Origin: a phage | Reading direction: 5' to 3' (one strand) | DNA: 64,000 bases | Sequence record: PZ445489.1 | Made by a program: the position numbers and the translations under genes | Shown here: positions 1-64,000 of the stretch, one piece after another | Layout: every line of letters begins with the position of its first letter | Numbering within the stretch: position 1 is the stretch's first letter | The notes under the pieces: generated by a model | Database searches by the model: none | What the model saw: only the letters and a program-made list of their open reading frames with translations | What the model was told of the DNA's origin: nothing

Positions 1-573
1 ACTTTCGTTGATAGATGTAAATAAGAACTTGATTTGACCCTGAGTTACTTTAACATTAGATTCTAGTATTAAGTGCATTCGGATACCTGGTTTTAGCCCA
101 GCCGAAGATGACGCATGAGCGATAAACCCTGCATCAAGAGGAAACATATCCTCACTAATACTATTTAACATCCTAATAATATGTCGAGCCATGCCAACAA
201 GATCAAACTTGTTACAACCTCCTGTATCTACAATACCATCCACATCCATTGCGATTATATGACTTGGATTAGATACATTAAAGTTGCCCTTCTTACGTCG
301 CACATTATTTTTAGGTGCAAGACATCGACCTCGTACCGCAACGATATGAGGGTCAGACGTTAAACGTCTCATAAGAGGAAGCATTTCTACTAGGGTTTGA
401 GGATCAACTTCATCAATTACATCAAACTTGAAGGGCATTGAAGCTGGTTTACCTTCAGGATGCTTTGAGGAAAATCTTTTAGCAAAAAGATAATCTTCTG
501 CTTTAACTTCTCGCCAATTGCCTGTGGCTAAATCGCGATGAAATCCTGCATGACCTTGTAGGATTGAAAACAC
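1..573 (-). CDS. hypothetical protein, 3' end truncated by window edge
   Basis: Open minus-strand frame running off position 1; GTG at 571-573 with AGGAG 7 nt upstream; absent from ORF track because incomplete. Confidence 0.45.
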   Translation of the reverse strand, partial: MFSILQGHAGFHRDLATGNWREVKAEDYLFAKRFSSKHPEGKPASMPFKFDVIDEVDPQTLVEMLPLMRRLTSDPHIVAVRGRCLAPKNNVRRKKGNFNVSNPSHIIAMDVDGIVDTGGCNKFDLVGMARHIIRMLNSISEDMFPLDAGFIAHASSSAGLKPGIRMHLILESNVKVTQGQIKFLFTSINES

Positions 574-1059
574 AACAATACTCCTGTATTGGAAATGAAA
601 TAAGTTTTCTTTAGGACTATTCAGAAAGAATAGAACAACTGTTACTGTCAATTTCTCAACAAATTAATCGCAAATACTGAAGGGGGGTGGCAACTTCCCC
701 TTTCACGCTACACTGCCGCTTCACTATACCGCACAAATCCTTGAGGATGGCCGCTAAGCCAGATTTGCTCACCTAATGCTTCATGTACTAGCTCATACTA
801 GATGTAGTATACCTTACGTCATCACTTCTCAGAGTTTTTCACTCTTCCCGTCTCACTTCACAACCACCTCACACTAGGTTGCTTCGAGGCCTTACCAGGG
901 TTCCTACGGGATGTAGATCGCTAAGTATTCTATTAACTATTTGTTTAAAAACTAACACGTAACAGTTAAAACAACCCTTAATGGGGCAGCCTAACTGTTC
1001 CGTATCGCGGATTGTAAACAAGAAAAATTAGCAAAATCAATTTTTACTAATGTCTCTCA

Positions 1060-1112
1060 ATTCAATATAAATATTATATCAAGATTTTGGGCATCATGCA
1101 AGTAAAATTTTC
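1060..1112 (-). promoter_or_regulatory. T5-type sigma70 promoter, minus strand
   Basis: On minus strand: TTGCAT (1096-1101), 17-nt spacer, TATAAT (1073-1078), conserved leader. Confidence 0.5.
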
Positions 1113-1139
1113 CGGATGGTGCTATCATTGGTCTTGAGT

Positions 1140-1172
1140 ACGGATAAAACCGAGCCAAAATGACTCGGTTAT
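1140..1172 (-). terminator. hairpin terminator downstream of 1178..1375
   Basis: Minus-strand hairpin aaccgagtcattttggctcggtt followed by T-rich run. Confidence 0.4.
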
Positions 1173-1177
1173 GTGGA

Positions 1178-1375
1178 TTAGACACTTAAAATACTTCTAA
1201 TCTCTTCTATATACTTATCTACTTTTTTAGCATCTACTTTATTTAGTTTTCCTATATCAAAACTAGGATCAGTAAACATTCTAGCTATCTCTATCTCTAG
1301 AGACTTACTAATTTTCCCTGTAGTATTCCACTTAGAAATCTTACCTTTTATTTTCCAAAATTCCTTATTCATCAT
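1178..1375 (-). CDS. hypothetical protein (65 aa)
   Basis: ORF; start overlaps stop of upstream gene (translational coupling). Confidence 0.4.
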   Translation of the reverse strand: MMNKEFWKIKGKISKWNTTGKISKSLEIEIARMFTDPSFDIGKLNKVDAKKVDKYIEEIRSILSV

Positions 1376-1757
1376 TTAATCCCGGAACATATATCCCAAC
1401 ACGGTTTAATTGTTCTTTAGCTTCTTTGAGAATATCTGGAGTGTACTCCCAAATATCATCTTCCACCTGTAAAAGATGGGGCGAACAACCATCATCAGGC
1501 ACACGACATATGGCAAAACCACGTGGATGGAACAAAGAGAAATTTAGTGCAACAATTAAACCCATAGCAGACAATTCATTCCAATCCAATTCCCATTCCC
1601 CAGCGTAGCCTGATAGGCAAACACCAATACAGGGATCGTCTATTTGCTGCTCCGGAAAAGTGAAGGAGACTTGTCTTACTCCCAACCAACGTTGTAGCAG
1701 CTTCTCCGCACGTTTCACCAAACTAGGGTCAATCTGACGCCAATATACTTGTTCCAT
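1365..1757 (-). CDS. hypothetical protein (130 aa), paralog of 1767..2195
   Basis: Shares motifs with neighbour: SF.F....ID.PCIG, W.EL..MGL..ALN..LF.P, G..IPGL. Confidence 0.55.
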   Translation of the reverse strand: MEQVYWRQIDPSLVKRAEKLLQRWLGVRQVSFTFPEQQIDDPCIGVCLSGYAGEWELDWNELSAMGLIVALNFSLFHPRGFAICRVPDDGCSPHLLQVEDDIWEYTPDILKEAKEQLNRVGIYVPGLNDE

Positions 1758-1766
1758 TCTGCCTCC

Positions 1767-2195
1767 TTAAGCAGTTAAACCTGGGATCATATACCCGAAA
1801 CGTCGAAGTTTCTGAATCCCCTCATTTACTTCTTCCGGTGAGTAAGACCAACCATAACGTTCATTAACCTGAAAACCAGGAGATTCACTAGTTTTATAGT
1901 TAACAACGAGGCGATGCTTAGCAGGCATAAACAGCTTATAGTTTAACGCAAAAACTAAGCCCATTTCATCTAACTCTTTCCAGCCAACAATTTCTTCAAG
2001 ACCATCTTCTACCTGCACAATTAAACCAATACAGGGGGCCTCATCAATATCATCTTTAAAAGCAAAGGAGATTTCATTATTCTCACACCATATTTTCAGA
2101 GCATTAATAGCCTCATTGTACAGGTTGGCTGGAAGAGTATGCCAAAAATTAACCAATATTGGGTTAGCTTCTTTAGAGAATACATTATTGAACAT
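1767..2195 (-). CDS. hypothetical protein (142 aa), paralog of 1365..1757
   Basis: Tandem duplicate of downstream gene by shared motifs. Confidence 0.55.
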   Translation of the reverse strand: MFNNVFSKEANPILVNFWHTLPANLYNEAINALKIWCENNEISFAFKDDIDEAPCIGLIVQVEDGLEEIVGWKELDEMGLVFALNYKLFMPAKHRLVVNYKTSESPGFQVNERYGWSYSPEEVNEGIQKLRRFGYMIPGLTA

Positions 2196-2197
2196 AT

Positions 2198-2704
2198 TTA
2201 CACCTTAAATTGTTGTAAGGATTTACACATTTCAAGATCTGGGCTAAATTCTAGCATATAGCTAACAGCTTTTAAATCTTGAAGATTTATTCCAGTTCTA
2301 CCATTGACTATAACTGTTGGATACTGATACATCATAGCACCAGCGTCATCCAGTACACACCAATGTTTGAGCTTATGCTTTTCAACGAAGCGAAGAACAG
2401 AATTACCCCTAGATAGCCCACCACCAGTAAAATCCGTTGTACCAAGAAAACGATCGATAAGACCTAATCCGGTCATAATCTGAACGTTCTCCATCTCATT
2501 CCTGACAGAGAACCATGAGGATACTCCAACAATCATTATCGGAGAAGGACGAATAAAGTCCTGAAAAGCCTTGAGAAGCGGTTTGAAAACCCAGTCACTT
2601 CCAAAGAAAATCTTTTCATCATCAGGTGCATGATGGTGGGAGATGCTCGAATTGAGCACCCCATCAATGTCTAGAAAAATAATTGGAGTATTACTTATTT
2701 CCAT
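2198..2704 (-). CDS. HAD-superfamily phosphatase-like protein
   Basis: N-terminal IIFLDIDGVLN resembles HAD motif I (DxDGT/V). Confidence 0.5.
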   Translation of the reverse strand: MEISNTPIIFLDIDGVLNSSISHHHAPDDEKIFFGSDWVFKPLLKAFQDFIRPSPIMIVGVSSWFSVRNEMENVQIMTGLGLIDRFLGTTDFTGGGLSRGNSVLRFVEKHKLKHWCVLDDAGAMMYQYPTVIVNGRTGINLQDLKAVSYMLEFSPDLEMCKSLQQFKV

Positions 2705-2873
2705 TTTTGTTCCTTTCTAAGAACGTATCATACTCAACCGTATTCACATATATAACACCATAGTCATCGGATTTATAGTCCATTTCCCACAACTCACAGC
2801 GATAGTACCAACTACCGTCCGCCCATACAAATATATCATCAGGGTGTGTATACACAGATTTAATTATGGACAT
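2691..2873 (-). CDS. hypothetical protein (60 aa)
   Basis: ORF with start/stop overlaps to neighbours in operon. Confidence 0.35.
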   Translation of the reverse strand: MSIIKSVYTHPDDIFVWADGSWYYRCELWEMDYKSDDYGVIYVNTVEYDTFLERNKNGNK

Positions 2874-3688
2874 ATTTGTTTCCCTGGCATATAAGGTCTA
2901 CCCTCTAGATGAGCTTCTACACGAGCAATAAAATCAGGGTCACTAAAAGCATCTACCGCACCTTTACTCCAGTAAGGAATACCACGATCTTCCAACTGGT
3001 ACATCTCACTACGAGTCATACCTTGATAGCCCGGTTCTGCCGCTAGGGCACTATCGTAGTAGTTAACTACCATTAATTTGGCAGCAGTCAAATTAAGAAC
3101 AGGAAATAATTCCCAGTAGAAGTTAATTACTTGGTTAGAACAACCAACCACAATGATCATATCTTGACTGGTAATATCATCAAAAACATTGTACATTTCT
3201 GTATATGCTGGAGCATGCTCACCAAAGAAGATTACATTAGGTTTAACCCATTTATAATCATCTGGGTCAATAGAGCTATACCCAACATCAATAATTCGTT
3301 TATTACTACTATTGTAGCTGTCAGCTACAACAACCTCTTTTAAATATCCGTGAATGTGCAGAATGTCACTATGTGGAACGCCAGCACGTTCAATAAGGTC
3401 ATCAACATTGGTAGTCAAGTTTACTACTTGACCTGGATATTGTTTATACCATTCACCAATACGCAAATGTGCAAGATTGGGTTCAACAGTTTTTAGCTCT
3501 TCACGACGCTTGTTGTAAAACATATGGGTTTTATGATAAAAATTACCACGAAAGGCATGAATATTACATACTTCTTCTAGATTATAATCATCCCACAATG
3601 CTTTACCACTAGCAGTATCAGTACGAAAAGCTCGTACACCACTTTCAACACTCAAACCCGCACCGCTAATAATAATTAATCTACGCAT
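2864..3688 (-). CDS. Sir2-family (sirtuin-like) NAD-dependent protein
   Basis: Motifs SGAGLSVESGVRAFR, TTNVDDLIERAG, ILHIHG, IVVGCS match sirtuin signatures. Confidence 0.7.
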   Translation of the reverse strand: MRRLIIISGAGLSVESGVRAFRTDTASGKALWDDYNLEEVCNIHAFRGNFYHKTHMFYNKRREELKTVEPNLAHLRIGEWYKQYPGQVVNLTTNVDDLIERAGVPHSDILHIHGYLKEVVVADSYNSSNKRIIDVGYSSIDPDDYKWVKPNVIFFGEHAPAYTEMYNVFDDITSQDMIIVVGCSNQVINFYWELFPVLNLTAAKLMVVNYYDSALAAEPGYQGMTRSEMYQLEDRGIPYWSKGAVDAFSDPDFIARVEAHLEGRPYMPGKQICP

Positions 3689-3902
3689 TTTTCACCTGTT
3701 CTCTGAAGTTTTGCCCAATACTGTCTAATAGCTCAGCTAATTCTTTATTGCCTTTCTCCATTAAGGTGTTAGCAATAACTTCTAGCATAGTAGCGCAGGA
3801 TTCAACCCCATCCTTATAGCCAGTTTCCCAGTGCTGCATTAATGCGTTTTCCAAAGCGGCGTTTAAACCCTTATCTGGTAGCATCGGCTTCGAGAATGCC
3901 AT
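3681..3902 (-). CDS. hypothetical protein (73 aa)
   Basis: ORF, overlapping start/stop in operon. Confidence 0.4.
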   Translation of the reverse strand: MAFSKPMLPDKGLNAALENALMQHWETGYKDGVESCATMLEVIANTLMEKGNKELAELLDSIGQNFREQVKNA

Positions 3903-4074
3903 AAAGTTTCTCCTCTAGTTCCATAACACGATTTTCATAAGAGGCACGCAACTTTTCAATTGCCAGTGCACGCACTGTAACCTCATTAGAATTAATAGCT
4001 AACTGGGCCAGATCTTCTGTTTCCATACGTCCGTTGTAAATTAAGCGATATTTAAGATGTTTTACGTTTTTCAT
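3871..4074 (-). CDS. hypothetical protein (67 aa)
   Basis: ORF in operon. Confidence 0.4.
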   Translation of the reverse strand: MKNVKHLKYRLIYNGRMETEDLAQLAINSNEVTVRALAIEKLRASYENRVMELEEKLYGILEADATR

Positions 4075-4083
4075 TCTTGTTCC

Positions 4084-4365
4084 TTAGTTCTGTACTGTAA
4101 ATTCATTCTTATCACAGTGAGCATAATAATACCCATACATACGATAAATTTTCACAGCCTTAGTAGACCCCTTCGATTCTTCATAATCAATCCAGAGCCA
4201 CTTGTCTTTACCTACATAATGTACCCGAAACTTCTTAGCTTTCTTATCATTCCATGTTGCAACAACACGACGATAATCAAATCCGCCCAACCAATCTAGA
4301 GCCTTACGTTCTTCACTAGGCTCTCCAAGATGGGAGACATCTACTTTAGGAAGCAATTCGCTCAT
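4084..4365 (-). CDS. hypothetical protein (93 aa)
   Basis: ORF immediately downstream of nrdD; no radical-SAM CxxxCxxC motif. Confidence 0.45.
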   Translation of the reverse strand: MSELLPKVDVSHLGEPSEERKALDWLGGFDYRRVVATWNDKKAKKFRVHYVGKDKWLWIDYEESKGSTKAVKIYRMYGYYYAHCDKNEFTVQN

Positions 4366-4399
4366 AGCTTTCTCCTCTCAAATTTATAAATCTATTATA

Positions 4400-4450
4400 T
4401 ATAAATTTTTGGCTGAAAGCAAATAAAATAAAAGCCAGGTCGACTAGCAA
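4400..4450 (-). terminator. candidate hairpin after nrdD
   Basis: Imperfect hairpin agccgggttgc..ctggct followed by T-rich run on minus strand. Confidence 0.35.
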
Positions 4451-4464
4451 CCCGGCTGATTAGC

Positions 4465-6339
4465 TTACTTAGCTCGAATATCCTGATGCTTCACTCTACC
4501 CATCACCTCGTGCTGTTTGCCAGGGTTAAATGGACGAGCACCCGGATTTCCAAGATACCCACAAACTCGACGAGTTACTTCAAGAGTTTCGGGGTCATGA
4601 TTACCACAGATAGGACACTTAAACCCATCTTCGGATGCTATTGTTTCACCTAAGAATCCGCATTTACCGCAAGAATCCACTGGAGTATTAATACCGAAGT
4701 AATGAACTTTACTAGCAGCATAATTAATAACCCATTCCAGTGCATCTGGGAATCGTTTCATATCCGGTAGTTCTACATAGGAAATGCACCCACCAGAAGC
4801 AATAGGCGTAAAGTTAGATTCATAATCAAATTTCACGTTAGGAGCAACTTTACGCTCTACATCAAGGTGGTGCGAGTTAGTGTAGTATCCTTTAGACAGA
4901 ATATCTTCATGCTCTGGGAAATATTCACGGTCTAAACGGCAAAACCTATCACATAGGGACTCTGACGGTGTAGCATACAGGCTATAACCTAACTTAGTCT
5001 CTTCCTTCTTCTGATCGACTCTATCTCGCATGTACTGCAATACACGCTGAACAAACTTGATGCAGGTCTCTGACATTGTGTCTACATCTTTGCCAAACAT
5101 GAACTGTAGCATTTCATGGCAACCAATATACCCTAGAGATACAGAAGCACGGTTATAGAAATGATCGAATACATATTCATCAGGCTCCAAGCGTAACCCA
5201 AAGGCTCCTGACATATAGAGGATGGGTGCAGCTTTAGCTTGGATGTATTTTAAGCGATCAACTCTCCACTCCAATGCTTTTAACGCTGTATCCACACGTA
5301 GCTCAAGCAAATCAAAGAATAGATCAATATTTCCTTCAGCTTCGATAGCAATTCTAGGCAAGTTTACAGAAACAACACCTAAGTTATTACGGCCAGCAGT
5401 TTCACCATCTTCTGCAGCAGCTAGGAATGAACGGCAGCCCATAGAAACTTTATAGTCTCCAGTAACTTCTACAACCTTGTCATAGCTGATATAATCTGGA
5501 TACATACGTTCAGCAGTACATTTCATAGCTAACTTCTTGATGTCATAATTAACATCTCCTGGTTTCATATTTACGCCATCGCGAAGTACAAATACCAGTT
5601 TCGGGAAGATAGCTGTACGTTTATTGATACCTAAACCATCCATGCGTACTTTCAGTATTGCTTTCTGTACTAGACGTGCTTCCCAGGAAGTTCCTAGACC
5701 AAAACCAAAGGTAATAAATGGACTCTGACCATTAGAGTTGAACATGGTATTGATTTCATATTCTAAACCCTGACAAGCGTCATAGACTTCTTTTTCAGTC
5801 ATCTCCGTAGCCATTACTGATGCTTTGGCTTCATCCTTAGTCCAACGTTTTGCAAACGCATGATTTTTGTCATAGGATTTACGAACATAAGGGGCTAATA
5901 CTTCATCAAGGCGATCTACAGAAGTACCACCGTACTGATGGGAGCTAACCTGAGTGATAATCTGAGCAGTAATAGCCGCCGCAGTAGTGATAGAGTTTGG
6001 AGTGCTAATTTCAGCATTACCAACCTTCATACCATTCTTCAACATATCTTCCAAAGCTACCAGACAACAGTTAGTCATGCCTAATGCAGCATAATCAGCA
6101 TCGTGGAAATGAATATCCCCAATCATATGAGCATTTCGAATCTGAATAGGCATTTCTTCTAGAATTAGATACTTACTCAATTCACCTGCAAGCATATCCC
6201 TTTGTGTAGGGAAACGTTCTGAGGGTTTATTGGCATTATTAAACAGCAGCTCTTCATCTGCTGACCCTTCGATAATCTCTTTGCAGTTTCTAATTAACGC
6301 CTGCATTTCTTTATACTTTAGTTCTTCATTACGATTCAT
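4465..6339 (-). CDS. nrdD: anaerobic ribonucleoside-triphosphate reductase (class III)
   Basis: 624 aa; C-terminal glycyl-radical motif RVCGYLG and Zn-ribbon CGKCG..CPICG. Confidence 0.9.
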   Translation of the reverse strand: MNRNEELKYKEMQALIRNCKEIIEGSADEELLFNNANKPSERFPTQRDMLAGELSKYLILEEMPIQIRNAHMIGDIHFHDADYAALGMTNCCLVALEDMLKNGMKVGNAEISTPNSITTAAAITAQIITQVSSHQYGGTSVDRLDEVLAPYVRKSYDKNHAFAKRWTKDEAKASVMATEMTEKEVYDACQGLEYEINTMFNSNGQSPFITFGFGLGTSWEARLVQKAILKVRMDGLGINKRTAIFPKLVFVLRDGVNMKPGDVNYDIKKLAMKCTAERMYPDYISYDKVVEVTGDYKVSMGCRSFLAAAEDGETAGRNNLGVVSVNLPRIAIEAEGNIDLFFDLLELRVDTALKALEWRVDRLKYIQAKAAPILYMSGAFGLRLEPDEYVFDHFYNRASVSLGYIGCHEMLQFMFGKDVDTMSETCIKFVQRVLQYMRDRVDQKKEETKLGYSLYATPSESLCDRFCRLDREYFPEHEDILSKGYYTNSHHLDVERKVAPNVKFDYESNFTPIASGGCISYVELPDMKRFPDALEWVINYAASKVHYFGINTPVDSCGKCGFLGETIASEDGFKCPICGNHDPETLEVTRRVCGYLGNPGARPFNPGKQHEVMGRVKHQDIRAK

Positions 6340-6426
6340 TATACTCTCCTTCTCTAACTAAGACTACTATTATAACTCATTCGAGGGCGGATGTCAACAA
6401 TATTTTACTATAAAGTTCTGTAACAT

Positions 6427-6480
6427 GATCTGAGTCAAAAAATTTTATTTGCCAATCTCTATTAAAAATTGTATAATCAC
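6427..6480 (+). promoter_or_regulatory. T5-type early promoter
   Basis: TTGCCA 6439-6444, 17-nt spacer, TATAAT 6462-6467. Confidence 0.6.
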
Positions 6481-6576
6481 GCACTCGTGCACGCGATATA
6501 AAATGATTATCTAGTATCACACATCTCACGTTAAAAGCAAGCAAATTTTTTATTTAAATGCAATATCATAGGCTTA

Positions 6577-6630
6577 TTTAAAATTGTAGTTGCTTTTTAC
6601 TGTATATATTGGTATAATATATTTGTAAGT
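6577..6630 (+). promoter_or_regulatory. T5-type early promoter
   Basis: TTGCTT 6589-6594, 17-nt spacer, TATAAT 6612-6617. Confidence 0.65.
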
Positions 6631-6691
6631 TGATAAACAAGATCTTTTTGTTGATCCTCTGTTAGCGAAGTACACTATAGGAGTGTTATTT

Positions 6692-7444
6692 ATGGGAAAA
6701 GCACGTCAAAAAAGAGAGAACCGCAATGGTTCAAGAAAGCGTGGCAACAAATATGAGAATAACGTAATTCAGGCTGATTTTTCTAATGATTACGCTAACC
6801 CAGTTGCTAAATCCCTAGTAGGTAAAAACCGCGAGCAAAAATCATATATCAATATGATCAAGAACAACACAGTGACTGTGGGTATCGGTGAGCCAGGTAC
6901 TGGTAAAACCTTTATTCCGTCCGTTCTTGCAGCTCAGGAACTAGTAGACATTCACTCAGATATTGAGCAAGTGATTCTCGTACGTCCTAATGAACCTCTA
7001 GGTAAGTCTCTTGGTATGCTTCCTGGTGATCTAGCGGAAAAGCTAGAGCCTTGGTTGGAGCCAATAGCTGATGGTATGAAATGGGCCATCGGCGATCATG
7101 CATATAAAGGATATGTCGAACGTCAGAAAATTAAATTTTTGGCTATCGAACATGCTCGTGGCAGAACTTTCAACAACTCCTATGTAATTGTCGACGAAGC
7201 TCAGAATATTTCCGTTGAGGCAATGATTTGTCTCCTAACTCGTGTAGGGCAAGACTGCCGTTTAATTATCTGCGGAGATATAGCTCAGAAAGACATTAAA
7301 GGTGACTCAGGTCTAGCACTCCTTCTGGAAGTCTATGAGAAATATGAAAATGCCCCATTCTCAATGATCGAATTGATTGATAACGTTCGTTCTGTTGAGT
7401 CTAAAGCATTCTATGACATTTTTAAAGACATGGGGAAGGTGTAA
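6692..7444 (+). CDS. phoH: PhoH-like ATPase
   Basis: Walker A GEPGTGKTF, Walker B VIVDEAQN; ATG 6692 after AGGAG (track start 6683 is GTG). Confidence 0.85.
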   Translation: MGKARQKRENRNGSRKRGNKYENNVIQADFSNDYANPVAKSLVGKNREQKSYINMIKNNTVTVGIGEPGTGKTFIPSVLAAQELVDIHSDIEQVILVRPNEPLGKSLGMLPGDLAEKLEPWLEPIADGMKWAIGDHAYKGYVERQKIKFLAIEHARGRTFNNSYVIVDEAQNISVEAMICLLTRVGQDCRLIICGDIAQKDIKGDSGLALLLEVYEKYENAPFSMIELIDNVRSVESKAFYDIFKDMGKV

Positions 7445-7445
7445 T

Positions 7446-7667
7446 ATGGGAAACGTCGTTCATCTGAGCCGTAAAACTAAAATACATCGTACTTCACTGA
7501 GTGCTGCTAATATGATTACACGTAAGGAAGGGGAAGAAAGTCCTAAGACAACCCTAGCGTGGAAAATTGTAACCTCAAACCCAAATAAACCATTCAATTA
7601 TAACGAGCTGAGCACCTCCATAGATATTCTATTAAAAGAAGTAGCTAGAGCTAAAGTAATTGAATAA
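7446..7667 (+). CDS. hypothetical protein (73 aa)
   Basis: ATG overlaps phoH stop (TAATATG); track start 7377 lies inside phoH. Confidence 0.45.
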   Translation: MGNVVHLSRKTKIHRTSLSAANMITRKEGEESPKTTLAWKIVTSNPNKPFNYNELSTSIDILLKEVARAKVIE

Positions 7668-7729
7668 GCTAAAAAGCTAGACTGGTAATATACAGGCCTG
7701 GGTATGAAAATACTCGGGCCTTTTCTATC

Positions 7730-7783
7730 AGAAAATTTTATTTGCCTAATGACCAATAATAATGTAGAATATTCCTTAAATCC
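7730..7783 (+). promoter_or_regulatory. T5-type promoter upstream of nrdA
   Basis: TTGCCT 7742-7747, 17-nt spacer, TAGAAT 7765-7770. Confidence 0.55.
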
Positions 7784-7808
7784 TGATAACTATAAAAAGG
7801 AAAGCCAA

Positions 7809-10139
7809 ATGAGCCATCGCATTGAAAAAGTAATTAAACGTGACGGTACTGTAGAAGACTTTGCTCCTGAAAAACTCAATGGTTGGGCAGAGTATGGTTG
7901 CAAAACAGTTGATGTAAGTTGGTCAGCCATTACTATGGCTGCTCAAAAAACTCTACCTAAAGGGGTTGTAGATTCCGACACTCTGATGGACGCATTAATT
8001 AAAGCTGCTGAAAGTCTTATCAAAGATAATCCAGCATACGATGTGCCAGCAAAGGAATTACGTCTTGCGCAAATGCGTAAACGCCTTTATGATTCTTTCG
8101 AACCACCCTCTCTACGCTTCTTCCATGACCATATGGTTAGCGTAGGTGCATGGGAAGACATGAGTGCATGGATTACCGATGAGCAATTTGAAGCTCTGAA
8201 TCAGGTTATAGACCACGATCGTGACCGTCTTTTTACTAGTGGTGGACTGAAGCAGTTCTTTGATAAGTATTCCCGTCGTAACATAGCCACTGGTGAAATT
8301 TACGAAACCCCGCAGTTTGCCTACATGGGTATGGCAATGGCGATGTTATCTCAACCTAACTGGACAATTCTAGATGCAATCGACCTCTACAACGCAATGT
8401 CACTCCACAAAATCAACGTTCCTACGCCGCCACTGGTTGGTCTGCGCTCTAGTGACCGTGGATTTGCTAGTTGCTGCCTCGTGGATTCCACTGACACGTT
8501 GGATTCAATCGACACCGCCGAGCACATCGTCTTCAAAATGGTCGCAGCCAGAGCGGGAATCGGGTATCATCTTGAAAGCCGATCAATTGCTGATCCGGTG
8601 CGAAATGGGGCATTCCCACATTCCGGAAAACTGCCATATTATCGACACATTGACCGCTCAGTAAAGGCCAATACTCAGCAAACTCGTGGTGGTTCTGCCA
8701 CAGTGTCTTATCCATACTTCGACCCTGAAATCATTCAATTGATGCAGGTTAAGCAACAACGTGCTACAGATGAGAATAAAATCGATAAGATGGATTATTC
8801 TCTGAGCTTTAACAATCTTTTGTTAAAACGTTATCTTAAAAACGAGGATATTACGCTAATGTCATACTTCTATGCTCCAGAAGTTCATGAAGCGTTTTAT
8901 AGTGATGACGAGGCTAAATTTGAAGAAATCTACGTGGCAGCGGAGAAACGTGTGGCATCTCTTACAAAGATCGACCACGAAGGAAAAACAGTTCCTGCAG
9001 CTCCTAAAGTCTCTGCAAAAGAAATCCTAGATACTTGGCTACGTATCCGAATGGAAACAGGACGTATGTATGCTCATCACATCGGGGAATCTAATCGTCA
9101 CGGTAACTTCCTTGATCCAATCCGTATGACAAACCTTTGTGTTGAAATTACTCAGCCTACGCGCCCGTTCCATCATATCACAGAACTGTATAAGACAAAA
9201 GAGCAGCTTGATCAAATGAAGCCGGAGGATATTGGTGAAGTATCTCTGTGTAACTTAGGTGGTGTTGTACTGGGGCGCATGGAATCTCTGGCTGAGTGGG
9301 AAAAAACTTGCTACATCCTCCTGAAATTCGTTGATACAATTATTGAAATTCAGGATTATCCGTTCCCAACTATGGAATATACGGCTAAGAAACGTCGTAA
9401 TGTTGGTATTGGCCTAATGAACGCAGCAGGTGCAATGGCAGCAGAAGGTCTGGCTTATGAAGGTATTGAAGCCCGTAACTGGATTCACCGTGAGGCTGAA
9501 AAACTGTCCTACTTCCTGCATAAAGCCTCTGTACGCCTAGCTAAAGAACAGGGTGCATGTGAGTGGTTTGATCGTACTAAACCATCTAAAGGAATTCTGG
9601 TAATCGACACGTACAAGAAAACTGTTGATGAACTGGTATCCGTAGGTCTAGAAATGGATTGGGAGTCTCTGCGTGCAGATATTCTGAAATACGGTATGCG
9701 TAACTCTGTTCTGACTGCTCAGATGCCAGGAGAAAGTTCTTCTGTTCTGTTAGGTGTTACTAATTCTATTGAACCGCCTCGTAAGATTGTATCTATCAAG
9801 GGTAGTGCAGTGAATAAAGTAATTGCAATTGCTCCGGGTGCAACCGATTGGGAAACGTTAATGAGCTATAAACTGGCTTATGATGTAGATCGTATCGAGT
9901 GGATCAAATGGGTAGCAACTATGCAGAAATTCTTCAGTCAGTCTATCAGTACGAATATGTACTATGACTACACCAAGTTTGAGAATGAAATCATTCCTGG
10001 TCCAGTAGTAGTTCGTGATTTCATGACTGCTGTTAAGTATGGGTGGAAGACTTTCTACTACGCAAACTTCAACACCGCTAATGGTGGTGGTGCAGGGGAA
10101 GAATCCGCAGGCTGCGCTTCTGGTGGTTGTACCATCTAA
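7809..10139 (+). CDS. nrdA: ribonucleoside-diphosphate reductase alpha subunit (class Ia)
   Basis: ATP-cone HRIEKVIKRDGT, NLCVEI active-site region, C-terminal CASGGC; start chosen at ATG 7809 after promoter and RBS. Confidence 0.9.
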   Translation: MSHRIEKVIKRDGTVEDFAPEKLNGWAEYGCKTVDVSWSAITMAAQKTLPKGVVDSDTLMDALIKAAESLIKDNPAYDVPAKELRLAQMRKRLYDSFEPPSLRFFHDHMVSVGAWEDMSAWITDEQFEALNQVIDHDRDRLFTSGGLKQFFDKYSRRNIATGEIYETPQFAYMGMAMAMLSQPNWTILDAIDLYNAMSLHKINVPTPPLVGLRSSDRGFASCCLVDSTDTLDSIDTAEHIVFKMVAARAGIGYHLESRSIADPVRNGAFPHSGKLPYYRHIDRSVKANTQQTRGGSATVSYPYFDPEIIQLMQVKQQRATDENKIDKMDYSLSFNNLLLKRYLKNEDITLMSYFYAPEVHEAFYSDDEAKFEEIYVAAEKRVASLTKIDHEGKTVPAAPKVSAKEILDTWLRIRMETGRMYAHHIGESNRHGNFLDPIRMTNLCVEITQPTRPFHHITELYKTKEQLDQMKPEDIGEVSLCNLGGVVLGRMESLAEWEKTCYILLKFVDTIIEIQDYPFPTMEYTAKKRRNVGIGLMNAAGAMAAEGLAYEGIEARNWIHREAEKLSYFLHKASVRLAKEQGACEWFDRTKPSKGILVIDTYKKTVDELVSVGLEMDWESLRADILKYGMRNSVLTAQMPGESSSVLLGVTNSIEPPRKIVSIKGSAVNKVIAIAPGATDWETLMSYKLAYDVDRIEWIKWVATMQKFFSQSISTNMYYDYTKFENEIIPGPVVVRDFMTAVKYGWKTFYYANFNTANGGGAGEESAGCASGGCTI

Positions 10140-10198
10140 TATTAACAAGGGGACATACGTCCCCTTTATTAGACCTTCTATGGCTGTAATTTTAAATT

Positions 10199-10681
10199 AT
10201 GGAAGAAAAATACAAAGAAATAGTGGGGTTATTTGATTATAATCCAGAAACAGGGATATTTACCCATAAAGCTAGAGAAGATAAATCCTTCAATACTAGA
10301 TTTGCTGGCAAAGAAGCTGGTTCTCTAGAAAAATGCTCTGGATATATTGTAATGCAAGTAAAAGGCACTAAGTATTACGCGCATATCCTAGCATTCCTTA
10401 TCGTTAATGGGTATATTCCAAAGGAAGTAGATCACGATAATAGAATACGGCACGATAACCGAGCTATTAATTTAAAGGCCTCTGACAGACACAGTAATGG
10501 TAAAAATGTCGGGGCGCACAAAGATAATAAATTAGGTATTAAAAATATTCACCAAAAAGCGAGTGGATCTTACCAGGTACAGATAGCCCGTAAAGGTGTA
10601 AAATATACTAAAACATTCAAAGAACTTGAGGATGCTATAGAGTGGCGCGATATGAAACTATTGGAGCTTGATAGTTTATAA
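10199..10681 (+). CDS. HNH homing endonuclease
   Basis: HNH-like VDHDNRIRHDNRAINL plus C-terminal AP2-like DNA-binding region; sits between nrdA and nrdB. Confidence 0.7.
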   Translation: MEEKYKEIVGLFDYNPETGIFTHKAREDKSFNTRFAGKEAGSLEKCSGYIVMQVKGTKYYAHILAFLIVNGYIPKEVDHDNRIRHDNRAINLKASDRHSNGKNVGAHKDNKLGIKNIHQKASGSYQVQIARKGVKYTKTFKELEDAIEWRDMKLLELDSL

Positions 10682-10729
10682 TTTTACTTGCTAATCGCTA
10701 CCAGATTTGCTATAATATTCCTGAAATAG
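10676..10729 (+). promoter_or_regulatory. T5-type early promoter
   Basis: TTGCTA 10688-10693, 17-nt spacer, TATAAT 10711-10716. Confidence 0.6.
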
Positions 10730-10747
10730 TGAGAAAGAGGAAAATCA

Positions 10748-11893
10748 ATGACTACTTTACTAAACCTGAATTGGGATCATACTAATGCTGACCTTTTCCT
10801 GGGAGATTCTCTCGGTATCGCAGATTATGTACGTGTAGCACATCCAGAACTAGAACGTCTGGCACTTCTGCAACGCTCTCAATTTTGGACTGAAACTGAG
10901 ATCAGTCTGGAAGCAGATAAGAAACAATGGCCTAACCTCCCACGGGAAATTCAGGAAATTACACTCCTGAACTTAGCATGGCAGACTCAAACAGACTCCT
11001 TTATCAGTCGTGCTCCTGAAGCAGCTATTATGCCACTTGTAAGTCGTCCAGAATTGGAAGGTATGCTCAAACAGTGGAGCTATTTTGAAGACCTGCATAG
11101 TCGTGCTTATAGCAATATTATTCGTAATGTGCTGACTGACCCAGCAGAATTTATTGATTCTGTAACCAAAAACCAAGAAGCATTCGCACGCATCGCTGAT
11201 TCTGTTGAACTATTCGATGAACTGTACCTGTTAGGTCAGTATTTCATTGCAGTACGCGATCATCGTGGCGACAATACATACCCAGAAACTGAGTTCCCTG
11301 AAGTTAAACGTGAAACTCAGGCTAAACTATTAGACGCTTACTTTGCGATCTACGGTCTGGAAGCAATGCAGTTTTACGCATCCTTTGCATGTACCTTTGC
11401 ATTAGCAGAGAATGATATTCTGCAAGGTATTGCTAAAAATCTGCAATTAATCGCTAAAGATGAAGCTCTGCATACTCAGATGTCCAAAGCAATCATCCAG
11501 ATTATGTTTCAGCAATTTGACAAAGATCTGGTAGATGAAGCAGTGGCTAAAGCACCAGCACAGCTCCTGAAAACTCTGAAAACTGAAATTGAATGGGGTC
11601 ATTTCATTTTCAAAGGTCGTAGTCTGATTGGCTTGAACGCAGAACTTCTAGAAGAATATCTGTACTTTGTGGGGCGTAATGCATTTATGCACATTGGTGT
11701 AGAATGGCCTAGTCACTTACCAGTAATCACCAAAAACCCTATTCCGTGGATCATGAACTGGTTGGATACTACTTCTCTACAGCCTGCTCCACAAGAAATT
11801 CAGATTGGTGCAGCTTACCGTGTAGGTCAGGTAACTGAGACATCTACTGATACTCTGAAAGATCTGGGTAATGAATTTGGAGATTTCTTATGA
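10748..11893 (+). CDS. nrdB: ribonucleoside-diphosphate reductase beta subunit
   Basis: 381 aa; di-iron ligand motifs EDLHSRAY and EALHTQ. Confidence 0.9.
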   Translation: MTTLLNLNWDHTNADLFLGDSLGIADYVRVAHPELERLALLQRSQFWTETEISLEADKKQWPNLPREIQEITLLNLAWQTQTDSFISRAPEAAIMPLVSRPELEGMLKQWSYFEDLHSRAYSNIIRNVLTDPAEFIDSVTKNQEAFARIADSVELFDELYLLGQYFIAVRDHRGDNTYPETEFPEVKRETQAKLLDAYFAIYGLEAMQFYASFACTFALAENDILQGIAKNLQLIAKDEALHTQMSKAIIQIMFQQFDKDLVDEAVAKAPAQLLKTLKTEIEWGHFIFKGRSLIGLNAELLEEYLYFVGRNAFMHIGVEWPSHLPVITKNPIPWIMNWLDTTSLQPAPQEIQIGAAYRVGQVTETSTDTLKDLGNEFGDFL

Positions 11894-12423
11894 TTACAGC
11901 AATGTATGCAGTTGGGCCGAATGGGGAGTTCGGCCTCCGCGGTAAACTTCCATGGGGTTCCTTCAAAGAAGAACTAGATGCTTTCTATTCTCAACTGGAC
12001 GTGTTGAATCCAGATAACATCATCATTGGTGCGGGTACTTATTTAGCTCTTCCATACGCCGTTAGAGAACGTATGATTGGAGCTTCTGACCTATTTATTC
12101 GTGCTGATCGTCCACTGCCAGACGATATTACACATGATATTTACACTCCAATTTCTAAGATTGGGGATGCTTTACCTACATTTCTGAAAGATCAGCAGAC
12201 AGTAGTTCTAGGTGGGGCTAACCTTCTTCTAGAAATGTATATTCATGGACATATTGAAAGTGCTTTTGTATCCACAATCTTTAGTGATCAAAAACTAGAG
12301 GCAGATGTACATCTGGATAATACGATTCTAGATTACAACTACGAATCTACTCGTTTAGTTTACGCAACTGGCGCAAACAGTGATAACAGCCTGCGATTTG
12401 TACAGGAATTGGTTACTTATTAA
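11890..12423 (+). CDS. frd: dihydrofolate reductase
   Basis: 177 aa; N-terminal motif ending LPW; position between nrdB and thyA. Confidence 0.7.
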   Translation: MITAMYAVGPNGEFGLRGKLPWGSFKEELDAFYSQLDVLNPDNIIIGAGTYLALPYAVRERMIGASDLFIRADRPLPDDITHDIYTPISKIGDALPTFLKDQQTVVLGGANLLLEMYIHGHIESAFVSTIFSDQKLEADVHLDNTILDYNYESTRLVYATGANSDNSLRFVQELVTY

Positions 12424-13262
12424 TGCAACAATACTTAAAAATTTTGACAGATGTAACTTTACTAGGTGAACCCCGTAATGACCGTACAGGAACGGGCACA
12501 GTTTCAATTTTTGATTCCTATGCTAAGTTCGACCTACGTGAGGGATTCCCGGCTGTAACTACTAAACGCCTGGCCTGGAAATCAGTAGTAGGAGAACTCT
12601 TATGGTTCTTGTCTGGTTCCACAAATCTCCATGATCTACGTGTATTCACATTTGGTCGTGACGAAGGACAGTGGACCATCTGGACTCCAAATTATGAAGA
12701 CCAAGCTATAAGTATGGGGTATGATAAGGGTAATCTAGGACCAGTATATGGTAAACAGTGGCGCAACTTTGGTGGGCGAGATCAGATTCTAGAACTTATT
12801 GAAGGACTCAAGAATAATCCTCATGGCCGCAGACATCTAGTTTCTGCATGGAACGTAGCTGAACTTGATAAAATGGCATTACCACCCTGTCACTACGGCT
12901 TCCAGTGCTATGTAAGCAACGATGGATACCTAGATCTTAAATGGACACAACGTTCTGTAGACTGTTTTCTAGGCCTACCTTTCAATATTGCTAGTTATGC
13001 TTTATTAACACATATCCTGGCAAAACTGACCGGGTTAAAACCTCGCTACCTTATCTTTAGTGGCGGTGATACTCATATCTATAATGACCATATGGAACAG
13101 GTAGAAGAACAGGTAAAACGTAAACCTCGTTCTTTACCAACTCTAGTAATGCCAGAATTTGTAGATCTCTACGATTTACTGGAGAATAATACTGCAGCTT
13201 GGTCATTCCATTTAGAGGGGTACGATCCTCACCCAGCTCTTAAAGCTAAGATGTCTTCTTAA
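12423..13262 (+). CDS. thyA: thymidylate synthase
   Basis: Active-site LPPCHYGFQ and GGDTHIYNDH. Confidence 0.9.
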   Translation: MQQYLKILTDVTLLGEPRNDRTGTGTVSIFDSYAKFDLREGFPAVTTKRLAWKSVVGELLWFLSGSTNLHDLRVFTFGRDEGQWTIWTPNYEDQAISMGYDKGNLGPVYGKQWRNFGGRDQILELIEGLKNNPHGRRHLVSAWNVAELDKMALPPCHYGFQCYVSNDGYLDLKWTQRSVDCFLGLPFNIASYALLTHILAKLTGLKPRYLIFSGGDTHIYNDHMEQVEEQVKRKPRSLPTLVMPEFVDLYDLLENNTAAWSFHLEGYDPHPALKAKMSS

Positions 13263-13267
13263 CTCAA

Positions 13268-13295
13268 ATAGCCCTTTCGGGGGCTATTATATTTA
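13268..13295 (+). terminator. hairpin terminator after thyA
   Basis: tagccctttcgggggcta hairpin then AT-rich run. Confidence 0.45.
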
Positions 13296-13345
13296 AATTT
13301 CATTTGCTTATTTAGTGAAATTTAAATATAATATATTTTATAAAT
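13292..13345 (+). promoter_or_regulatory. T5-type early promoter
   Basis: TTGCTT 13304-13309, 17-nt spacer, TATAAT 13327-13332. Confidence 0.6.
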
Positions 13346-13357
13346 TGGAGGTATACA

Positions 13358-13639
13358 ATGATTTCAGCCAAAGAAGCCCAAGAACTTGCAGGATTAACAG
13401 AAGTACCCGCATTTCTAAAGTTTATAGAAGAAAAGATTGTAGAAGCTGCTAAGTCTGGAAATACAGAAGTAATTATTCGAGATAATCCTTACGCTAGGTG
13501 GCTATATAATCCTAGAGAAATGCCAGGAGCAGCTAAATCGGTACTAAAAACCTTATCGGATAAGGGGTATCATCTCTCACAATACTACCGAGAAGCCGCC
13601 TTTGTAGACATGGGTCTTAAAATTAGTTGGGAGGTATAA
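13358..13639 (+). CDS. hypothetical protein (93 aa)
   Basis: ORF with GGAGG RBS after promoter. Confidence 0.5.
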   Translation: MISAKEAQELAGLTEVPAFLKFIEEKIVEAAKSGNTEVIIRDNPYARWLYNPREMPGAAKSVLKTLSDKGYHLSQYYREAAFVDMGLKISWEV

Positions 13640-14115
13640 TGTCGGTTTTCCACATTTATACAGATGGTGCTTGTAAGTCTAACCCAGGTCCAGGTGCCTG
13701 GGGTTTTATTGTCTATGATGATAACGACGATCGTTTAGGTTCTAAATCTGGTTATAATCCTAAAACTACAAATAATGAGATGGAACTCACAGCTATCGTA
13801 GAAGCCCTACGTTGGTCTGTTAAAAAAGATAATAGACCAATTGCTATCTATACTGACTCTGCTTATTGCAAAAATGGTATGGAAAGTTGGATGTTTTCTT
13901 GGCAAAGGAAAGGCTGGAAGAAAGCAGATGGTGAAGTTCCTCTTAATCTAGAACTTTGGCAGGAAGCATTTAAATTAACACAGCAGTATATCAACTTTCA
14001 TAATACTAATCCTACCTTTATTAAGGTTAAAGGACATTCTGGTATTAGTGGTAATGAAGCTGTAGATGCATTGTGTAACACAGTTATTACTGAGCAAGAA
14101 CTTGCCGAGATGTGA
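13639..14115 (+). CDS. rnhA: ribonuclease H
   Basis: YTDGACKSNPGPGAWG, TNNEMEL, DSAY motifs; ATG 13639 after GGGAGG (track start 13627 is TTG). Confidence 0.8.
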   Translation: MSVFHIYTDGACKSNPGPGAWGFIVYDDNDDRLGSKSGYNPKTTNNEMELTAIVEALRWSVKKDNRPIAIYTDSAYCKNGMESWMFSWQRKGWKKADGEVPLNLELWQEAFKLTQQYINFHNTNPTFIKVKGHSGISGNEAVDALCNTVITEQELAEM

Positions 14116-14123
14116 TAAATAAA

Positions 14124-14177
14124 TTAAAAATCTTCTTGCTTAAAGCCCTCTAATTTAGTATAATATTCGTATTGAAA
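14124..14177 (+). promoter_or_regulatory. T5-type early promoter
   Basis: TTGCTT 14136-14141, 17-nt spacer, TATAAT 14159-14164. Confidence 0.6.
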
Positions 14178-14191
14178 GTGAGGAGGGCTTT

Positions 14192-14470
14192 ATGCGAATT
14201 TATAACTCAAATTCATTAGGATTTAAACCGTTGAGAAAACGTGCACAATCACCTCGTCAAATAAGAAAGGCTAATATTGGTGAGCCAGAGACACGTCTTC
14301 CGCCTCCTCCAGAACAACGTTTAGTTTATCTGGACGAAGAGTTAGCTGAACGCGAAAGAAAAGCTCAAGAAGAGATTGAGCGTAAGAAAATGTGTACTGC
14401 TCCAGCGTATAATAAAGGAGCGTATCAATATGTTTCCGACGCAGAACAAGCTAAGATGGTTGGTAGATAA
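14192..14470 (+). CDS. hypothetical protein (92 aa)
   Basis: ORF with GAGGAGG RBS. Confidence 0.5.
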   Translation: MRIYNSNSLGFKPLRKRAQSPRQIRKANIGEPETRLPPPPEQRLVYLDEELAERERKAQEEIERKKMCTAPAYNKGAYQYVSDAEQAKMVGR

Positions 14471-14471
14471 T

Positions 14472-14535
14472 TTTTAAAAAATTCATTTGCTAAACGCTTC
14501 AAATTCTTGTATAATATACTTCATAAATTGATAAA
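14472..14535 (+). promoter_or_regulatory. T5-type early promoter
   Basis: TTGCTA 14487-14492, 17-nt spacer, TATAAT 14510-14515, leader CATAAATTGATAAAC. Confidence 0.7.
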
Positions 14536-14553
14536 CAAAAAGGAAAACAAATA

Positions 14554-15069
14554 ATGGCTAAGCAGAAAAACGCAAAAACTCAAGCAGCTACTACAGTTAA
14601 AACTTTCCCGCAGACTGAGGCTAACCGCAAAGCTCGTCTGGAACGCCACCTGCGCAAGCACCCTACTGATGCTCAAGCTGCACAGGCACTGAATCGTCCG
14701 GCTCCGATTCGTCAAAAGCCGAAGGCTAAGAACGCTACTCGTTCTGTAGCCCGCCTTGTGACCTATGTACAAGGTTATGGTCACAAATCTGTTCCAGTAA
14801 CACTGAGTTTCAATGCTGGTGCAGAATTGTTCCCTCGTAATGGCATGGCCATGAAAGATTACGAGAAAGCAGTTAACCAGAAACGCAAACCAACGGCAGA
14901 TGTACTGCGTGATGCTCGTGGACAGTTTGGTTCTGTTAAGCCAAATATCTTCGGTGTAGAGTATAGCAAAGATAACGTTCGTGCTCTGTGTTACGGTGTA
15001 GGCATTAAGTTCACGGGTGATTCTGCTCGTAAATCTGCTAAACCAGCTCGCAAGCGTAAAGCGAAGTAA
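14554..15069 (+). CDS. basic Lys/Arg-rich protein, possible nucleic-acid binding (171 aa)
   Basis: Lys/Arg/Ala-rich composition, host-like codon usage. Confidence 0.5.
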   Translation: MAKQKNAKTQAATTVKTFPQTEANRKARLERHLRKHPTDAQAAQALNRPAPIRQKPKAKNATRSVARLVTYVQGYGHKSVPVTLSFNAGAELFPRNGMAMKDYEKAVNQKRKPTADVLRDARGQFGSVKPNIFGVEYSKDNVRALCYGVGIKFTGDSARKSAKPARKRKAK

Positions 15070-15072
15070 TAG

Positions 15073-15100
15073 ATAAGTAGGGGCGAAAGCCCCTACAATC
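15073..15100 (+). terminator. hairpin gtaggggcgaaagcccctac
   Basis: GC-stem hairpin right after stop; weak T-run. Confidence 0.4.
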
Positions 15101-15133
15101 TACTAATTCTCTAACTAATCAAGGATATTTTTT

Positions 15134-15349
15134 ATGTTCTCTAAGAAACCACGTTCTGTTACTGAAATCGTTGCTTCCTTTACCACTATCACTGATGAGC
15201 TTCAAGCTCGTATTGAGGCTGATCAAAAAATCGCAGCTGATATTCAGAAACAGCAGGAAGAACTCGCTTTAAAGTTGGCTGAAACTAACAAGAGTGAAAA
15301 GTCTGCCCAAACTATTATGGAAAATATCCTTAAACTGCTGGGCAAGTGA
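15134..15349 (+). CDS. hypothetical protein (71 aa)
   Basis: ORF. Confidence 0.45.
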   Translation: MFSKKPRSVTEIVASFTTITDELQARIEADQKIAADIQKQQEELALKLAETNKSEKSAQTIMENILKLLGK

Positions 15350-15355
15350 TTTAAA

Positions 15356-15385
15356 TCAGGGGGCGAAAGCCCCTCTTATTTGGAG
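15356..15385 (+). terminator. hairpin agggggcgaaagccccct
   Basis: Hairpin right after stop, followed by TTATTT. Confidence 0.4.
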
Positions 15386-15390
15386 AAACT

Positions 15391-15627
15391 ATGCGTAATT
15401 TTGTAGCAAAGAATGATTTTAACCGTGCTAGCACCCATAAGTCCACTAGAGATTATACACGACTTTCTAGTCATGAGGTAATGGATACCTGTTATGAAGA
15501 GCTGGAAGGTAGCTGGAATGAATGGCCTGACTTTTCTATGGAAGAGAACTGGGATGTCAGTGAGGATATGCTTCCTGGTTTTAAAGACCCCAAGAAGTGG
15601 GAGTCTATTAAAGAGACAGCTCTTTAA
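15391..15627 (+). CDS. hypothetical acidic protein (78 aa)
   Basis: ORF. Confidence 0.45.
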   Translation: MRNFVAKNDFNRASTHKSTRDYTRLSSHEVMDTCYEELEGSWNEWPDFSMEENWDVSEDMLPGFKDPKKWESIKETAL

Positions 15628-15655
15628 TAGTTTTCTACACAATAAAGGATAAGTT

Positions 15656-16357
15656 ATGAAAGTAAAACCATTTGGTATGCTAGATATTGAATCTCTAGGA
15701 ACTCCGGGAGATTGTGGTACTACTCATATTGTAATGCCTTCTTTCGCTTTTGTGGCTATGCATGGGATTGATAAAGACCCTGATCTAGTGTTTGTTACTT
15801 TAGATGTACAAGATCAGCTTAATTCTGGAGCTAAAGTTACGGCATCTACTCTAGCATTCTGGATGGATCAAGCTAAACATAGCCCGTCTGCTATCCACAT
15901 TATGGAAGCTATGAAGGAACGTAATCCAAAACTGATTGCCTTCCAAAATGGTAAACATCATTGCACTAATAAACTCGGCTCTAACTATGCTGCCTTCTCT
16001 ATGGCTAAAAACATTATGGAATTGGCTCTAGGCGACAATGCTTTGTACTATGGCAATGGCCCAGAGTTTGATATGACTATCTACTCTGCAAATACGTTCC
16101 ATGCTGGAACCAATGAAGAGGTAGTTCCGTGGAAATTCTGGAATTTGGGCAATGTTCGATCTCTTCGTAATCTCTGGATGCAAGCTGGATACAGTTATAA
16201 GGCTCTAGAGACCGAAGGTATTAGCTGGGCAATAGCTAAAATGGAGAAGATGGACACTATTCGTTATGGGATCTATCCGGTTAAGCATGATCCTGCATTT
16301 GATGCCTTAGTTGAAAGCTATTGTGTTGCAGCTATGATCGAAAAAATGAAAATTTGA
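15656..16357 (+). CDS. DEDD-type 3'-5' exonuclease-like protein
   Basis: N-terminal LDIESLG (DxE) and C-terminal HDPAFDAL resemble DnaQ-like exonuclease motifs; weak. Confidence 0.4.
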   Translation: MKVKPFGMLDIESLGTPGDCGTTHIVMPSFAFVAMHGIDKDPDLVFVTLDVQDQLNSGAKVTASTLAFWMDQAKHSPSAIHIMEAMKERNPKLIAFQNGKHHCTNKLGSNYAAFSMAKNIMELALGDNALYYGNGPEFDMTIYSANTFHAGTNEEVVPWKFWNLGNVRSLRNLWMQAGYSYKALETEGISWAIAKMEKMDTIRYGIYPVKHDPAFDALVESYCVAAMIEKMKI

Positions 16358-16405
16358 TTTGCTTCCGGCCCCAAAATTCTGTATAATATATTCATAAATT
16401 TGAGA
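16345..16405 (+). promoter_or_regulatory. T5-type early promoter (overlaps 3' end of previous CDS)
   Basis: TTGCTT 16359-16364, 17-nt spacer, TATAAT 16382-16387. Confidence 0.6.
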
Positions 16406-16427
16406 AAACAATAAAAGGAAAACAAAT

Positions 16428-16610
16428 ATGCCAGTATCTAAAAATGTTCGTAAAAATGGTAAGAAAGCTACTCGTAATCTGGGTATCCGTCGTATGGCTG
16501 AACGTCAATCAGGTATCCAGAAAATCTTTGATCTGCTAAATCGTGCTAATCCTAAAATTGATAACAGTAACGATACTGTTCTGCGCACTCTGCTGGCAAT
16601 TGGTCTGTAA
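16428..16610 (+). CDS. hypothetical basic protein (60 aa)
   Basis: ORF after promoter. Confidence 0.4.
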   Translation: MPVSKNVRKNGKKATRNLGIRRMAERQSGIQKIFDLLNRANPKIDNSNDTVLRTLLAIGL

Positions 16611-16663
16611 TAGACCAAATTTAAACAAATTCAAATCTCAAACTTCATATAAGGAAGCAAATA

Positions 16664-17302
16664 ATGACTACTCGTATCTCTAAAACTCGCGCTCTGGCAA
16701 CTATCAAATCTCTGGAAGCTAAAATCCGTAAAGCTACTGAACAACAGCTTCTGATCGCTGTTGGTGAAGGTAAGGATAAAAATAAGGTTGTAGTTGGCGC
16801 TGCAATCGAAGTAGACGATCTATCTGCTCGTATTAAGGCAGATTTCCAGTCTCTGCTGGATATGATGTCCCAGCGTGATCGTATCAAAGCTGCTCTGATT
16901 AAGAGCAATGCGGAAACAATCGTTGAGATTGGCTCTCGTAAGATGACTGTTGCGGAAGCAATTGAAGCTAAGCGTTCTATGGAACTTAAAGCTCAACTGC
17001 TGGCTAACATGCGTAAGCAGTTCCATGCTGCTACGGTTAAGTTTAACACGCAGAAAGTACAGTTTGATGCTAAATATGAGCGTTTGCAGGATAGCATGGC
17101 TACCCGCGATAAGAAAACTTCCGAAGATGAAGTTAAAATGCAGCTCAACCTGCTGGAACTCAAGAATACTCCATTCTTGATTGATCCGCTGGAACTGGAG
17201 AAGCTGATTAAGCAGCATGACGAGGAATATCAGGACTTTGCAACAAATGTTGACTTTGTTCTGTCCGAGTCTAACGCCTCTACCTTCATTGAAGTAGAGT
17301 AA
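16664..17302 (+). CDS. hypothetical coiled-coil protein (212 aa)
   Basis: ORF with host-like codon usage. Confidence 0.55.
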   Translation: MTTRISKTRALATIKSLEAKIRKATEQQLLIAVGEGKDKNKVVVGAAIEVDDLSARIKADFQSLLDMMSQRDRIKAALIKSNAETIVEIGSRKMTVAEAIEAKRSMELKAQLLANMRKQFHAATVKFNTQKVQFDAKYERLQDSMATRDKKTSEDEVKMQLNLLELKNTPFLIDPLELEKLIKQHDEEYQDFATNVDFVLSESNASTFIEVE

Positions 17303-17671
17303 TAATTTAAAAGCTAGTAAATCGGTAGACGAAAGCCCAAGCATCTTACCTCGCAGCAGCGGTTGAAATACGAGGTTAAATAAGACCGCTGACCATACTA
17401 TAAGGTATAATCTATTGGAGATTATGTTTATTACATCAGACATTTAATCTGACACGTAAAAACAAAGCGTCGTTGATATTACCGACACAACTTCAAAGAT
17501 CAACATTTAAGTATGAAAGCTGAAAAGTTTAAAGAACTCAAACTTCTAAACTTCTAAAGCTAAAAGATGCAAAGTATTCGTTGATGATTCAAACCCTAGA
17601 TCAAAGGTACATGGCTCATAAGATATGGCCTGTGGCGCCTCTAGGCTGTTTATCGGTTTACTAGTTTCACA

Positions 17672-17732
17672 ATTTAAAAATGTATTTGCTAATTTACTAA
17701 ATTATATGTATAATATATTTTTAAATTGATGA
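17672..17732 (+). promoter_or_regulatory. T5-type early promoter
   Basis: TTGCTA 17686-17691, 17-nt spacer, TATAAT 17709-17714. Confidence 0.65.
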
Positions 17733-17744
17733 AACGAGGCTATT

Positions 17745-18062
17745 ATGACTTTTCATATTTTGATTGATGATGTGCGTAATCTTCACGGAATGGACATTAT
17801 CATTCGAACCCCAGAAGCCGCTGTCGAGTTTCTGAATAAAACTGATACCACAGGCCACTTCGTTTATATGGATAATGACTTGGCTGTAGATGGTATGGAA
17901 GGTTATCAAATTCTTCGTTTACTCTTAGAATTTGGGCAGAGACCAAAGAAAGTGGTACTAGTAACCTCGAACCCAGTAGCTAAGCAACATATGCGTAATG
18001 ATTTGCTTGACTTAGGGTACAAAGAAAACCCCAATCGTGTTGAATATGATTGGCAGGAGTAA
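17745..18062 (+). CDS. hypothetical protein (105 aa)
   Basis: ORF after promoter. Confidence 0.5.
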   Translation: MTFHILIDDVRNLHGMDIIIRTPEAAVEFLNKTDTTGHFVYMDNDLAVDGMEGYQILRLLLEFGQRPKKVVLVTSNPVAKQHMRNDLLDLGYKENPNRVEYDWQE

Positions 18063-18067
18063 AAAGA

Positions 18068-18517
18068 ATGAAGGCAGCTTTGCTTTTAGTAGCTGCCCTT
18101 ACCTTCAGCTTTAGTAGTCAGGCATCGCACGATGCAAAAGAAATAGATTGCATTGCTAAAAATATCTATTTCGAAAGTCGTGGTGAGGGCATAAAGGGAA
18201 TGACGGCGATTGCACACGTTACTAAAAACCGTGTAAACTCCGGTAAATTCCCAGATTCCTACTGTAAAGTAGTATATCAGTCTAACCAGTTCTCTTGGGT
18301 ATCTAAGAGACCAAAAGTTGATAAAACTGATGAGGCTTGGCAAACCGCTAAGAATTTAGCTAGAGTGATATACTACGTTGATTTACCACAAGATCCTACA
18401 CATGGAGCACTATACTTCCATAGTGGTAAAGATAAACCTTACTGGACAAAGAAGTTTAAGAAAACAACTAAGATTAAGGGACATACGTTTTATAAACCTG
18501 TTGTCACTAAAACTTAA
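18068..18517 (+). CDS. secreted cell-wall hydrolase (SleB/CwlJ-like)
   Basis: Signal peptide MKAALLLVAALTFSFSSQA, then hydrolase-like region IAKNIYFESRGEG..AIAHVTKNR. Confidence 0.6.
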   Translation: MKAALLLVAALTFSFSSQASHDAKEIDCIAKNIYFESRGEGIKGMTAIAHVTKNRVNSGKFPDSYCKVVYQSNQFSWVSKRPKVDKTDEAWQTAKNLARVIYYVDLPQDPTHGALYFHSGKDKPYWTKKFKKTTKIKGHTFYKPVVTKT

Positions 18518-18572
18518 AAATTTACTTGCTTAAATACTTAAATTTCCGTATAATACTTCCATAAATTAATGA
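18512..18572 (+). promoter_or_regulatory. T5-type early promoter
   Basis: TTGCTT 18525-18530, 18-nt spacer, TATAAT 18549-18554. Confidence 0.6.
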
Positions 18573-18585
18573 GAGGAAGCGAAAT

Positions 18586-18756
18586 ATGAAATCAGTTGTA
18601 ATTATTGGTGTTAACACTCGCGGTATTCGTACTACGAAAATTGTTAAAACTTCTAACGTTGCTGAGATCACTACGAACCCTAAAAAGTTTGATTTCGCCA
18701 AAGTCTCAGCAGTTATGACAGAACAATCTTTTAACCAAGCGTTAGGAATGAAATAA
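18586..18756 (+). CDS. hypothetical protein (56 aa)
   Basis: Small ORF with GAGAGGAAG RBS after promoter; below ORF-track cutoff. Confidence 0.4.
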   Translation: MKSVVIIGVNTRGIRTTKIVKTSNVAEITTNPKKFDFAKVSAVMTEQSFNQALGMK

Positions 18757-19199
18757 TGGAAGAGAATATTTTAGATGTTTTGCGTAGAGCTTTGCAGGAT
18801 TCTAAGTTTAATGGTTCTGATAAAGAAGTCGCTAAAAGCTATCAGACCATAATCGGGGATCTTCAGCGTATTAATAAAGATTTCATCACTTCTGAACAAT
18901 TTGTGTCTTATCTCAAAGCTCAACTAAAAAGCATTAACCAGATGAAAGCTAAACTTCATGGTCAAGATCTTGATAGTTATAGCTTGCAGTCCGCTCAGTA
19001 TGAGTACATTCTAAATAAGTGGTTGCAGGAGTATCTGCCCCCTCAGTTATCTGATACTGAGATTCGTAAATACTTTGCAGAATTAGTTAAGCTAAACCCT
19101 GGAATTACAAAAGGTATGCTGATGAAAGCGATTAAGGAAGAATTTCCTGGGCGTTATGATGGTGGTACTGCTGCTCAGATTGCTGGTGAATTTAATTAA
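18756..19199 (+). CDS. GatB/YqeY-domain protein
   Basis: C-terminal EIRKYFAELVKLNPGITKGMLMKAIKEEFPGRYDG resembles YqeY domain. Confidence 0.5.
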   Translation: MEENILDVLRRALQDSKFNGSDKEVAKSYQTIIGDLQRINKDFITSEQFVSYLKAQLKSINQMKAKLHGQDLDSYSLQSAQYEYILNKWLQEYLPPQLSDTEIRKYFAELVKLNPGITKGMLMKAIKEEFPGRYDGGTAAQIAGEFN

Positions 19200-19254
19200 A
19201 AATTTATTTGCTAAATGCTTATAAATTCTGTATAATATATTCATAAATTAGAGA
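19196..19254 (+). promoter_or_regulatory. T5-type early promoter
   Basis: TTGCTA 19208-19213, 17-nt spacer, TATAAT 19231-19236. Confidence 0.65.
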
Positions 19255-19255
19255 A

Positions 19256-20048
19256 CAGCGAGCCGATTACGCTGAACTTGTCTTAATGTAAGATGCGTCG
19301 AGCACTAAGATTCGTTGAATAGAGTCGGTAGGTTAGTTGTAAAACTAGTACACAGGGGGCGGCAATCCCGGTTAGTGGCTAGAACGTGTAAAATGAGGCG
19401 TCTGAAACCTCTCCCCTAAACTCTTCTCTAATTTATAAATAGTGGGGTGTGGAAATCACTTATGTAGTAACACTGCCGTCCTAGTATAATTGGTATTATC
19501 AAGCCGTAACTGGTGGAAGATATAGATTCGAATCCTACGGTCGGTAAGAACTGGATAACTGATGCTTTTAACGTAAAAGCTTCCGAGGTTAGTTGCGCAC
19601 TGCCTAAACCACGCGGTAGTTGGTTCCAGGCTAACCAACCAGTCTGCTGAATAGTTTTATTACGATTTAACTATGTCCAGGCTAAAGAAGAACTTTAGAA
19701 GGTATTCTAGGATAGTGAAGTTTTTTCTCCATATCGGAGTAGTTTTTCAAGCTATCCACAAAGTGGGAAATGCTGACATGAGAGATGTCACTAATGGTGC
19801 ACAATAGCACAGGTAATTCGCGATAACTCCTGTTGAGTAGCAGCAAAAGGCGGGAAGTCATGACCCCAAGCCTAACCGAGTCCTCAATATACCGCAGGAC
19901 ATAACCACTAAGTCACCCTGACTTAAACTGGAAAATAATAGACGTTACTGTATTTTGTCTTGAAATACTTAATGAGTGAGACTTATGACTCTCCCGGTAT
20001 CGTCTGTATTTTTAAGAGTTTTTACGAGAGTTCTTAAAAATATTTAAA
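19256..20048 (+). ncRNA. promoter-driven ORF-free structured region (function unknown)
   Basis: About 790 nt with no ORF over 10 codons with RBS on + strand; hairpins and a T-loop-like GATTCGAATCC; precedes tRNA-Arg. Confidence 0.3.
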
Positions 20049-20123
20049 CGGGGTGTAGTCTAAGGGAGAGGCAGGAGTCTTCTAAATTCCTTTATGCAGG
20101 TTCGAATCCTGTCACCTCGGCCA
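20049..20123 (+). tRNA. tRNA-Arg (anticodon TCT)
   Basis: Hand-folded cloverleaf: acceptor cggggtg/cacctcg, anticodon loop CTTCTAA, T-loop TTCGAAT, encoded CCA. Confidence 0.7.
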
Positions 20124-20157
20124 ATTTTATTAACTGTAACTAAAACAAAGGAAATAT

Positions 20158-21105
20158 ATGTTTAATACTAAAAATATGAAAGAACTGACTTCTGAGCAGA
20201 AAGTAATTCGTACTATTAAACGTTGGGGTATTGGTGCTGTAGTTGGTTTAGCAGGCTTGATTCTAGCCTTTAATTCATATACTATTGTTTCTGATGGTAC
20301 GGTTAAAACCCAAACATTTCTGGGTAAAGTAGATCCTAACCCAGTATTACCAGGTTTCCATCTTGTAAACCCATTTGCATCTTTCGACACTTTTAGTACA
20401 AAAGATATTGCTGTAAAATTAGATAAACTTCAGGTTCCTAGCCAGGATAAGTTTAAATCCACTGTTGACCTGACTGTTATGTTGCAGTTTGATGGTTCTA
20501 AGGCACCAATTAACCGTATTAACGCAGGTACTCAGGATCAAGCGTTAGACAAATATGTAACTGAAAAATTACTGTCTACTATTCGTGAGTTTGGTAAGTC
20601 TGTACCTAAAGCACAAGATTTGTTTGATGCTAAAATTCAGGCTCAATTGCAAACTGCAATTCAACAGGAAGTTGAAGAGTATGCACGCCCATATGGTTAC
20701 ACAGTTAAGCAGGTATTCCTTCAGGATATTACTTTGCCACCGGTAATCATGGAACAGGTACAGAATACCAAAGTTCGTGAAGAACAGGTTAATGCTGCTA
20801 AAGCTGAATTAGCTCGTGTTGAACAGGAAGCACAGCAAAAAGTTAAACAAGCAGAAGCAGATCGTGAAGCTCGCAACAACCAAGCTATCGCTAATGAACG
20901 TGACGCAGATGCTAAACTGTACGCAGCTAAGAAAGAAGCTGAAGCTAACGCCGCACTGCAACGTACCATTACTCCTGAGATGATTCGTTGGAAACAACTG
21001 GAAGTCGAAATGATTCGTGCTCAGAAATATCAAGGTGGTGTACCACAGACTGTGGTAGGTACTGGCTACGATGGTCAAATGATCATGGATATGCGTAATA
21101 AATAA
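20158..21105 (+). CDS. SPFH/band-7 (prohibitin/HflC-like) membrane protein
   Basis: N-terminal TM helix then SPFH-like region and Ala/Gln/Glu-rich coiled coil. Confidence 0.7.
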   Translation: MFNTKNMKELTSEQKVIRTIKRWGIGAVVGLAGLILAFNSYTIVSDGTVKTQTFLGKVDPNPVLPGFHLVNPFASFDTFSTKDIAVKLDKLQVPSQDKFKSTVDLTVMLQFDGSKAPINRINAGTQDQALDKYVTEKLLSTIREFGKSVPKAQDLFDAKIQAQLQTAIQQEVEEYARPYGYTVKQVFLQDITLPPVIMEQVQNTKVREEQVNAAKAELARVEQEAQQKVKQAEADREARNNQAIANERDADAKLYAAKKEAEANAALQRTITPEMIRWKQLEVEMIRAQKYQGGVPQTVVGTGYDGQMIMDMRNK

Positions 21106-21127
21106 TATCCGCATGTAACATCTGAAG

Positions 21128-21170
21128 TAAGCCCTGCGTTCCCTGGAGAGCGCAGGGCTTTTCTTTTATC
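21128..21170. terminator. rho-independent terminator
   Basis: agccctgcg..cgcagggct stem followed by TTTTCTTTT. Confidence 0.6.
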
Positions 21171-21180
21171 TTAAATACAG

Positions 21181-21220
21181 AAAAGCCCCTAAGTCTTTCG
21201 ACTAGGGGCTTTATTGTTTG
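21181..21220. terminator. rho-independent terminator between convergent genes
   Basis: aaaagcccctag..ctaggggcttt stem with A/T runs on both sides. Confidence 0.6.
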
Positions 21221-21225
21221 GTTCT

Positions 21226-21420
21226 TCAGAACCACACTCTCGGTGTACAGCAACCACCCATACGGGAGGCCAATCTTGACTGAAAATCTACTCTAGGGGG
21301 CAGGATAAGAGTAGGCTTAAAGGCAAAGGGATTGAACGCCGGTATTTGTGTAAACATTGCTGGAGAGCAACAACGTGCTACAGGCATTGGGCAGCACGAA
21401 ACAGGTTTTCTGCAACACAT
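21226..21420 (-). CDS. Cys-rich small protein (64 aa)
   Basis: Strong RBS AAGGAG 5 nt before ATG; four CC pairs. Confidence 0.4.
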   Translation of the reverse strand: MCCRKPVSCCPMPVARCCSPAMFTQIPAFNPFAFKPTLILPPRVDFQSRLASRMGGCCTPRVWF

Positions 21421-21429
21421 AATTTCTCC

Positions 21430-21846
21430 TTAGGAGTTATTACCACCATTTTGAGCTTTTGCAACTTGGCTTTGGCAGAAGCTATTAAACTTACCCATAA
21501 GTGATACAAGCTGCTTCCCATCCTCTGTCTTTGCGAAGTCTTCGAAAAGGGCTAGTACTGCCTGTCCTTCCGCAGAAACCTGCGGTTGTTGGGTTTGCTG
21601 CTGAACTTGCTGCTGCGGCATCTGTTGTTGCATTTGTTGAGGCATTTGCGACTGCCCGCTCATTTGCTGCATCATTTGCATAGGACTCACACTTCCAGGG
21701 TTTTGCTGGAGTTGTTGTTGCATCTGTTGCGCTTCTGCTAAACGCTGTTGCAATTGTTGTAAGTAGGGGTTATCCAGACCCGGAATGGGCTGCTGGGAGC
21801 CCATACTTTGATTAAGTCCGTTATTTACAAAACCATATTTACTCAT
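21430..21846 (-). CDS. Gln-rich low-complexity protein (138 aa)
   Basis: ORF with poly-Q/M repeats and structured C-terminal segment. Confidence 0.5.
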   Translation of the reverse strand: MSKYGFVNNGLNQSMGSQQPIPGLDNPYLQQLQQRLAEAQQMQQQLQQNPGSVSPMQMMQQMSGQSQMPQQMQQQMPQQQVQQQTQQPQVSAEGQAVLALFEDFAKTEDGKQLVSLMGKFNSFCQSQVAKAQNGGNNS

Positions 21847-21867
21847 AATGGGCTCCTCCCCTTAATA

Positions 21868-22860
21868 TTAAGCCGGCAGTTTAGCCTGCAGACCAGCCAG
21901 AGTCTGAGTGATAGCACCAAGACTTACAGCGATTTGATTAATTACCTGACCGTTAGCACCGTTACCCGCAGCGATTGCTTCACGTAGGCGACATGCATCT
22001 AACTCATCCTGAATACGAGCAGTAGTTACACCAGCGATAGCAGTCTGAAGTTCACAGCAACATTCAGCGATCTGACGTTCCAGAGAGTTCTGGTTAGCAC
22101 ACATCTGAGCCTGAACAGCGGCAAACTGGTTATTAGTTTGTAAAGTCTGCTGGAAAGCGATCTGTGCAGAATCAAACTTATCTTGTGCACGAGCTATCTG
22201 ATTAGCTGCGAAAGATTGATCAATCTGGCGAGAAAGATCGAACTGACCCTGAATAACGTTGCGAGTTTCCTGACAGATCTGATTAGACAGATTAGCACCT
22301 GTACCATAGATCGTAGTTAGTACAGACTGAGTATCACGGCTCTGGTTTTGGGATGTCTGGCTAAACCCATTGTTAACTGCGCTTAAAACAGCTCCAGTAC
22401 CCTGGTTAGCTTCTGTACGAGTAGTGTTAATAGCTGCTAGAATACTAGCGGTATCTTGGTTCTGAAGTACTGCATCAACTGCGGTACCATCACCAACTAC
22501 ACCACGTCCACCGAATCCACCGAAACCACCGAATCCGCCTGTTAATAGAGCACCGATTAGGATAGCTCCGAATAGTCCCATACCTTCACCACCGAAAGCA
22601 CCTGCGTTTGCTGGGTAACCACCCAGTAGGCCAGGGAAGCCACTAGTAAATACGTTTACTGGTTCTTGCATTTTATGTTTTCCATATTTATGACAATGTT
22701 CATCGTCATCTTCTTCATCATCGTGTTCACGATGTTTTTCTTCGTAGGCTCTGACCTTCTCCCACTTTTTCTTATCTGATTCCTCGTGACGGTGCAGTTC
22801 TGCTGCAACGCTAGCGACGGTCTCAGGACTCTTAGCTACTTCTTCTGTCATTTTTGACAC
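21868..22860 (-). CDS. membrane protein with His/acidic N-terminus, Gly-zipper TM segment and Q/N/T-rich domain
   Basis: GLFGAILIGALLTGGFGGFGGFGG hydrophobic Gly-rich segment; ECCCELQ cluster; RBS GGAGG. Confidence 0.55.
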   Translation of the reverse strand: MSKMTEEVAKSPETVASVAAELHRHEESDKKKWEKVRAYEEKHREHDDEEDDDEHCHKYGKHKMQEPVNVFTSGFPGLLGGYPANAGAFGGEGMGLFGAILIGALLTGGFGGFGGFGGRGVVGDGTAVDAVLQNQDTASILAAINTTRTEANQGTGAVLSAVNNGFSQTSQNQSRDTQSVLTTIYGTGANLSNQICQETRNVIQGQFDLSRQIDQSFAANQIARAQDKFDSAQIAFQQTLQTNNQFAAVQAQMCANQNSLERQIAECCCELQTAIAGVTTARIQDELDACRLREAIAAGNGANGQVINQIAVSLGAITQTLAGLQAKLPA

Positions 22861-22912
22861 CTCCTAGTATATAGAAAATGTGTGTCTCTTTGATCACTCA
22901 TCCATAACATAT

Positions 22913-22942
22913 ACTTTACACTACCCCAGCGAAAATGTCAAG
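22913..22942 (-). promoter_or_regulatory. candidate sigma70 promoter for leftward operon
   Basis: Minus strand TTGACA (22936-22941), 16-nt spacer, TAAAGT (22914-22919); not the T5 early consensus. Confidence 0.3.
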
Positions 22943-23043
22943 GGGTCTTTAAAAATTGCCCCTGAATTTTTAGTGGGGTCACAAATTTTGGTCCTCACCA
23001 CTTATCTGCTATCCTTAAGTGCCCTATGATTTTCCTCTAAAAA

Positions 23044-23104
23044 GTTAAAAAATTTGATTGCTTGAATGCTAAATTCTCTGTATAATATATCTATAAATTT
23101 GAAA
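23044..23104 (+). promoter_or_regulatory. T5-type early promoter
   Basis: TTGCTT 23058-23063, 17-nt spacer, TATAAT 23081-23086. Confidence 0.65.
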
Positions 23105-23116
23105 GAGGAACCAAAT

Positions 23117-23635
23117 ATGAATGTTGATGAGCTAACACAGCACCTCTTATCTAGAGGATTTGATACAGATAAATATCATTGCTGGTTAAGTCCGGAAGGA
23201 TGGCTAACAGTCCCGTTGTATGACTTCTCTGGGATGTTGAGGGGCTATCAAACTTATAATCCTTCTGCTCCAAAAGGTCATGGTAAGTGCCCCTTTGAAG
23301 CTAAATACTTTACTTATTCTACTACCCAGTGTGTATGGGGACTAGAAACTCTCAATGGAGATGAAAAAGTAGTATTGATTGCTGAATCTGTATTTAAGGC
23401 AGTTGCGTTACATAATGCTGGTTATCCAGCCCTAGCAATGTTGGGTTCTTCTCCAGGAAAAGCGTTATTAAAGCAACTGAAATTACTACCTTTTAAATTG
23501 GTAGCTGTCGGAGATAATGATCCTGCGGGTGAAAAATTTGCTAGAAAATTAAACGGCTTTGTTTCTCCCGTAGATGTGGATGAGATGTCTACCGAAAACT
23601 TGAAAAATTTTCTTGCTATGAAGCTAAATTTCTAA
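23117..23635 (+). CDS. Toprim-domain-like protein (172 aa)
   Basis: VVLIAESVFKAVAL..LVAVGDNDPAGEKFARKL resembles Toprim acidic motifs; ATG 23117 after GAAAGAGG. Confidence 0.45.
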   Translation: MNVDELTQHLLSRGFDTDKYHCWLSPEGWLTVPLYDFSGMLRGYQTYNPSAPKGHGKCPFEAKYFTYSTTQCVWGLETLNGDEKVVLIAESVFKAVALHNAGYPALAMLGSSPGKALLKQLKLLPFKLVAVGDNDPAGEKFARKLNGFVSPVDVDEMSTENLKNFLAMKLNF

Positions 23636-23655
23636 TATAATATATCTTATAAATT
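23600..23655 (+). promoter_or_regulatory. T5-type promoter inside 3' end of CDS, upstream of tRNAs
   Basis: TTGCTA 23613-23618, 17-nt spacer, TATAAT 23636-23641. Confidence 0.55.
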
Positions 23656-23656
23656 C

Positions 23657-23745
23657 GGAAGAATAGCATAACGGTATTGCAGCAGATTGCTAATCTGTCG
23701 GTTTGAAATATAGCCTTGTGGGTTCGATTCCCGCTTCTTCCGCCA
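23657..23745 (+). tRNA. tRNA-Ser (anticodon GCT)
   Basis: Acceptor ggaagaa/ttcttcc, anticodon loop TTGCTAA, 19-nt variable arm, T-loop TTCGATT, CCA. Confidence 0.7.
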
Positions 23746-23751
23746 AATTCT

Positions 23752-23829
23752 GGTTCTCAAGCTCATATGGTATGAGCACCCGGCTCATAACCGGAAGGTA
23801 CGTAGGTTCGAATCCTCGGGGAGCCACCA
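23752..23829 (+). tRNA. tRNA with anticodon CAT (Met, fMet or Ile2 undetermined)
   Basis: Acceptor ggttctc/gggagcc (2 G-U), anticodon loop CTCATAA, T-loop TTCGAAT, CCA; T-stem has 2 mismatches. Confidence 0.55.
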
Positions 23830-23848
23830 AATTAAATAGAGGTCACAA

Positions 23849-24037
23849 ATGGATCTATATATAGTTTATGTTGTGTTTATCCAAGATAGAGAATACCCGG
23901 ATGAATATAAAAAAGGATATAGGTTAGCCAGAGCTACCTCTGAAGCCCAAGCTATGGATAAAGTGGCAGATTATATGATTACGGTAGAAAACATACACTA
24001 TATCGACTACCTTGAAGCCTCAAAAGTAATTGACTAA
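23849..24037 (+). CDS. hypothetical protein (62 aa)
   Basis: ORF with GAGG RBS. Confidence 0.4.
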   Translation: MDLYIVYVVFIQDREYPDEYKKGYRLARATSEAQAMDKVADYMITVENIHYIDYLEASKVID

Positions 24038-24046
24038 GGAGACTAT

Positions 24047-24232
24047 ATGTCTAAGTTTCAAGAACTCAAGCAAGAGCTAGAAGAATGTGCCTGCCCTGAG
24101 TGTAGAGGAATTGGTGAAAGTTCTGATGCAGAAGCAGGAGATACTTTTTGCAATATCTGGGTTTGCCCAAATTGCAATGGTACAGGTATTAATCCTAACT
24201 GTGGTATTTCCCTAGATATTGAACGAGGATAA
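24047..24232 (+). CDS. Cys-rich zinc-ribbon-like protein (61 aa)
   Basis: CACPECRG...CPNCNG paired CxxC motifs. Confidence 0.4.
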   Translation: MSKFQELKQELEECACPECRGIGESSDAEAGDTFCNIWVCPNCNGTGINPNCGISLDIERG

Positions 24233-24333
24233 TACCTGTAAAACTAAAAGATTATTATATTGGTTGGTTTGTGGGACTAGTAGTAGGATTTTCACTAGGC
24301 TATAATATGTATCAACTAATAAACTGATTACAC

Positions 24334-24410
24334 GGGGGTGTAATCGAATTGGCATAGGTACTGGACTTAAAATTCAGGTTTTGTGGGTTCGAATCCCACC
24401 ACCCCTACCA
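24334..24410 (+). tRNA. tRNA, anticodon TAA (Leu codon UUA) with short variable loop
   Basis: Acceptor gggggtg/cacccct, anticodon stem ctgga/ttcag, loop CTTAAAA, T-loop TTCGAAT, CCA. Confidence 0.55.
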
Positions 24411-24425
24411 AACTAAGGAAATAAG

Positions 24426-24593
24426 ATGTATAGACATCCACCTCCGCCAACACGTCGTTCTAGAGAAGTTATCCTCATGGAATTGACTAAAAACTTCAAG
24501 GCAACTCTTGAAGATAGAGATCTAGGTACAGATGAAGACGTTGATTTCATTTGTAAACTATTAAAAATGAAGCTGGAGAAACATCATGGCTAA
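24426..24593 (+). CDS. hypothetical protein (55 aa)
   Basis: ORF with AAGGAA RBS; stop overlaps next start. Confidence 0.4.
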   Translation: MYRHPPPPTRRSREVILMELTKNFKATLEDRDLGTDEDVDFICKLLKMKLEKHHG

Positions 24594-24792
24594 CCGTGAA
24601 ATTACTATGCAACGAATCATGACTAAAGGCATGATAGCCGAGGCAGGTATTGAACAAGAAGTAAAAGGCTATTACGAACAGATTAAGACTATTATAGACT
24701 CTGCTAAAAACACCGGAGAAAAAGAACACGGTGCAGCAATTATGGCTATAACTCTTATTAGCCTAGACTTAGCTGAAGAATCTGGAGTTTAG
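24586..24792 (+). CDS. hypothetical protein (68 aa)
   Basis: ORF, ATGGCTAA overlap with upstream ORF. Confidence 0.45.
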   Translation: MANREITMQRIMTKGMIAEAGIEQEVKGYYEQIKTIIDSAKNTGEKEHGAAIMAITLISLDLAEESGV

Positions 24793-24809
24793 CTCCTCCA
24801 AACAGAATT

Positions 24810-24868
24810 TTTAAAAATGTACTTGCCTTTTGCTTTAAATTTCTGATATAATAGTTGTATAAATTGAT
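24810..24868 (+). promoter_or_regulatory. T5-type early promoter
   Basis: TTGCCT 24823-24828, 18-nt spacer, TATAAT 24847-24852. Confidence 0.6.
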
Positions 24869-24882
24869 GAAGGAGTTAACGA

Positions 24883-25158
24883 ATGCAAAATCGTGTTGTA
24901 GCAACTGGTATTGAAAGTGCAATCTGCAAATCCTGGGAAGACTGGGAAGGTGAGATTGAGTGGCTCTATCTCTATAACGTAGATCTTCTACCGGAGGTTA
25001 AAGCTAAATGTATTGAAGCTGGCATGGCTCCAGATGCAAAAGCTGATATTGATATTTCAATGTCTGAACTTAAAGGTCGTGTAATTACTGTTAGTGATGA
25101 GGGCGAAGAAGTTTTCGAACTTCCGTTCTCCTTAACTGTCACTCCTAAGTTCGACTAA
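24883..25158 (+). CDS. hypothetical protein (91 aa)
   Basis: ORF with AAGGAG RBS. Confidence 0.5.
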   Translation: MQNRVVATGIESAICKSWEDWEGEIEWLYLYNVDLLPEVKAKCIEAGMAPDAKADIDISMSELKGRVITVSDEGEEVFELPFSLTVTPKFD

Positions 25159-25181
25159 CTAATACAGCACTGAGCAAGTTC

Positions 25182-25238
25182 TTTAAAATTTGACTTGCTC
25201 AGTGCCTTAAAACTTGGTATAATATTTACCTAATTTGG
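25182..25238 (+). promoter_or_regulatory. T5-type promoter upstream of tRNA block
   Basis: TTGCTC 25195-25200, 16-nt spacer, TATAAT 25217-25222. Confidence 0.55.
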
Positions 25239-25288
25239 AAACATATTTAAAAGTGTTTAAATGAGAATTTTTGAATACTTCTAAATAT

Positions 25289-25379
25289 GTTGGATTAGTA
25301 TCGTAGAGGTAGCGAAGCAGACTGTAAATCTGCCGACTCGGAAGGGTCTCGGGTGGTTCGACTCCATCATCCAACACCA
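25289..25379 (+). tRNA. tRNA-Tyr (anticodon GTA)
   Basis: Acceptor gttggat/atccaac, anticodon stem gcaga/tctgc, loop CTGTAAA, 18-nt variable arm, T-loop TTCGACT, CCA. Confidence 0.7.
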
Positions 25380-25386
25380 AATTTAA

Positions 25387-25463
25387 GTCCTGTTAGACAA
25401 ACTGGTAAAGTCACTACCCTTTCAAGGTAGGATTTGCGGGTTCGATCCCCGCACAGGACGCCA
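25387..25463 (+). tRNA. tRNA-Glu (anticodon TTC)
   Basis: Acceptor gtcctgt/acaggac, anticodon stem ctacc/ggtag, loop CTTTCAA, T-loop TTCGATC, CCA. Confidence 0.7.
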
Positions 25464-25471
25464 ATTTCTGC

Positions 25472-25548
25472 ATTCCTAGAGTGTTACTGGACAGCATGTC
25501 GGTCTCCAAAACCGTACGGTCTAGGTTCGAGTCCTAGTAGGTTTGCCA
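25472..25548 (+). tRNA. tRNA-Trp (anticodon CCA), possibly degenerate
   Basis: Perfect T-arm ctagg-TTCGAGT-cctag, anticodon loop CTCCAAA, CCA; acceptor stem has two U-U mismatches. Confidence 0.5.
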
Positions 25549-25554
25549 AAATTT

Positions 25555-25629
25555 GCACCTTTAGCTGAGATGGATTAGCGCTTGCCTGAAGAGCTTGAGA
25601 GGTTCGTTCGATACGAACAGGGTGCACCA
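25555..25629 (+). tRNA. tRNA-Phe (anticodon GAA)
   Basis: Acceptor gcacctt/agggtgc, T-arm gttcg-TTCGATA-cgaac, loop CTGAAGA; anticodon stem has 2 mismatches. Confidence 0.5.
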
Positions 25630-25646
25630 AATTGAAGGAGCTGCTG

Positions 25647-25919
25647 ATGCATCCTGAAAACTTCTTTATTTACTGCGCTGATAAGTCGCTAAAACGTAGA
25701 ATTAACAAAGTCTACCATTATCGTGCTAGTCAACAGCCTTATGTATATGCTTTTGACGGTGATCACATTCCATTAGAACAATTATCTTGTGATTACATGA
25801 TATTAAAGAACTTTGACGAGACGAAGATCTCAAGCGTTCACAATCGGCAGAATCCATTAACGTGGAAATATAAGAAGAAAAAGAAAGGCATCAAATTCTT
25901 AAAAAATATAGTTGCTTAG
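25647..25919 (+). CDS. hypothetical protein (90 aa)
   Basis: ATG 25647 after AAGGAG RBS (track start 25632 is TTG). Confidence 0.5.
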   Translation: MHPENFFIYCADKSLKRRINKVYHYRASQQPYVYAFDGDHIPLEQLSCDYMILKNFDETKISSVHNRQNPLTWKYKKKKKGIKFLKNIVA

Positions 25920-25955
25920 TTTCCAAAAGTTCTGTATAATAATTACATAAATTGA
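25898..25955 (+). promoter_or_regulatory. T5-type promoter
   Basis: TTGCTT 25912-25917, 17-nt spacer, TATAAT 25935-25940. Confidence 0.55.
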
Positions 25956-25988
25956 ACTGGAGAAGCAACATGACAGAACAAGATAAAC

Positions 25989-26064
25989 CGACCGTTGGCT
26001 GAATGGCTTAGGCGAAGGATTGCAAATCCTTTTTATGTGAGTTCAAATCTCATGCGGTCGTCCA
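25989..26064 (+). tRNA. tRNA-Cys (anticodon GCA)
   Basis: Acceptor cgaccgt/gcggtcg, anticodon stem aagga/tcctt, loop TTGCAAA, T-loop TTCAAAT, CCA. Confidence 0.65.
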
Positions 26065-26071
26065 AATTTTA

Positions 26072-26154
26072 GGGTCGTTAGCCAAGCGGTTTGGCGGTGG
26101 ACTGTTAATCCATGTCGAAAGACAACGTAGGTTCGAATCCTACACGGCCCGCCA
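26072..26154 (+). tRNA. tRNA-Asn (anticodon GTT) with 13-nt variable hairpin
   Basis: Acceptor gggtcgt/acggccc, D-stem gcca/tggc, anticodon loop CTGTTAA, variable gtcGAAAgac, T-arm gtagg-TTCGAAT-cctac, CCA. Confidence 0.6.
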
Positions 26155-26256
26155 AATTCTGTGTAGAGTTAAGTAAACCGGTAGCCAACCAGCTATCATT
26201 GCTGACATCGAATTCAGCCACAGATACCATTTTCATTAATAACTGAGGAAACAAGC

Positions 26257-26442
26257 ATGTCCAAGAATGTAATTGCGCAGCTAGAAGTTCATCGTGATAG
26301 CACTATCAACAATATTGAAGTTGAAAAGAAATACATCGAAGAACTTAAACATGATATACTAGTGAGTCTCAACCGTCTTAATGTACGAAAAGAGTTTCTT
26401 AAAGAACTTAATGCAGCTATTGAAAAACTCAAAGCTGAGTAA
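26257..26442 (+). CDS. hypothetical protein (61 aa)
   Basis: ORF with GAGGAA RBS. Confidence 0.45.
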   Translation: MSKNVIAQLEVHRDSTINNIEVEKKYIEELKHDILVSLNRLNVRKEFLKELNAAIEKLKAE

Positions 26443-26451
26443 ATGAATTAT

Positions 26452-26528
26452 GCGACCGGGGCTGGCTTGGTAATGGTACTCCCCTGTCACGGGAGAGAAT
26501 GTGGGTTCAAATCCCATCGGTCGCGCCA
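26452..26528 (+). tRNA. tRNA-Asp (anticodon GTC)
   Basis: Perfect acceptor gcgaccg/cggtcgc, anticodon stem ctccc/gggag, loop CTGTCAC, T-loop TTCAAAT, CCA. Confidence 0.75.
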
Positions 26529-26554
26529 AATTAATTTAGTATGAGAAATATGCT

Positions 26555-26902
26555 ATGATTAATGCTAAAGAAGAATTGTTACTTGCCCTAAAGAATACTA
26601 ATTCTGAAGTTAAGTGTATTAAGATAGAATTCGGTTATTATGGAGACAAAGAAGTTTGGGTATTACCCGTAGGTTATACAGAAAAAGATATTGAAGATTT
26701 TCTAAATAATCTAGACTTTAAATATGATTCTGGTTTCGGTGGACAATTGCTTTATGGTAACGTATGGTTTACTGATGGAACTTGGTTAGAACGTGGTGAA
26801 TATGATGGTTCTGAATGGTGGGAATATAAGACTACACCAGCAATTCCAGAGGAATGCCGAACAATTAATGGTGAAGTAGATCGTACTTTACTATTAAATT
26901 AA
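26555..26902 (+). CDS. hypothetical protein (115 aa)
   Basis: ORF. Confidence 0.5.
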   Translation: MINAKEELLLALKNTNSEVKCIKIEFGYYGDKEVWVLPVGYTEKDIEDFLNNLDFKYDSGFGGQLLYGNVWFTDGTWLERGEYDGSEWWEYKTTPAIPEECRTINGEVDRTLLLN

Positions 26903-27024
26903 CAAAATCTCAGTGCAGAACACGGAGCTAGCAATTCGGAAGTGCTGACTCATGATAAGCTGCCTATGTACTTGCGAAGCGGTCGTGTCCAAGACTCGGA
27001 CTCTTGCACTGAAAACAATCAAAC

Positions 27025-27145
27025 ATTCTAGCGTGGTTGATGGGGAAACCAGCTTGGCTAGGGCAGAAGCTCGTTCGATTCGAGTGAAAGAATGGTTCTC
27101 GTAAGTCCGCACAAGTGATAGCAGGTTCGAGTCCTGTCTAGAATG
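27025..27145 (+). ncRNA. tRNA-like RNA with about 50-nt internal expansion (about 121 nt)
   Basis: Perfect 7-bp acceptor pairing attctag/ctagaat 113 nt apart, canonical T-arm gcagg-TTCGAGT-cctgt, D-arm-like hairpin; no normal anticodon arm. Confidence 0.35.
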
Positions 27146-27334
27146 ACATATTCTGGAGGTTTTGTGAATTACAAAGAATTAGATCTTTTAGCAAATAAAT
27201 TCACAGAGCTATCTGATAACGTTGTATCAAAGGACTCCAACATAGATAATTTTATTACTGAATATCGTGATGGTATAATCTCTAAACAAGAGTTGTTAGA
27301 TAAAACGTATAAATATTTAAAGGGGTTCAGCTAA
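27143..27334 (+). CDS. hypothetical protein (63 aa)
   Basis: ORF; start overlaps end of tRNA-like element; weak RBS. Confidence 0.35.
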   Translation: MTYSGGFVNYKELDLLANKFTELSDNVVSKDSNIDNFITEYRDGIISKQELLDKTYKYLKGFS

Positions 27335-27631
27335 ACGGTTAAGCACTGTCCTACTTCGGACAGAGGGAGTAACACGTAGTCTCCCAAACTCCCCCAAATT
27401 TAGATTTCTGCTTCCTAGAGAACGGACTTCTGAATAAACAAGGCGATGAAGTTTCCGGCCGGTTCTAGTCGCTAAAGTCCCTCTAACGGGGCGTAAGTAA
27501 ATGAAAGTTTACTTATTATGTAGGTTCCGATAGATCGGCGGGTCTATTCTGGCATTTAAGAGAGGTCTCGCAAACTTCTTTGTCAGCCGTGGGGTTGGTA
27601 GCCTCCAGGTGGCCTACACAATAAGTAAATT

Positions 27632-27692
27632 TATTAAAAATTCATTTGCTATTCTGCTATATTATCTGTATAATATATTTTATAAAGTGAAG
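27632..27692 (+). promoter_or_regulatory. T5-type early promoter
   Basis: TTGCTA 27646-27651, 17-nt spacer, TATAAT 27669-27674. Confidence 0.65.
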
Positions 27693-27706
27693 AGAAGGAA
27701 AGCAAA

Positions 27707-27865
27707 ATGAAACACAAGATAGCTCAAGTTTTTATGACATTATGGTGTATGCCAATAGCTATAACAGCATTTAATCTAGATACTTTTACTATAGAAGAAA
27801 AATGTATCGGATTAGTTAGCGGCTTTAGTATGCTGGGCTTATCTTTGTTGTGGTTGAAGAAATAA
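27707..27865 (+). CDS. small hydrophobic membrane protein (52 aa)
   Basis: ATG after GAAGGAAAG RBS and promoter; below ORF-track cutoff. Confidence 0.4.
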   Translation: MKHKIAQVFMTLWCMPIAITAFNLDTFTIEEKCIGLVSGFSMLGLSLLWLKK

Positions 27866-27868
27866 TAT

Positions 27869-27946
27869 TCTCCGTGTAGCTCAGTTTGGCCAGAGCGTTT
27901 CGTTTGGGGCGATAGGGTCGGGGGTTCAAATCCTCCCACGGAGACC
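27869..27946 (+). tRNA. tRNA-Pro (anticodon TGG)
   Basis: Acceptor ctccgtg/cacggag, D-arm TAGCTCAGTTTGGCCAGAGC, loop TTTGGGG, T-loop TTCAAAT, CCA. Confidence 0.65.
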
Positions 27947-27952
27947 AAACAA

Positions 27953-28030
27953 TTGCGGGTTAGATCTCTGGTAGAGATCGCTAGTCTCATAAGCTAGAAA
28001 GAGGTAGGTTCGATTCCTGCACCCGCTTCC
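27953..28030 (+). tRNA. tRNA with anticodon CAT (Met, fMet or Ile2 undetermined)
   Basis: D-stem gatc/gatc, anticodon stem ctagt/gctag, loop CTCATAA, T-loop TTCGATT, CCA; position 1:72 is U-U. Confidence 0.6.
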
Positions 28031-28220
28031 ACTTTAATAGAGGATTTCGAAATGAAAGTATTTCGATTAGTAGTAAGTGACAAACGTTTAGGTAATAATA
28101 CCTCAAGATCCTTACTTGCACATTATGGTAAAAATTGGGATGAAGTAATGGCAGAGTTTAATACTAATCACCCTTACTTGAAAGTTCACTCTATTAAAGA
28201 GGTATATAATGGTTACTAAT

Positions 28221-28298
28221 AGATCGCTAGCTCAACTGGATAAGAGTAGCGGACCTTTAATCCGTCAGTTCTGGGTTCGAATCCCAGGCGATCTACCA
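28221..28298 (+). tRNA. tRNA-Lys (anticodon TTT)
   Basis: Acceptor agatcgc/gcgatct, D-arm GCTCAACTGGATAAGAGT, loop CCTTTAA, T-arm ctggg-TTCGAAT-cccag, CCA. Confidence 0.65.
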
Positions 28299-28302
28299 AA
28301 TT

Positions 28303-28376
28303 GCTCGGTTAGTTTAATGGGAGAACCCCGTCTTTACACGGCGGTTGTGATAGTTCGATTCTATCACCGAGTACCA
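28303..28376 (+). tRNA. tRNA-Val (anticodon TAC)
   Basis: Acceptor gctcggt/accgagt, anticodon stem ccgtc/ggcgg, loop TTTACAC, T-arm gatag-TTCGATT-ctatc, CCA. Confidence 0.65.
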
Positions 28377-28395
28377 ATTAACTCAAAATAAGGAA

Positions 28396-28764
28396 TTGCA
28401 AATGCAATTATCAAACAAGATTCAAGGTTATTTCGGTCATGTGACAATGGAGTTCGCATTGCAGCATGGCTGGGATATGGAAAAAGATCTATCGGAATTT
28501 TATGAGTCTCATAAAGAGATTGATCTTAGTTCTGTCTATTTGGGATTATCTACTGGTCAAGAACTTACAGAATATGATGTATTCAAGGCAAGTCAAGGTG
28601 AGATAACACCTAGTTTTGCCGAGTTCTGGCTAGGAATTACCTTGAAGGATAATGCACCAGATGAAGGTGTGGTTATGCAAAGTATGCACTCTGGAAGCTC
28701 TGATTACCTTTACGTTCGTGATGTAAAGGAACTACAGGAAATCGCTAAAAATGTACTTGCTTAA
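28396..28764 (+). CDS. hypothetical protein (122 aa)
   Basis: ORF with AAGGAA RBS. Confidence 0.5.
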   Translation: MQMQLSNKIQGYFGHVTMEFALQHGWDMEKDLSEFYESHKEIDLSSVYLGLSTGQELTEYDVFKASQGEITPSFAEFWLGITLKDNAPDEGVVMQSMHSGSSDYLYVRDVKELQEIAKNVLA

Positions 28765-28803
28765 TGCTTAATTTCTTGTTATAATATTTATATAAATTGA
28801 TGC
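28743..28803 (+). promoter_or_regulatory. T5-type promoter (overlaps 3' end of CDS)
   Basis: TTGCTT 28757-28762, 17-nt spacer, TATAAT 28780-28785. Confidence 0.6.
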
Positions 28804-29124
28804 GAAAATAGCTGCCTAGATACCAGGTGTATGACGTCTACACTAGCAGAGCTACCGAAAAAGAGATCCTCAGGATAAACGTCGTAGCAAAATTAGTCTG
28901 GTATCCATCAATTTAGTTCACTAAGGTATTAGCTCGACCTAGGACTGGCTGCCAAAAAGCACGATCCCTACAATTCGGGAGAAGTTCTAGATTAGTCCAC
29001 TAGATTCAGCGGCAACTGAATAGTGTATCGGGTTTGCGAGATGACGCAGTTCCTTCCGCTCGAAGCGAAGGTGCTGTAGTTACGCCGAGCTAATAGCCTT
29101 AGTAAACTTACAGGGGTTAACGCA

Positions 29125-29511
29125 GTGTGTACAAAAACATGTAGAGCCTGTGGGAATGAATATCCGTTAACAACCGAATATTTTTATTCGAATGGATTTA
29201 CTCCTAATGGCACAAAGAAGTGGAAGCCAACATGTAAAGCATGTGAAAAAGCTGAACGAGTAGCTGGACATGAAGAATTAATTAAAGAAGTATTTCCTGT
29301 ATTAGAATGTAGTATTTGTGGATATAATAGGTGTAAACAAGCCCTAGATTTCCACCGTACTAATCCAGAAGAAAAGGAATACTCCATTGCAAGGTTTAGA
29401 ACTTCTCGTAGAAACAGAGAAGTAGTAATAGCAGAACTTAAAAAGTGCGTACTATTATGCTCTAACTGCCATAGAGAAGTACATGCTGGATTAATAAATT
29501 TGGGCGAATAG
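29125..29511 (+). CDS. HNH endonuclease
   Basis: C-terminal LLCSNCHREVHAG HNH motif plus CxxC pairs; GTG start; stop codon lies inside tRNA-Ala acceptor stem. Confidence 0.6.
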   Translation: MCTKTCRACGNEYPLTTEYFYSNGFTPNGTKKWKPTCKACEKAERVAGHEELIKEVFPVLECSICGYNRCKQALDFHRTNPEEKEYSIARFRTSRRNREVVIAELKKCVLLCSNCHREVHAGLINLGE

Positions 29512-29577
29512 TGTCAGCGGGAGCACACCAGACTTGCAATCTGGTAGGGAGGGTTCGAGTCCCTCTTTGTCCACCAA
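29503..29577 (+). tRNA. tRNA-Ala (anticodon TGC)
   Basis: Acceptor gggcgaa/tttgtcc (2 G-U), anticodon stem ccaga/tctgg, loop CTTGCAA, T-arm gaggg-TTCGAGT-ccctc, CCA. Confidence 0.7.
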
Positions 29578-29582
29578 ATACG

Positions 29583-29659
29583 CGTGATTGATGGAATTGG
29601 CATACATACCGTCCTTAGAAGTCGGGTTTTGAGGGTTCGAATCCCTTGTCACGCACCAA
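29583..29659 (+). tRNA. tRNA, anticodon TAG (Leu codon CUA) with short variable loop
   Basis: Acceptor gcgtgat/gtcacgc, D-loop AATTGGCAT shared with tRNA at 24334, loop CTTAGAA, T-loop TTCGAAT, CCA. Confidence 0.55.
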
Positions 29660-29771
29660 ATTTGATGGTCAGAGTAAATTAAACCTACTATCTCGGTTGA
29701 GCTGTTTTAATGGGTTCGAATCCCAGCGAGGCGTAACTGCCTGGTGTGATAGAGGCATCATCTTATTATTG

Positions 29772-29862
29772 GAAGAGCAAATCGAATTGGCGACGAAAAC
29801 CGCTTGGAAAGTGGCTGACTGGTAAAACGGCTTGAGAGTTCAAATCTCTCCTCTTCCGCCAA
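29772..29862 (+). tRNA. tRNA-Ser (anticodon GGA)
   Basis: Acceptor ggaagag/ctcttcc, anticodon loop TTGGAAA, 18-nt variable arm, T-arm gagag-TTCAAAT-ctctc, CCA; architecture parallels E. coli tRNA-Ser. Confidence 0.65.
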
Positions 29863-29868
29863 ATAATA

Positions 29869-29958
29869 GAAGATAGGACGTAGTGGTACGTAACTGGTCT
29901 TGAAAACCAGCCCGCTGTAGCGATACGGTGATGGTTCGACTCCATTATCTTCTGCCAA
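29869..29958 (+). tRNA. tRNA-Ser (anticodon TGA)
   Basis: Acceptor agaagat/atcttct, perfect anticodon stem ctggt/accag, loop CTTGAAA, 19-nt variable arm, T-loop TTCGACT, CCA. Confidence 0.7.
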
Positions 29959-29977
29959 TTAGCTATAAGGAAACCTT

Positions 29978-30151
29978 ATGAGCAAAACAGTTACTGTAAC
30001 AATGAAGGATGGCAAAAAATTTAAAGCATGTCTTCATGAAACAGATAAGGGATGGATGGCTTACTTGCCACACCTAGATTCCACCGGGTATGGAATGACC
30101 CAACGTGAAGCTATTGTTGATGCTTTAAATGAGGCTTCTGCTGGTTTATAA
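29978..30151 (+). CDS. small protein (57 aa), possible HicB-like fold
   Basis: ATG after AAGGAAACC RBS; KDGKKFKACLHETDKGWMAYLPHLDSTGYG loosely recalls HicB-type antitoxin N-termini; unverified. Confidence 0.3.
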   Translation: MSKTVTVTMKDGKKFKACLHETDKGWMAYLPHLDSTGYGMTQREAIVDALNEASAGL

Positions 30152-30520
30152 AAAATTCTTGAAGTATGCCGGAATCGGTAGACGGGGCTGCCTAAAAGGT
30201 TTATAGGGAACATCCACTCCCTGCAACATACCTCATAAAGCGGCTGAGATAAATGGTCTATCTCGTGAAGGTTCAAGTCCTTCTGCTTCTTGATACATCT
30301 ATGGCTCAAAGTGTAACGGTGCTATTTGATGCTCTTGGTAAGACTTCCCCGACATGCGTTCGGGAGTAAGCTGCTAAGACTAGAGTAGAAGAGTTTCTGA
30401 GAGCCGCCACAATTGAAAATTCGTACTCGTCTTGAGCTGCGTGCAATAGGAGATAACTTGATTAGTATTCTAGAACATGCTAATTGAGGAAGGTTTCGCT
30501 AACCCTGCGAGTTTTCAATT

Positions 30521-30597
30521 GTGGCTATATCATAATTGGTTAATGATCCTGATTGTGAATCAGGCCTATGTGGATTCGAATTCCACTAGCCACCCCA
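30521..30597 (+). tRNA. tRNA-His (anticodon GTG)
   Basis: Acceptor gtggcta/tagccac, D-stem tcat/atga, perfect anticodon stem cctga/tcagg, loop TTGTGAA, T-arm gtgga-TTCGAAT-tccac, CCA. Confidence 0.75.
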
Positions 30598-30622
30598 AAT
30601 TAACTTAAATAGGAAATAAAAT

Positions 30623-30829
30623 ATGGCTGATTTCTGCAAACAATGCTCCATTGATATGTGGGGCAGAGATACTGGTGATCTTTCTGGTTTGATTACAGAA
30701 GCTGAGGTCAAAGAAGGTTATGGTGTAGTTGTGGTTTGCGAAGGGTGCGGAGTTATTCGAGTAGATCATGAAGGCAAACGTTTAGAAGATCCAAAAAGTA
30801 TTAAGAAGAAGGTTAGCCAAGTCGGTTAA
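30623..30829 (+). CDS. Cys-rich small protein (68 aa)
   Basis: CKQCS...CEGCG motifs; 3' end overlaps tRNA-Gln by about 23 nt. Confidence 0.4.
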   Translation: MADFCKQCSIDMWGRDTGDLSGLITEAEVKEGYGVVVVCEGCGVIRVDHEGKRLEDPKSIKKKVSQVG

Positions 30830-30882
30830 GGCTGGGGTCTCTGAAACCCCGATCAGTGGTTCGAACCCACTACCTTCTGCCA
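30807..30882 (+). tRNA. tRNA-Gln (anticodon CTG)
   Basis: Acceptor agaaggt/accttct, perfect anticodon stem ggggt/acccc, loop CTCTGAA, T-arm agtgg-TTCGAAC-ccact, CCA. Confidence 0.7.
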
Positions 30883-30888
30883 AACAGT

Positions 30889-30966
30889 TGGGGATTAGCT
30901 TAGCCTGGTCTAAAGCTTCGGCCTTTGAAGTCGAGATCATTGGTTCAAATCCAATATCCCCTGCCA
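30889..30966 (+). tRNA. tRNA-Gln (anticodon TTG)
   Basis: D-stem gctt/aagc, anticodon loop CTTTGAA, T-arm attgg-TTCAAAT-ccaat, CCA; position 1:72 is U-U. Confidence 0.6.
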
Positions 30967-30974
30967 AACAATAA

Positions 30975-31050
30975 GCGGTTAAGCACACGGGTTGTGTCGC
31001 AGGCCTTCCAAGCCTCGCTGAGTAGGGTTCGATTCCCTCTAGCCGCTCCA
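30975..31050 (+). tRNA. tRNA-Gly (anticodon TCC)
   Basis: Acceptor gcggtta/tagccgc, anticodon loop CTTCCAA, T-loop TTCGATT, CCA. Confidence 0.6.
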
Positions 31051-31066
31051 ACTTTAAGGGAACATT

Positions 31067-31288
31067 ATGCACGTTTTTGAGTTTCGTAATAAAAGTACTG
31101 ATAAACGAGTTATTGTTATTGGGGAAACATACCGAGCATACGAACAAACTGACGGTTCTGTTATCCTGAATGATGAGAAAGGAGGTTTTAGCTTTTATCC
31201 CAAAGAAACTTACGAAGAATTTCGTACAAAGTTTCTTCTACCAGACTGGCTAGAAGTAGCGCAGCAACGAGAACCCGAAGATGGCTGA
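31067..31288 (+). CDS. hypothetical protein (73 aa)
   Basis: ORF. Confidence 0.45.
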   Translation: MHVFEFRNKSTDKRVIVIGETYRAYEQTDGSVILNDEKGGFSFYPKETYEEFRTKFLLPDWLEVAQQREPEDG

Positions 31289-31445
31289 CAACCTAAAAGT
31301 CAAGATCGATAAACAAAAGAAACGTGTAGAAGTAGAGATTGGTGAAGAACGTGTAGCCTTCACCTTTGAATTTCTACAACAAATGGCAATGACAGTTATG
31401 ACTGATAAGTCTCCTGTTATTGAAAAAGAAATCCCGTTGAAATAA
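31281..31445 (+). CDS. hypothetical protein (54 aa)
   Basis: ATGGCTGA overlap with upstream stop; below ORF-track cutoff. Confidence 0.3.
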   Translation: MADNLKVKIDKQKKRVEVEIGEERVAFTFEFLQQMAMTVMTDKSPVIEKEIPLK

Positions 31446-31455
31446 CGGGATCATC

Positions 31456-31530
31456 GCTCCTAAAGCATTGCTGGCGATGCAGTTGCCTTGTAAGCATCTG
31501 AACCGGGTTCGATTCCTGGTGGGAGCACCA
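31456..31530 (+). tRNA. tRNA-Thr (anticodon TGT)
   Basis: Acceptor gctccta/tgggagc, D-stem gcat/atgc, anticodon loop CTTGTAA, T-loop TTCGATT, CCA. Confidence 0.65.
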
Positions 31531-31531
31531 A

Positions 31532-31592
31532 ATTTAAAAATTCATTTGCCTTCTCTCTTATTTCTTGTTATAATATCTATATAAATTAATGA
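31532..31592 (+). promoter_or_regulatory. T5-type early promoter
   Basis: TTGCCT 31546-31551, 17-nt spacer, TATAAT 31569-31574. Confidence 0.65.
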
Positions 31593-31604
31593 GAGGGAAA
31601 CCAA

Positions 31605-31895
31605 ATGAAACGTTATCTTTCTGTAGTATTCCAAACTGGTGGTCAAAGATATACCTATGAATTTCCATCTTCTTGGAAAATCAAAGAAGGTGATCAAGTA
31701 GTAGTGTTAACACCGCGTGAAGGATATAAAGTAGTAACGGTTAAACAAGTATTCCCAAAAGATCATGAACCAGCTAAAGGCATTCGCTATAAGATGATTC
31801 ATGGTGTGGTTCGTCAAGTACCACGAACTGAGGTAGAAGTAGATAAGACTGGAGAAGCTAAATTCCATTATACTTCTTACTTAGACAGTGTATGA
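31605..31895 (+). CDS. hypothetical protein (96 aa)
   Basis: ORF with GAGAGGGAAA RBS. Confidence 0.5.
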   Translation: MKRYLSVVFQTGGQRYTYEFPSSWKIKEGDQVVVLTPREGYKVVTVKQVFPKDHEPAKGIRYKMIHGVVRQVPRTEVEVDKTGEAKFHYTSYLDSV

Positions 31896-31910
31896 TGTAA
31901 ATATTCTAAT

Positions 31911-31987
31911 ACTTCGGTAGCTTAGCGATCTAAAGCACTCGGCTGATAACCGAGAGATCGGGGGTTTAAATCCCTCCCGGAGTACCA
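31911..31987 (+). tRNA. tRNA-Ile (anticodon GAT)
   Basis: Acceptor acttcgg/ccggagt, D-stem gctt/aagc, perfect anticodon stem ctcgg/ccgag, loop CTGATAA, T-loop TTTAAAT (atypical), CCA. Confidence 0.65.
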
Positions 31988-32083
31988 AATCTAGGAATTA
32001 AGACTATGCGTCCAGGAAAGTTTAAAAAAGCTAATTGGTCTAAAGAGTATAAAGAATACTTACTTAGTCTAGTAAAACATAAC

Positions 32084-32159
32084 AGTTAGTTGGCAGAGTG
32101 GTTATGCACCTCCTTCATACGGAGCGACTACAGTGGTTCAAATCCACTACTAACTACCA
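32084..32159 (+). tRNA. tRNA with anticodon CAT (Met, fMet or Ile2 undetermined)
   Basis: Perfect acceptor agttagt/actaact, anticodon loop TTCATAC, T-arm agtgg-TTCAAAT-ccact, CCA. Confidence 0.6.
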
Positions 32160-32196
32160 TTAAAAGAGCTAGAGATAGCTAAATATAGGAGCAATT

Positions 32197-32391
32197 ATGT
32201 TAACAGTTAAAATAATGTCCACTGATGGTGGTGAGCAGATTCATGTTGGTAAAAGCGTAGGGTTTAATCCCAGAAATAAAAGCATAGCTATTTCTGGAAT
32301 AGATCAAGCAATCTTCTTAAAAGAAGATGAAGTAGCATACGTTATGAACCAAACTGGTAAGACAGTTTCTGTATATCGTGGTAAACTATAG
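32197..32391 (+). CDS. hypothetical protein (64 aa)
   Basis: ORF with AGGAG RBS. Confidence 0.4.
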   Translation: MLTVKIMSTDGGEQIHVGKSVGFNPRNKSIAISGIDQAIFLKEDEVAYVMNQTGKTVSVYRGKL

Positions 32392-32433
32392 ACAATAAAG
32401 AGCTGAGCCAAATTCTAACATCAGGGAGATCTA

Positions 32434-32802
32434 ATGAAAGCATATCAAAATCTTAAGTCTGGCGTAATTAACCTTGTTCATGAAAATCAGATTATTCAGC
32501 TATACTCCGACAATGGTGAACTTAAACAGAAAGTTCTAGTTGAAGATCTAGAAGGTATCACACCACAATTCGATCCCGAAGCCTTCCGTGAAGTTAAGGT
32601 GGAAGTCGCCCCTCAAATCGAAGGTGGTCAGCACCTAAATGTCAATGTGTTAAGCCGTGATCAGCTTTTGGATGCGCAGAAACATCCTGAAAAATATCCT
32701 CAGTTGACCATCCGTGTCTCTGGCTACGCTGTTCGATTTAATGCACTGACTCGTGAACAACAGAACGACGTTATTAGTCGTACATTTACTCAGGCGATGT
32801 AA
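32434..32802 (+). CDS. grcA: autonomous glycyl-radical cofactor (GrcA/YfiD-like)
   Basis: C-terminal [34 protein letters not shown] closely matches the E. coli GrcA glycyl-radical region as I recall it. Confidence 0.8.
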
Positions 32803-32883
32803 TGGGGTTTGGATACGATTTCTCCCAGCTACGCAAGGTAGTCGAGCAAACTCCGTTTATCTCCCAAGTTTTAGGAGAAATGT

Positions 32884-33198
32884 GTGGATCGAGCATTAAG
32901 ACGCCATCACCGGCAACGTGTGAAGAACAACCGCAAGAAGTATTGGACAGTCTTCCCACATGAAGAAAGCCCTAAGCGGTTAGGTATTATCACTACTACT
33001 CCTTGCATCTGTTCTTGTTGGATGTGCGGGAACCCTCGCAAATATTATAAGAATAGTAAAGCAGGCATGAAAATTTCGGAGATTAGGAAAATGGAAGCAA
33101 TGATTATGGGCATCTCAAATGATGAATTTGATGGCTTTGTAGGATTCGGAGAAGGAATTAGCTCAGGCTGTTTCGAAGATGAACGCCCCGATCTGTAA
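32884..33198 (+). CDS. hypothetical Cys-containing basic protein (104 aa)
   Basis: ORF. Confidence 0.4.
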   Translation: MDRALRRHHRQRVKNNRKKYWTVFPHEESPKRLGIITTTPCICSCWMCGNPRKYYKNSKAGMKISEIRKMEAMIMGISNDEFDGFVGFGEGISSGCFEDERPDL

Positions 33199-33202
33199 TT
33201 AA

Positions 33203-33243
33203 TAACAAACCCCAGCTATTGAATAAGTAGTCTGGGGTTTTTC
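33203..33243 (+). terminator. rho-independent terminator
   Basis: ccccag...ctgggg stem followed by TTTTTCTG. Confidence 0.55.
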
Positions 33244-33319
33244 TGTATAAAGGTACATAATATATGTATAACAAAATTCATCCACATTAGGTTAATTTAA
33301 AAGACTTAATGGAGGTAAT

Positions 33320-33667
33320 ATGAGCCGTACTTATCGTAAACAATCTGGTGATCAGTGGTGGAAGTCTAAAGAACAATTCTCTCAAGAATATTCTTTCATC
33401 AAAGAAAATGGCTACTGGATTCGTGTTATTTATGCTAAATCCTGGGATGATGTAGAACAGGAAATGAAGGAAGCAACCATTCGTAATGAGAAAAAGGATG
33501 GTTATAACTGGAATTCTATTAGTAAGAATGTTAAGTGGCATTCTAATAAAATGGTTCGTCAAGGGAATCGTCAAGAACTCCACCGCGTGATGAAAGATCC
33601 AGAAAATTATGATTATAATCGCGATCATGACATGCGTAAGCGTGGATTATGGTGGTGCTATGACTAA
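33320..33667 (+). CDS. hypothetical Trp-rich protein (115 aa)
   Basis: ORF with GGAGG RBS. Confidence 0.5.
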   Translation: MSRTYRKQSGDQWWKSKEQFSQEYSFIKENGYWIRVIYAKSWDDVEQEMKEATIRNEKKDGYNWNSISKNVKWHSNKMVRQGNRQELHRVMKDPENYDYNRDHDMRKRGLWWCYD

Positions 33668-33670
33668 ATT

Positions 33671-33731
33671 CTGAAATAATTCATTTGCTAAACCTCTCTT
33701 TTCTTGCTATAATATATTTATAAATTGATGA
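33671..33731 (+). promoter_or_regulatory. T5-type early promoter
   Basis: TTGCTA 33685-33690, 17-nt spacer, TATAAT 33708-33713. Confidence 0.65.
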
Positions 33732-33743
33732 GAGAGGTTTGAA

Positions 33744-34025
33744 ATGAAAACTCGTCTAGACTGTGCTGTTCATGTTCTTGAACATGATGTTGTGGGAACC
33801 TGTATGTCTTATCACGAAGCAGGTCGTTTAATTAAAGAACGTGTGGCAGATGTGTGCGGATTGAAGATTACTGCTGAGGAAGCTGATGATCTTTTAGGTC
33901 AAGCACTAGAGAAAACCGAAATGTTTCTCTGCGATTCTTGTTCTTGGTGGTGTGAAGCTCACGAACGTTCTTTCAACGATTATGATGTATGTCGTGATTG
34001 TAGTGGGGAGGATGAAGATGAATAA
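33744..34025 (+). CDS. Cys-rich acidic protein (93 aa)
   Basis: CDSCSWWCEAHE..CRDCSG motifs. Confidence 0.5.
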   Translation: MKTRLDCAVHVLEHDVVGTCMSYHEAGRLIKERVADVCGLKITAEEADDLLGQALEKTEMFLCDSCSWWCEAHERSFNDYDVCRDCSGEDEDE

Positions 34026-34317
34026 GTTTATTATTGCACTGATGATCTCCACAGTTAGTTTCGGTTCTCTGGCATCTATCAAAGTTTCTATGAAAAATGG
34101 TAATGTTAAAGTCCAACAGAACGGCATTATTACCGAGTATGGTAAAGTTCGTGATGTTAAGGAACGTAATGGTAAAGTAGAAATATATACTAATAAAAAC
34201 TTCTCTACTCCAGCCGTTACTATTAGCAAACGCGGTGAAATAACCACTCAACGTACTAATAGCTCCAGTTCTTTTACTTGTCGTTATGATTGCGACTTTG
34301 AAGGTGAAGATGAATAA
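34018..34317 (+). CDS. secreted small protein (99 aa)
   Basis: Signal-peptide-like MNKFIIALMISTVSFGSLAS; ATG overlaps upstream stop. Confidence 0.45.
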   Translation: MNKFIIALMISTVSFGSLASIKVSMKNGNVKVQQNGIITEYGKVRDVKERNGKVEIYTNKNFSTPAVTISKRGEITTQRTNSSSSFTCRYDCDFEGEDE

Positions 34318-34729
34318 TTTAGACCCTAGAATTAAATTTGCAATTACAGAAATCCAAGATCAAATTGATGAGGATTTCACTGTTTGGTCAAGATCTGGTA
34401 ATGGAGAATATTGCCAGCTTTATAGCATGAAAATGGGTATCTCAATTGATCTTAATATCAACTCTGAAGGTAGAGTGGAAGCCCAACCCATGTTCAGTGT
34501 TCCAGGCTTCTCTGGATTTGTTGCAGGTATAAAATTGTGTCTACCAAATAACCATCTTCATCGAGTTATTTGTCAGCTAGAGACTATTAAGCATTTCTTG
34601 CCAGAAGGTAACATTAATGACTACTACCATGAAGTTGTAGCAGCTCATATGATGAAAGAATGCAAACGTAGGAGAGAAGAACGTGAAAAAGCTAAACATC
34701 AACAGCACGGTGCAGATTCCAGCAACTAA
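34310..34729 (+). CDS. hypothetical protein (139 aa)
   Basis: ATG overlapping upstream stop. Confidence 0.45.
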   Translation: MNNLDPRIKFAITEIQDQIDEDFTVWSRSGNGEYCQLYSMKMGISIDLNINSEGRVEAQPMFSVPGFSGFVAGIKLCLPNNHLHRVICQLETIKHFLPEGNINDYYHEVVAAHMMKECKRRREEREKAKHQQHGADSSN

Positions 34730-34979
34730 GGATGTTTTAACATTCCTACGTAGTGAGAATACCCAGTTTTGGCATGACTATATTCAGGAAAATAAAAATA
34801 ATCCAGATGTAGTTGCCTTTGCCAAAAAACGTATCGAAGAATATAAAGATCCAGAGATTAAAGATGGGATGATCACTATGCAGCTGTGGGTAGCTATGAA
34901 TACGTTTGGACCTGCTATGAGTCTAGGGGTTATTCCACTGTTTACTAATATTCTAATTAATGAAAAGGATCTGAAATGA
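34683..34979 (+). CDS. hypothetical protein (98 aa)
   Basis: ORF. Confidence 0.45.
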   Translation: MKKLNINSTVQIPATKDVLTFLRSENTQFWHDYIQENKNNPDVVAFAKKRIEEYKDPEIKDGMITMQLWVAMNTFGPAMSLGVIPLFTNILINEKDLK

Positions 34980-35260
34980 TTATCTCTCCATTTGCTCTTT
35001 GGTTCGTCATTGGATCTATAGTAGCTATTTACAGCTTGGTTGATGATCTGTATATTTCTAAGAATAAAGATGTAATATTATACGTTATACATAAAACTCG
35101 ACCGTTAGATCTGCCTCCTCTTGATGATAAAACATTACTCAGATGTGCTAGATCTATGATATTTATTGTGGATATTCTTCTAGGCCCAACATCTGTGTTT
35201 TTCTTTTATAGAAAGACTCGTAATATGAAAAAATTTAAAGCTGAAATGCAGAATACCTAA
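34976..35260 (+). CDS. small membrane protein (94 aa)
   Basis: Hydrophobic N-terminus; ATGA overlap with upstream gene. Confidence 0.45.
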   Translation: MIISPFALWFVIGSIVAIYSLVDDLYISKNKDVILYVIHKTRPLDLPPLDDKTLLRCARSMIFIVDILLGPTSVFFFYRKTRNMKKFKAEMQNT

Positions 35261-35370
35261 AGAACTCGCGTAGGACCGAGTTGCGTCACCTGCAACTGTT
35301 ACGGATAAGGGAGTCGTGCCCCTTAGTGCGGTAAGTGGTGAGTTGGTCGCTGACCTTAACTGGAGATTAT

Positions 35371-35715
35371 ATGACTATAATACTAATTCTTGTTACCACT
35401 TGGTTTTTAATTGGCGCTGGGTATGCAGTAGCTATACTTAGACACTTAGATGAATATTCTGCTGAATGGTTCATTAAACACCTTCGTATAGACAACAAGG
35501 AGCACGAGTTTGAAAACGAAAAACAAAGAAAAGCAGTTGAAGAAATGACAGGCGAAGAATGCTTGTTCTATATGCGTGCAATAGGATTCTTAGGGTTATT
35601 TAGTGCTGGCCCACTAGGTTTTACCATAGCTCCTTATAAAGAAACAGTAGACGATATTAAGTTATGGAGAAATGCAGGGGTACTACGCAAAGCTAGAGAA
35701 ACTAATATTACATAA
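35371..35715 (+). CDS. membrane protein (114 aa)
   Basis: ATG after GGAG RBS; two hydrophobic segments. Confidence 0.45.
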   Translation: MTIILILVTTWFLIGAGYAVAILRHLDEYSAEWFIKHLRIDNKEHEFENEKQRKAVEEMTGEECLFYMRAIGFLGLFSAGPLGFTIAPYKETVDDIKLWRNAGVLRKARETNIT

Positions 35716-35754
35716 GATTGACACTAAGTCAACTTACTAGCAAAAGCAAATAAT

Positions 35755-35795
35755 GACAAAGCCCAGCACGCACTTTTGCGACTGGGCTATTTTTA
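35755..35795 (+). terminator. rho-independent terminator
   Basis: gcccag...ctgggc stem followed by TATTTTTAT. Confidence 0.55.
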
Positions 35796-35856
35796 TAATA
35801 AAATTTTAGTTGCTTAGATGCCCAAACTTTTGTATAATATGTTTATAGATTGAGGC
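35796..35856 (+). promoter_or_regulatory. T5-type early promoter
   Basis: TTGCTT 35810-35815, 17-nt spacer, TATAAT 35833-35838. Confidence 0.65.
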
Positions 35857-35869
35857 AAGAGGATTAAAT

Positions 35870-36568
35870 ATGAGGATTATTTCTAAGTTCGCCGATGTGT
35901 ATGATTTGCAGAACAGTTTGTTCGACCCCGATCGTGTTTGGGAGCGTAAAACTGAAGAGCTACTGGTTAAGGTAACTGATGATGCAGAAAAGAACATTGT
36001 GCATACTCGCCAAGTATTTCGGGATGGTTCACTATCTTTCCGTGGCGACTTCGAATACTTTGTAAACCCACTGTTTGTTGCAGGTGAAGTTTACTGGTTA
36101 CACGAGCTGTACTGCTGGCATCCAGCATTTAGCTTCAAAACGTTTAATCTCGACACTATGTTTGATAAAATGGAAGAGATGGGATTACATGCTCGCTCTT
36201 ACTTAATGGATAAGAGTCGTGGAGATGTTCGTGAAACAATGCGTGATCTGCTCGCTGAAGCAAAACCTAAAGCAGAACGTATCTTATCCGAACTGCGTGT
36301 ACCAATTGCATATGTGAAAGGTATTAAAAAGAACGATAACGATGATGTTCGTAACTTCGTAATTCAGACTAACATTCGTTTCCATCAGTCCGGTATTCCG
36401 TGGCAGGAAATTGAAAGTAACTTATACCGTTTACACCAAGTTCTCGAACAGTATATCTTCGGTGTACTAGGAACTGGTGAGCCTGATATGATTAAAGTAT
36501 CAGATAAAGACAGGTTAGCAGCGCATGGATTTGATACAAAAACTTCTTTCAGGAATATGGCACGGTAA
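35870..36568 (+). CDS. hypothetical protein (232 aa)
   Basis: ORF with GAGGATT RBS and host-like codon usage. Confidence 0.55.
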   Translation: MRIISKFADVYDLQNSLFDPDRVWERKTEELLVKVTDDAEKNIVHTRQVFRDGSLSFRGDFEYFVNPLFVAGEVYWLHELYCWHPAFSFKTFNLDTMFDKMEEMGLHARSYLMDKSRGDVRETMRDLLAEAKPKAERILSELRVPIAYVKGIKKNDNDDVRNFVIQTNIRFHQSGIPWQEIESNLYRLHQVLEQYIFGVLGTGEPDMIKVSDKDRLAAHGFDTKTSFRNMAR

Positions 36569-36974
36569 GTGGTGTATCCTGGGAGCAGGTCTAGCGATAG
36601 GCATCGGGTTCGGTGCTTATCACTTAGTAGATAAAGTGGAGACTTTAGCGGGTGATCTTGCGGTAGCTACTAAAAAGATCTCTTCTCTAGAAACTTCCTT
36701 GAATAATGTAAAAGTTGAGAGTGAACGTCGTGAGACACGCATGAATCAATATTTTACACTGAATAATGTATCTCAAGCAGATCTAGACAAAAAGATTAAG
36801 CAGCTAGATAAAGCTCTTAGTCGCCAAGATGTTATCGCTGCAAAGCCTGGATTGGTAACATTAATTGCTAAAAAGCAGAATAAAGAGTTCGAGGAAAGAT
36901 TAGCGTGTTTAACTGGAAACTTGGAGTACTGCTCGCAGCCACAATCACAATCACAGGCTGTGCAGAAGAAATAA
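36525..36974 (+). CDS. membrane-anchored coiled-coil protein (149 aa)
   Basis: N-terminal hydrophobic segment then heptad-like region. Confidence 0.45.
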   Translation: MDLIQKLLSGIWHGKWCILGAGLAIGIGFGAYHLVDKVETLAGDLAVATKKISSLETSLNNVKVESERRETRMNQYFTLNNVSQADLDKKIKQLDKALSRQDVIAAKPGLVTLIAKKQNKEFEERLACLTGNLEYCSQPQSQSQAVQKK

Positions 36975-37258
36975 AACCAGAGCCATCTCATGAGTTAAAG
37001 CAAGCTCATGTAGACTGGCCTAAAGGACTTCAACCTTGTAGCTTTGACTTTAAGTTTGAAAAGAAATTAGCTACAAATGGAGAAGATGGCGTAGTAGTTG
37101 TTGTACCGTATAAAGATTGGAATGCAAAAGCAAAATGTGAGGAAGCAGTTTACTCTTACATTTCACGACTGACTGGTATGGTTTGCTTCTATCGCCAAGA
37201 TTTACAAGAAAAACGTTGCTTAGTTTACTATCCACCAATTAACAATAGGAAAGATTAA
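36905..37258 (+). CDS. putative lipoprotein (117 aa)
   Basis: Signal peptide with lipobox-like ITGC; GTG start. Confidence 0.45.
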   Translation: MFNWKLGVLLAATITITGCAEEIKPEPSHELKQAHVDWPKGLQPCSFDFKFEKKLATNGEDGVVVVVPYKDWNAKAKCEEAVYSYISRLTGMVCFYRQDLQEKRCLVYYPPINNRKD

Positions 37259-38010
37259 TGTCAGTATTAGTCGGTTTACATGGTGAAGCTGGTTCGGGAA
37301 AAGATACCGTTGCAAAATTAATTATCGATTGGTGTAATGACACGTATCCAACGTGTTTATCCCGTCGTTATAGTTTTGCTAAGCCCGTTTATGAACTTGC
37401 ATCCGTAATCCTCGGTGTAACTCCAGAGTTTTTAGGAGAGCGCAGGGGAAAAGAGATTGACCAATGGTTTACGGTCACACAATCTCAATTGGAGCGAGCC
37501 AGAGATGTGTGGTTTAAGTACGGTATCGATAAGTTTGAAGACTTCTCGTACGTTTGGCCTATTTTTGAGGAAAAATATCTTAATCCTCAACAACTTATCT
37601 CAGAGAATAAAGAAGACGGACTTTATAGTTTATTTAGTTCTCCGAGAAAAATGTTACAGCTCATAGGGACAGAGCTAGGAAGGCAGCTGGTGCATGAACG
37701 CATTTGGCTCATAATTCTGGAGCAATCCATCGCTAAAGACGACCCAGACGTCGCCGTAATAACAGATGTTAGATTCCCCAATGAAGGAGAGTTACTCAGA
37801 GAAACAAACCATTTAGATATGGATTCTTTGATAGTAAATGTAGTACCCGCTGAGCAGAAGTTCACTATTAAATCAGATCATCCATCTGAAAGTGGTATTC
37901 CTGCAAAATATATTACTCACGAATTAGTTAATAAATTCGATGGTATCAATAACCTTAAACTAGAAGTTTATAACTTCTGTGACTTAGAGCTAGAACCACT
38001 AGTTGGATAA
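37258..38010 (+). CDS. dnk: deoxynucleoside monophosphate kinase-like P-loop protein
   Basis: P-loop GEAGSGKDT near N-terminus; 250 aa matches the T5 dNMP kinase size as I recall it. Confidence 0.6.
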   Translation: MSVLVGLHGEAGSGKDTVAKLIIDWCNDTYPTCLSRRYSFAKPVYELASVILGVTPEFLGERRGKEIDQWFTVTQSQLERARDVWFKYGIDKFEDFSYVWPIFEEKYLNPQQLISENKEDGLYSLFSSPRKMLQLIGTELGRQLVHERIWLIILEQSIAKDDPDVAVITDVRFPNEGELLRETNHLDMDSLIVNVVPAEQKFTIKSDHPSESGIPAKYITHELVNKFDGINNLKLEVYNFCDLELEPLVG

Positions 38011-38022
38011 TCAAGGATCGCT

Positions 38023-38622
38023 ATGACTAATAAAAAAGAAGAAAAGACTAACCTGTTTCACTCCATTCGCCAATCTAATGAGTATACCTTTTTCTTTGAT
38101 GAAGAATTAGGCCCGCCGGATGAATACCGTGATTTATCAATGGTACTTATGCAAGCAAATGAGGACGACGAAATTAATCTGATGATTAATGGCCCGGGTG
38201 GTTATGTTGATACTGCTGCACAGTTATCTAACTTAATTGCTAATTGCCGTGGAACAGTTATAGGGCATCTGATTGGTCCTAGTGCTTCTGCTTACTGCAC
38301 AATTTTCCTATCTTGCCATGGATGGGTAGTACATCCACATGCTACGCTAATGGGACACACGTTCTCTGGCGGGTTCTGTGAGAAAGGTCAAGAAATCAAG
38401 AAAGCCTATGAATCTTACAACAAGTTTGTAGAAGATATGATGCTAGATGTCTACTATCCGTTCTTCTCAATAGATGAAATCGACGAGATGGTAAAAGACA
38501 ACAAAAATATCTATCTAGATAGCAAGGAAATCCGTAAGCGTATTGAAATCTTGGCAAAATATCGATCTGAGCAATATAATAAAGCCCAGTTACCTCAATC
38601 AGAGGAGCATAACGAAGAGTAA
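38023..38622 (+). CDS. ClpP-like serine peptidase
   Basis: INGPGGYVDTAAQL resembles the ClpP INSPGG motif region. Confidence 0.5.
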   Translation: MTNKKEEKTNLFHSIRQSNEYTFFFDEELGPPDEYRDLSMVLMQANEDDEINLMINGPGGYVDTAAQLSNLIANCRGTVIGHLIGPSASAYCTIFLSCHGWVVHPHATLMGHTFSGGFCEKGQEIKKAYESYNKFVEDMMLDVYYPFFSIDEIDEMVKDNKNIYLDSKEIRKRIEILAKYRSEQYNKAQLPQSEEHNEE

Positions 38623-38624
38623 GT

Positions 38625-38660
38625 AATTTTAAGCCAGGGTTTAACGACCCTGGCTTTTCT
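38625..38660 (+). terminator. rho-independent terminator
   Basis: agccagggt...accctggct stem followed by TTTCTTTTAT. Confidence 0.55.
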
Positions 38661-38713
38661 TTTATCTAAAATTCTTCTTGACAACGACAAAATTTTATGC
38701 TCCAGAAGTGATC

Positions 38714-38768
38714 TTTAAAAACACATTGTAATTTTCCTCCAAAATTAGTATAATGGTATTGGTTAGAG
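38714..38768 (+). promoter_or_regulatory. sigma70 promoter upstream of lysis genes
   Basis: TTGTAA 38726-38731, 17-nt spacer, TATAAT 38749-38754; an additional TTGACA at 38678. Confidence 0.5.
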
Positions 38769-38778
38769 GAGGTTACAA

Positions 38779-39435
38779 TTGGAAAAGTTCTTACAATTAT
38801 TAACGGTACTGCTCCAAGAAGCGAAAGATCCAGCATCGCTTCTTAAACGTCTGCTAACTATCTTAGTTGCTGTCATTATTTTCTTATTTGTTAGTAATAC
38901 TAGCGAGGTGATGTCATTCTTAAAGACTTTCTCCACGTCTGCGGTTCTACAGGATGTTCAAACTCAAAGGATAGATAACTTTCCTAATGTAGCTAGAGAA
39001 AAGAGCATGGTACTCTTTTCTCAAACGGGTGCGGATGCTGTTTTTGTCGTCAAGTATAAACCCGATGCCATTAATGATTATTCTAACATTATTGCATGGG
39101 AAAGCAATGCGCAATTAGATAGGGCTGACTTGGCCGATAAAGCGGTAAATAAAACGTCTGAGCTATATAGACGTCACTTGGAAGGCTTTAACTACGCATC
39201 GGATTTAAGTGTAAAAGTAAATAAATACATGGGGTTAAATATACCTGCGTTTAAGAACGTTACTTTTAATTACATATACACTTGTCCGTATTTCAATCTA
39301 AACAATATCTATGCTGGATATATTGGTATTGCTTGGAAAGATAACCCTGTAGATGCAGCCGATTCTGAGAAATTTAAGGAATATTTAACAAAGCTCTGTT
39401 CACCACAACAGAGATCTTTAGGTAGATCAATATGA
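38779..39435 (+). CDS. putative holin (218 aa)
   Basis: N-terminal TM helix LLTILVAVIIFLFV; sits directly upstream of endolysin with 4-nt overlap; TTG start after AGAGGAGG. Confidence 0.45.
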   Translation: MEKFLQLLTVLLQEAKDPASLLKRLLTILVAVIIFLFVSNTSEVMSFLKTFSTSAVLQDVQTQRIDNFPNVAREKSMVLFSQTGADAVFVVKYKPDAINDYSNIIAWESNAQLDRADLADKAVNKTSELYRRHLEGFNYASDLSVKVNKYMGLNIPAFKNVTFNYIYTCPYFNLNNIYAGYIGIAWKDNPVDAADSEKFKEYLTKLCSPQQRSLGRSI

Positions 39436-39845
39436 GTTTTAAATTTGGTAAAAATAGCGAAAAACAATTAGCTACCGTCAAGCCAGAGCTACAAAAAGTA
39501 GCTCGTAGAGCTTTAGAATTATCTCCATATGATTTTACGATCGTACAGGGTATTCGTACAGTAGCACAAAGTGCCCAGAATATTGCTAATGGTACTTCAT
39601 TTTTAAAAGATCCTAGTAAAAGTAAGCATATTACTGGGGATGCTCTTGATTTTGCTCCATACATTAATGGCAAAATTGATTGGAATGATTTAGAAGCATT
39701 TTGGGCAGTTAAGAAGGCTTTTGAACAAGCTGGTAAAGAGCTAGGCATTAAACTTCGTTTTGGTGCTGATTGGAATGCTTCGGGAGACTATCACGATGAA
39801 ATAAAACGTGGTACCTATGATGGCGGTCATGTCGAACTAGTTTAA
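39432..39845 (+). CDS. lys: endolysin, L-alanyl-D-glutamate peptidase (M15-like)
   Basis: 137 aa; HITGDALDF ... DGGHVEL zinc-peptidase motifs; same size as the T5 endolysin as I recall it. Confidence 0.8.
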   Translation: MSFKFGKNSEKQLATVKPELQKVARRALELSPYDFTIVQGIRTVAQSAQNIANGTSFLKDPSKSKHITGDALDFAPYINGKIDWNDLEAFWAVKKAFEQAGKELGIKLRFGADWNASGDYHDEIKRGTYDGGHVELV

Positions 39846-39851
39846 TTAATA

Positions 39852-39880
39852 ACTTAGGCGGGAGTATTCCCGCCTTTTTA
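39852..39880 (+). terminator. rho-independent terminator
   Basis: ggcgggagtattcccgcc hairpin followed by TTTTTAGG. Confidence 0.55.
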
Positions 39881-39923
39881 GGCAAAGGGGGCTTTAATAA
39901 TTTTTTGAAGATAGGAGAAAGCC

Positions 39924-40340
39924 ATGTTTGCAGAACTATTCACTATGATGCTGCTAGGTATCTGGAAAATAAGTCTAGTAGTATTCGTTTTAATGATAGT
40001 CTTTACTATCATTGCATTAACTACCCGAAATAGCTTATTAATAAAGGTTATTCACGGACTAGAGTATATAATTATGGGTTCATTCGGCGTTTGTAAATGC
40101 AATTGCCATAGAGATACGAAATATTGTTGGTTATGGATGGAACTAGAGAATCCTATATCCATAGCTTTGGCTGTTTCATTCGGCATGATTCTTATGGCCC
40201 TTACTCTAGCATTAATACCTTTGATGTTAGCTGGGGGAGTTACAGCGTATTTCACCCTTTTCTCCCCGATACTTATGTACTCAATTTACCCAATAACTAT
40301 GTATCTAGTTAGGAAAAGATTTATACATGCAGTAGATTAA
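39924..40340 (+). CDS. polytopic membrane protein (138 aa)
   Basis: Four hydrophobic segments; just downstream of lysis genes. Confidence 0.45.
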   Translation: MFAELFTMMLLGIWKISLVVFVLMIVFTIIALTTRNSLLIKVIHGLEYIIMGSFGVCKCNCHRDTKYCWLWMELENPISIALAVSFGMILMALTLALIPLMLAGGVTAYFTLFSPILMYSIYPITMYLVRKRFIHAVD

Positions 40341-40400
40341 GATAAAAAAGTAGTTGACTTTTAGCCCTAGTTATTATATAATATATACATAAATTAGTTA
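40341..40400 (+). promoter_or_regulatory. T5-type early promoter
   Basis: TTGACT 40354-40359, 17-nt spacer, TATAAT 40377-40382. Confidence 0.6.
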
Positions 40401-40415
40401 AGAGAGGTATATAAT

Positions 40416-40847
40416 ATGTCTGATCGTTTCTACACTCAAATGGCGGAACATTTTCGTATACCACATTACGAGCTAAACATTGCACTCCGCGATCATGACT
40501 CTCCTGAGTACAAAAAGCTCGAAAAGAAAGCGGAAAAATCTATTGATACAAAGGTAGGTGCATCTATGTCTAAGGGCAAAAAGTTAACTCGTCTTGATCT
40601 TAATAAAATTTTAACTGAACTTTTGGGTACTGATATTGAGGGTGCTAAATTACCGCTTCTTGTACTAGAGACTATGATTAAAAAGGTCAAAAATAAAGAA
40701 TATAAGAAGGTAGAAGTCCCAGAAGGCAGATTAAAGGCTCCTTATCAGGAAGCATTAACCGAGTGTTTGGGTGTAAATCTTGATCTGAGCACCGCAACCG
40801 TAAAAACTATGAAAAACTTCTTAGAGGCCATTAATAACTATGAGTAA
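40416..40847 (+). CDS. hypothetical protein (143 aa)
   Basis: ORF with GAGAGG RBS. Confidence 0.5.
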   Translation: MSDRFYTQMAEHFRIPHYELNIALRDHDSPEYKKLEKKAEKSIDTKVGASMSKGKKLTRLDLNKILTELLGTDIEGAKLPLLVLETMIKKVKNKEYKKVEVPEGRLKAPYQEALTECLGVNLDLSTATVKTMKNFLEAINNYE

Positions 40848-41130
40848 ATTAGTATATCTATTGAAAGGTTCTACTTGCAATCCTTGCAAAATGTTTGAGC
40901 CAGTATTTGATAAAGTAGTCAATGACTATAATTTGGAAGTCCATAAAGAGACTGATAATACAGAATTAATGCAGAAATTTGGTGTACGCCAAGTTCCTGT
41001 AGTAGTTCTAGCGGATCGCTTACCTAATGGTCGAGTAGAAGCTAATCATATTTTGATTGGACGCCAGCTTCGTAAAGAAACTATGCACGAAGCTATTAAA
41101 AATTTCCTGGATGATAATCCAGAGGATTAA
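40840..41130 (+). CDS. thioredoxin/glutaredoxin-like protein
   Basis: CNPC CxxC motif near N-terminus and RQVPVVVL beta-strand typical of the Trx fold. Confidence 0.5.
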   Translation: MSKLVYLLKGSTCNPCKMFEPVFDKVVNDYNLEVHKETDNTELMQKFGVRQVPVVVLADRLPNGRVEANHILIGRQLRKETMHEAIKNFLDDNPED

Positions 41131-41137
41131 TAAACCA

Positions 41138-41168
41138 AGCCTGATCTTAGCGGATCAGGCTTTTATTT
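41138..41168 (+). terminator. rho-independent terminator
   Basis: agcctgatc..gatcaggct stem followed by TTTTATTTT. Confidence 0.55.
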
Positions 41169-41218
41169 TACTTGCTTTTTGCTAAAAATTTTGGTATAAT
41201 AATTATATAAATTGATAA
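41160..41218 (+). promoter_or_regulatory. T5-type early promoter
   Basis: TTGCTT 41172-41177, 17-nt spacer, TATAAT 41195-41200. Confidence 0.6.
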
Positions 41219-41257
41219 GAAGGCTATCTACACACTACAAGAAATAGGGGTATTCCA

Positions 41258-41635
41258 ATGAACTATGCATATCTAATTATTAATAATAACGTAGTTTGTG
41301 GTACTCGCGCTGTTGAGATGGGTATTACAGAAGAAAAGTATAAGTCACTTCCAGAAAAGGAACAACAATATTATGTTGAAGAAGCTGCTTGGGAGTATGC
41401 TGAGGTTTATCCCGAAGAACGTGAAGATTGTCTTACTCTTGTTGTGTCTCTGGGTTTGGTTGGCTGTGATACCGAAGTTGATACAGACCTAGAGACTTTA
41501 GAGGAGTGGGAAGAGTTAGATATTTCAGCTAAAAACTCCTTAATCCGTGAAGCCTTTTGGGAAGCTGTAGATTGCCACGTAGTATTTGAACCTAATGATG
41601 AAGAGGCTGAAAAACATACTAACCATTGGGGATAA
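41258..41635 (+). CDS. acidic protein (125 aa)
   Basis: ORF; Glu/Asp-rich. Confidence 0.45.
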   Translation: MNYAYLIINNNVVCGTRAVEMGITEEKYKSLPEKEQQYYVEEAAWEYAEVYPEEREDCLTLVVSLGLVGCDTEVDTDLETLEEWEELDISAKNSLIREAFWEAVDCHVVFEPNDEEAEKHTNHWG

Positions 41636-41639
41636 TTAA

Positions 41640-41885
41640 ATGTTAGCAGAACAAGCAAAACGTTTAGCTAGAATAAATAGAGCTGCACTCCTTAAGAGCC
41701 GAAAGAAGCCGTATAGATACGTTAAAAGACGGATTCTAGCTTCTGTAGAGGCTGGGGGTTCTTTTATACAATTTAATCGTGATGAAATTAGTTATGAAGC
41801 TATAAAAGCCCTCTATAAAGATGGTTATACTCTAAAACTATCAAATAATTATGGTACAACTATTTTAAATGTTATTTGGGAATAA
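41640..41885 (+). CDS. hypothetical protein (81 aa)
   Basis: ORF. Confidence 0.4.
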   Translation: MLAEQAKRLARINRAALLKSRKKPYRYVKRRILASVEAGGSFIQFNRDEISYEAIKALYKDGYTLKLSNNYGTTILNVIWE

Positions 41886-41887
41886 TT

Positions 41888-42751
41888 ATGAAAAAAGAAT
41901 TTAATGTGCATAAAACACTAGTAGTACCTGATGACGTTAATTTATTCTTTGTTGGTGATATTCATGGATGCAACGATTTACTAGAAGATGCACTACAATT
42001 AGCTGGCTATAACGGCAAGAAAGACTGCGTTGTATGCGTGGGGGATTTAATTGATCGAGGCACGCAGAACCTACAAGTTTTAGCCAAATTCCTGTATAAT
42101 CCACGCTTTATCAGTGTCCGTGGTAATCATGACCAATTTATGATTGTGGGAGATTGGGCTAACTGGATGTATAACGGTGGTATGTGGGCCATGAATGAAC
42201 TAGATGCAGATACCATTAAAAATATTGCTGAAGACATGGCTGAAAAAATGCCAGTATTTCTGACTGTATTGCATCGTGGTAAAAAGTATGGTGTTGTTCA
42301 TGGTGGTGTACCTTTTACGTACAAAGAATGCGGTAACGAAGTAGAAACCCCAGTATGGGATAGTCTTATTGCACAAGTAGAAGCAGCTAAGGAAGACCCC
42401 CATGACCATCCTGGATACCATGTTGAGCCATACTTATGGGATCGAGATGTAATCCAAGAAATAGGTTTTCACTTAGCTAAAAATGGTGAAGAACACTCAT
42501 ATTTCCAGCGTTATGCAGGGTTTAAAGAGAAATACATGGTAGAAGTACCTCCAGTTAAAGGTGTAGATTTCGTGTTTCACGGACATACTGGAGTTCCTTA
42601 CCCACTTCTTTATAAGAACCGTGTTTATCTTGATACTGGCGGTGTTTTCAACGGGCAGTTGACGGTTGCGCAGGTTAACGATGAAACTGGCAAAATCACC
42701 ACATTTACCACAGACAAAAATGATAGCTGCGGTGTACAGAGGATCCTTTAA
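41888..42751 (+). CDS. Ser/Thr protein phosphatase (PPP family, calcineurin-like)
   Basis: GDIHGC, GDLIDRG, RGNHD signature motifs; ATG 41888 (track start 41876 is TTG). Confidence 0.8.
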   Translation: MKKEFNVHKTLVVPDDVNLFFVGDIHGCNDLLEDALQLAGYNGKKDCVVCVGDLIDRGTQNLQVLAKFLYNPRFISVRGNHDQFMIVGDWANWMYNGGMWAMNELDADTIKNIAEDMAEKMPVFLTVLHRGKKYGVVHGGVPFTYKECGNEVETPVWDSLIAQVEAAKEDPHDHPGYHVEPYLWDRDVIQEIGFHLAKNGEEHSYFQRYAGFKEKYMVEVPPVKGVDFVFHGHTGVPYPLLYKNRVYLDTGGVFNGQLTVAQVNDETGKITTFTTDKNDSCGVQRIL

Positions 42752-43050
42752 TGAATGATAGAATGAAAGAAGTACAAGAAGAATTACGAGCAATGCGTAT
42801 TGATGCCCTTCGTTGGAGGGCATTAGTTAATGCTTTCGTCAAAGGAGACACCGGAGTAATATATTCTGGAATAGCAGTCAATTTTTGTTTTAATTCTCCT
42901 GCTGAAATAGAGATAGAAACAAGGCTTACTACCTACCTTAATGAGGTAGATCTTAAGGAAGGAGAGACTCCCGAGGAGTTTAAAACCAAAGTGTTAACCT
43001 CTTGGGTTGATAGTTTAATACAGAATAAGGAAAAGAGTAATGAAAGTTAA
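42751..43050 (+). CDS. hypothetical protein (99 aa)
   Basis: ORF. Confidence 0.45.
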   Translation: MNDRMKEVQEELRAMRIDALRWRALVNAFVKGDTGVIYSGIAVNFCFNSPAEIEIETRLTTYLNEVDLKEGETPEEFKTKVLTSWVDSLIQNKEKSNES

Positions 43051-43630
43051 ATTCTGGTCAGACTTGCATCTAGACCACCCTGGAGCGTTACGTTTCCGTC
43101 CGTGGTTTAAGAACATGAAAGAGCACGATGAGTATATTCTAGATACTTTGTCTAAGCATATTGGTAAACGAACAAAACTTATTTTGCTAGGAGATATTGC
43201 AGTAGGTCGTGAAGGTCTAACCAAATTAAAGTCGGTTATCCACAATGTCCCTAATCAACTTATTATGGGTAATCATGATGCGGAACGTCAAGGACTGAGC
43301 ATCAGGGATTTAGCGGAAGTTTATGACGATATCCAGGCTCTAGGTAAACAGACTGGAGGCGGCAAAAAGTTTTGGCTATCTCACTGCCCTTTGCACCCTA
43401 ATGAACTTCGTGGCAAACTAAATATTCACGGACATGTACATACTACTTCTCTACGTGATCCACGTTATATTAATGTCTCATTTGAAATGAGTAAAACTCC
43501 AATCCCACTGGAGGATATTGTATCTGGTAAGTTTACTAGCTATGATAGAGTAGTTAATTGTACTACCGGCGAAGTATTACAAATAGGGGAAGATGTAGCT
43601 GCCGTATTGCGTGGAGATATAAATGTCTAA
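43040..43630 (+). CDS. metallophosphoesterase
   Basis: DLHLDHP, LGDIAVGREG, MGNHD motifs. Confidence 0.6.
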   Translation: MKVKFWSDLHLDHPGALRFRPWFKNMKEHDEYILDTLSKHIGKRTKLILLGDIAVGREGLTKLKSVIHNVPNQLIMGNHDAERQGLSIRDLAEVYDDIQALGKQTGGGKKFWLSHCPLHPNELRGKLNIHGHVHTTSLRDPRYINVSFEMSKTPIPLEDIVSGKFTSYDRVVNCTTGEVLQIGEDVAAVLRGDINV

Positions 43631-43716
43631 GTATATAGCTGAGGCTATTATTAAACGAATCATACAAACAGTAGCAATACTTATAATCATTTGTATTGCT
43701 ATTGGCACAGGATTAG

Positions 43717-43777
43717 GCATTTTAACTAAAAGTTTTATTTGCTAAAATGCTTAAGTTTCTGTATAATTACTTTATAA
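43717..43777 (+). promoter_or_regulatory. T5-type early promoter
   Basis: TTGCTA 43731-43736, 17-nt spacer, TATAAT 43754-43759. Confidence 0.65.
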
Positions 43778-43797
43778 ATTGATGAGAAGGAATCAAA

Positions 43798-44229
43798 ATG
43801 AACAAAGTTGATAAAGCTCTAGTTTTCGCAGCAGCAGATAAGTTTGAACAAGTTAAGGCAACTTTCCGAACCCTGTTTCAGTCTTACGTTCAGGATAAGT
43901 CTAATCCTATTTCTGAACGCTTGATGGTTTGGGAGTGTCATGCTTGCAATGCCCTATTAATTGCGGATTATCGTAGCGATATAGATAAAGATCTTTGTGA
44001 AATCCTTATCCCCGAGGAAGCAGAACGTTATCAGCTAATCTCTTTCCAAGATTTGGCGGAGCACATCATCCCCGATGATCTTTGGGATAAATACTATGGT
44101 GATCCTGAAGATGAAGGAATGACTCCAGAAGCATGCATTGAGCTGATCTGCAAAGATCATCCTGAAATTACAGAGAAATTTGAAAAAGTTTTTGCTTCTG
44201 AGTTCTCCGGCGTTGTTAATGATTGGTAA
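43798..44229 (+). CDS. hypothetical protein (143 aa)
   Basis: ORF. Confidence 0.5.
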   Translation: MNKVDKALVFAAADKFEQVKATFRTLFQSYVQDKSNPISERLMVWECHACNALLIADYRSDIDKDLCEILIPEEAERYQLISFQDLAEHIIPDDLWDKYYGDPEDEGMTPEACIELICKDHPEITEKFEKVFASEFSGVVNDW

Positions 44230-44232
44230 GTA

Positions 44233-44293
44233 ATTAAAAAATTCAGTTGCTTTAAGCCTTAAAATTCTGTATAATAAGTTCATAAATTAATGA
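44233..44293 (+). promoter_or_regulatory. T5-type early promoter
   Basis: TTGCTT 44247-44252, 17-nt spacer, TATAAT 44270-44275. Confidence 0.65.
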
Positions 44294-44307
44294 GAGAGGA
44301 AATTCTA

Positions 44308-44559
44308 ATGGAAAACATGACTAAAAATGAAATGGCTAACGTTCTGGCAATTCTCCTCGACATGCAGGGTTTTGAGGGTCAGCTCATGAAGATGTCTATT
44401 CCGGCAATGAAAAAGATGTATGATTCTCTGAATAAGAATGCTATGGCATTCAACCTTGCAAAACAGGAAGCACGTTTTGCTAAAGAGCATCAAGCGACTG
44501 CCGAACGTCGTGCAGCATCTTTTGAGCGTGAAGTTAAGCAACTGAAAGGTAAGAAATAA
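44308..44559 (+). CDS. hypothetical protein (83 aa)
   Basis: ATG 44308 after GAGAGAGG; track start 44290 lies in promoter leader. Confidence 0.5.
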   Translation: MENMTKNEMANVLAILLDMQGFEGQLMKMSIPAMKKMYDSLNKNAMAFNLAKQEARFAKEHQATAERRAASFEREVKQLKGKK

Positions 44560-44723
44560 TGGAAAGAGTATCAATTTCAATACTGTCATTCCTTATAGGA
44601 ATACTAATATATAATATGGTTTCTCTTAACATACGCTTAACTGAAGTAGACAAGTCTCTTCATGAGCTAAACGTAGAGATTTGCAAAGTAACGCCAAATA
44701 ACGAAAAATGTAGGGGCATTTAA
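44559..44723 (+). CDS. small membrane protein (54 aa)
   Basis: TAATG overlap with upstream gene; hydrophobic; below ORF-track cutoff. Confidence 0.35.
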   Translation: MERVSISILSFLIGILIYNMVSLNIRLTEVDKSLHELNVEICKVTPNNEKCRGI

Positions 44724-45004
44724 TGTTAACTGAAATTCTCATTGGATTGCTAGTGCTTATGACACTAGTAGCGATTGGCGGGATTATTGGTATTGTAAGC
44801 ATGCGAAAAAATATAGAGAGTATGCTTACTACTAATAGTGGACTTCACTGCCGCTTAATAGAACAAGAACAAGATATTGAACTAGCACAGAGACGCTCAG
44901 ATATTCTAAAAGAAAAACTAAATAATATTGAAGCAATAGCTGGGAATACAAAATTACCTAATAAAGTAATGCGTGCACAGATAATTACGGAGATTAAAAA
45001 ATGA
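44723..45004 (+). CDS. membrane-anchored protein (93 aa)
   Basis: TAATG overlap; N-terminal TM segment. Confidence 0.45.
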   Translation: MLTEILIGLLVLMTLVAIGGIIGIVSMRKNIESMLTTNSGLHCRLIEQEQDIELAQRRSDILKEKLNNIEAIAGNTKLPNKVMRAQIITEIKK

Positions 45005-45246
45005 TGATGTTTATTCTAGCGTTTTATCTAATTGTGGTTGGTGTACTGGTTACCAAGTACCACACATGGACGCCAAAGAATGTTGTTAAGGTAGCTTTAT
45101 TTGTTATTCCAGTCCCACTTATTATATTTTCTATGTTACTGGTGATGTTAATCGGTAGAGTGACGAAGACCGATATTAAGCGCATTGCTGACGAATTGCA
45201 ACAGTCCTGTGATATGGTTGAGGATATTCTTAAAGATGAAGCTTAA
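45001..45246 (+). CDS. membrane protein (81 aa)
   Basis: ATGA overlap; two hydrophobic segments. Confidence 0.45.
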   Translation: MMMFILAFYLIVVGVLVTKYHTWTPKNVVKVALFVIPVPLIIFSMLLVMLIGRVTKTDIKRIADELQQSCDMVEDILKDEA

Positions 45247-45562
45247 TTTTAATGAATTAAATACCTTACATGAGATATTACAGTTTGTGAATAATAATAT
45301 TAGTATTCCAGATGATACACTAGAAGTCCTCATGGTAATCGAGAAAAAGGTAGGAATTGAGATTGAGGACTTCTGGAAACCGCTTTCTGTATTAACACCT
45401 CTTAATATGAAAGTGATAGTTAAAAATATCGATACTGGTGAAGAATGTAAGATGATTCGTAAAGAGCTAGCTGATAGCTATTCACCAAAGTCTGTAGTAA
45501 TGTATCATGATGACACACCTAAGGTTCTACAGACAGCTAATTACGTATGGCGTCTCCCATGA
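45236..45562 (+). CDS. hypothetical protein (108 aa)
   Basis: ATG overlapping upstream stop; track start 45185 is upstream in-frame. Confidence 0.45.
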   Translation: MKLNFNELNTLHEILQFVNNNISIPDDTLEVLMVIEKKVGIEIEDFWKPLSVLTPLNMKVIVKNIDTGEECKMIRKELADSYSPKSVVMYHDDTPKVLQTANYVWRLP

Positions 45563-45661
45563 TTGATTTAGTACCAATTACTGCGGGGCTAATAGCACTA
45601 TTAGTGCTCGCAGTTTTCATTATTGTGGAGCAGGCCAAAGTAATAAGGAGACTTAAAAACA

Positions 45662-45862
45662 ATGATAAAACGTCTTGTTTATCGGGCACCAAAGATTGTA
45701 ACTGAGTATTTTGTATTACTGCCCCAGATTGTATTTCTAACAGCATTATTTAATATACTTTTTCGACATCTAGGAATAACGGAAAATATCTTCTACACTT
45801 CTGAACTACTTCCTTTTATGTATGAAGGCATCATCGTGGCAATTAACGGAGTTCGTAAATGA
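45662..45862 (+). CDS. hypothetical protein (66 aa)
   Basis: ATG after AAGGAG RBS. Confidence 0.45.
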   Translation: MIKRLVYRAPKIVTEYFVLLPQIVFLTALFNILFRHLGITENIFYTSELLPFMYEGIIVAINGVRK

Positions 45863-46320
45863 CAGCACTACAACAACTACAGAATTACTGGTTTGATAAC
45901 CAATTTAACGATCTTTTCATCCAGTTGTTTGTCGAAACGAACGGACGCTTCAACTACCGATTCTTTAATAAGTTTCACGAAACAAAATTCTCGCATACAG
46001 AAATTAATGCAGCGATCCAAGACCTAACTGGTTCTAAAGTAGTTCAATATCGTGAAGTAGACTTTACACCAGATTGTTTTGGGTTTGAATTGTTTAAGAA
46101 AGCATATAAATTTGGTAAGTTTGAGGATGCTCGTCAATGGGTTCATGATTTCTGGTACAACACTGATATTGTTCCTAGTCGTGTACTGATTCTTAGCTGG
46201 ATTGCTAAACAACATCCGCCTAAAGCTCAATCATCCTTCTTACCGACTGACACAGGAAACCTCTACCATGACAGAAAAGAAAAATCCATTATTGGAGCAG
46301 ATGAAGGAGTGGGAGAGTAA
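45859..46320 (+). CDS. hypothetical protein (153 aa)
   Basis: ORF, ATGA overlap. Confidence 0.5.
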   Translation: MTALQQLQNYWFDNQFNDLFIQLFVETNGRFNYRFFNKFHETKFSHTEINAAIQDLTGSKVVQYREVDFTPDCFGFELFKKAYKFGKFEDARQWVHDFWYNTDIVPSRVLILSWIAKQHPPKAQSSFLPTDTGNLYHDRKEKSIIGADEGVGE

Positions 46321-46639
46321 TATTGAATCTGGTCTAATAGATGGTGAAGATATTGTTAACTCCATGCTAGAAGTAACAGTAGATAATATTAATCCTATTC
46401 TGGCTGGAGAAACCTCAGATCTTATAGGACTCTCTAGCACATTTGATTCTTTGGCTAAATTAGCCTTAGACGATGAAGAGATAACCAAAGAAGATCTCGC
46501 TACAGCTATGAATATGGCTATTAACGCTTACATTGGTAAACGTACCGATGAACTCGGTAAACAGATCAATAAGCGTGATACTACGCTAGGTCTTATGGAA
46601 ACGGCCACTATGTTAAGAAGTGGTAAACAACTTCATTAA
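46268..46639 (+). CDS. hypothetical acidic protein (123 aa)
   Basis: Internal ATG chosen to minimise overlap with upstream ORF. Confidence 0.45.
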   Translation: MTEKKNPLLEQMKEWESNIESGLIDGEDIVNSMLEVTVDNINPILAGETSDLIGLSSTFDSLAKLALDDEEITKEDLATAMNMAINAYIGKRTDELGKQINKRDTTLGLMETATMLRSGKQLH

Positions 46640-46641
46640 TT

Positions 46642-46680
46642 TTAAGGGGCCAGGACTTAGTTGTTCTGGCCTTTTGTGCT
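46642..46680 (+). terminator. rho-independent terminator
   Basis: ggccag...ctggcc stem followed by TTTTGTG. Confidence 0.5.
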
Positions 46681-46694
46681 TCAAGGAACTTCAA

Positions 46695-46898
46695 ATGCAA
46701 GTATATGTCCTTACTAGAGATATAAATGAGTATAATCAGGATGGTGAGTATTTTGTAAAAGTATTCGCTGAAAAGCCAAGTAAACAACAATTATTAGATG
46801 CTGGAGTACCGGAAGACCAAGCTAAGTGTTTACTGCAGGATAAAGAGTTTACTGGGGATGCTTACGAATGTTTCTACCTTAACTGTGAGACTATTTAA
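46695..46898 (+). CDS. hypothetical protein (67 aa)
   Basis: ATG after AAGGAA; follows terminator. Confidence 0.45.
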   Translation: MQVYVLTRDINEYNQDGEYFVKVFAEKPSKQQLLDAGVPEDQAKCLLQDKEFTGDAYECFYLNCETI

Positions 46899-46899
46899 T

Positions 46900-47346
46900 A
46901 TGAGAGAGAAAGTAAATGAATTATTAATCGAGGAAGCTAACAACTTTCCAATAAATAGGTTCATTAAATCGGATGGATCTATTAATAGAACTAAGATTAA
47001 GCAGCTACACCCCGACTTTCAACAAGAAGCACTAAACCTTATATTTATCAAGAAAGCCGTTGCAGCTCACGGGGCTTTCTTCGGATATGAGCGTGTAAAT
47101 TATAAAACAATGCAGCAGCAAGTCGAGATTTATTGTCCAGATCATGATGGTTATTACTGGCAGACTGCTAGATCTCATTTAGAAGGGCATGGTTGTCGAC
47201 TGTGTGCACACAAGGTTGTGCAGCGCGTCACGGATTATGGAACTTATACCGTACCAGCATGTTACCATAAATTTGTGATTGACGATAATCATATAGTTTG
47301 GTATAATAAGTTTTCAAAGCTAAGAATGGAGATAAATAGTGAGTAG
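46900..47346 (+). CDS. hypothetical Cys/His-containing protein (148 aa)
   Basis: CPDHDGYYWQ..HGCRLCAH cluster suggests metal binding. Confidence 0.45.
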   Translation: MREKVNELLIEEANNFPINRFIKSDGSINRTKIKQLHPDFQQEALNLIFIKKAVAAHGAFFGYERVNYKTMQQQVEIYCPDHDGYYWQTARSHLEGHGCRLCAHKVVQRVTDYGTYTVPACYHKFVIDDNHIVWYNKFSKLRMEINSE

Positions 47347-47629
47347 CTATATTGTATGGTCAAACCCACTAGCAGCACTTAGTAACAAACTATTTAAAAC
47401 AACGTGGGGATATAATGAGATAGACTTAGGTAGTCGCCCAATACCAAACAAACACCCCTTAGTTCCAGAGCTGTATAGGGTAGTAATAAATGGCGCAGAG
47501 TATTTGGTTGATAAATTTGACAGAAAACGTTTACTAGAGGGTATCTACGATAATTCTACATCAATAAATGAATTAGTAGAACATGCTCAAATATATGATA
47601 AAAGCTGGATGTTAATATGGAGATCATAG
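47339..47629 (+). CDS. hypothetical protein (96 aa)
   Basis: ORF; GTG start. Confidence 0.45.
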   Translation: MSSYIVWSNPLAALSNKLFKTTWGYNEIDLGSRPIPNKHPLVPELYRVVINGAEYLVDKFDRKRLLEGIYDNSTSINELVEHAQIYDKSWMLIWRS

Positions 47630-47850
47630 TAATTATTTTAGCAGTTATGTTATTTATTGTAACATTTGTATCATTTGCTATTATGCGCAGAGCTAGAGAA
47701 CTAGCGGAAGATATAACAAAATTACGTGGTGAGTTAGCTGCTCTTAAATTACAGCGTGAGGCTTTAAAGTTGTTTGTGGTTCAGGGTAGCGTAGAACATA
47801 CAACAGAAGACTTCATCACGTATCTCAAACGTTACATGGGAATTAAATAA
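47617..47850 (+). CDS. membrane-anchored protein (77 aa)
   Basis: N-terminal TM segment. Confidence 0.45.
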   Translation: MEIIVIILAVMLFIVTFVSFAIMRRARELAEDITKLRGELAALKLQREALKLFVVQGSVEHTTEDFITYLKRYMGIK

Positions 47851-48035
47851 TGGAAACTCTTTTTCTTTTAATGCTCGTAGGTTCCCTGCTAGTTATACTA
47901 GCACTTCTACTAATCTGTAATATTCTTAATAATAAGAATTTAGAGTTAAAGTGTGAGAACCAAATCCTTAACCGTGAACTTAAACAATATAACCTAGCAG
48001 CTCATAAGCTGTTAGACAAACTGGAGAATAAATAA
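47850..48035 (+). CDS. membrane-anchored protein (61 aa)
   Basis: N-terminal TM segment; ATGG overlap. Confidence 0.45.
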   Translation: METLFLLMLVGSLLVILALLLICNILNNKNLELKCENQILNRELKQYNLAAHKLLDKLENK

Positions 48036-48655
48036 TGACTTTATATGCACAACAATCTATTCAAGTAGTACCAGAGCATGAACTGAATACATGGGATTAT
48101 AGCTTTAAAGATTTAACTGCTACTGTACAATTCAAATCTATGAAGCTAACCTTTGCACACACTAGTATTAAAGCATGTAAAGATCTTGAAGGTAAGCTCG
48201 AAGATGCTCGCAAGATTTTTGGTACGGCTCGCATCCCGGCGGATAACCTGATTAATGCACTGATCGATGCAGGGTACAAACTTGTGAAGACTGAGGTGAA
48301 CCGCCCCAGTACTCCAGTGACTATTAGAGATCCGTGGCAGTCAGGGACAATCTCAATGCTGAATAACTCCGATAAAAGATTAATGTCGGATATGCACAAT
48401 GTTCCTTGTGGGGGTGTGGTAAGTAGTACGAAGTCATATAAGTTTGGGGAAGATTACGGCCCTTCTGTACAGTTGAAACATACCCAAGAAGCTTTTGAAT
48501 CTGATATGCGAAGCGTAGCACCTGTGGATGCTGGAGTTTCTAGGAGTTCTGTTTGTACTATTCATTTTAATAATCCTAGTAAACATGGAAGTCTAGAAGA
48601 TGCAATTATGGAAGCACTGGGAGCTGTTATTAATGAAGATAAGAGGGGTAATTAA
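48035..48655 (+). CDS. hypothetical protein (206 aa)
   Basis: ORF. Confidence 0.5.
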   Translation: MTLYAQQSIQVVPEHELNTWDYSFKDLTATVQFKSMKLTFAHTSIKACKDLEGKLEDARKIFGTARIPADNLINALIDAGYKLVKTEVNRPSTPVTIRDPWQSGTISMLNNSDKRLMSDMHNVPCGGVVSSTKSYKFGEDYGPSVQLKHTQEAFESDMRSVAPVDAGVSRSSVCTIHFNNPSKHGSLEDAIMEALGAVINEDKRGN

Positions 48656-49386
48656 TGAAAGATTTGGCAGTAAAATTTAAGAATATTCTAGCCCTCGCTA
48701 AGGGGGCTGATCATCGCTGTTTCTCTGATCTAACTGCTCAAGAGAAACATGCAGTAATGTTTGTTTGTGAGATGTTCCCAGCTAGGTGGGAAGGTGGTAA
48801 GATTAAGTATGATAACAAAGCTGCAAAAGCTGACCTTGCTTACTCTTATGTTGATATGAATAAACTTCTCAAGTCTTTAGATCCAACTGCTAAAGGTCAC
48901 ATGGGAAACTATATTCATGTTATTATTGATGAACCTCTCCCAGCGTATAGAGAAACATCCGCTAGAGAAGCGTTAGAAGCGTATCCTGAGCAACTTCTTA
49001 TCCCACCTAAGAAATGTAAGTTCGATCATCTTCCAGCATTAGCTTTTGAAACTAGCATTACGTTTGAAGATATTTATAGAACGATTGGAGCTGTAGTAGC
49101 ACGGATTGCAGTGGCACATCATCGTGATATAGAACTAACTACAGCGGAAGATTACATTCTATATGCTATCCACGATGAAAAGGACTCCTTCAAACGTTTA
49201 ATGGATGCGCTAGGATTAGGTAGTCTCACTGCACTTGTGCTTAACCAGGCTCCTAGAACTAAGCGTTATGCAAAAGGATCTATTACTCTTGAAGAAACAG
49301 GATCTACATCTTCATTCCTTGCTACGTATATTTATCTAGCATCTAAAGGAATCTATCTAAAGGCTAGAAAGAATGTCACTATATAA
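48655..49386 (+). CDS. hypothetical protein (243 aa)
   Basis: ORF. Confidence 0.5.
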   Translation: MKDLAVKFKNILALAKGADHRCFSDLTAQEKHAVMFVCEMFPARWEGGKIKYDNKAAKADLAYSYVDMNKLLKSLDPTAKGHMGNYIHVIIDEPLPAYRETSAREALEAYPEQLLIPPKKCKFDHLPALAFETSITFEDIYRTIGAVVARIAVAHHRDIELTTAEDYILYAIHDEKDSFKRLMDALGLGSLTALVLNQAPRTKRYAKGSITLEETGSTSSFLATYIYLASKGIYLKARKNVTI

Positions 49387-49729
49387 AGTATATATTCTTG
49401 CAAATAGGGATCTGACGAAGATCCCTAAGAGAACAAAGATCGGTATTAGTATGAATCCACATAATAGGATTCAAACACTAAACTTAGATAAGATAGTTTA
49501 TCGTGGTTTTGACGATTTATACGTGTATGGGATCTATGAAACCCATAATCCTAGAGATCTAGAAGCCGCTGCACATATCTACTTTAAGAAATACCGCTGT
49601 AATTTAAAGGGATTCGAAGGATGCACAGAGTTCTTTGATATTCACCCACAACTTGCAGAACGATTCCTATTAAATACAGGAGCCAAGAAGATTTACGACC
49701 CCAATATCAATCTCGAAGGAGATGTATAA
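49373..49729 (+). CDS. GIY-YIG-like nuclease domain protein (118 aa)
   Basis: YKVYIL...KIGISMNPHNRIQTL resembles the GIY-(N10)-YIG-..R..N pattern; weak. Confidence 0.4.
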   Translation: MSLYKVYILANRDLTKIPKRTKIGISMNPHNRIQTLNLDKIVYRGFDDLYVYGIYETHNPRDLEAAAHIYFKKYRCNLKGFEGCTEFFDIHPQLAERFLLNTGAKKIYDPNINLEGDV

Positions 49730-49734
49730 ACGTT

Positions 49735-49790
49735 AACAAAATCTTCTTGACAACTCATTGCGGAACATGTTATAATAATCTCATAGATTA
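49735..49790 (+). promoter_or_regulatory. near-consensus sigma70 promoter with no downstream ORF
   Basis: TTGACA 49747-49752, 18-nt spacer, TATAAT 49771-49776. Confidence 0.5.
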
Positions 49791-49815
49791 AAAACAACTC
49801 TTGTTTTGAACTCTA

Positions 49816-49911
49816 GGGGCGATGATTATTACACTTAGTATTACGTCTATACGTTGCGACAGCACGAGTATAGATCTAATTACTAAGTCTTCCGTAATAC
49901 TCACGCGCCCC
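49816..49911. repeat. imperfect nested palindrome (about 95 bp)
   Basis: ggggcg..gtattacg..ctatac..gtatag..cgtaatac..cgcccc. Confidence 0.5.
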
Positions 49912-50224
49912 ACGAGGAATCTCACATGAAATGGGGGTATATTTACTTTTAAATAACTAAAAATATTTAAAGGCAATATCTGTGTTCAAGATGATACACC
50001 TGTTGCCGCTCATCTGCTAGGATGGCACAACACTTTCTAGTAGACTCCTAAGTTTCTAGGAATAGTTGAGCACTAACTCTAGAGTTTACATTAAACTTTA
50101 AATCTGTTTCTCTAGCCAACTCAGGCGGTTTTCATTGTTCCTAGAAACTCTAGCAATAGGCGGTTATAGGGAGGGCGGTTATTTCTAGAAGACATTTTTT
50201 GAAAACACATTTCCAGAAATTACT

Positions 50225-50825
50225 GTCGGATTTGCACACTGCATTTCTAGAAATTTATGGTCGGATTTGCACAAACGCCTAAGTTTTTAGGGACACATAA
50301 TCTCCTGAAAATAGCAGCATTATTTCGGGCCGAAGGCCCATGATTGCCTGAGTTTTTAGAGCCACAGAAATTTTCACTTGTCAAGCTATTTTGCCCCGTT
50401 TAGCTAATAAAATTTTACTTTTTCTGCACCTATCTCAAATTAACCCAAATTATCTCACATCTTCCCCAAAATCCCCGCAAATCAGGTGCTCCGCACCAAA
50501 CATGCGCCCCATCCTTCTAGCCTCCCAAATTTCTCTCACTCTCTCATCTTCTCCTCAAACCCACACAATCACACACCCTCCAATCGAAGTCACAAAAATC
50601 TTGTCGGATTCGCACAAATAAACCCATGTCGGATTTGCACATATTCTAGCTAATTCCACAGGATTGATGCGCAGCATCGGATTGCTGGAGTTTTTGGGAA
50701 AATTCATTGTCGGATTTGCACACTATAAAAATTTTTCGGGTCGGATTTGCACACTACCAAAAATTGTCGGATTCGCACATACATGCCCGCACGTAACACC
50801 CGTGGAGCAATGTCGGATTTGCACA
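50225..50825 (+). repeat. eight direct copies of 14-bp box GTCGGATT(T/C)GCACA
   Basis: Copies at 50225, 50260, 50603, 50628, 50709, 50740, 50766, 50812, all same orientation. Confidence 0.8.
50510..50585 (+). other. G-free C/T/A tract on + strand (about 75 nt)
   Basis: cctcccaaatttctctcactctctcatcttctcctcaaacccacacaatcacacaccctc has no G. Confidence 0.7.
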
Positions 50826-50871
50826 AAAGCGCAGGGCAATTGCCCTGCTAGCCTGAATGCGAATGATAATA

Positions 50872-51000
50872 AGAATCATTATCATTTAAAAAGCGAAATG
50901 AGAACTATTCAAAAAGTGAAATGATTCTCATTTAGGAAAGGAAATGATTATCGGTTAGAAAGTGAAATGCGAATGAGAATAATTCTCATTTAAGAATGGA
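50872..51000. promoter_or_regulatory. cluster of palindromic AATGAGAAT-N-ATTCTCATT-type operator-like boxes
   Basis: Palindromes at 50872-50896, 50928-50943, 50982-51000 plus GAAATGA half-site repeats. Confidence 0.55.
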
Positions 51001-51023
51001 AGTGAGAAACACTGTTATTTAAG

Positions 51024-51105
51024 TTATCCACAGACTTATTAACAGCACGATTTGACTTGACAGAATCCTAGCCATTTTGAGGCGTTATTAACAGACTTAT
51101 CCACA
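51024..51105 (+). promoter_or_regulatory. two DnaA-box-like TTATCCACA sites
   Basis: TTATCCACA at 51024-51032 and 51097-51105. Confidence 0.5.
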
Positions 51106-51129
51106 GCTTATCCTACTGTATAAATATAC
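51094..51129. repeat. 36-bp inverted repeat, left copy (partner 54637-54672)
   Basis: gacttatccacagcttatcctactgtataaatatac; 34 of 36 match reverse complement of right copy. Confidence 0.7.
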
Positions 51130-51327
51130 AGTATTCCTACGTAGTGAATAATTCTAATATACCGCTAAAACGTCCTAGATCGCATTCTAACGCGTTTAAT
51201 TTTGGTGGGGATACTAAAACAAGGGCAAAATTGGAGGAGGCTTAAAAATTAGTTAGCCCGCTAACGATCACACAAGTCGACACGTAACACCCTAATCATT
51301 AGCAGGCTAACCATCGCGGGCGCGCTC

Positions 51328-51348
51328 AAATGAGAATGATTCTCATTT
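51328..51348. promoter_or_regulatory. palindromic operator-like box AAATGAGAATGATTCTCATTT
   Basis: 10-bp arms, same family as the 50.9-kb boxes; just beyond 3' end of leftward operon. Confidence 0.5.
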
Positions 51349-51389
51349 GAGAATTGGGGGCACTCCCTGGTAGTTGCGCCCCGTTATTA

Positions 51390-51584
51390 TTAATCCGGTA
51401 ATTGATGCGTGATCTTCTCCTCTTCCCCATAGGAATCGACCAAATGCTGATAATAACCATCGGCATCATAAATAACGCTATCATATTCCCCCCGCTCGAC
51501 CGCTTGCCGGTTTTCCGGCGTATCGGGCACGTAAAAAACATCAACCATTGTACTGATTTTGGTTACAACAATTTTATTGCTCAT
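51390..51584 (-). CDS. hypothetical pre-early protein (64 aa)
   Basis: ORF, last gene of leftward operon; ATGA overlap with upstream gene. Confidence 0.45.
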   Translation of the reverse strand: MSNKIVVTKISTMVDVFYVPDTPENRQAVERGEYDSVIYDADGYYQHLVDSYGEEEKITHQLPD

Positions 51585-51925
51585 TGCGCCACCTTTCGAA
51601 ACGCTGTTTCAATACTATCCGCAGTGGATTGAATATACGCGCCTTTCATTACTAGGCGCTCGGTGCATACCTTGCGGAAAATATTAATAAAATCATCTTC
51701 ATTTTCTGCAATTAATGCTTCACCCATAACCTGAACGTCACAAGATGCAAAGGTCAAAAATTGAAACGCTAGTTCACGGGCAACGACCGCATTAATCTTA
51801 TAATGCGCTTTGCCCTCATAAATATTAATAACGCCCTTATAAGCTGGTGAAAGCTGGTTTAAATAGTTTGCTAACAATGCCGGGCGGCAATTAGCAACAA
51901 AGCGGTTGCCCTCATAAATAACCAT
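51581..51925 (-). CDS. hypothetical pre-early protein (114 aa)
   Basis: ATG after GGGAGG RBS (track start 51940 is upstream in-frame). Confidence 0.5.
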   Translation of the reverse strand: MVIYEGNRFVANCRPALLANYLNQLSPAYKGVINIYEGKAHYKINAVVARELAFQFLTFASCDVQVMGEALIAENEDDFINIFRKVCTERLVMKGAYIQSTADSIETAFRKVAQ

Positions 51926-51926
51926 T

Positions 51927-52052
51927 TTATAACCTCCCAATCAGATAGCCAGATAAAAGCATAAAAACCCCCAGTAAAAGGGGATCATTCTTAAATAGGG
52001 TGGCGGTAAAACCGCCAACCATTGCAAGGATAATAATAATAACGCTTTTCAT
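51927..52052 (-). CDS. small hydrophobic membrane peptide (41 aa)
   Basis: Single TM helix; stop overlaps next start; below ORF-track cutoff. Confidence 0.3.
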   Translation of the reverse strand: MKSVIIIILAMVGGFTATLFKNDPLLLGVFMLLSGYLIGRL

Positions 52053-52261
52053 AGTACCCCACGAAACGCAGCGTAAAAGGTGGCAAAGTGTTTAACCGTT
52101 TCAGCGATCACGTTGCCGCGCTTGTCAAATTTCTTTTCTGTAACACGAAAGGCATTCTTATTACGTGCTACATATTCGATTTTACAATCTTCACGCTCGA
52201 ACGTGTTAACATCCACCAGCTTAAAGCCTTTCGAACGGGCAAGGGAAACATTGCGGATCAT
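52049..52261 (-). CDS. hypothetical pre-early protein (70 aa)
   Basis: ATG after AAGGAG RBS. Confidence 0.5.
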   Translation of the reverse strand: MIRNVSLARSKGFKLVDVNTFEREDCKIEYVARNKNAFRVTEKKFDKRGNVIAETVKHFATFYAAFRGVL

Positions 52262-52263
52262 TT

Positions 52264-52419
52264 TTATTCTCCTTTACTAGTCATGCAGCCCAGCAGATAA
52301 GAAAATGCAGCGATACCTGCGCCAATAATAACCGCGTGAACGCCGAAAGCTATTGCAAACAACGATAAAATAGCGCCCAAGATACCCGCTAAAATAGCTC
52401 GAAAAATAACCATTTTCAT
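52264..52419 (-). CDS. small hydrophobic membrane peptide (51 aa)
   Basis: Single TM helix; below ORF-track cutoff. Confidence 0.3.
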   Translation of the reverse strand: MKMVIFRAILAGILGAILSLFAIAFGVHAVIIGAGIAAFSYLLGCMTSKGE

Positions 52420-52460
52420 TCCCCCTAGTTAGTGGGGCGAAAATAACGCCCCGTTATTAA

Positions 52461-52769
52461 TTACATTAAAACAATTTTAGCCGCTTGTTTTTTGGTGCAA
52501 TGTTCTGCTTTCAGGGTATCCAGCAAAAAGCCCGCCGTTTGCTGATCGATTTGATCATTATCATAAAGCGCCTGAATGGTAGTGTATGTTTTAGCAATGC
52601 CATATTCTTGCACCATTTCGTGAATAATAACGCGGTTAGATACCCAGCCTTGAGCGGTGAACAGATGACTAGCAGAAGAATAAGCAACCATTTTAAGCCT
52701 CCAATTTTTGGGAAAATTTTCAACCGTCCTCAAACGGTGTAAAGGCATTATAACAAAAAAGGCCACCAT
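52461..52769 (-). CDS. hypothetical pre-early protein (102 aa)
   Basis: ORF. Confidence 0.5.
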   Translation of the reverse strand: MVAFFVIMPLHRLRTVENFPKNWRLKMVAYSSASHLFTAQGWVSNRVIIHEMVQEYGIAKTYTTIQALYDNDQIDQQTAGFLLDTLKAEHCTKKQAAKIVLM

Positions 52770-52796
52770 AAAAGGCGACCTTTACAAAACTTTACA

Positions 52797-53291
52797 TTAG
52801 ACTACTTGTAGGGATTCAATATTGAAACATCGTTTCAATTCGTCATGCAAAACAGCATATTCATCCCATCGGGTACTATCAGGAATATAAACAAGCTGTT
52901 TTAATCGATTTGCGTATATTACCGCTTTGTTACCAACTATCTCGACGCCACCATATTTAATAATTAATCTCATGACGGAATTAATAGGATCGCCGCCGTT
53001 TACATATGTGCCGGATTTACTTAATTGATAATGATAAAGGCTTGCATATACGTTTTCATTTTCATACCATTCGCCAGTTTCTTCGTCTTCGTAACCATCG
53101 CTACCAAAACGAGAAGCATTATCAATAGCCATTTCCTGAGCGAAAGCGTCCAGATTACAGCCAGCTGGAACAAAATGTTCCTCCGTCCAACCTTCCCCGC
53201 AATAGCCAGTATGACAATCGACCAAAATGATCATATCATGTTTTGCCATGCTCACTTCTCCCAGTGAGAAGCCATATTTTTCATCAGCCAT
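52797..53291 (-). CDS. hypothetical pre-early protein (164 aa)
   Basis: ORF with GGAGG RBS. Confidence 0.55.
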   Translation of the reverse strand: MADEKYGFSLGEVSMAKHDMIILVDCHTGYCGEGWTEEHFVPAGCNLDAFAQEMAIDNASRFGSDGYEDEETGEWYENENVYASLYHYQLSKSGTYVNGGDPINSVMRLIIKYGGVEIVGNKAVIYANRLKQLVYIPDSTRWDEYAVLHDELKRCFNIESLQVV

Positions 53292-53356
53292 TTATTAGCC
53301 TCCTATTAATTAACAAGGGAATACTAAAGCGGGGTAACAATCCCCGCTTAGTATTA

Positions 53357-54367
53357 TTACTCGCTTTCGGTGTTAGTAGTAAAAGTAGAAATATCAATAC
53401 CTTTTACCATTTCATCAATCATTTCAGCGATGTTAAAACTTTGCACCATTTCTAACATAGCCGCTTCCATAGCCGCGCCTGCTACCGCTTTCGCTTTCTG
53501 GTTACTCGGGGCATACTGGTCAACCGCTACACTCAGCAGGTTGGCAATCACTACCCGACCAATCGGTGTATCAATATAACCTTTGATCATAAACGGTGCT
53601 TTTTTAGCCGCTACTTTCGTGATTTGAGTCAATGCAATTTTACCTGCTTCCAGTTTTGCAGCATTTACAACAGCGGATTTATTAGCGGCAACAATATTAG
53701 CGATCTTGGTCATGGTGTTTTTTCCTTTGTTTTCAGTAGTTTGAATTTTAACGCTTTGAGTGTTAGAATTTACAGCATGGTTTTCTACGCTGTCAATAAT
53801 CTGATCTTCATCTTTCCAGAAAGAAAAACCAGCGCTTTCTATATCCCCATCATAAATATATGGGTATAGCTCCCGTGGTAACAAAAAATTACCGTCGCCA
53901 TCAAAAGCCATTATACCGGTATATTGAGATCCGTCGTTATCCGGCTTATGCCATCCAGCCGGTAAATACTTCCAGATAACATCTAAAAATCCCTCAATAC
54001 TAGAAAGTCCGTTTATCAGATCAAGCCCAATAAGCTCAAAACCATTTATATTAAATGATTGACGGCCTGAATTGCTATGATACGCAACAATATTATTACC
54101 CTGTGCAACAATAAAATCGGTATCCGGCCCCGCTCCCCTGCCAGTAAAGATATGGCAATCACGGTTATATAAAACTAGCGTTGCCCCGTACTTATATAAT
54201 GGCAAAAAACCTTCCATATCATAGGCGTCATAGTCATCAAAAAAGTTTTGATGAATAGTTTCAGCCTTGTTAATAAAATGTTTAATGCTGGTTGACTTGC
54301 TACCGTCCAGCAGGTTACGCAGCGCACCTTTTAAGACGGTAGCATTATCAGGTTTATACAGCCTCAT
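53357..54367 (-). CDS. hypothetical pre-early protein (336 aa)
   Basis: First and largest gene of leftward operon; RBS GGAGG. Confidence 0.55.
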   Translation of the reverse strand: MRLYKPDNATVLKGALRNLLDGSKSTSIKHFINKAETIHQNFFDDYDAYDMEGFLPLYKYGATLVLYNRDCHIFTGRGAGPDTDFIVAQGNNIVAYHSNSGRQSFNINGFELIGLDLINGLSSIEGFLDVIWKYLPAGWHKPDNDGSQYTGIMAFDGDGNFLLPRELYPYIYDGDIESAGFSFWKDEDQIIDSVENHAVNSNTQSVKIQTTENKGKNTMTKIANIVAANKSAVVNAAKLEAGKIALTQITKVAAKKAPFMIKGYIDTPIGRVVIANLLSVAVDQYAPSNQKAKAVAGAAMEAAMLEMVQSFNIAEMIDEMVKGIDISTFTTNTESE

Positions 54368-54636
54368 TTGTTCGGCCTCCCTCGTTAATCGGTGAGTGAA
54401 TGATATAGATATTTTCTTTCTAGGGGCAAATATTATTTTACCTTTTTATTTTCCTTGCCTAGCGCCTAGTTTTATGCTAACCGCGCAGCGGTGCAATAAA
54501 GAGCAAAACACGGCGAAGCCCCCAGGGCGACGGGTGAAGGCTTTACTTTAATATTACCCCACCGCATTTAGCTCGTTAGAAAGCGTTTTAGGCCGCTTAA
54601 AATTGATTGCAGTTGTTAACACTACCTTTTTACCTT

Positions 54637-54672
54637 GTATATTTATACAGTAGGATAACATGTGGATAAGTC
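54637..54672. repeat. 36-bp inverted repeat, right copy (partner 51094-51129)
   Basis: gtatatttatacagtaggataacatgtggataagtc. Confidence 0.7.
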
Positions 54673-54742
54673 TGTGGATAAGCCCTTATATCGCCGCCTA
54701 TTGTGTCAAATCATTTTGTGCTGTGGATAACGTTGTGGATAA
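54661..54742 (-). promoter_or_regulatory. cluster of four DnaA-box-like sites
   Basis: TGTGGATAA on + strand at 54661, 54673, 54722, 54734 (TTATCCACA on minus). Confidence 0.55.
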
Positions 54743-55025
54743 CTTAAATGATAGTGGTTCTCACTTAGGCCGATAGTTTCTTATAGTTATTATTTCTATT
54801 GGTTACGATTTCTTATAATTATTATTTCTCATTAATTTATATGTATATTATATATCATGAAATAGTTAGTTGGCTAATGAGATTTTCCGTGATTAATAGT
54901 CTGCTAATAATTTAAGCCGTTACAATCCACCAGCACGATTATCATCCTAGCAATTATAAGCCTGCTATTCTCCCAATACACACTAACAAACAAAAGTCAA
55001 TTAATTTATTTCATAAAATAAGTAG

Positions 55026-55058
55026 TTATCCACTGGAAAATAAAAGTCAAGTGGATAA
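55026..55058. promoter_or_regulatory. inverted pair of DnaA-box-like sites
   Basis: agttatccact and agtggataact, 11-bp arms 14 nt apart. Confidence 0.5.
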
Positions 55059-55459
55059 CTAGGAAAATTTCATTTTTGCTTTTTGGGGATAAGTTATCAA
55101 CAAGGCTAGAATGCGCCTAAAACGCCCTAGAACGCGATGAAAGTTTTAGCCATGCCATTGCATTGCCTACCCTCGTTTATCGCTGCCACGAGCTTTTTAA
55201 GTTTTGTCAATACCCCCAAAGCAAATATAGATGAAAAAATTACTTGCCAACCTGCTGGGTTTTATGGTATTCGCGCGCCCGTTTCTTTTAATTTTAGTGC
55301 GGCGCGCCCAGGTCGCCGCACGCCGTCCGGTTAATCGTGTCTTTACGTTTCTTTACAAAAATAAGGTTGCGCCATTTTTGGTATTTGCTATTATTTACCA
55401 CGTAGGGCGGCAATGACGAACTACACGGCGGGAAGTTTACCGCCGCGCTCTTTAAAAAT

Positions 55460-55483
55460 TGGGTACATCTTAAAGCCTATCGG
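55460..55483. repeat. 24-bp perfect inverted repeat, left arm
   Basis: tgggtacatcttaaagcctatcgg; exact reverse complement at 55729-55752. Confidence 0.8.
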
Positions 55484-55516
55484 CGGTAAACTTATTCATT
55501 ATAAGGAATCGACGAT

Positions 55517-55720
55517 ATGAAACAAACTTTATTGATCACTGGTAAACCTAGCAAGGCACTGGACAGCAAAACAAAAAATTTGTTGACAGTAGCGCAAAGA
55601 TCGGTAAAATATCGATTTAAGCAGTACAAGAAAGGCCGCCAGCAAGGTCTGGAAATGATCTGGCGTAATATTATGATTGACTTAAAAGAAAATCATAAAA
55701 AACTGCAAAAAATTGTTTGA
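55517..55720 (+). CDS. small basic protein (67 aa) bracketed by 24-bp inverted repeat
   Basis: ATG with weak purine-rich RBS (GGAATCGACGAT upstream); Lys/Arg-rich. Confidence 0.45.
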   Translation: MKQTLLITGKPSKALDSKTKNLLTVAQRSVKYRFKQYKKGRQQGLEMIWRNIMIDLKENHKKLQKIV

Positions 55721-55728
55721 CACCCTAG

Positions 55729-55752
55729 CCGATAGGCTTTAAGATGTACCCA
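55729..55752. repeat. 24-bp perfect inverted repeat, right arm
   Basis: ccgataggctttaagatgtaccca. Confidence 0.8.
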
Positions 55753-55947
55753 GTTCGATAAGAGCGATAACTTGATAAAATTTGACGGTCGGCACTTACC
55801 ATAATGTGCCCCGCCCCCTAACTGGGATATAGCGGCCTGCGTGGAGTTCTTTAAATTGATTATATTGGCGAGCGGATTGTTGCTTATTACCTGCTAGAAA
55901 GTAGCAGGTAATGCGGAACAATCCCCTAAATAACTGGAGTTTATACT

Positions 55948-56199
55948 ATGCAAAACGTTATCATTACGCCGAAAGTTGGTCAATCCGTTTTTATTCCTTT
56001 CGTTACTAAAACGGATGAATTAACCGGAAAGGCCGAACGCATTAAAGGCGCGGCGCTTATGCCGTTCGATACAATCGACGCGGTATACGCTGAAACGGAA
56101 CGGAGTAACAACGGCAAAACCGTTTTTAGCGTTCGCGTTAAATCCGGCGACGTTGTAAAGGTTGTCCAGCGTAACGAAAAATGGGAAGCTGTAGCGTAA
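55948..56199 (+). CDS. hypothetical pre-early protein (83 aa)
   Basis: ATG after GGAG RBS. Confidence 0.5.
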   Translation: MQNVIITPKVGQSVFIPFVTKTDELTGKAERIKGAALMPFDTIDAVYAETERSNNGKTVFSVRVKSGDVVKVVQRNEKWEAVA

Positions 56200-56300
56200 T
56201 ATAGTGTTAACTTTATATTCCTCTGAAATATGGGGAATATAATGATTAACATTAAGTTAATCATTAAATCCCTTAAATTAAACTAACAGGAGCTACAATC

Positions 56301-56708
56301 ATGACTAACGTTAAAACCGCAAAATTCTCATGGAATGAAGAAAACACCCAAAAAGCTGTTACCATGTACCAGCAGTTAATTAATGAAAACGGTTTAGATT
56401 TCGCAAATAGCGACGGCCTGAAAGAGATTGCAAAAGCAGTTGGCGCGGCCTCCCCCGTGTCCGTTCGCTCAAAATTGACCAGCGCGAAAGCGTATCAGAA
56501 AAGCGATAAGCCGCGCAAAGTTGGCGGCGGTAGCTCAATCCGCAAAGCGCATTATGTGCGCGTTATTGCAAAACACGCTATCGATTCCGGCATTATCAAA
56601 GACGCCGACGATCTGGCATCACTGGAAAGCGCAAAACTGGAAACGCTGGACGCCGTGGCGCAACTGTTAGGCGTTGCCGATGAAGTGAAACAAGCCGCAG
56701 GCGAATAA
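56301..56708 (+). CDS. A2: pre-early protein, A2-like by size and position
   Basis: 135 aa, AGGAG RBS, directly upstream of A1-like gene; assignment by synteny and size only. Confidence 0.4.
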   Translation: MTNVKTAKFSWNEENTQKAVTMYQQLINENGLDFANSDGLKEIAKAVGAASPVSVRSKLTSAKAYQKSDKPRKVGGGSSIRKAHYVRVIAKHAIDSGIIKDADDLASLESAKLETLDAVAQLLGVADEVKQAAGE

Positions 56709-56765
56709 ATTTAATTAGTGGGGAATATTCCCCACTATAATTTCCCTTTGACTGGAGTTATTAAA

Positions 56766-56963
56766 ATGATCTTTTACCCTACTGAATCCTTAATTCTAGG
56801 CTTATTTATTATGGCGGCCTCATTACTATTCGCTTATTTTCAAAATGATTTAGATTCATATTATTTTAAACGTAAATCTAAGTTAGCAAAGCGTTTAGGT
56901 CTGATTTGTTTTATTGCCGCCGTTGTTTGTGGTGTTAGTTCTAGCCTTATGCCTTTAAATTAA
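56766..56963 (+). CDS. small membrane protein (65 aa)
   Basis: ATG after GGAG RBS; two hydrophobic segments (track start 56718 is upstream). Confidence 0.45.
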   Translation: MIFYPTESLILGLFIMAASLLFAYFQNDLDSYYFKRKSKLAKRLGLICFIAAVVCGVSSSLMPLN

Positions 56964-57060
56964 TGTTGCAAATTATAACGCCTCAAATAATAGGCGTTAT
57001 ATTTGGCAATATTTGCCAATAACAAACGTTTTTTAATCCCTTTAATGGAGTTTTATTACT

Positions 57061-58725
57061 ATGATTATTTCCGCAGAAAAACAAACCGTTATCCTGAAAA
57101 TGGCCGCTGACTTTAATTTCTACGGTAAACGTCTGCGCGCTACTAAACTGGAGGTCTGCGACGATATATCAAAAGCGGTTTACGATACTCCAAAACATTC
57201 CACCGCTATTTGTGATTGGCTGGAAGCAAATAAACCAGCGAAACCGAAAGCGGCGAAAGTAGCAAAAGCCATTAAAAACGATGAGCGCCCAGAAGCGGCG
57301 GGGATTGTTTCTAGCACGGTGGAAAGCTGGGAAGTAAAACAAGGCAAACGCTTTATTATTACATCGATTCAGAATAATACGTTCCCGCATAAAAACTTTT
57401 TAGCCTCACTGGAGCAATTTGCTAAATATATCGGCGCTGATTTGCTGGTTAGCAAGTATATTTATAATAAAAACGGATTCCAAAATGGCGAGGGCGCGGA
57501 TGGAATAAAATATGATTCCGCGTTCGATAAATATATTTGCAGCAAAAACGTGTTTTTGAATAATCGCCGTTTTGCTTTCATGGCTGAAATTAATGTTTTG
57601 CCCACCGCAGATTATCCGCTTTCTGGATTCGCTGAAACTGCAACCGCGCTTAATCTGGAAGGTCTGGCAATTGGTCACGCTAAAATCACCGCCGAAAGCG
57701 TGCCAGCTTTAAAAGGTGAAGTAGTGCGCCGCATGTATTCAACTGGCACGGCAACGCTTAAAAATTACATCCAGCAGAAAGCAGGACAGAAAGCGGAAGC
57801 ACTGCATAACTTCGGTGCGCTGATTGTTGAGTTCGACGAAGACGGTGAGTTTTTTGTTCGCCAGCTTGAAACAATGGACGAAAGCGGGGTGTTTTATGAT
57901 CTGAATGTTTGCGCTACTCCCGCCGGATGCTATGAAACATCGGGGCATGTTTTAGGCTTACAATACGGCGATATTCACGCAGAAAAATTAGATGAAGAGT
58001 GCGCCGCCGCGTCATGGGCTGGCGAAAATAGCTTGCTTGATATTCTTAAACCAAAATATCAGTTTATCCATGACGTTCACGACTTTACATCACGCAACCA
58101 TCACAACCGCGCTTCGGGTGTATTCCTAGCAAAACAATACGCCGCCGGACGTGATAAAGTTCTGGATGATCTTATCGATACCGGTCGCGTGCTGGAATCA
58201 ATGGAACGTGATTTCTCGCAAACAATCATTGTTGAATCTAATCACGATCTGGCGCTATCCCGTTGGCTGGATGATCGTAATGCTAACATTAAAGACGACC
58301 CCGCAAACGCGGAACTATATCACCGCCTTAATGCCGCGATTTATGGCGCTATTGCAGAAAAAGACGATACTTTCAACGTGCTAGATTATGCGCTGCGTAA
58401 GGTTGCAGGTTGCGAGTTTAACGCCATTTTCCTAACGACTGACCAATCATTTAAAATTGCAGGCATTGAATGCGGCGTACACGGTCACAATGGCATAAAC
58501 GGCAGCCGTGGCAATCCGAAACAGTTTAAGAAATTGGGCAAATTAAACACGGGGCACACTCATACCGCCAGCATTTACGGCGGGGTATATACCGCTGGCG
58601 TGGCTGGTAGTCTGGACATGGGTTACAACGTTGGCGCGTCAAGCTGGACACAAACGCATTTAATTACCTATGCAAATGGTCAGCGTACTTTGATCGACTT
58701 TAAGAACGGTAAATTTTTTGCGTAA
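57061..58725 (+). CDS. A1: pre-early protein A1-like with calcineurin-like phosphoesterase motifs
   Basis: 554 aa; GDIHAE, ESNHD and GHTHTAS resemble Mre11/SbcD-type metallophosphoesterase motifs; size matches T5 A1 as I recall it. Confidence 0.55.
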   Translation: MIISAEKQTVILKMAADFNFYGKRLRATKLEVCDDISKAVYDTPKHSTAICDWLEANKPAKPKAAKVAKAIKNDERPEAAGIVSSTVESWEVKQGKRFIITSIQNNTFPHKNFLASLEQFAKYIGADLLVSKYIYNKNGFQNGEGADGIKYDSAFDKYICSKNVFLNNRRFAFMAEINVLPTADYPLSGFAETATALNLEGLAIGHAKITAESVPALKGEVVRRMYSTGTATLKNYIQQKAGQKAEALHNFGALIVEFDEDGEFFVRQLETMDESGVFYDLNVCATPAGCYETSGHVLGLQYGDIHAEKLDEECAAASWAGENSLLDILKPKYQFIHDVHDFTSRNHHNRASGVFLAKQYAAGRDKVLDDLIDTGRVLESMERDFSQTIIVESNHDLALSRWLDDRNANIKDDPANAELYHRLNAAIYGAIAEKDDTFNVLDYALRKVAGCEFNAIFLTTDQSFKIAGIECGVHGHNGINGSRGNPKQFKKLGKLNTGHTHTASIYGGVYTAGVAGSLDMGYNVGASSWTQTHLITYANGQRTLIDFKNGKFFA

Positions 58726-58781
58726 ATAATTAATACCCTAGCGGCTTGAAATATAGCCGCTATTATAGGAGCTAAATTAGA

Positions 58782-59039
58782 ATGAAAGTTACATTACCCA
58801 AAACGCTGGACGAAAAAGCATTTATTTCACCGGATGAAATGGAATCCGATAAAGTTTACAGCTTCGGGCCTATCCTAGCCGCCAAAACTAATACGGATGG
58901 GATTATTACGGTCGATTATCGTGATAATGATATTATCCCTTTTGACGATGATGACGCTTTTTATGAGTGGCTAAGCGATAATAATTTACCCGTAAATGGT
59001 GAATTAACGCCGTATCAAATGCAGATTATTATCAAGTAA
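58782..59039 (+). CDS. hypothetical pre-early protein (85 aa)
   Basis: ATG after AGGAG RBS. Confidence 0.5.
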   Translation: MKVTLPKTLDEKAFISPDEMESDKVYSFGPILAAKTNTDGIITVDYRDNDIIPFDDDDAFYEWLSDNNLPVNGELTPYQMQIIIK

Positions 59040-59079
59040 ATTAAATACCCTTTATTAAATTAATTGGAGTTTTATAAAT

Positions 59080-59472
59080 ATGAAAAAGCAAAATATCCCA
59101 TTCGATCGCGCTCAATCTTCCATTGTTCTGGTTTATTCTAATGGTGAACGTTACCACGTCGAGGCGGGGCACGTTATTGATGAGCTATTGGACTTTAACG
59201 ACGCTTTGCAGGTTACTACCTTTGCCTATACGCAAGGTAAACTAACTAGCCATATTAAAGCAAAAGGTGTTTATGTTGACACTGTGAAACAAGAAACGAT
59301 TATCATCGACGCCGTAAAATCCGGCCTAGCCTTTGCAGTTGTCGCGCCTTGCCCCGCTTGCCTCGATGATCAATTGACCAGCGCAAAGGTATATACCTGC
59401 GCGGGCATTCGTTCCGGTGTATCTGGTGAAGATATTAGTTTTATTGCTGATGCGTTGGCGTATGGTCTTTAA
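59080..59472 (+). CDS. hypothetical pre-early protein (130 aa)
   Basis: ATG after GGAG RBS. Confidence 0.5.
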   Translation: MKKQNIPFDRAQSSIVLVYSNGERYHVEAGHVIDELLDFNDALQVTTFAYTQGKLTSHIKAKGVYVDTVKQETIIIDAVKSGLAFAVVAPCPACLDDQLTSAKVYTCAGIRSGVSGEDISFIADALAYGL

Positions 59473-59552
59473 TAGTTAATTTATTATTACCCGCTTATAA
59501 ATAGCGGGTAATGCTGAATTAATCTAATCCCTTAAATGGAGAACGTAACAAA

Positions 59553-60287
59553 ATGAATCAAGTTAAAACGAATATTACCCGTAATTTCCCGCATATTTCC
59601 CGCGTCATGATTTGGGATCTGGACGGAACTATCATTAATTCTTTCCATCGCGTAGCGCCTTGCTTTGATAGCGAGGGCAATTTAGATTTAAATAAGTATA
59701 AAAATGAAGCATGTAAACATGATTTAATAATGCAAGATACACTATTGCCGCTTGTTACATATATGCGCCAGTGCATGAATGATGTTAGTACGTTAAACAT
59801 TATTTGCACCGCTCGACTGATGAGCAAGTCGGACTATTATTATTTGCGCAAACAAGGATTGCGAGGGCGTGGGGATAGTAATATCCGTGTATTTTCCCGC
59901 GATACACTACACAAATATTTTGAGGCTGATAAAGTTAGCGAGATATACCACAGCAAAGACGCTATTTATAAAAGCCATTACTTTGAGTTATTTAAACAAT
60001 TATATCCGAACGCTGATTTCACGATGATTGATGATCATAAAGGCGTGCTATCAGCGGCGGCGTCATACGGATTTAAAACGCTGGACGCGCAAGCCGTTAA
60101 CGATATTCTATCGATTGGGGTTACATTGATAGGTGAAACCTTTATCGATGAATCTCTTGAGGATGATAATGATTATCAGTTCCTAGCCGACCGCCTGCAA
60201 TTATGTTGGGAAGGTATGACCGAAGAAGAACGCGCAGAATATAGTTGCAGCCCGCAACAATATATTGAGAAATTAAAAGTTGCGTAA
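59553..60287 (+). CDS. dmp: HAD-family 5'-deoxyribonucleotidase-like protein (Dmp-like)
   Basis: 244 aa; HAD motif I IWDLDGTIIN; size and position match T5 dmp as I recall it. Confidence 0.55.
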   Translation: MNQVKTNITRNFPHISRVMIWDLDGTIINSFHRVAPCFDSEGNLDLNKYKNEACKHDLIMQDTLLPLVTYMRQCMNDVSTLNIICTARLMSKSDYYYLRKQGLRGRGDSNIRVFSRDTLHKYFEADKVSEIYHSKDAIYKSHYFELFKQLYPNADFTMIDDHKGVLSAAASYGFKTLDAQAVNDILSIGVTLIGETFIDESLEDDNDYQFLADRLQLCWEGMTEEERAEYSCSPQQYIEKLKVA

Positions 60288-60299
60288 TAATTAAAGTTG

Positions 60300-60345
60300 A
60301 AATAGTCACGGTGTGTAATGATAACATGCCGTGACTATTAGCCTG
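60300..60345 (+). terminator. hairpin after dmp-like gene
   Basis: agtcacggtgtgtaatgataacatgccgtgact stem-loop; no clear T-run. Confidence 0.35.
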
Positions 60346-60438
60346 CTAAGTACCGGGCGGTAATGAGACTCATTCTCATCTGGAGGGCCACTGGACACAC
60401 CTCCATGTGTAATCTTATGAAATTTGGCAAAAAGTCAA

Positions 60439-60684
60439 TTAGCGCATAGAAGGGTCATCAAAACGATGTTCAGGTTTAAACTCACGAAATCTCTTCCGCG
60501 ACGCCCGAGATCCATCCGACCATTCTCGCTCAAACTCCGCACGTTTCTCGTCAAACTTCCGCTCCCTATCCGCAATCTCCCGCGTCACTCCCGCAATATA
60601 TTTACGATGCTTGTTGATTGCCGCAGTTGTCCCGAAAACCCCCGCGAGTATCCCGATAATAAAAGCAATTACAATACTAAACAT
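60439..60684 (-). CDS. small membrane protein (81 aa)
   Basis: N-terminal TM helix then charged tail. Confidence 0.45.
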   Translation of the reverse strand: MFSIVIAFIIGILAGVFGTTAAINKHRKYIAGVTREIADRERKFDEKRAEFEREWSDGSRASRKRFREFKPEHRFDDPSMR

Positions 60685-60871
60685 CTAATTCCCTCTCAAT
60701 TTGCAGAATACGGGTACTATCACAACGTTGCAGTAGTGCTAGCTTTTCTAGAGTAACTTGTTGTTGTTTTACCTGAGCTTCTAGCGTTTTTAGGCGAACG
60801 TACACGGTGTAAGAAATAATGAAAACTGCCCAGACTAGTATTACTGTTAGTGTAGCTACTACCTCCATCAT
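60677..60871 (-). CDS. small membrane protein (64 aa)
   Basis: N-terminal TM helix; overlaps downstream gene start. Confidence 0.45.
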   Translation of the reverse strand: MMEVVATLTVILVWAVFIISYTVYVRLKTLEAQVKQQQVTLEKLALLQRCDSTRILQIERELDV

Positions 60872-60974
60872 TTACATTTCTCCGATAGTAAGGTTTCGAT
60901 TCTAGCTAAGTGATTATCTAAGATACATTGCCCAATAATCACAATCCCTAGTAATGCAATAATTACCCATTCCA

Positions 60975-61160
60975 TTAAATCCATCCCGCCATAGCTGCTA
61001 ACCAAAAACCTACGAAGATTAGGAATAATACAAAACCAAATCCGTAAATATTAATCCACTCTTCGTACACCTCTCCGCGTCTGTTCTTTCTTTTGTTGCC
61101 GTTTGACATGTCTTTCATACTCCCGTAAATGTGGTATTTGGAATATTCTAGCAATTGCAC
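60975..61160 (-). CDS. small membrane protein (61 aa)
   Basis: C-terminal TM helix. Confidence 0.4.
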   Translation of the reverse strand: MQLLEYSKYHIYGSMKDMSNGNKRKNRRGEVYEEWINIYGFGFVLFLIFVGFWLAAMAGWI

Positions 61161-61272
61161 AAGTCATAACATTTTATCTTATATGATGTTCTGAATGACC
61201 TCAATTGCATTGTGAACTAGTTTTGACCTAGGATCCACCCTAAGTGGCATGGGTTTATGGGAGGGATTCTCC

Positions 61273-61506
61273 TCAGAAAACTCCTTCACATGTATTCCCC
61301 TCGGTAAAGTAGCTTACTGGAGCCCAGAAAGATCCATAGGCCATGATTGGTGCCACCAGGAACATATCCCCTTTTCTATCAAAAACATTAGCCTTATATT
61401 TCACATGATCTTGTACATAGTAGGCCTCACATTTAATATCTTTAGGCCCAAAAGTAGAGCAAGCCGAAAGAAGTACCACTGCCATAGCTAAAAATAATTT
61501 TTTCAT
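61273..61506 (-). CDS. llp: lytic-conversion lipoprotein Llp-like
   Basis: 77 aa; signal peptide with lipobox LSAC; AGGAG RBS; divergent from pb5-like gene as in T5. Confidence 0.75.
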   Translation of the reverse strand: MKKLFLAMAVVLLSACSTFGPKDIKCEAYYVQDHVKYKANVFDRKGDMFLVAPIMAYGSFWAPVSYFTEGNTCEGVF

Positions 61507-61585
61507 TTACATTCTCCTCTGTTTAATTTATAATACTATTATACAGAATTATAGCAACATAAGCAATTAAATTTTTGGAGAACTT

Positions 61586-63508
61586 ATGAGTTTTTTCGCT
61601 GGCAAGCTAAATAACAAATCTATACTCTCTCTACGCAGGGGTAGTGGCGGAGATACTAATCAACATATTAATCCTGACTCTCAGACCATATTCCATTCAG
61701 ATATGCCCCATGTTATCATAACAGAAACTCACTCCACAGGGTTGAGGCTAGATCAAGGTGCTGGAGATTACTACTGGTCTGATATGCCTAGCAGAATTAC
61801 CCAGTTACATAATAATGATCCTAATAGGGTTGTGCTGACAGAGATTGAGTTCTCAGATGGCTCTAGACATATGCTATCTGGCATGTCTATGGGGGTAGGA
61901 GCTAAAGCGTATGGAATTATAAATCCGCAGGTCATGTCTCAAGGTGGTTTAAAAACACAAATAACAGCTAGTGCTGATCTATCTCTTGATGTAGGCTATT
62001 TTAATAGTGGTACTAGCGGTACGATCCCCCAGAAGCTTAGAGATGGTACTGGATGTCAGCATATGTTTGGAGCCTTTAGTGGGCGTAGAGGATTTGCATC
62101 TAGTGCAATGTACTTAGGCGGTGCCGCTCTTTACAAATCTGCCTGGGATGGTTCAGGATATGTAGTGCCGGATTCAGGAACTCTAACTATCCCTAGCGAC
62201 TACGTTAGGCATCCAGGAGCTAGAAACTTTGGATTTAACGCCATATATGTTCGTGGTAGGTCTTGTAATAGAGTTCTTTATGGTATGGAAGGGCCCAACT
62301 ACACCACTGCTGGAGCTGTACATGGGGCGTCGAGTTCAGGGGCTCTTAACTTTATGTCTAATCCTAGCAATCCCTCGGCTCCTAAGTACTCTGTAGGTTT
62401 CGCACGTGCTGATCCCACTAACTATGCGTATTGGGAAAGTATGGGTGATCCGAATGATGCTGCTAATGGGCCCATAGGTATATATAGTGAGCACCTCGGT
62501 ATTTATCCATCTAAAATTACCTGGTATGTTACTAACTTAGTGTATAATGGTTCAGGTTATAGTATTGATGCTGGATTATTTACAGGTAATGATATAAAAT
62601 TAAGCCCCACTGAATTTATTATTAAAGGTATTAACGTTAATAATACATCTTGGAAGTTTATCAACTTTGTTGAGAAAAACTTTAATGTAGGGAGCAGAGC
62701 TGATTTTCGTGATGTTGGGTGTAACTTGAGTATGGGTGGCCCCTCTACTGGGATCTCTGGCATAGCAACATTTGGACTACCAACCACAGAAAGCAATAAC
62801 GCACCAAGTATTAAGGGTGGTAACGTTGGTGGTTTAAATACTAATGTAGTTAGTATTTATAACTTTTTACCTTCAGCATCTTGGTATGTTTCTAGTAATC
62901 CTCCAAAAATAGGGAGTAATTATGGGGACGTTTGGAGTGAAAATCTTCTACCTTTAAGACTTCTAGGTGGTAGCGGAAGTACTGTACTATCTGGTAACAT
63001 AGTATTTCAGGGTAATGGTTCCGTGCATGTTGGTACCGTGGGACTAGATCTTAATAGTAGTAGAAATGGTGCAATTGTATGTACTATGGAGTTCCTAGAT
63101 GACACATGGTTGTCTGCAGGAGGTATTGGCTGCTTTAATCCTACGGAAATGCTATCTAAAGGCGCTGAATATGGCGATAGTAGGTTTAGAATGGGTGGCA
63201 ATACTATTGATAAAAAACTTCACCAAATATTGTCCCTACCTGCAGGAGAATATGTACCATTTTTTACTATTAAAGGTACTGTAGTAAATGCTTGTAAATT
63301 ACAGGCTGCTGGGTATACTCCAACTCCGTACTGGGTATCTGGGTTGCCAGGATCCGTAGGTCAAACGGGTTACTATACTCTAACATACTATATGAGAAAT
63401 GATGGAAATAATAATATCTCTATTTGGTTAGAATCCTCTATGAGCAATATAATTGGCATGAAAGCATGCTTACCAAATATTAAACTTATAATTCAACGCC
63501 TTACCTAA
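61586..63508 (+). CDS. oad: receptor-binding tail protein pb5-like
   Basis: 640 aa, the size of T5 pb5 as I recall it; Gly/Ser/Asn-rich; adjacent and divergent to llp-like gene. Confidence 0.65.
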
Positions 63509-63518
63509 AGGAGGAAAT

Positions 63519-64000
63519 ATGGCAAATGATGTATTAGTACCAGATCTTATGTCCCCTGAAGGGATGGATGTAATTGAAGCTTATTTACAGTGCGGCAGCG
63601 ATGTGCCTTCTGCCGCACGTAGTCTTGGAATGTCCGAAATTGCTTTCCGAGATATTATGAATCGTAGTGAGGTTAAGAACTACTTAAATGGTATTTTTAT
63701 GGAGAGTGGTTTCCGTAATAGGGATCGTTTATTTGGTGTTCTGGATGAAGTTATTAAGCGTAAGCTGGAGGAACTAGAAGAAACTGGCATGGGTTCTGAC
63801 CAGGATATTATGGATATTCTCTGGAAAGCACACAAAATGAAGATGGAAGAAATGAAGATGATGGTGGAGTTAGAAAAAGCTAAAGCTGCCATCCGAGCTC
63901 CTGCTAATCAGACTAATATCCAGAATAACATTATTGCTGGAGCCGGGGATCAAAACTACATGGATTTAATTACTTCCCTAGCTACTGGAGGTAAGAAGTA
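63519..64000 (+). CDS. late-region protein with HTH-like N-terminus, possibly terminase small subunit; 3' end beyond window
   Basis: Open frame from ATG 63519 to window end; RBS AGGAGG; [16 protein letters not shown] helix-turn-helix-like segment. Confidence 0.35.

What the first reader, a model, noticed from the sequence alone, without database searches (positions are those of the whole stretch)
600..1112. Minus-strand T5-type promoter with a roughly 470-nt ORF-free leader
A match to the T5 early promoter on the minus strand (1060-1112) initiates about 470 nt upstream of the next minus-strand CDS (start 573). The leader has a purine-rich segment and hairpins and no ORF with an RBS. It could be a long structured 5' UTR or a separate small RNA.
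Basis: seen in the sequence. Interest (0 to 1): 0.45.

Follow-up and report, generated by a model that had tools for sequence, protein, structure and literature searches.

The report
Structured leader RNA before T5 helicase
The roughly 490 bases between a T5-type early promoter and the phage's replication-initiator helicase gene (D2, annotated 'origin-binding protein') are not spacer: they encode a large, evolutionarily conserved folded RNA that matches no catalogued RNA family and whose role is still unknown.

Summary
A T5 early-class promoter lies on the minus strand (-35 at 1101-1096, -10 at 1078-1073, predicted start A1066). It is followed by 493 nt with no conserved ORF, then the GTG at 573 of the D2/'replication origin binding' helicase gene. 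T5 itself has an annotated promoter at the same place.

The leader is a conserved structured RNA. It has a 5' hairpin (P1), an invariant ~26-nt motif, and a 27-37-bp long-range stem (P2). P2 encloses a ~250-nt multi-helix core that carries a C-UUAGCG-G hairpin loop. A small hairpin and the ribosome-binding site follow.

Evidence for the fold:
- 37 of 63 core pairs show compensatory double changes, against 13 in shuffles (0 of 500 shuffles reach the observed value).
- A model built from four lineages finds untrained Klebsiella-phage, Eos and T5-type versions at the homologous spot.
- G·U asymmetry places the fold on the gene strand.

There is no Rfam match, no iterons, and no literature report in the held library.

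Function is inferred only. I favour a cis-acting leader or processing element for D2 mRNA, with P2 as a possible RNase III stalk. Rivals are an origin or primer transcript and an excised trans-acting RNA.

The parts
1148..1170 (-). Terminator-like hairpin (AACCGAGTCA-TTT-TGGCTCGGTT, then TTTATCC) that ends the upstream operon, just before the promoter
   Evidence: Inverted repeat I8. Annotated as a terminator at the homologous place in phage HASG4 and in T5. The simple terminator scan did not list it.
1066..1112 (-). T5 early-class sigma-70 promoter: A/T tract 1112-1102, -35 TTGCAT 1101-1096, 17-bp spacer, -10 TATAAT 1078-1073, predicted +1 at A1066
   Evidence: Sequence. Alignment with T5 P-N25, P-N26 and the promoter annotated upstream of T5.108. 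Early-promoter discriminator ATATT (PMC7472727). The start site is inferred, not measured.
1019..1059 (-). P1, a hairpin at the 5' end of the transcript (about 16-17 bp, several G·U pairs); it starts in the GAGAGA block of the promoter's downstream region
   Evidence: RNAalifold on types A and B. A hairpin of 16-21 bp sits at the same place in all lineages, with 7 of 14 pairs showing double changes.
981..1006 (-). Conserved, mostly unpaired motif GAUACGGAACAGUUAGGCUGCCCCAU; it is the best-conserved primary sequence of the leader
   Evidence: Invariant in types A and B and nearly so in Pectobacterium phages; recognisable in Klebsiella phages, Eos and L087. Unique in the window.
925..968 (-). 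P2, 5' arm of the long-range A/U-rich stem
   Evidence: Pairs with 678-636. The flanks of the core pair over 27-37 bp in 9 of 9 lineages, z -2.7 to -8.0. Sense is much more stable than antisense in 9 of 9.
677..924 (-). Core domain, 248 nt (243-257 nt in seven lineages). Helices and motifs: P3 CUACAU 916-911 with GUGUAG 713-708; P4 CCCGU/ACGGG; a hairpin followed by conserved GAGAAGUG (830-823); stem 767-761/740-734 closing the loop that carries the GGC-UUAGCG-GCC hairpin (760-749); hairpin 704-679 with loop AAGUUGCCAC
   Evidence: Alignment A5: 63 pairs, 93.8% paired, 37 with double changes against 13.2±2.7 in shuffles, 0/500; slid controls 36-43% paired. Model R1 hits. Alignment A9: 51 of 63 pairs with double changes. 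83 G·U against 12 A·C cells.
636..678 (-). P2, 3' arm
   Evidence: As for the 5' arm. Inverted repeats I1 and I4. Compensatory AACUGUUAC/GUAACAGUU to AACUAUUAC/GUAAUAGUU in T5-type relatives.
617..633 (-). P11, small hairpin CUAUUC-UUUCU-GAAUAG between P2 and the ribosome-binding site
   Evidence: Predicted in types A and B. A hairpin of different sequence sits at the same place in Klebsiella phages (CUAUC/GAUAG), Eos (CCAUC/GAUGG), Pectobacterium phages (CUUUCC/GGAAAG) and L087 (AUACUAU/AUAGUAU).
571..585 (-). Shine-Dalgarno AGGAG (585-581) and the GTG start codon (573-571) of the D2/'replication origin binding' helicase gene
   Evidence: Sequence. The same start is annotated in related records.
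1..573 (-). 5' part of the D2 helicase gene (T5.108 homologue, phrog_3712); it runs off the window
   Evidence: tblastn and annotations. Pfam Herpes_ori_bp in the full-length T5 protein. It is the D2 bipolar helicase of Wong et al. 2013 (PMC3632103).

Best explanation
**Shown.**
- The window is a T5-like phage.
- An early-class promoter that would use host RNA polymerase (+1 near 1066, minus strand) precedes a 493-nt non-coding leader. The leader continues, with no terminator predicted, into the mRNA of D2, the UL9-like SF2 helicase that Wong et al. proposed as the T5 replication initiator.
- The leader is a member of a previously uncatalogued family of large structured RNAs found in enterobacterial Demerecviridae.
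- Its parts, in order, are a 5' hairpin P1, an invariant single-stranded motif, and a 27-37-bp A/U-rich long-range stem P2. P2 closes a core of about 250 nt that has at least nine helices and conserved loops (GAGAAGUG; C-UUAGCG-G). Then come hairpin P11, an A/U-rich linker and the ribosome-binding site.

**Inferred.** The RNA acts in cis on D2 expression.
- P1 would protect the primary 5' end.
- The G-rich, C-poor, tightly folded body would let a long untranslated leader escape Rho and RNase E.
- P2 is a plausible RNase III processing stalk. Cleavage there would detach the folded core and leave D2 mRNA with a new 5' end capped by P11.
- The conserved loops are probably binding sites for a protein, possibly D2 itself or another early protein, that sets the amount of initiator made.
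For: **Promoter.**

**Non-coding.**

**Conserved arrangement.**
- The non-coding stretch always lies directly upstream of the D2 gene, on the same strand.
- The leader is 472-498 nt in most lineages, although the sequence has diverged beyond alignment in places.
- The core is 243-257 nt in seven lineages.

**Structure.**
- Within window-type phages there are 5 compensated pairs; within T5-type phages 7 pairs show double changes in the pair table (the tool's header says 6). None of these pairs is broken in any sequence, though a few other predicted pairs have single mismatches.
- Across four lineages, on a sequence-only alignment, 93.8% of cells are paired, against 81.3% in shuffles and 36-43% when the partners are slid. 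37 pairs have double changes against 13.2±2.7, with 0 of 500 shuffles as high.
- Model R1 finds the untrained Klebsiella phage (E 4e-9), Eos (2e-3) and, with filters off, T5 and relatives (1e-3). Each hit is full length and at the homologous coordinates. There is a single hit in the 64-kb window.
- With those sequences added, 51 of 63 pairs carry double changes.

**P2.** The 48 nt on either side of the core pair over 27-37 bp in 9 of 9 lineages (0/500 shuffles in 7, 1/500 and 6/500 in the other two), with unrelated arm sequences.

**RNA of the gene strand.**
- 83 G·U cells against 12 A·C cells.
- The sense P2 duplex is more stable than the antisense one in 9 of 9 lineages, for example -30.2 against -7.5 kcal/mol in T5.
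- The sense domain MFE is 11-30 kcal/mol lower than the antisense one.

**Cis linkage.**
- The terminator scan lists no site in 1-3000.
- In the 42 distinct leaders compared, the only insertion is a 97-nt module after P1; the blastn match spans over 538 records point the same way.
- Homing-endonuclease insertions lie upstream of the promoter.
Against: - No transcript start, processing site or RNA structure has been measured.
- The ribosome-binding site is not consistently sequestered in the predicted folds. The CAAUAC/GUAUUG hairpin around the Shine-Dalgarno is broken in most relatives, and 5'-3' pairings to the start region differ between lineages. A simple translational on/off switch is therefore not indicated.
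- P2 is irregular in Klebsiella phages and Eos (z -3.2 and -2.7; absent from their MFE folds). If RNase III processing exists it may not be universal.
- A core of about 250 nt is far larger than known translational operators.
- The two very divergent 'alleles' of the core between identical flanks look more like something engaged with a changing partner than a plain stabiliser.
- Providencia/Proteus phages and L033/34 keep the architecture by eye but are not found by the model. Vibrio and Aeromonas relatives have longer gaps with no detectable similarity.
Confidence: 0.45

Rival explanations
1. Origin transcript. The promoter and its folded, G-rich RNA form (part of) the primary T5 replication origin. 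Host RNA polymerase would make an RNA that folds and leaves an R-loop or primer next to the initiator gene. The D2 helicase would load on the displaced strand. Precedents are ColE1 RNA II, the T4 ori(uvsY)/ori(34) R-loops and the T7 primary origin.
For: - The element sits directly beside the gene of the proposed initiator helicase in every lineage.
- It is a strong early promoter followed by about 490 nt of non-coding, structured, G-rich RNA, similar in size and layout to the 555-nt ColE1 RNA II (general knowledge).
- It lies at about 48.5% of the T5 map (58999 of 121750). From memory, electron microscopy placed first-round initiation near the middle of the genome (Bourguignon et al. 1976; the paper is not held). 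Wong et al. mention only multiple internal origins.
- No T5 origin has been defined at sequence level in the papers I could read.
Against: - There are no iterons or other direct repeats.
- No antisense promoter of the RNA I type lies inside the leader.
- Selection is visibly on intramolecular RNA pairing, not on the DNA.
- The transcript appears to run on into D2 as mRNA.
- The location of the T5 origin rests on memory and is described as multiple origins.
Confidence: 0.2
2. Excised trans-acting RNA. RNase III would cut P2 and release a stable RNA of about 300 nt. That RNA would work away from the D2 message, for example as a decoy or sponge for a host factor or defence system, or as the RNA subunit of a phage ribonucleoprotein.
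For: - P2 is a 27-37-bp duplex closing a compact domain of constant size, the geometry of rRNA processing stalks.
- Two highly divergent versions of the core lie between near-identical flanks in otherwise close phages. This is a cassette-like pattern expected for a molecule in an arms race or with a co-evolving partner.
- Conserved loop motifs (UUAGCG, GAGAAGUG) look like recognition sites.
Against: - In the lineages examined the RNA is never found apart from the D2 gene, and there is one copy per genome.
- It has no terminator of its own.
- It has no similarity or complementarity to E. coli sequence at blastn sensitivity.
- No other site in the window matches the long conserved motif on either strand.
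- P2 is weak in two lineages.
Confidence: 0.2
3. DNA-level element. The inverted repeats would act in double-stranded or cruciform DNA, as protein-binding sites, a recombination site or a miniature transposon with terminal inverted repeats, rather than in RNA.
For: Long inverted repeats flank a variable segment of about 250 bp, and the central segment exists in two forms.
Against: - The complementarity relies on many G·U pairs. The antisense or DNA version is far weaker in 9 of 9 lineages.
- There is one copy per genome, always at one locus.
- Internal helices covary as well, which DNA binding sites would not require.
Confidence: 0.03
4. Missed small protein genes. The leader would encode the short CDSs that some GenBank records annotate there (38-50 aa).
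For: Several records annotate 2-3 small 'hypothetical proteins' in this stretch. ORFs of 38 and 50 aa exist in the window.
Against: - The starts are TTG or GTG, and the window copies have no Shine-Dalgarno-like purine run just upstream.
- Positions, frames and lengths differ between lineages, and phage L027 has no ORF of 25 aa or more.
- T5's own record annotates none.
- The substitution pattern is pairwise-compensatory.
Confidence: 0.02

Closest known systems
RNase III-processed phage and bacterial mRNA leaders (lambda N leader, T7 early-region R sites, E. coli pnp and rnc leaders)
   Same: A host-polymerase transcript begins with a long untranslated leader that holds an extended duplex just upstream of the regulated gene. 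Cleavage in such duplexes changes translation or stability of the downstream message (general knowledge). Here P2 offers at least 22 bp of duplex in most lineages.
   Different: - Those leaders are local hairpins of tens of nucleotides. Here the duplex is long-range and encloses a conserved multi-helix core of about 250 nt.
- No cleavage has been shown.
- There is no sequence or Rfam similarity.
ColE1 RNA II pre-primer and transcript-primed phage origins (T4 ori(uvsY)/ori(34), T7 primary origin)
   Same: A strong promoter drives a non-coding, folded, G-rich RNA about 500 nt long, next to replication functions.
   Different: - There is no antisense RNA I promoter and no defined origin or RNase H site.
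- The transcript continues into a protein gene.
- Homology is absent.
rRNA processing stalks (long-range stems flanking 16S and 23S rRNA, cut by RNase III)
   Same: A long-range helix formed by sequences some 330 nt apart brackets a compactly folded RNA.
   Different: The bracketed RNA is about 250 nt and of unknown function. It lies in front of a protein gene in a phage.
Large structured non-coding RNAs often carried by phages (GOLLD, ROOL, HEARO/omega RNA)
   Same: It is a large, intricately folded, covariation-supported RNA in a phage genome, without a known biochemical role at discovery.
   Different: - It matches none of their Rfam models.
- It is smaller.
- Its position is fixed in front of one particular gene rather than near tRNA genes or nucleases.
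T4 translational operators (gene 32 pseudoknot, gene 43 hairpin, RegA sites)
   Same: These are 5' leader RNA structures of replication genes, through which the encoded or a partner protein limits its own synthesis. That is the type of control proposed here.
   Different: Those operators span 20-40 nt and overlap the ribosome-binding site. This element is ten times larger and ends about 60 nt before the start codon.

Membership tests
T5 early-class sigma-70 promoters (P-N25 / P-N26 type) | -35 TTGC(T/A), 17-bp spacer, -10 TATAAT, upstream A/T tract | tested here: met
   TTGCAT-17-TATAAT with AAAATTTTA upstream. In the alignment with annotated T5 P-N25, P-N26 and two further T5 promoters, TTGC and TATAATA are invariant.
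T5 early-class sigma-70 promoters (P-N25 / P-N26 type) | Discriminator ATATT and downstream TTGAGAGA-like block | tested here: met
   TATAATATT and TTGAGAGA are present. The ATATT rule comes from PMC7472727.
T5 early-class sigma-70 promoters (P-N25 / P-N26 type) | Transcription starts there early in infection | not testable with these tools
   No transcriptome data are available. The T5 record lists the orthologous site only as 'promoter'.
Any Rfam 15 family (riboswitches, T-box, RNase P, tmRNA, 6S, GOLLD, ROOL, group I/II introns and others) | Match to the family's covariance model | tested here: not met
   No hit reaches a gathering score. The best in the region is 17.6 bits against 36 (an archaeal snoRNA, chance level). 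The same holds for nine related loci.
tRNA / tmRNA | Cloverleaf detected by ARAGORN | tested here: not met
   23 tRNA genes are found in the window, all at 20049-32159 on the + strand. None is found at 574-1066.
RNase III substrate | About two turns (20 bp or more) of mostly regular dsRNA | tested here: met
   P2 has 27-37 bp in 9 of 9 lineages. It is regular in seven and irregular in Klebsiella phages and Eos.
RNase III substrate | Cleavage by RNase III in vivo or in vitro | not testable with these tools
   This needs Northern blots or end-mapping in rnc+ and rnc- hosts.
ColE1-type RNA II primer / R-loop origin | Antisense regulator (RNA I) promoter opposite the 5' part of the transcript | tested here: not met
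   No promoter-like site lies on the + strand within 574-1066.
ColE1-type RNA II primer / R-loop origin | DNA synthesis initiates at the 3' end of the RNA | not testable with these tools
   No replication-initiation data are available.
Iteron-type replication origin | Array of direct repeats (initiator binding sites) next to an A/T-rich unwinding element | tested here: not met
   In 500-1250 there are only three two-copy direct repeats of 10-15 nt, and none forms an array.
Miniature inverted-repeat transposable element | Terminal inverted repeats in DNA, multiple copies or variable locations | tested here: not met
   One copy in the window and one place per genome in more than 500 records. The repeat depends on G·U pairing on one strand.
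Conserved structured RNA (general criterion) | Base pairs kept through compensatory changes, above controls, on an alignment not fitted to the structure | tested here: met
   On MAFFT alignment A5, 37 of 63 pairs have double changes against 13.2±2.7 in shuffles (0/500). 93.8% of cells are paired, against 36-43% for slid partners.

The most novel reading that the evidence does not exclude
The folded RNA is the cis-acting heart of the long-undefined primary replication origin of T5-like phages. It would be an RNA-structured, transcription-primed origin whose conserved loops (C-UUAGCG-G, GAGAAGUG, the 26-nt 5' motif) are recognised by the D2 helicase encoded immediately downstream. P2 would mark where RNase III releases or positions the RNA. 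The two divergent core 'alleles' would then be origin-initiator specificity types.
Probability: 0.15. Interest if true: 0.85.

Novelty: new variant of a known kind. Interest (0 to 1): 0.62.

Why it matters
T5 is a classical model phage, and its early promoters are standard tools. Even so, neither its replication origin nor the control of its initiator helicase is defined at sequence level in the literature I could reach.

A 330-nt RNA domain with strong covariation, conserved from E. coli and Salmonella phages to Klebsiella and Pectobacterium phages, sits exactly in front of that helicase gene. That points to an unrecognised layer of RNA-based control, or RNA-based initiation, of phage DNA replication.

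Practical consequences:
- It gives a testable target, through deletion and compensatory mutants, rnc hosts, and RNA-seq end mapping.
- It shows that the small 'hypothetical protein' CDSs annotated in this stretch in many GenBank records are probably spurious.
- It provides a new family for RNA databases.

Tried and rejected
- **Rfam.** Scans of the region and of nine related loci, at permissive E-values, gave nothing above chance.
- **ARAGORN.** No tRNA or tmRNA in the leader.
- **Small-ORF hypothesis.** Rejected, because no ORF is conserved in place or frame.
- **Iterons.** None found.
- **DNA cruciform or inverted-repeat reading.** Rejected by strand asymmetry.
- **Alternative pairing of the 5' motif AACAGUU with the P2 5' arm** (inverted repeat I2). 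Rejected, because T5-type relatives change the arm to AACUAUU together with the P2 3' arm and not with the motif.
- **Long-range pairing of leader positions 60-66 with the spacer between the Shine-Dalgarno and GTG**. Not conserved in other lineages.
- **Pseudoknot partners for the UUAGCG loop and for GGCUGCC.** Searched by eye; no consistent partner was found.
- **Second copies of CTTAGCGG** at 18345 (-) and 41146 (+). Not above chance, and the model finds no second copy.
- **MAFFT alignment of all lineages together.** It mis-registers the T5-type and Klebsiella versions. Q-INS-i was not usable.
- **Model R1.** It does not detect the Providencia/Proteus, L033/34, Vibrio or Aeromonas regions. 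blastn finds no similarity among the Vibrio and Aeromonas gaps.
- **Host similarity.** No match in 5,426 E. coli genomes.
- **Literature.** Seven full-text searches found no description of this leader. Two of them were too broad to be informative. Bourguignon et al. 1976 is not held.
- **N-terminal 385 aa of D2.** No informative PDB match.
Full report
**What the window is**

The 641 bases around the finding are 99.5% identical to phage NBSal005 and match 524 T5-like phage records. Most neighbours are Tequintavirus. The minus-strand gene that starts at GTG 573 is the homologue of T5.108, annotated 'replication origin binding'.

Its only Pfam match is Herpes_ori_bp, at residues 389-533. That identifies it with the D2 bipolar SF2 helicase studied by Wong et al. 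2013, who proposed it as a replication-initiation protein (PMC3632103).

**The observation**

On the minus strand the elements read as follows:
- an A/T tract at 1112-1102;
- TTGCAT at 1101-1096, then 17 bp;
- TATAAT at 1078-1073;
- ATTTAT, then A1066.

The generic scan does not list it because TTGCAT shares only three positions with TTGACA. Aligned with the promoters annotated in the T5 record, however, it matches P-N25 and P-N26 column for column. TTGC, TATAATA and the downstream TTGAGAGA block all line up. It is almost identical to the promoter annotated at T5 58999-59073, and in T5 the next CDS starts at 59545. It also carries the ATATT discriminator reported for all known T5 early promoters (PMC7472727).

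A terminator-like hairpin at 1148-1170 closes the upstream operon. The leader is 493 nt (1066-574).

Its ORFs are short, mostly TTG- or GTG-initiated and not conserved. Positions and frames differ between lineages, and one T5-type relative has no ORF of 25 aa or more. The central part is the most G+C-rich stretch of the neighbourhood and is G-rich on the transcript. Only the start site itself is inferred.

**Conservation pattern**

Thirty-one homologous loci were aligned.
- The first ~140 nt and the last ~70 nt of the leader are almost invariant.
- The central ~250 nt exist in two forms of equal length that can barely be aligned. One is a 'window type'. The other is a 'T5 type'.
- The one conserved island in the central part is GGCTTAGCGGCC.

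A long non-coding gap precedes the D2 gene in every Demerecviridae genome I fetched:

| Phage | Gap before D2 |
|---|---|
| Klebsiella Sugarlandvirus | ~490 nt |
| Eos | ~600 nt |
| Pectobacterium phage (DU_PP_V) | ~600 nt |
| Providencia phage | ~715 nt |
| Metagenomic relative L087 | 523-nt leader (promoter to start) |
| Vibrio phages | 0.7-1.1 kb |
| Aeromonas phage | 1.8 kb |

More distant metagenomic relatives (40% identity) have a different, A/T-rich divergent intergenic region instead. The promoter-to-start distance is 472-498 nt in most enterobacterial lineages.

**Structure**

Single-sequence folds of eleven representatives show a common plan:
- a 16-21-bp hairpin at the very 5' end (P1);
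- a long-range helix spanning 319-333 nt (P2);
- a set of internal helices.

Covariation within each form is as follows.
- Window-type phages (over 90% identical): RNAalifold finds 5 pairs with compensatory double changes. Examples are CUACAU/GUGUAG to CUGCGU/GCGCAG, and GGGG/CCCC to GUGG/CCAC. None of the 5 pairs is broken.
- T5-type phages, analysed independently: 7 pairs show double changes in the pair table (the tool's header says 6), in helices at nearly the same columns.

I then delimited the core by homologous anchors. It is 243-257 nt in seven lineages.

| Test | Result |
|---|---|
| MAFFT (sequence-only) alignment, window type plus L087 plus two Pectobacterium phages | 63 pairs; 93.8% of cells paired (shuffles 81.3±0.8, 0/500) |
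| Same alignment, pairs with double changes | 37 (shuffles 13.2±2.7, 0/500) |
| Same alignment, 3' partners slid by 1-3 columns | 36-43% paired; covariation score 0.45 falls to 0.10 or less |
| Model R1 on untrained sequences | Klebsiella phage E 4e-9; Eos E 2e-3; T5 and relatives E 1e-3 (filters off); all full length, at the homologous coordinates |
| Model R1 on the whole window | no second hit |
| Model-fitted alignment of 12 sequences (leans towards the structure) | 51 of 63 pairs with double changes (shuffles 27±3.2, 0/500) |

**P2 and strandedness**

I took the 48 nt on each side of the homologously defined core. They form a 27-37-bp duplex in 9 of 9 lineages, with z from -2.7 to -8.0. 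No shuffle out of 500 reaches the observed value in seven lineages. One of 500 does in Klebsiella phages and six of 500 in Eos. The arm sequences are unrelated between lineages.

The pairing uses many G·U pairs: 83 G·U cells against 12 A·C cells in the core. The reverse-complement strand gives a much weaker P2 in 9 of 9 lineages (T5: -30.2 against -7.5 kcal/mol). The whole-domain energy is 11-30 kcal/mol worse on that strand.

The selected structure is therefore in the RNA of the gene strand. It is not a DNA cruciform or transposon ends. The structure was predicted on that strand, which biases the G·U count somewhat. The duplex-energy comparison does not share that bias.

**Conserved unpaired motifs**

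- GAUACGGAACAGUUnGGCUGCCCCAU lies between P1 and P2 (1006-981).
- GAGAAGUG follows a covarying hairpin (830-823).
- A small hairpin has the consensus S-C-[UUAGCG]-G-S. It is presented in a large loop closed by a covarying stem. Variants are GGC/GCC, GAC/GUC and GCC/GGU. The Aeromonas phage gap also contains CUCC-UUAGCG-GGAG.
- The loop of the last core hairpin reads GUUGCCA or a variant.

I found no consistent pairing partner for any of these motifs.

**What it is not**

- No Rfam 15 family matches.
- There is no tRNA or tmRNA in the leader.
- There are no iterons.
- No antisense promoter lies in the leader.
- There is no similarity to E. coli genomes.
- No other site in the window matches the long motif on either strand.
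- Seven full-text searches and three papers read on T5 replication and transcription do not mention the element.

**How it most likely works**

Shown:
- the promoter class;
- the non-coding nature of the leader;
- the conserved fold on the sense RNA;
- the fixed position in front of D2.

Inferred:
- The tight physical linkage to D2 argues for a cis role in D2 expression. No terminator is predicted, and in the 42 distinct leaders compared the only insertion is a 97-nt module right after P1; the blastn match spans over 538 records point the same way.
- A 5'-terminal hairpin, a G-rich and C-poor folded body and a hairpin (P11) just after P2 are what one would expect of a long untranslated leader that must resist Rho, RNase E and 5'-end-dependent decay. 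This follows from general knowledge of bacterial mRNA decay.
- P2 has the dimensions of an RNase III site. Cleavage would separate the core from the message.
- The conserved loops suggest a bound protein.

Against a simple translational switch, the ribosome-binding site is not consistently occluded. I put this reading at about 0.45. That the element is a genuine conserved structured RNA I put above 0.9.

**Rivals**

1. An origin or primer transcript in the manner of ColE1 RNA II or the T4 and T7 origins (0.2). It is attractive because of the neighbouring initiator gene and the mid-genome position. It lacks iterons, an antisense regulator and any replication data.
2. An RNase III-excised trans-acting RNA (0.2). 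The stalk-plus-compact-core geometry and the two divergent 'alleles' between identical flanks support it. The invariable linkage to D2 weakens it.
3. A DNA-level element (0.03).
4. Small proteins (0.02).

**Novelty and score**

The promoter is already annotated in T5. The structured RNA appears undescribed. It is a new RNA family of a known general kind: a large structured leader or non-coding RNA in a phage. It sits at a biologically pointed location in a model phage.

Interest is 0.62. It would be higher if the origin or trans-acting readings prove true.

Noticed in passing
L014:~2500-2600, L026, L031 (homologous to window ~1020, just after P1): Some T5-like phages carry an extra 97-nt module inserted right after the P1 hairpin. 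It is flanked by a duplicated TTTTTCTT and has its own predicted hairpin (AUUUACGG/CCUGUAAAU). It occurs on both window-type and T5-type backgrounds, in 51 phage records, at one place per record.
   Followed up: partly
L009:1959-2465 (also L016, L021): A 168-aa HNH homing-endonuclease-like ORF is inserted between the DUF7415 gene and the leader. It replaces the usual promoter region with a different TTTGCA...TATAAT promoter that joins the leader at the GAGAGA block.
   Followed up: partly
window 656-772 (-), 869-1021 (-), 1057-1185 (-): Several GenBank records annotate short 'hypothetical protein' CDSs inside this leader. One 38-aa ORF is even named 'putative replication origin-binding protein' (GEC_vB_N5 gp135). 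They overlap covarying RNA helices, are not conserved, and are probably spurious.
   Followed up: yes
L004 (T5 NC_005859) 59545-62331 versus 63122-63826: There is a naming conflict. The RefSeq record labels T5.111 (705 nt) as gene D2 'helicase'. Wong et al. 2013 describe D2 as the protein with PF02399 at residues 392-532, which is T5.108, the gene downstream of this leader.
   Followed up: partly
window 1365-1757 (-) and 1767-2195 (-): Two adjacent paralogous genes each encode a DUF7415 domain (E 4e-32 and 1e-33). They lie between a Sir2-like gene and the leader. In some records the homologue of the 1767-2195 gene is annotated 'exonuclease' (GEC_vB_N5), and in Pectobacterium phage DU_PP_V the gene just upstream of the gap is annotated 'tail tube protein'.
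   Followed up: no
window 20049-32159 (+): A cluster of 23 tRNA genes lies on the plus strand, opposite in orientation to the replication-gene block at the left end of the window.
   Followed up: no
L038:1326-2431, L092:1535-2374, L091:1773-2503, L039:~860-2311: Vibrio and Aeromonas Demerecviridae have much longer (0.7-1.8 kb) non-coding gaps before the D2 homologue, in which single-sequence folds predict extensive pairing. Single-sequence folds predict long-range stems spanning about 330 nt in phi3 and AhSzq-1, and AhSzq-1 has a CUCC-UUAGCG-GGAG hairpin. No sequence similarity or model hit links them to the enterobacterial RNA.
   Followed up: partly
window 1011-1040 (-): A second, weaker promoter-like site (TTGATT-18-TACAAT) lies inside the 3' arm of P1. 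It could be a chance consequence of the A/T-rich hairpin.
   Followed up: no
window 18345-18352 (-) and 41146-41153 (+): There are two further exact copies of CTTAGCGG. The count (3 against 1.3 expected) is not significant, and the covariance model finds no second copy of the RNA.
   Followed up: partly

What the first reader, a model, noticed from the sequence alone, without database searches (positions are those of the whole stretch)
2198..3688. Sir2-like and HAD-like genes in the nrdD-led leftward operon
The 274-aa protein carries sirtuin-type motifs (GAGLSVESGVRAFR, TTNVDDLIERAG, HIHG). The gene two positions downstream has an HAD motif I (FLDIDGVL). Together with two tandem paralogs (1365-2195) they are translationally coupled downstream of nrdD. 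A phage Sir2 enzyme could be a deacylase, an ADP-ribosyltransferase or an NAD-consuming enzyme; its role here is unknown.
Basis: partly seen in the sequence, partly recalled or inferred. Interest (0 to 1): 0.55.

Follow-up and report, generated by a model that had tools for sequence, protein, structure and literature searches.

The report
Phage T5-type sirtuin and HAD phosphatase
This is the long-annotated Sir2-like gene of T5-like phages with a neighbouring HAD phosphatase: a real, apparently active but zinc-less sirtuin whose function has been predicted in print but, as far as I could find, never tested.

Summary
Window 2864-3688(-) encodes a genuine sirtuin (Pfam SIR2 2e-25; AlphaFold pLDDT 91; best structural match E. 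coli CobB). Window 2198-2704(-) encodes a complete HAD phosphatase of family HAD_SAK_2. The window is a T5-like phage, 96-99% identical to sequenced Tequintavirus genomes where the gene is already called Sir2-like.

More than 1000 phage records carry a homologue. The Sir2-HAD pairing in T5-like phages was described by Iyer et al. (2022), who predicted a KptA/Tpt1-like RNA-repair role. I found no experimental test.

The cluster is not nrdD-led. A terminator-like hairpin and an exact copy of the phage's recurrent promoter motif separate it from nrdD.

New details:
- The clade derives from class III sirtuins. It keeps the catalytic His, FGE and the YxxR pocket, has lost the zinc cysteines, carries TTNVD instead of TQNID, and is strongly acidic.
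- A 60-aa protein always follows Sir2. The two are exchanged between phages as one block.
- The HAD is dispensable in Klebsiella T5-like phages. In four other phage loci its homologues head NARP1-like NAD+-reconstitution operons.

Favoured mechanism: NAD+-dependent protein lysine deacylase (0.35). Rivals are RNA 2'-phosphate removal and NAD/ADP-ribose metabolite handling. Already known; modest interest.

The parts
2864..3688 (-). Sir2-like gene (274 aa): zinc-less, phage-specific offshoot of class III (CobB/SIRT5-like) sirtuins
   Evidence: Pfam SIR2 E 2e-25. phrog_2162 E 4e-121. PDB sequence search: best hit E. coli CobB 1s5p, E 1e-17. AlphaFold2 pLDDT 91.2, pTM 0.89. Foldseek top hits are CobB, Sir2Af1 and SIRT5.
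3650..3664 (-). GAGLS NAD-binding glycine motif (aa 9-13); F21 and R22 follow
   Evidence: G9, A10, G11, G17, F21 and R22 are invariant in 23 clade members of 34-57% identity.
3503..3517 (-). FYNKRR: the Y58-x-x-R61 motif of class III sirtuins, which forms the anionic-acyl pocket
   Evidence: Aligns to CobB FYNARR in the HMMER alignment. F57 and Y58 are invariant and R62 is at least 90% conserved. The role of YxxR in SIRT5/CobB is from established knowledge.
3398..3415 (-). TTNVDD: the nicotinamide-pocket motif, with Thr in place of the canonical Gln of TQN(I/V)D
   Evidence: T92, T93, N94 and D96 are invariant in the clade. More distant, cysteine-bearing relatives mostly have TQN.
3347..3352 (-). 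Catalytic His113-Gly114
   Evidence: Invariant. Aligns to the HG of CobB.
3218..3346 (-). Small-domain beta module (aa 115-154) without zinc cysteines, ending in F155-G156-E157
   Evidence: No Cys between HG and FGE in this protein. 56 of the 84 close homologues whose motifs could be parsed have none. The CobB cysteines align to non-Cys residues or gaps. The module is still modelled as strands with pLDDT above 90.
2691..2873 (-). 60-aa ORF (phrog_5116) overlapping the Sir2 stop; candidate Sir2 partner; conserved core DIxVWPDGSWCYR
   Evidence: Found directly after Sir2 in T5-like loci, in Klebsiella T5-likes that lack the HAD, in L037/L038, and in L074/L075 where the HAD has moved upstream. 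It diverges together with Sir2.
2198..2704 (-). HAD_SAK_2 phosphatase (168 aa), apparently cap-less
   Evidence: Pfam PF18143 E 4e-20. Motif I FLDIDGVLN, motif II SSWF, R99 in GGGxxRG and motif IV D119-D120 are all invariant in 14 homologues. No sequence match to a solved structure.
2651..2677 (-). HAD motif I, FLDIDGVLN (nucleophile D12, acid/base D14)
   Evidence: Invariant.
1767..2195 (-). DUF7415 protein a (142 aa)
   Evidence: PF24187 E 1e-33. Kept with Sir2 in all T5-like loci, including those without the HAD.
1365..1757 (-). DUF7415 protein b (130 aa), paralogue of a
   Evidence: PF24187 E 4e-32. 32% identical to a.
1178..1375 (-). 65-aa ORF, the last tightly packed gene of the cluster
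   Evidence: phrog_29527 E 5e-39. Overlaps the DUF7415 b stop by 11 nt.
3681..4365 (-). Three small leader ORFs (93, 67 and 73 aa) between the promoter and Sir2
   Evidence: phrog_7953, phrog_5236 and phrog_5827. Conserved in T5-like loci.
4389..4422 (-). Promoter-like element of the cluster, TTGCTT-N17-TATAATAGATT
   Evidence: Exact match. 13 copies in the window against 0.05 expected. Sequence read. A related 55-nt element recurs elsewhere in L042.
4433..4457 (-). Terminator-like hairpin directly after nrdD
   Evidence: 10-bp stem with 6 GC pairs, then TTTATTTTAT.
4465..6339 (-). nrdD (context only; a separate unit with its own consensus promoter at 6369-6397)
   Evidence: 624-aa ORF. Annotated NrdD in relatives. 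12/12 sigma-70 match.

Best explanation
The cluster is an early-expressed accessory module of a T5-like phage.

SHOWN: its core is a catalytically intact, zinc-less sirtuin of a phage-restricted clade that branches from class III (CobB/SIRT5-type) sirtuins. A 60-aa protein is always encoded directly after it. A complete HAD phosphomonoesterase and two DUF7415 proteins are co-transcribed with it.

INFERRED, my favoured reading: the sirtuin works by ordinary sirtuin chemistry.
- It binds NAD+.
- An acyl oxygen of an acyl-lysine on a host or phage protein attacks C1'' and nicotinamide leaves.
- His113 helps resolve the intermediate to a deacylated lysine plus O-acyl-ADP-ribose.
- The retained Tyr58-x-x-Arg61 pocket suggests acidic acyl groups (succinyl or malonyl type) as well as acetyl.

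The HAD is not an obligate partner. It most likely removes a ribose-linked phosphate from an NAD/ADP-ribose-type nucleotide. The purpose would be to reset protein acylation and handle NAD-derived by-products during takeover.

The confidence given below is for the deacylase reading. That this is a real, probably active sirtuin plus a real HAD phosphatase in one early unit I hold at about 0.9.
For: - Fold and family: Pfam SIR2 E 2e-25. The nearest solved sequences and structures are CobB, Sir2Af1 and SIRT5, all class III deacylases. The model is confident, with pLDDT 91.
- Residues: GAG, F21/R22, N94/D96, H113/G114, F155 of FGE, S184 and V187 are invariant across 23 clade members down to 34% identity.
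- YxxR aligns exactly with CobB FYNARR. C41 and V95 sit at the positions mutated in the CobB acyl-pocket variants A76G and I131C of the PDB entries.
- Not a defence-type SIR2: no PADLOC hit.
- Acidic proteins: median pI 5.0, net charge about -10 to -20. This fits protein or small-molecule substrates better than RNA.
- No RNA ligase, AAA_33 kinase, Nudix or MazG homologue in the window or in 104 of the 109 kb of the near-identical phage oldekolle.
- The HAD is absent from Klebsiella T5-like loci that keep Sir2, the 60-aa ORF and DUF7415.
- Own promoter-like site.
Against: - No biochemical or genetic data exist for any member, as far as I could find.
- The clade departs from all characterised deacylases in two invariant ways. 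The zinc cysteines are lost. The conserved Gln of TQN(I/V)D is Thr.
- Scores against curated CobB models are far below cutoff (100 bits against 243).
- Neighbours in other phage groups all process nucleotides, RNA ends or ADP-ribose: RNA ligase 1, a kinase, a MazG-like enzyme and a phosphoesterase in rV5 and PVP-SE1, and an overlapping Nudix gene in jumbo phage UB. This is the basis of the published RNA-repair prediction.
- A deacylase gives no obvious reason for a linked phosphomonoesterase.
Confidence: 0.35

Rival explanations
1. Published prediction (Iyer, Burroughs, Anantharaman and Aravind 2022). The phage sirtuin clade is a functional analogue of KptA/Tpt1. It transfers ADP-ribose from NAD+ to an RNA 2'-phosphate left after tRNA or RNA cleavage, releasing ADP-ribose 1''-2'' cyclic phosphate. 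The HAD either trims RNA terminal phosphates or dephosphorylates the ADP-ribose phosphate by-product.
For: - The text of PMC9503650 section 3.7.3 names the T5-like SP15 sirtuin plus 'Swiss-army-knife-like' HAD neighbourhood.
- I confirmed the RNA ligase 1 / kinase / Sir2 / MazG-like / phosphoesterase clusters in rV5_ev158 and PVP-SE1, and the Sir2-Nudix overlap in phage UB.
- The HAD family takes its Pfam name from multidomain RNA-repair proteins.
- HAD homologues head NARP1-like operons. The proven accessory enzyme there, Adpp, is an ADP-ribose-1''-phosphate phosphatase homologous to yeast Poa1, which acts downstream of Tpt1. If the HAD is isofunctional, a phosphate-accepting Sir2 next to it makes sense.
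- Sirtuin and Tpt1 chemistries are formally parallel (established knowledge).
- The T5-like relative carries 23 tRNA genes.
Against: - T5-like phages have no RNA ligase or polynucleotide kinase homologue to finish a repair.
- Sir2, the HAD and DUF7415 are all strongly acidic.
- The residues lining the lysine tunnel and the YxxR pocket are retained.
- The HAD is dispensable in Klebsiella T5-likes.
- The prediction rests on neighbourhood only.
Confidence: 0.25
2. A small-molecule module in the NAD+ arms race.
- The HAD is a phosphatase for phosphorylated ADP-ribose or NADP-type nucleotides (ADP-ribose-1''-phosphate or 2'-phospho-ADP-ribose). It would be isofunctional with the Macro-domain Adpp of NARP1-AP.
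- The Sir2 with its 60-aa partner acts on NAD+ or NAD-derived molecules rather than on macromolecules, as a counter-defence.
For: - Four independent loci show HAD_SAK_2, sometimes one or two small ORFs, a PRPS-like gene and then an NAPRTase-family gene on one strand: L076, L077, L087 and Acinetobacter phage ABPH49. In ABPH49 the HAD and PRPS-like genes overlap by 4 nt.
- This domain pair and order is how NARP1 was defined.
- NARP1 operons are known to recruit accessory enzymes that convert odd ADP-ribose derivatives to ADP-ribose: Adpp and RyDEP.
- The T5-type and NARP1-linked HADs share all catalytic motifs plus SSWF and GGGxxRG.
- The block of Sir2 plus the 60-aa ORF is exchanged as a unit between otherwise similar phages, as host-interaction genes often are.
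- The proteins are acidic.
Against: - The window and its relative have no Adps or Namat to use ADP-ribose.
- No Sir2 lies near the HAD-NARP1 operons.
- No sirtuin is known to act on immune signals.
- A phage NADase would hurt the phage.
- The substrate of the HAD is untested.
Confidence: 0.2
3. A protein ADP-ribosyltransferase. Like the macrodomain-linked bacterial sirtuins, it would modify host proteins during takeover, filling in T5-like phages the role that ART-fold enzymes play in T4.
For: Sirtuins can act as ADP-ribosyltransferases, and Iyer et al. assign this role to other viral sirtuins. The changed TTN motif and the lost zinc site mark a departure from standard deacylases.
Against: There is no linked Macro domain or other reversing enzyme, as Iyer et al. 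also note. The closest relatives by sequence and structure are deacylases. There is no direct evidence.
Confidence: 0.1

Closest known systems
E. coli CobB and other class III sirtuins (Sir2Af1, SIRT5)
   Same: Best sequence and structural match: 1s5p E 1e-17, and Foldseek E 1e-16 with target TM-score 0.84. Same NAD-binding motifs, catalytic His, FGE loop and YxxR pocket.
   Different: About 25% identity. Far below the curated CobB model cutoffs. No zinc cysteines. TTNVD instead of TQNID. A conserved VCN motif. Acidic. Restricted to phages. Carries a C-terminal extension and a dedicated 60-aa neighbour.
Phage 'RNA-repair' sirtuin clade of Iyer et al. 2022 (PMC9503650), including the T5-like SP15 sirtuin + HAD neighbourhood
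   Same: This is that clade and that neighbourhood. The window protein is 93-99% identical to the Sir2-like proteins of the closest T5-like phages listed.
   Different: Nothing differs in kind. I add the residue signature, the 60-aa partner, the block exchange, the separate promoter, and the second genomic context of the HAD.
KptA/Tpt1 RNA 2'-phosphotransferase with Poa1/Adpp ADP-ribose-1''-phosphate phosphatase
   Same: This is the proposed working analogy: an NAD+-dependent ADP-ribosyl transfer to an anionic oxygen, followed by a phosphatase that clears the ADP-ribose phosphate.
   Different: Unrelated folds: sirtuin against ART, and HAD against Macro. The activity is not shown. The phage has no RNA ligase.
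Defence sirtuins (ThsA, DSR1/2, SIR2-HerA, SIR2-APAZ)
   Same: NAD+-binding Sir2 fold. Those domains are also reported to lack the zinc site (my recollection, not tested here).
   Different: No PADLOC match. No match to them among the best solved structures. No sensor or partner domains. Encoded by a virulent phage.
NARP1-AP (Adps-Adpp-Namat) of Osterman et al. 2026 preprint
   Same: Homologues of the window's HAD occupy an accessory-phosphatase position in NARP1-like operons.
   Different: Adpp is a Macro-domain protein. The HAD version is not mentioned in the papers I could read. The window itself has no Adps or Namat.

Membership tests
Sirtuin (Sir2) superfamily, Pfam PF02146 | Profile match above the gathering score | tested here: met
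   90.2 bits against a cutoff of 24, E 2e-25, covering 178 of 180 profile positions.
Sirtuin (Sir2) superfamily, Pfam PF02146 | Two-domain Sir2 fold (Rossmann domain plus small domain) | tested here: met
   AlphaFold2 pLDDT 91.2. Foldseek against PDB gives 291 hits at E <= 0.001. The top 50 are all canonical sirtuins.
Sirtuin (Sir2) superfamily, Pfam PF02146 | GAGxS, N and D of the nicotinamide pocket, catalytic His | tested here: met
   G9, A10, G11, N94, D96 and H113 are invariant in the clade.
Sirtuin (Sir2) superfamily, Pfam PF02146 | Conserved Gln of TQN(I/V)D | tested here: not met
   Thr93 is invariant in the clade. TQN reappears mainly in more distant, cysteine-bearing relatives.
Sirtuin (Sir2) superfamily, Pfam PF02146 | Four-cysteine zinc site in the small domain | tested here: not met
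   No Cys between HG and FGE. The CobB cysteines align to non-Cys residues or gaps.
Class III sirtuins (CobB/SIRT5 type) | Tyr-x-x-Arg pocket for anionic acyl groups | tested here: met
   F57-Y58-N-K-R61-R62 aligns with CobB FYNARR. Y58 is invariant and R62 is at least 90% conserved.
CobB equivalog (NCBIfam NF040867 / NF001753) | Score above the curated cutoff | tested here: not met
   89.7 bits against 320, and 100.5 against 243.
Protein lysine deacylase activity | NAD+-dependent removal of acyl groups from lysine | not testable with these tools
   Needs enzyme assays. No published test was found.
Defence-type SIR2 NADases | Match to models of known defence systems | tested here: not met
   No relevant PADLOC hit at E <= 0.1.
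KptA/Tpt1-like RNA repair system (functional analogy) | RNA ligase and end-healing enzymes encoded alongside | tested here: not met
   No Rnl1- or Rnl2-like ligase or AAA_33 kinase in the window or in 104 of the 109 kb of phage oldekolle. The feature is met in the rV5 and PVP-SE1 relatives.
KptA/Tpt1-like RNA repair system (functional analogy) | 2'-phosphotransferase activity on RNA | not testable with these tools
   Needs an assay with 2'-phosphate RNA.
HAD superfamily, Pfam HAD_SAK_2 PF18143 | Profile match plus motifs I-IV (DxD, S/T, K/R, DD) | tested here: met
   73 bits against a cutoff of 27.5. D12, D14, S62/S63, R99 and D119/D120 are invariant.
NARP1 accessory phosphatase (NARP1-AP type) | Encoded in one operon with Adps and Namat | tested here: not met
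   Not in this window. Met by homologues of 36-43% identity in L076, L077, L081 and L087.
NARP1 accessory phosphatase (NARP1-AP type) | Macro domain, Poa1-like | tested here: not met
   The protein is a HAD, not a Macro domain. Adpp is described.

The most novel reading that the evidence does not exclude
HAD_SAK_2 proteins are a second, non-homologous class of phage phosphatases for phosphorylated ADP-ribose. In ABPH49-like phages they would extend NARP1, as the Macro-domain Adpp does. In T5-like phages the same enzyme would work with a phosphate-accepting (Tpt1-like or otherwise non-deacylase) zinc-less sirtuin and its 60-aa partner. Together these would form a previously untested NAD+/ADP-ribose counter-defence or repair module.
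Probability: 0.2. Interest if true: 0.7.

Novelty: already known. Interest (0 to 1): 0.32.

Why it matters
- T5-like phages are common in phage-therapy and biocontrol collections. More than 1000 sequenced phages carry this sirtuin.
- NAD+ is now recognised as a central battleground between bacteria and phages, yet the one NAD+-consuming enzyme that these phages themselves encode has, as far as I could find, never been assayed.
- Knowing whether it edits protein acylation, repairs RNA or handles NAD-derived molecules would fill a real gap.
- The link between its neighbouring HAD phosphatase and NARP1-like operons is a cheap, testable lead for a new accessory step in phage NAD+ reconstitution.
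- As a finding in this window, however, it is an already annotated and already discussed gene pair.

Tried and rejected
- DUF7415 structure: prediction from the two window paralogues alone failed (pLDDT 50), so I ran no fold search. The function of DUF7415 stays unknown.
- HAD against solved structures: single-sequence and profile searches gave nothing useful. The best hit was E 0.14 and covered motif I only.
- Fusion partners of the HAD: the 120 best of 1699 profile hits are all single-domain proteins. Bacterial and other contexts (L084, L085, T4-like Aeromonas and Morganella phages) were uninformative or mixed.
- Literature on an experimentally characterised phage sirtuin: nothing found. The CRISPRi-ART and HIDEN-SEQ main texts do not mention it. 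Burroughs & Aravind 2016 is not held. A search for a SIRT5 Q140L study found nothing.
- 'Defence-like NADase': rejected as a family assignment because there is no PADLOC hit and all the best structural matches are canonical sirtuins.
- 'nrdD-led operon': rejected.
- The 73-aa upstream ORF as part of the exchanged block: the protein comparison suggested it (34% identity). The nucleotide comparison places the left boundary inside the 5' part of sir2, so I do not claim it.
- KVP40-type Vibrio phage context: gave no functional hint.
Full report
**What the window is.** Bases 1000-6500 match 529 phage records. The best cover 96-100% of the query at 94-99% nucleotide identity, for example Salmonella phage oldekolle (Tequintavirus) and E. 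coli phage KS_S14. In oldekolle the same genes lie in the same order. There they are annotated NrdD, three hypothetical proteins, 'Sir2 (NAD-dependent deacetylase)', a second 'Sir2' that is in fact the HAD, and two hypothetical proteins. The window is therefore part of a T5-like (Demerecviridae) genome.

**Checking the observation.**
- The 274-aa protein matches Pfam SIR2 over the whole profile (E 2e-25).
- The 168-aa protein matches HAD_SAK_2 (E 4e-20).
- The two paralogues match DUF7415, and all have PHROG families.
- From the 93-aa ORF to the 65-aa ORF the genes overlap or are a few bases apart.

The part that does not hold is 'nrdD-led'. Directly after nrdD comes a 10-bp GC-rich hairpin with a T-run. 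After that comes TTGCTT-17 nt-TATAATAGATT and a strong ribosome-binding site. That promoter-like motif occurs 13 times in the window against 0.05 expected by chance. From memory it resembles the strong early promoters of T5. The Sir2 cluster is thus most likely its own early transcription unit.

**The sirtuin.**
- The best solved relative by sequence is E. coli CobB (E 1e-17), followed by Sir2Af1 and SIRT5.
- A model built on 23 clade members is confident (pLDDT 91.2, pTM 0.89). Its best structural matches are again CobB, Sir2Af1 and SIRT5.
- Across homologues down to 34% identity the NAD-binding and catalytic residues are invariant: G9, A10, G11, F21, R22, N94, D96, H113, G114, F155, S184 and V187.
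- The class III signature Tyr-x-x-Arg is kept. It aligns residue for residue with CobB.
- Two canonical features are missing throughout the clade. There are no zinc-binding cysteines in the small domain, although that domain is still modelled as a well-folded sheet. The Gln of TQN(I/V)D is always Thr.
- In a search of 1.8 billion representative proteins, the nearest roughly 30 relatives mostly share TTNVD and lack the cysteines. Further out, TQN and four cysteines return. The clade is thus a zinc-less offshoot of CobB-like sirtuins.
- It scores far below the curated CobB cutoffs and matches no model of a defence system.
- The clade is strongly acidic, with median pI 5.0.

**Distribution and what is already known.**
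- A translated search finds homologues in 1007 phage records: T5-like, rV5-like, Phapecoctavirus, PVP-SE1-like, Klebsiella, KVP40-like Vibrio and jumbo phages. Most are already annotated as Sir2-like.
- Skliros et al. 2016 modelled the Vibrio-phage version, noted the missing zinc site and proposed deacetylation of acetyl-CoA synthetase.
- Iyer et al. 2022 defined this clade and listed three neighbourhoods, including the 'Swiss-army-knife-like' HAD in T5-like phage SP15. They proposed that the sirtuin removes RNA 2'-phosphates in the manner of KptA/Tpt1, with the neighbours cleaning up RNA ends or the ADP-ribose cyclic phosphate product.
- I found no experimental test.

Both the existence of the pair and a mechanistic idea for it are therefore already in print.

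**Neighbourhoods re-examined.**
- In 69 viral contigs plus the annotated genomes, every classical T5-like locus has nrdD, small ORFs, Sir2, usually the 60-aa ORF, the HAD and two DUF7415 genes.
- In two more distant relatives the HAD sits upstream of Sir2, between nrdD and Sir2, so the linkage survives rearrangement.
- Klebsiella T5-like phages keep Sir2, the 60-aa ORF and DUF7415 but have no HAD. The HAD is therefore not an obligate partner.
- The 60-aa protein (conserved core DIxVWPDGSWCYR) follows Sir2 directly in all these groups and in two non-T5 contigs.
- Between this window and a second group of T5-like phages, NrdD is 98% identical and the HAD 90%. Sir2 and the 60-aa protein are only 51-52% identical.
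- At the DNA level there is no detectable similarity across 2703-3100 and 69% identity across 3100-3538, inside flanks of 78-88%. Most of sir2 plus the 60-aa gene has been exchanged as one block.
- I confirmed the RNA ligase 1 / kinase / Sir2 / MazG-like / DNA ligase arrangement in rV5_ev158 and PVP-SE1, and a Sir2 gene overlapping a Nudix gene in jumbo phage UB.
- The window and 104 of the 109 kb of oldekolle contain no RNA ligase, polynucleotide-kinase-like ATPase, Nudix, MazG, Adps or Namat homologue.

**The HAD.**
- All four HAD motifs are invariant in 14 homologues. So are SSWF and GGGxxRG.
- The short stretch between motifs I and II suggests a cap-less enzyme. This is my inference from the sequence.
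- No solved structure is detectable by sequence.
- Its homologues of 36-43% identity turn up in a second, consistent context. In four loci a HAD_SAK_2 gene opens a same-strand run that continues with a PRPS-like gene and an NAPRTase-family gene. The loci are two Logan contigs, one JGI contig and Acinetobacter phage ABPH49. In ABPH49 the HAD overlaps the PRPS-like gene by 4 nt.
- That gene pair and order is how NARP1 was defined. NARP1 is the phage pathway that rebuilds NAD+ from ADP-ribose and nicotinamide.
- NARP1 operons are known to recruit accessory enzymes that turn unusual ADP-ribose derivatives into ADP-ribose. One is the Macro-domain phosphatase Adpp, which acts on ADP-ribose-1''-phosphate made by the aRES defence. 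The other is the glycosidase RyDEP.
- None of the NARP papers I could read mentions a HAD.
- No Sir2 lies near these operons.

This suggests, but does not show, that the HAD family acts on a ribose-linked phosphate of an NAD/ADP-ribose-type nucleotide.

**Weighing the mechanisms.**
- Firmly supported: a real, probably active sirtuin and a real phosphatase are expressed together early.
- For a protein deacylase: the nearest relatives, the intact lysine-tunnel and YxxR residues, the acidic charge and the lack of any RNA ligase in the phage.
- Against it: the two invariant departures from canonical deacylases, and the nucleotide- and ADP-ribose-centred company the gene keeps in other phages.
- The RNA 2'-phosphate model fits those neighbourhoods. 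It also fits the parallel between Tpt1-Poa1 and Sir2-HAD, but has no ligase partner here.
- A small-molecule counter-defence role fits the NARP1 link and the block exchange. It lacks a concrete reaction for the sirtuin.

I give about 0.35 to deacylase, 0.25 to RNA repair, 0.2 to small-molecule handling and 0.1 to protein ADP-ribosylation.

**Verdict.** The finding is real but already known: the gene is annotated in hundreds of genomes, and its pairing with the HAD has been described and interpreted. The open question is experimental. The leads worth passing on are:
- the 60-aa partner and the exchange of the Sir2 block;
- the separate promoter;
- the widespread mislabelling of the HAD as 'Sir2';
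- the HAD-NARP1 operons.

Noticed in passing
window 4389-4422 (-) and 12 other sites (e.g. 6590-6623 +, 13304-13337 +, 16359-16392 +, 61533-61566 -): A recurrent promoter-like motif, TTGCT(T/A)-N17-TATAATA(T/G)ATT. It occurs 13 times at up to 2 mismatches against 0.05 expected. From memory it resembles strong T5 early promoters such as PN25.
   Followed up: partly
window 4433-4457 (-); 6369-6397 (-); 6449-6477 (+): A terminator-like hairpin lies right after nrdD. A perfect 12/12 sigma-70 consensus promoter precedes nrdD. A divergent 11/12 promoter faces the phoH-like gene.
   Followed up: partly
window 2198-2704 (-); L001 7027-7533: The HAD gene is labelled 'Sir2 (NAD-dependent deacetylase)' in RefSeq records and in PHROG 18062. 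That family covers only the C-terminal half of the HAD. This is an annotation error that has been propagated.
   Followed up: yes
window 2691-2873 (-); L037 816-1001; L038 7719-7949; L074 8603-8788; L075 7136-7315; L056 7791-7982: A roughly 60-aa protein with conserved core DIxVWPDGSWCYR is always encoded directly after the phage sirtuin, usually overlapping its stop. This holds even where the HAD is absent or has moved.
   Followed up: partly
window 2703-3565 versus L042 and L045: Mosaic block: most of sir2 plus the 60-aa gene is 51-52% identical at the protein level, with no nucleotide similarity over 2703-3100. The flanking NrdD is 98% identical and the HAD 90%.
   Followed up: yes
L076 7001-10569; L077 6001-9519; L081 5001-8222 (Acinetobacter phage ABPH49); L087 6001-9708: HAD_SAK_2 homologues open NARP1-like operons (PRPS-like gene plus NAPRTase-family gene). 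This may be a HAD counterpart of the Macro-domain phosphatase Adpp. It is not mentioned in the NARP papers I read.
   Followed up: partly
L088 4760-5197 (ABPH49): A COG3236 protein lies a few kb from the HAD-NARP1 operon. From memory, COG3236 is the NADAR domain, which acts on NAD and ADP-ribose. It would be another ADP-ribose-related gene in the same region.
   Followed up: no
L091 4965-6265 (Escherichia phage UB): In this jumbo phage the Sir2 homologue overlaps a Nudix hydrolase gene by 4 nt.
   Followed up: no
L001 12275-12496; L074 3134-3325: The small ORF after the phoH-like gene is annotated 'tail length tape measure protein' in oldekolle. It matches DUF7430 and sits among nucleotide-metabolism genes, so this is probably a misannotation.
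   Followed up: no
window, about 50000-54000 and 60000-62000: The GC-skew sign flips here, indicating blocks transcribed leftward within the mostly rightward part of the window. I did not examine this further.
   Followed up: no
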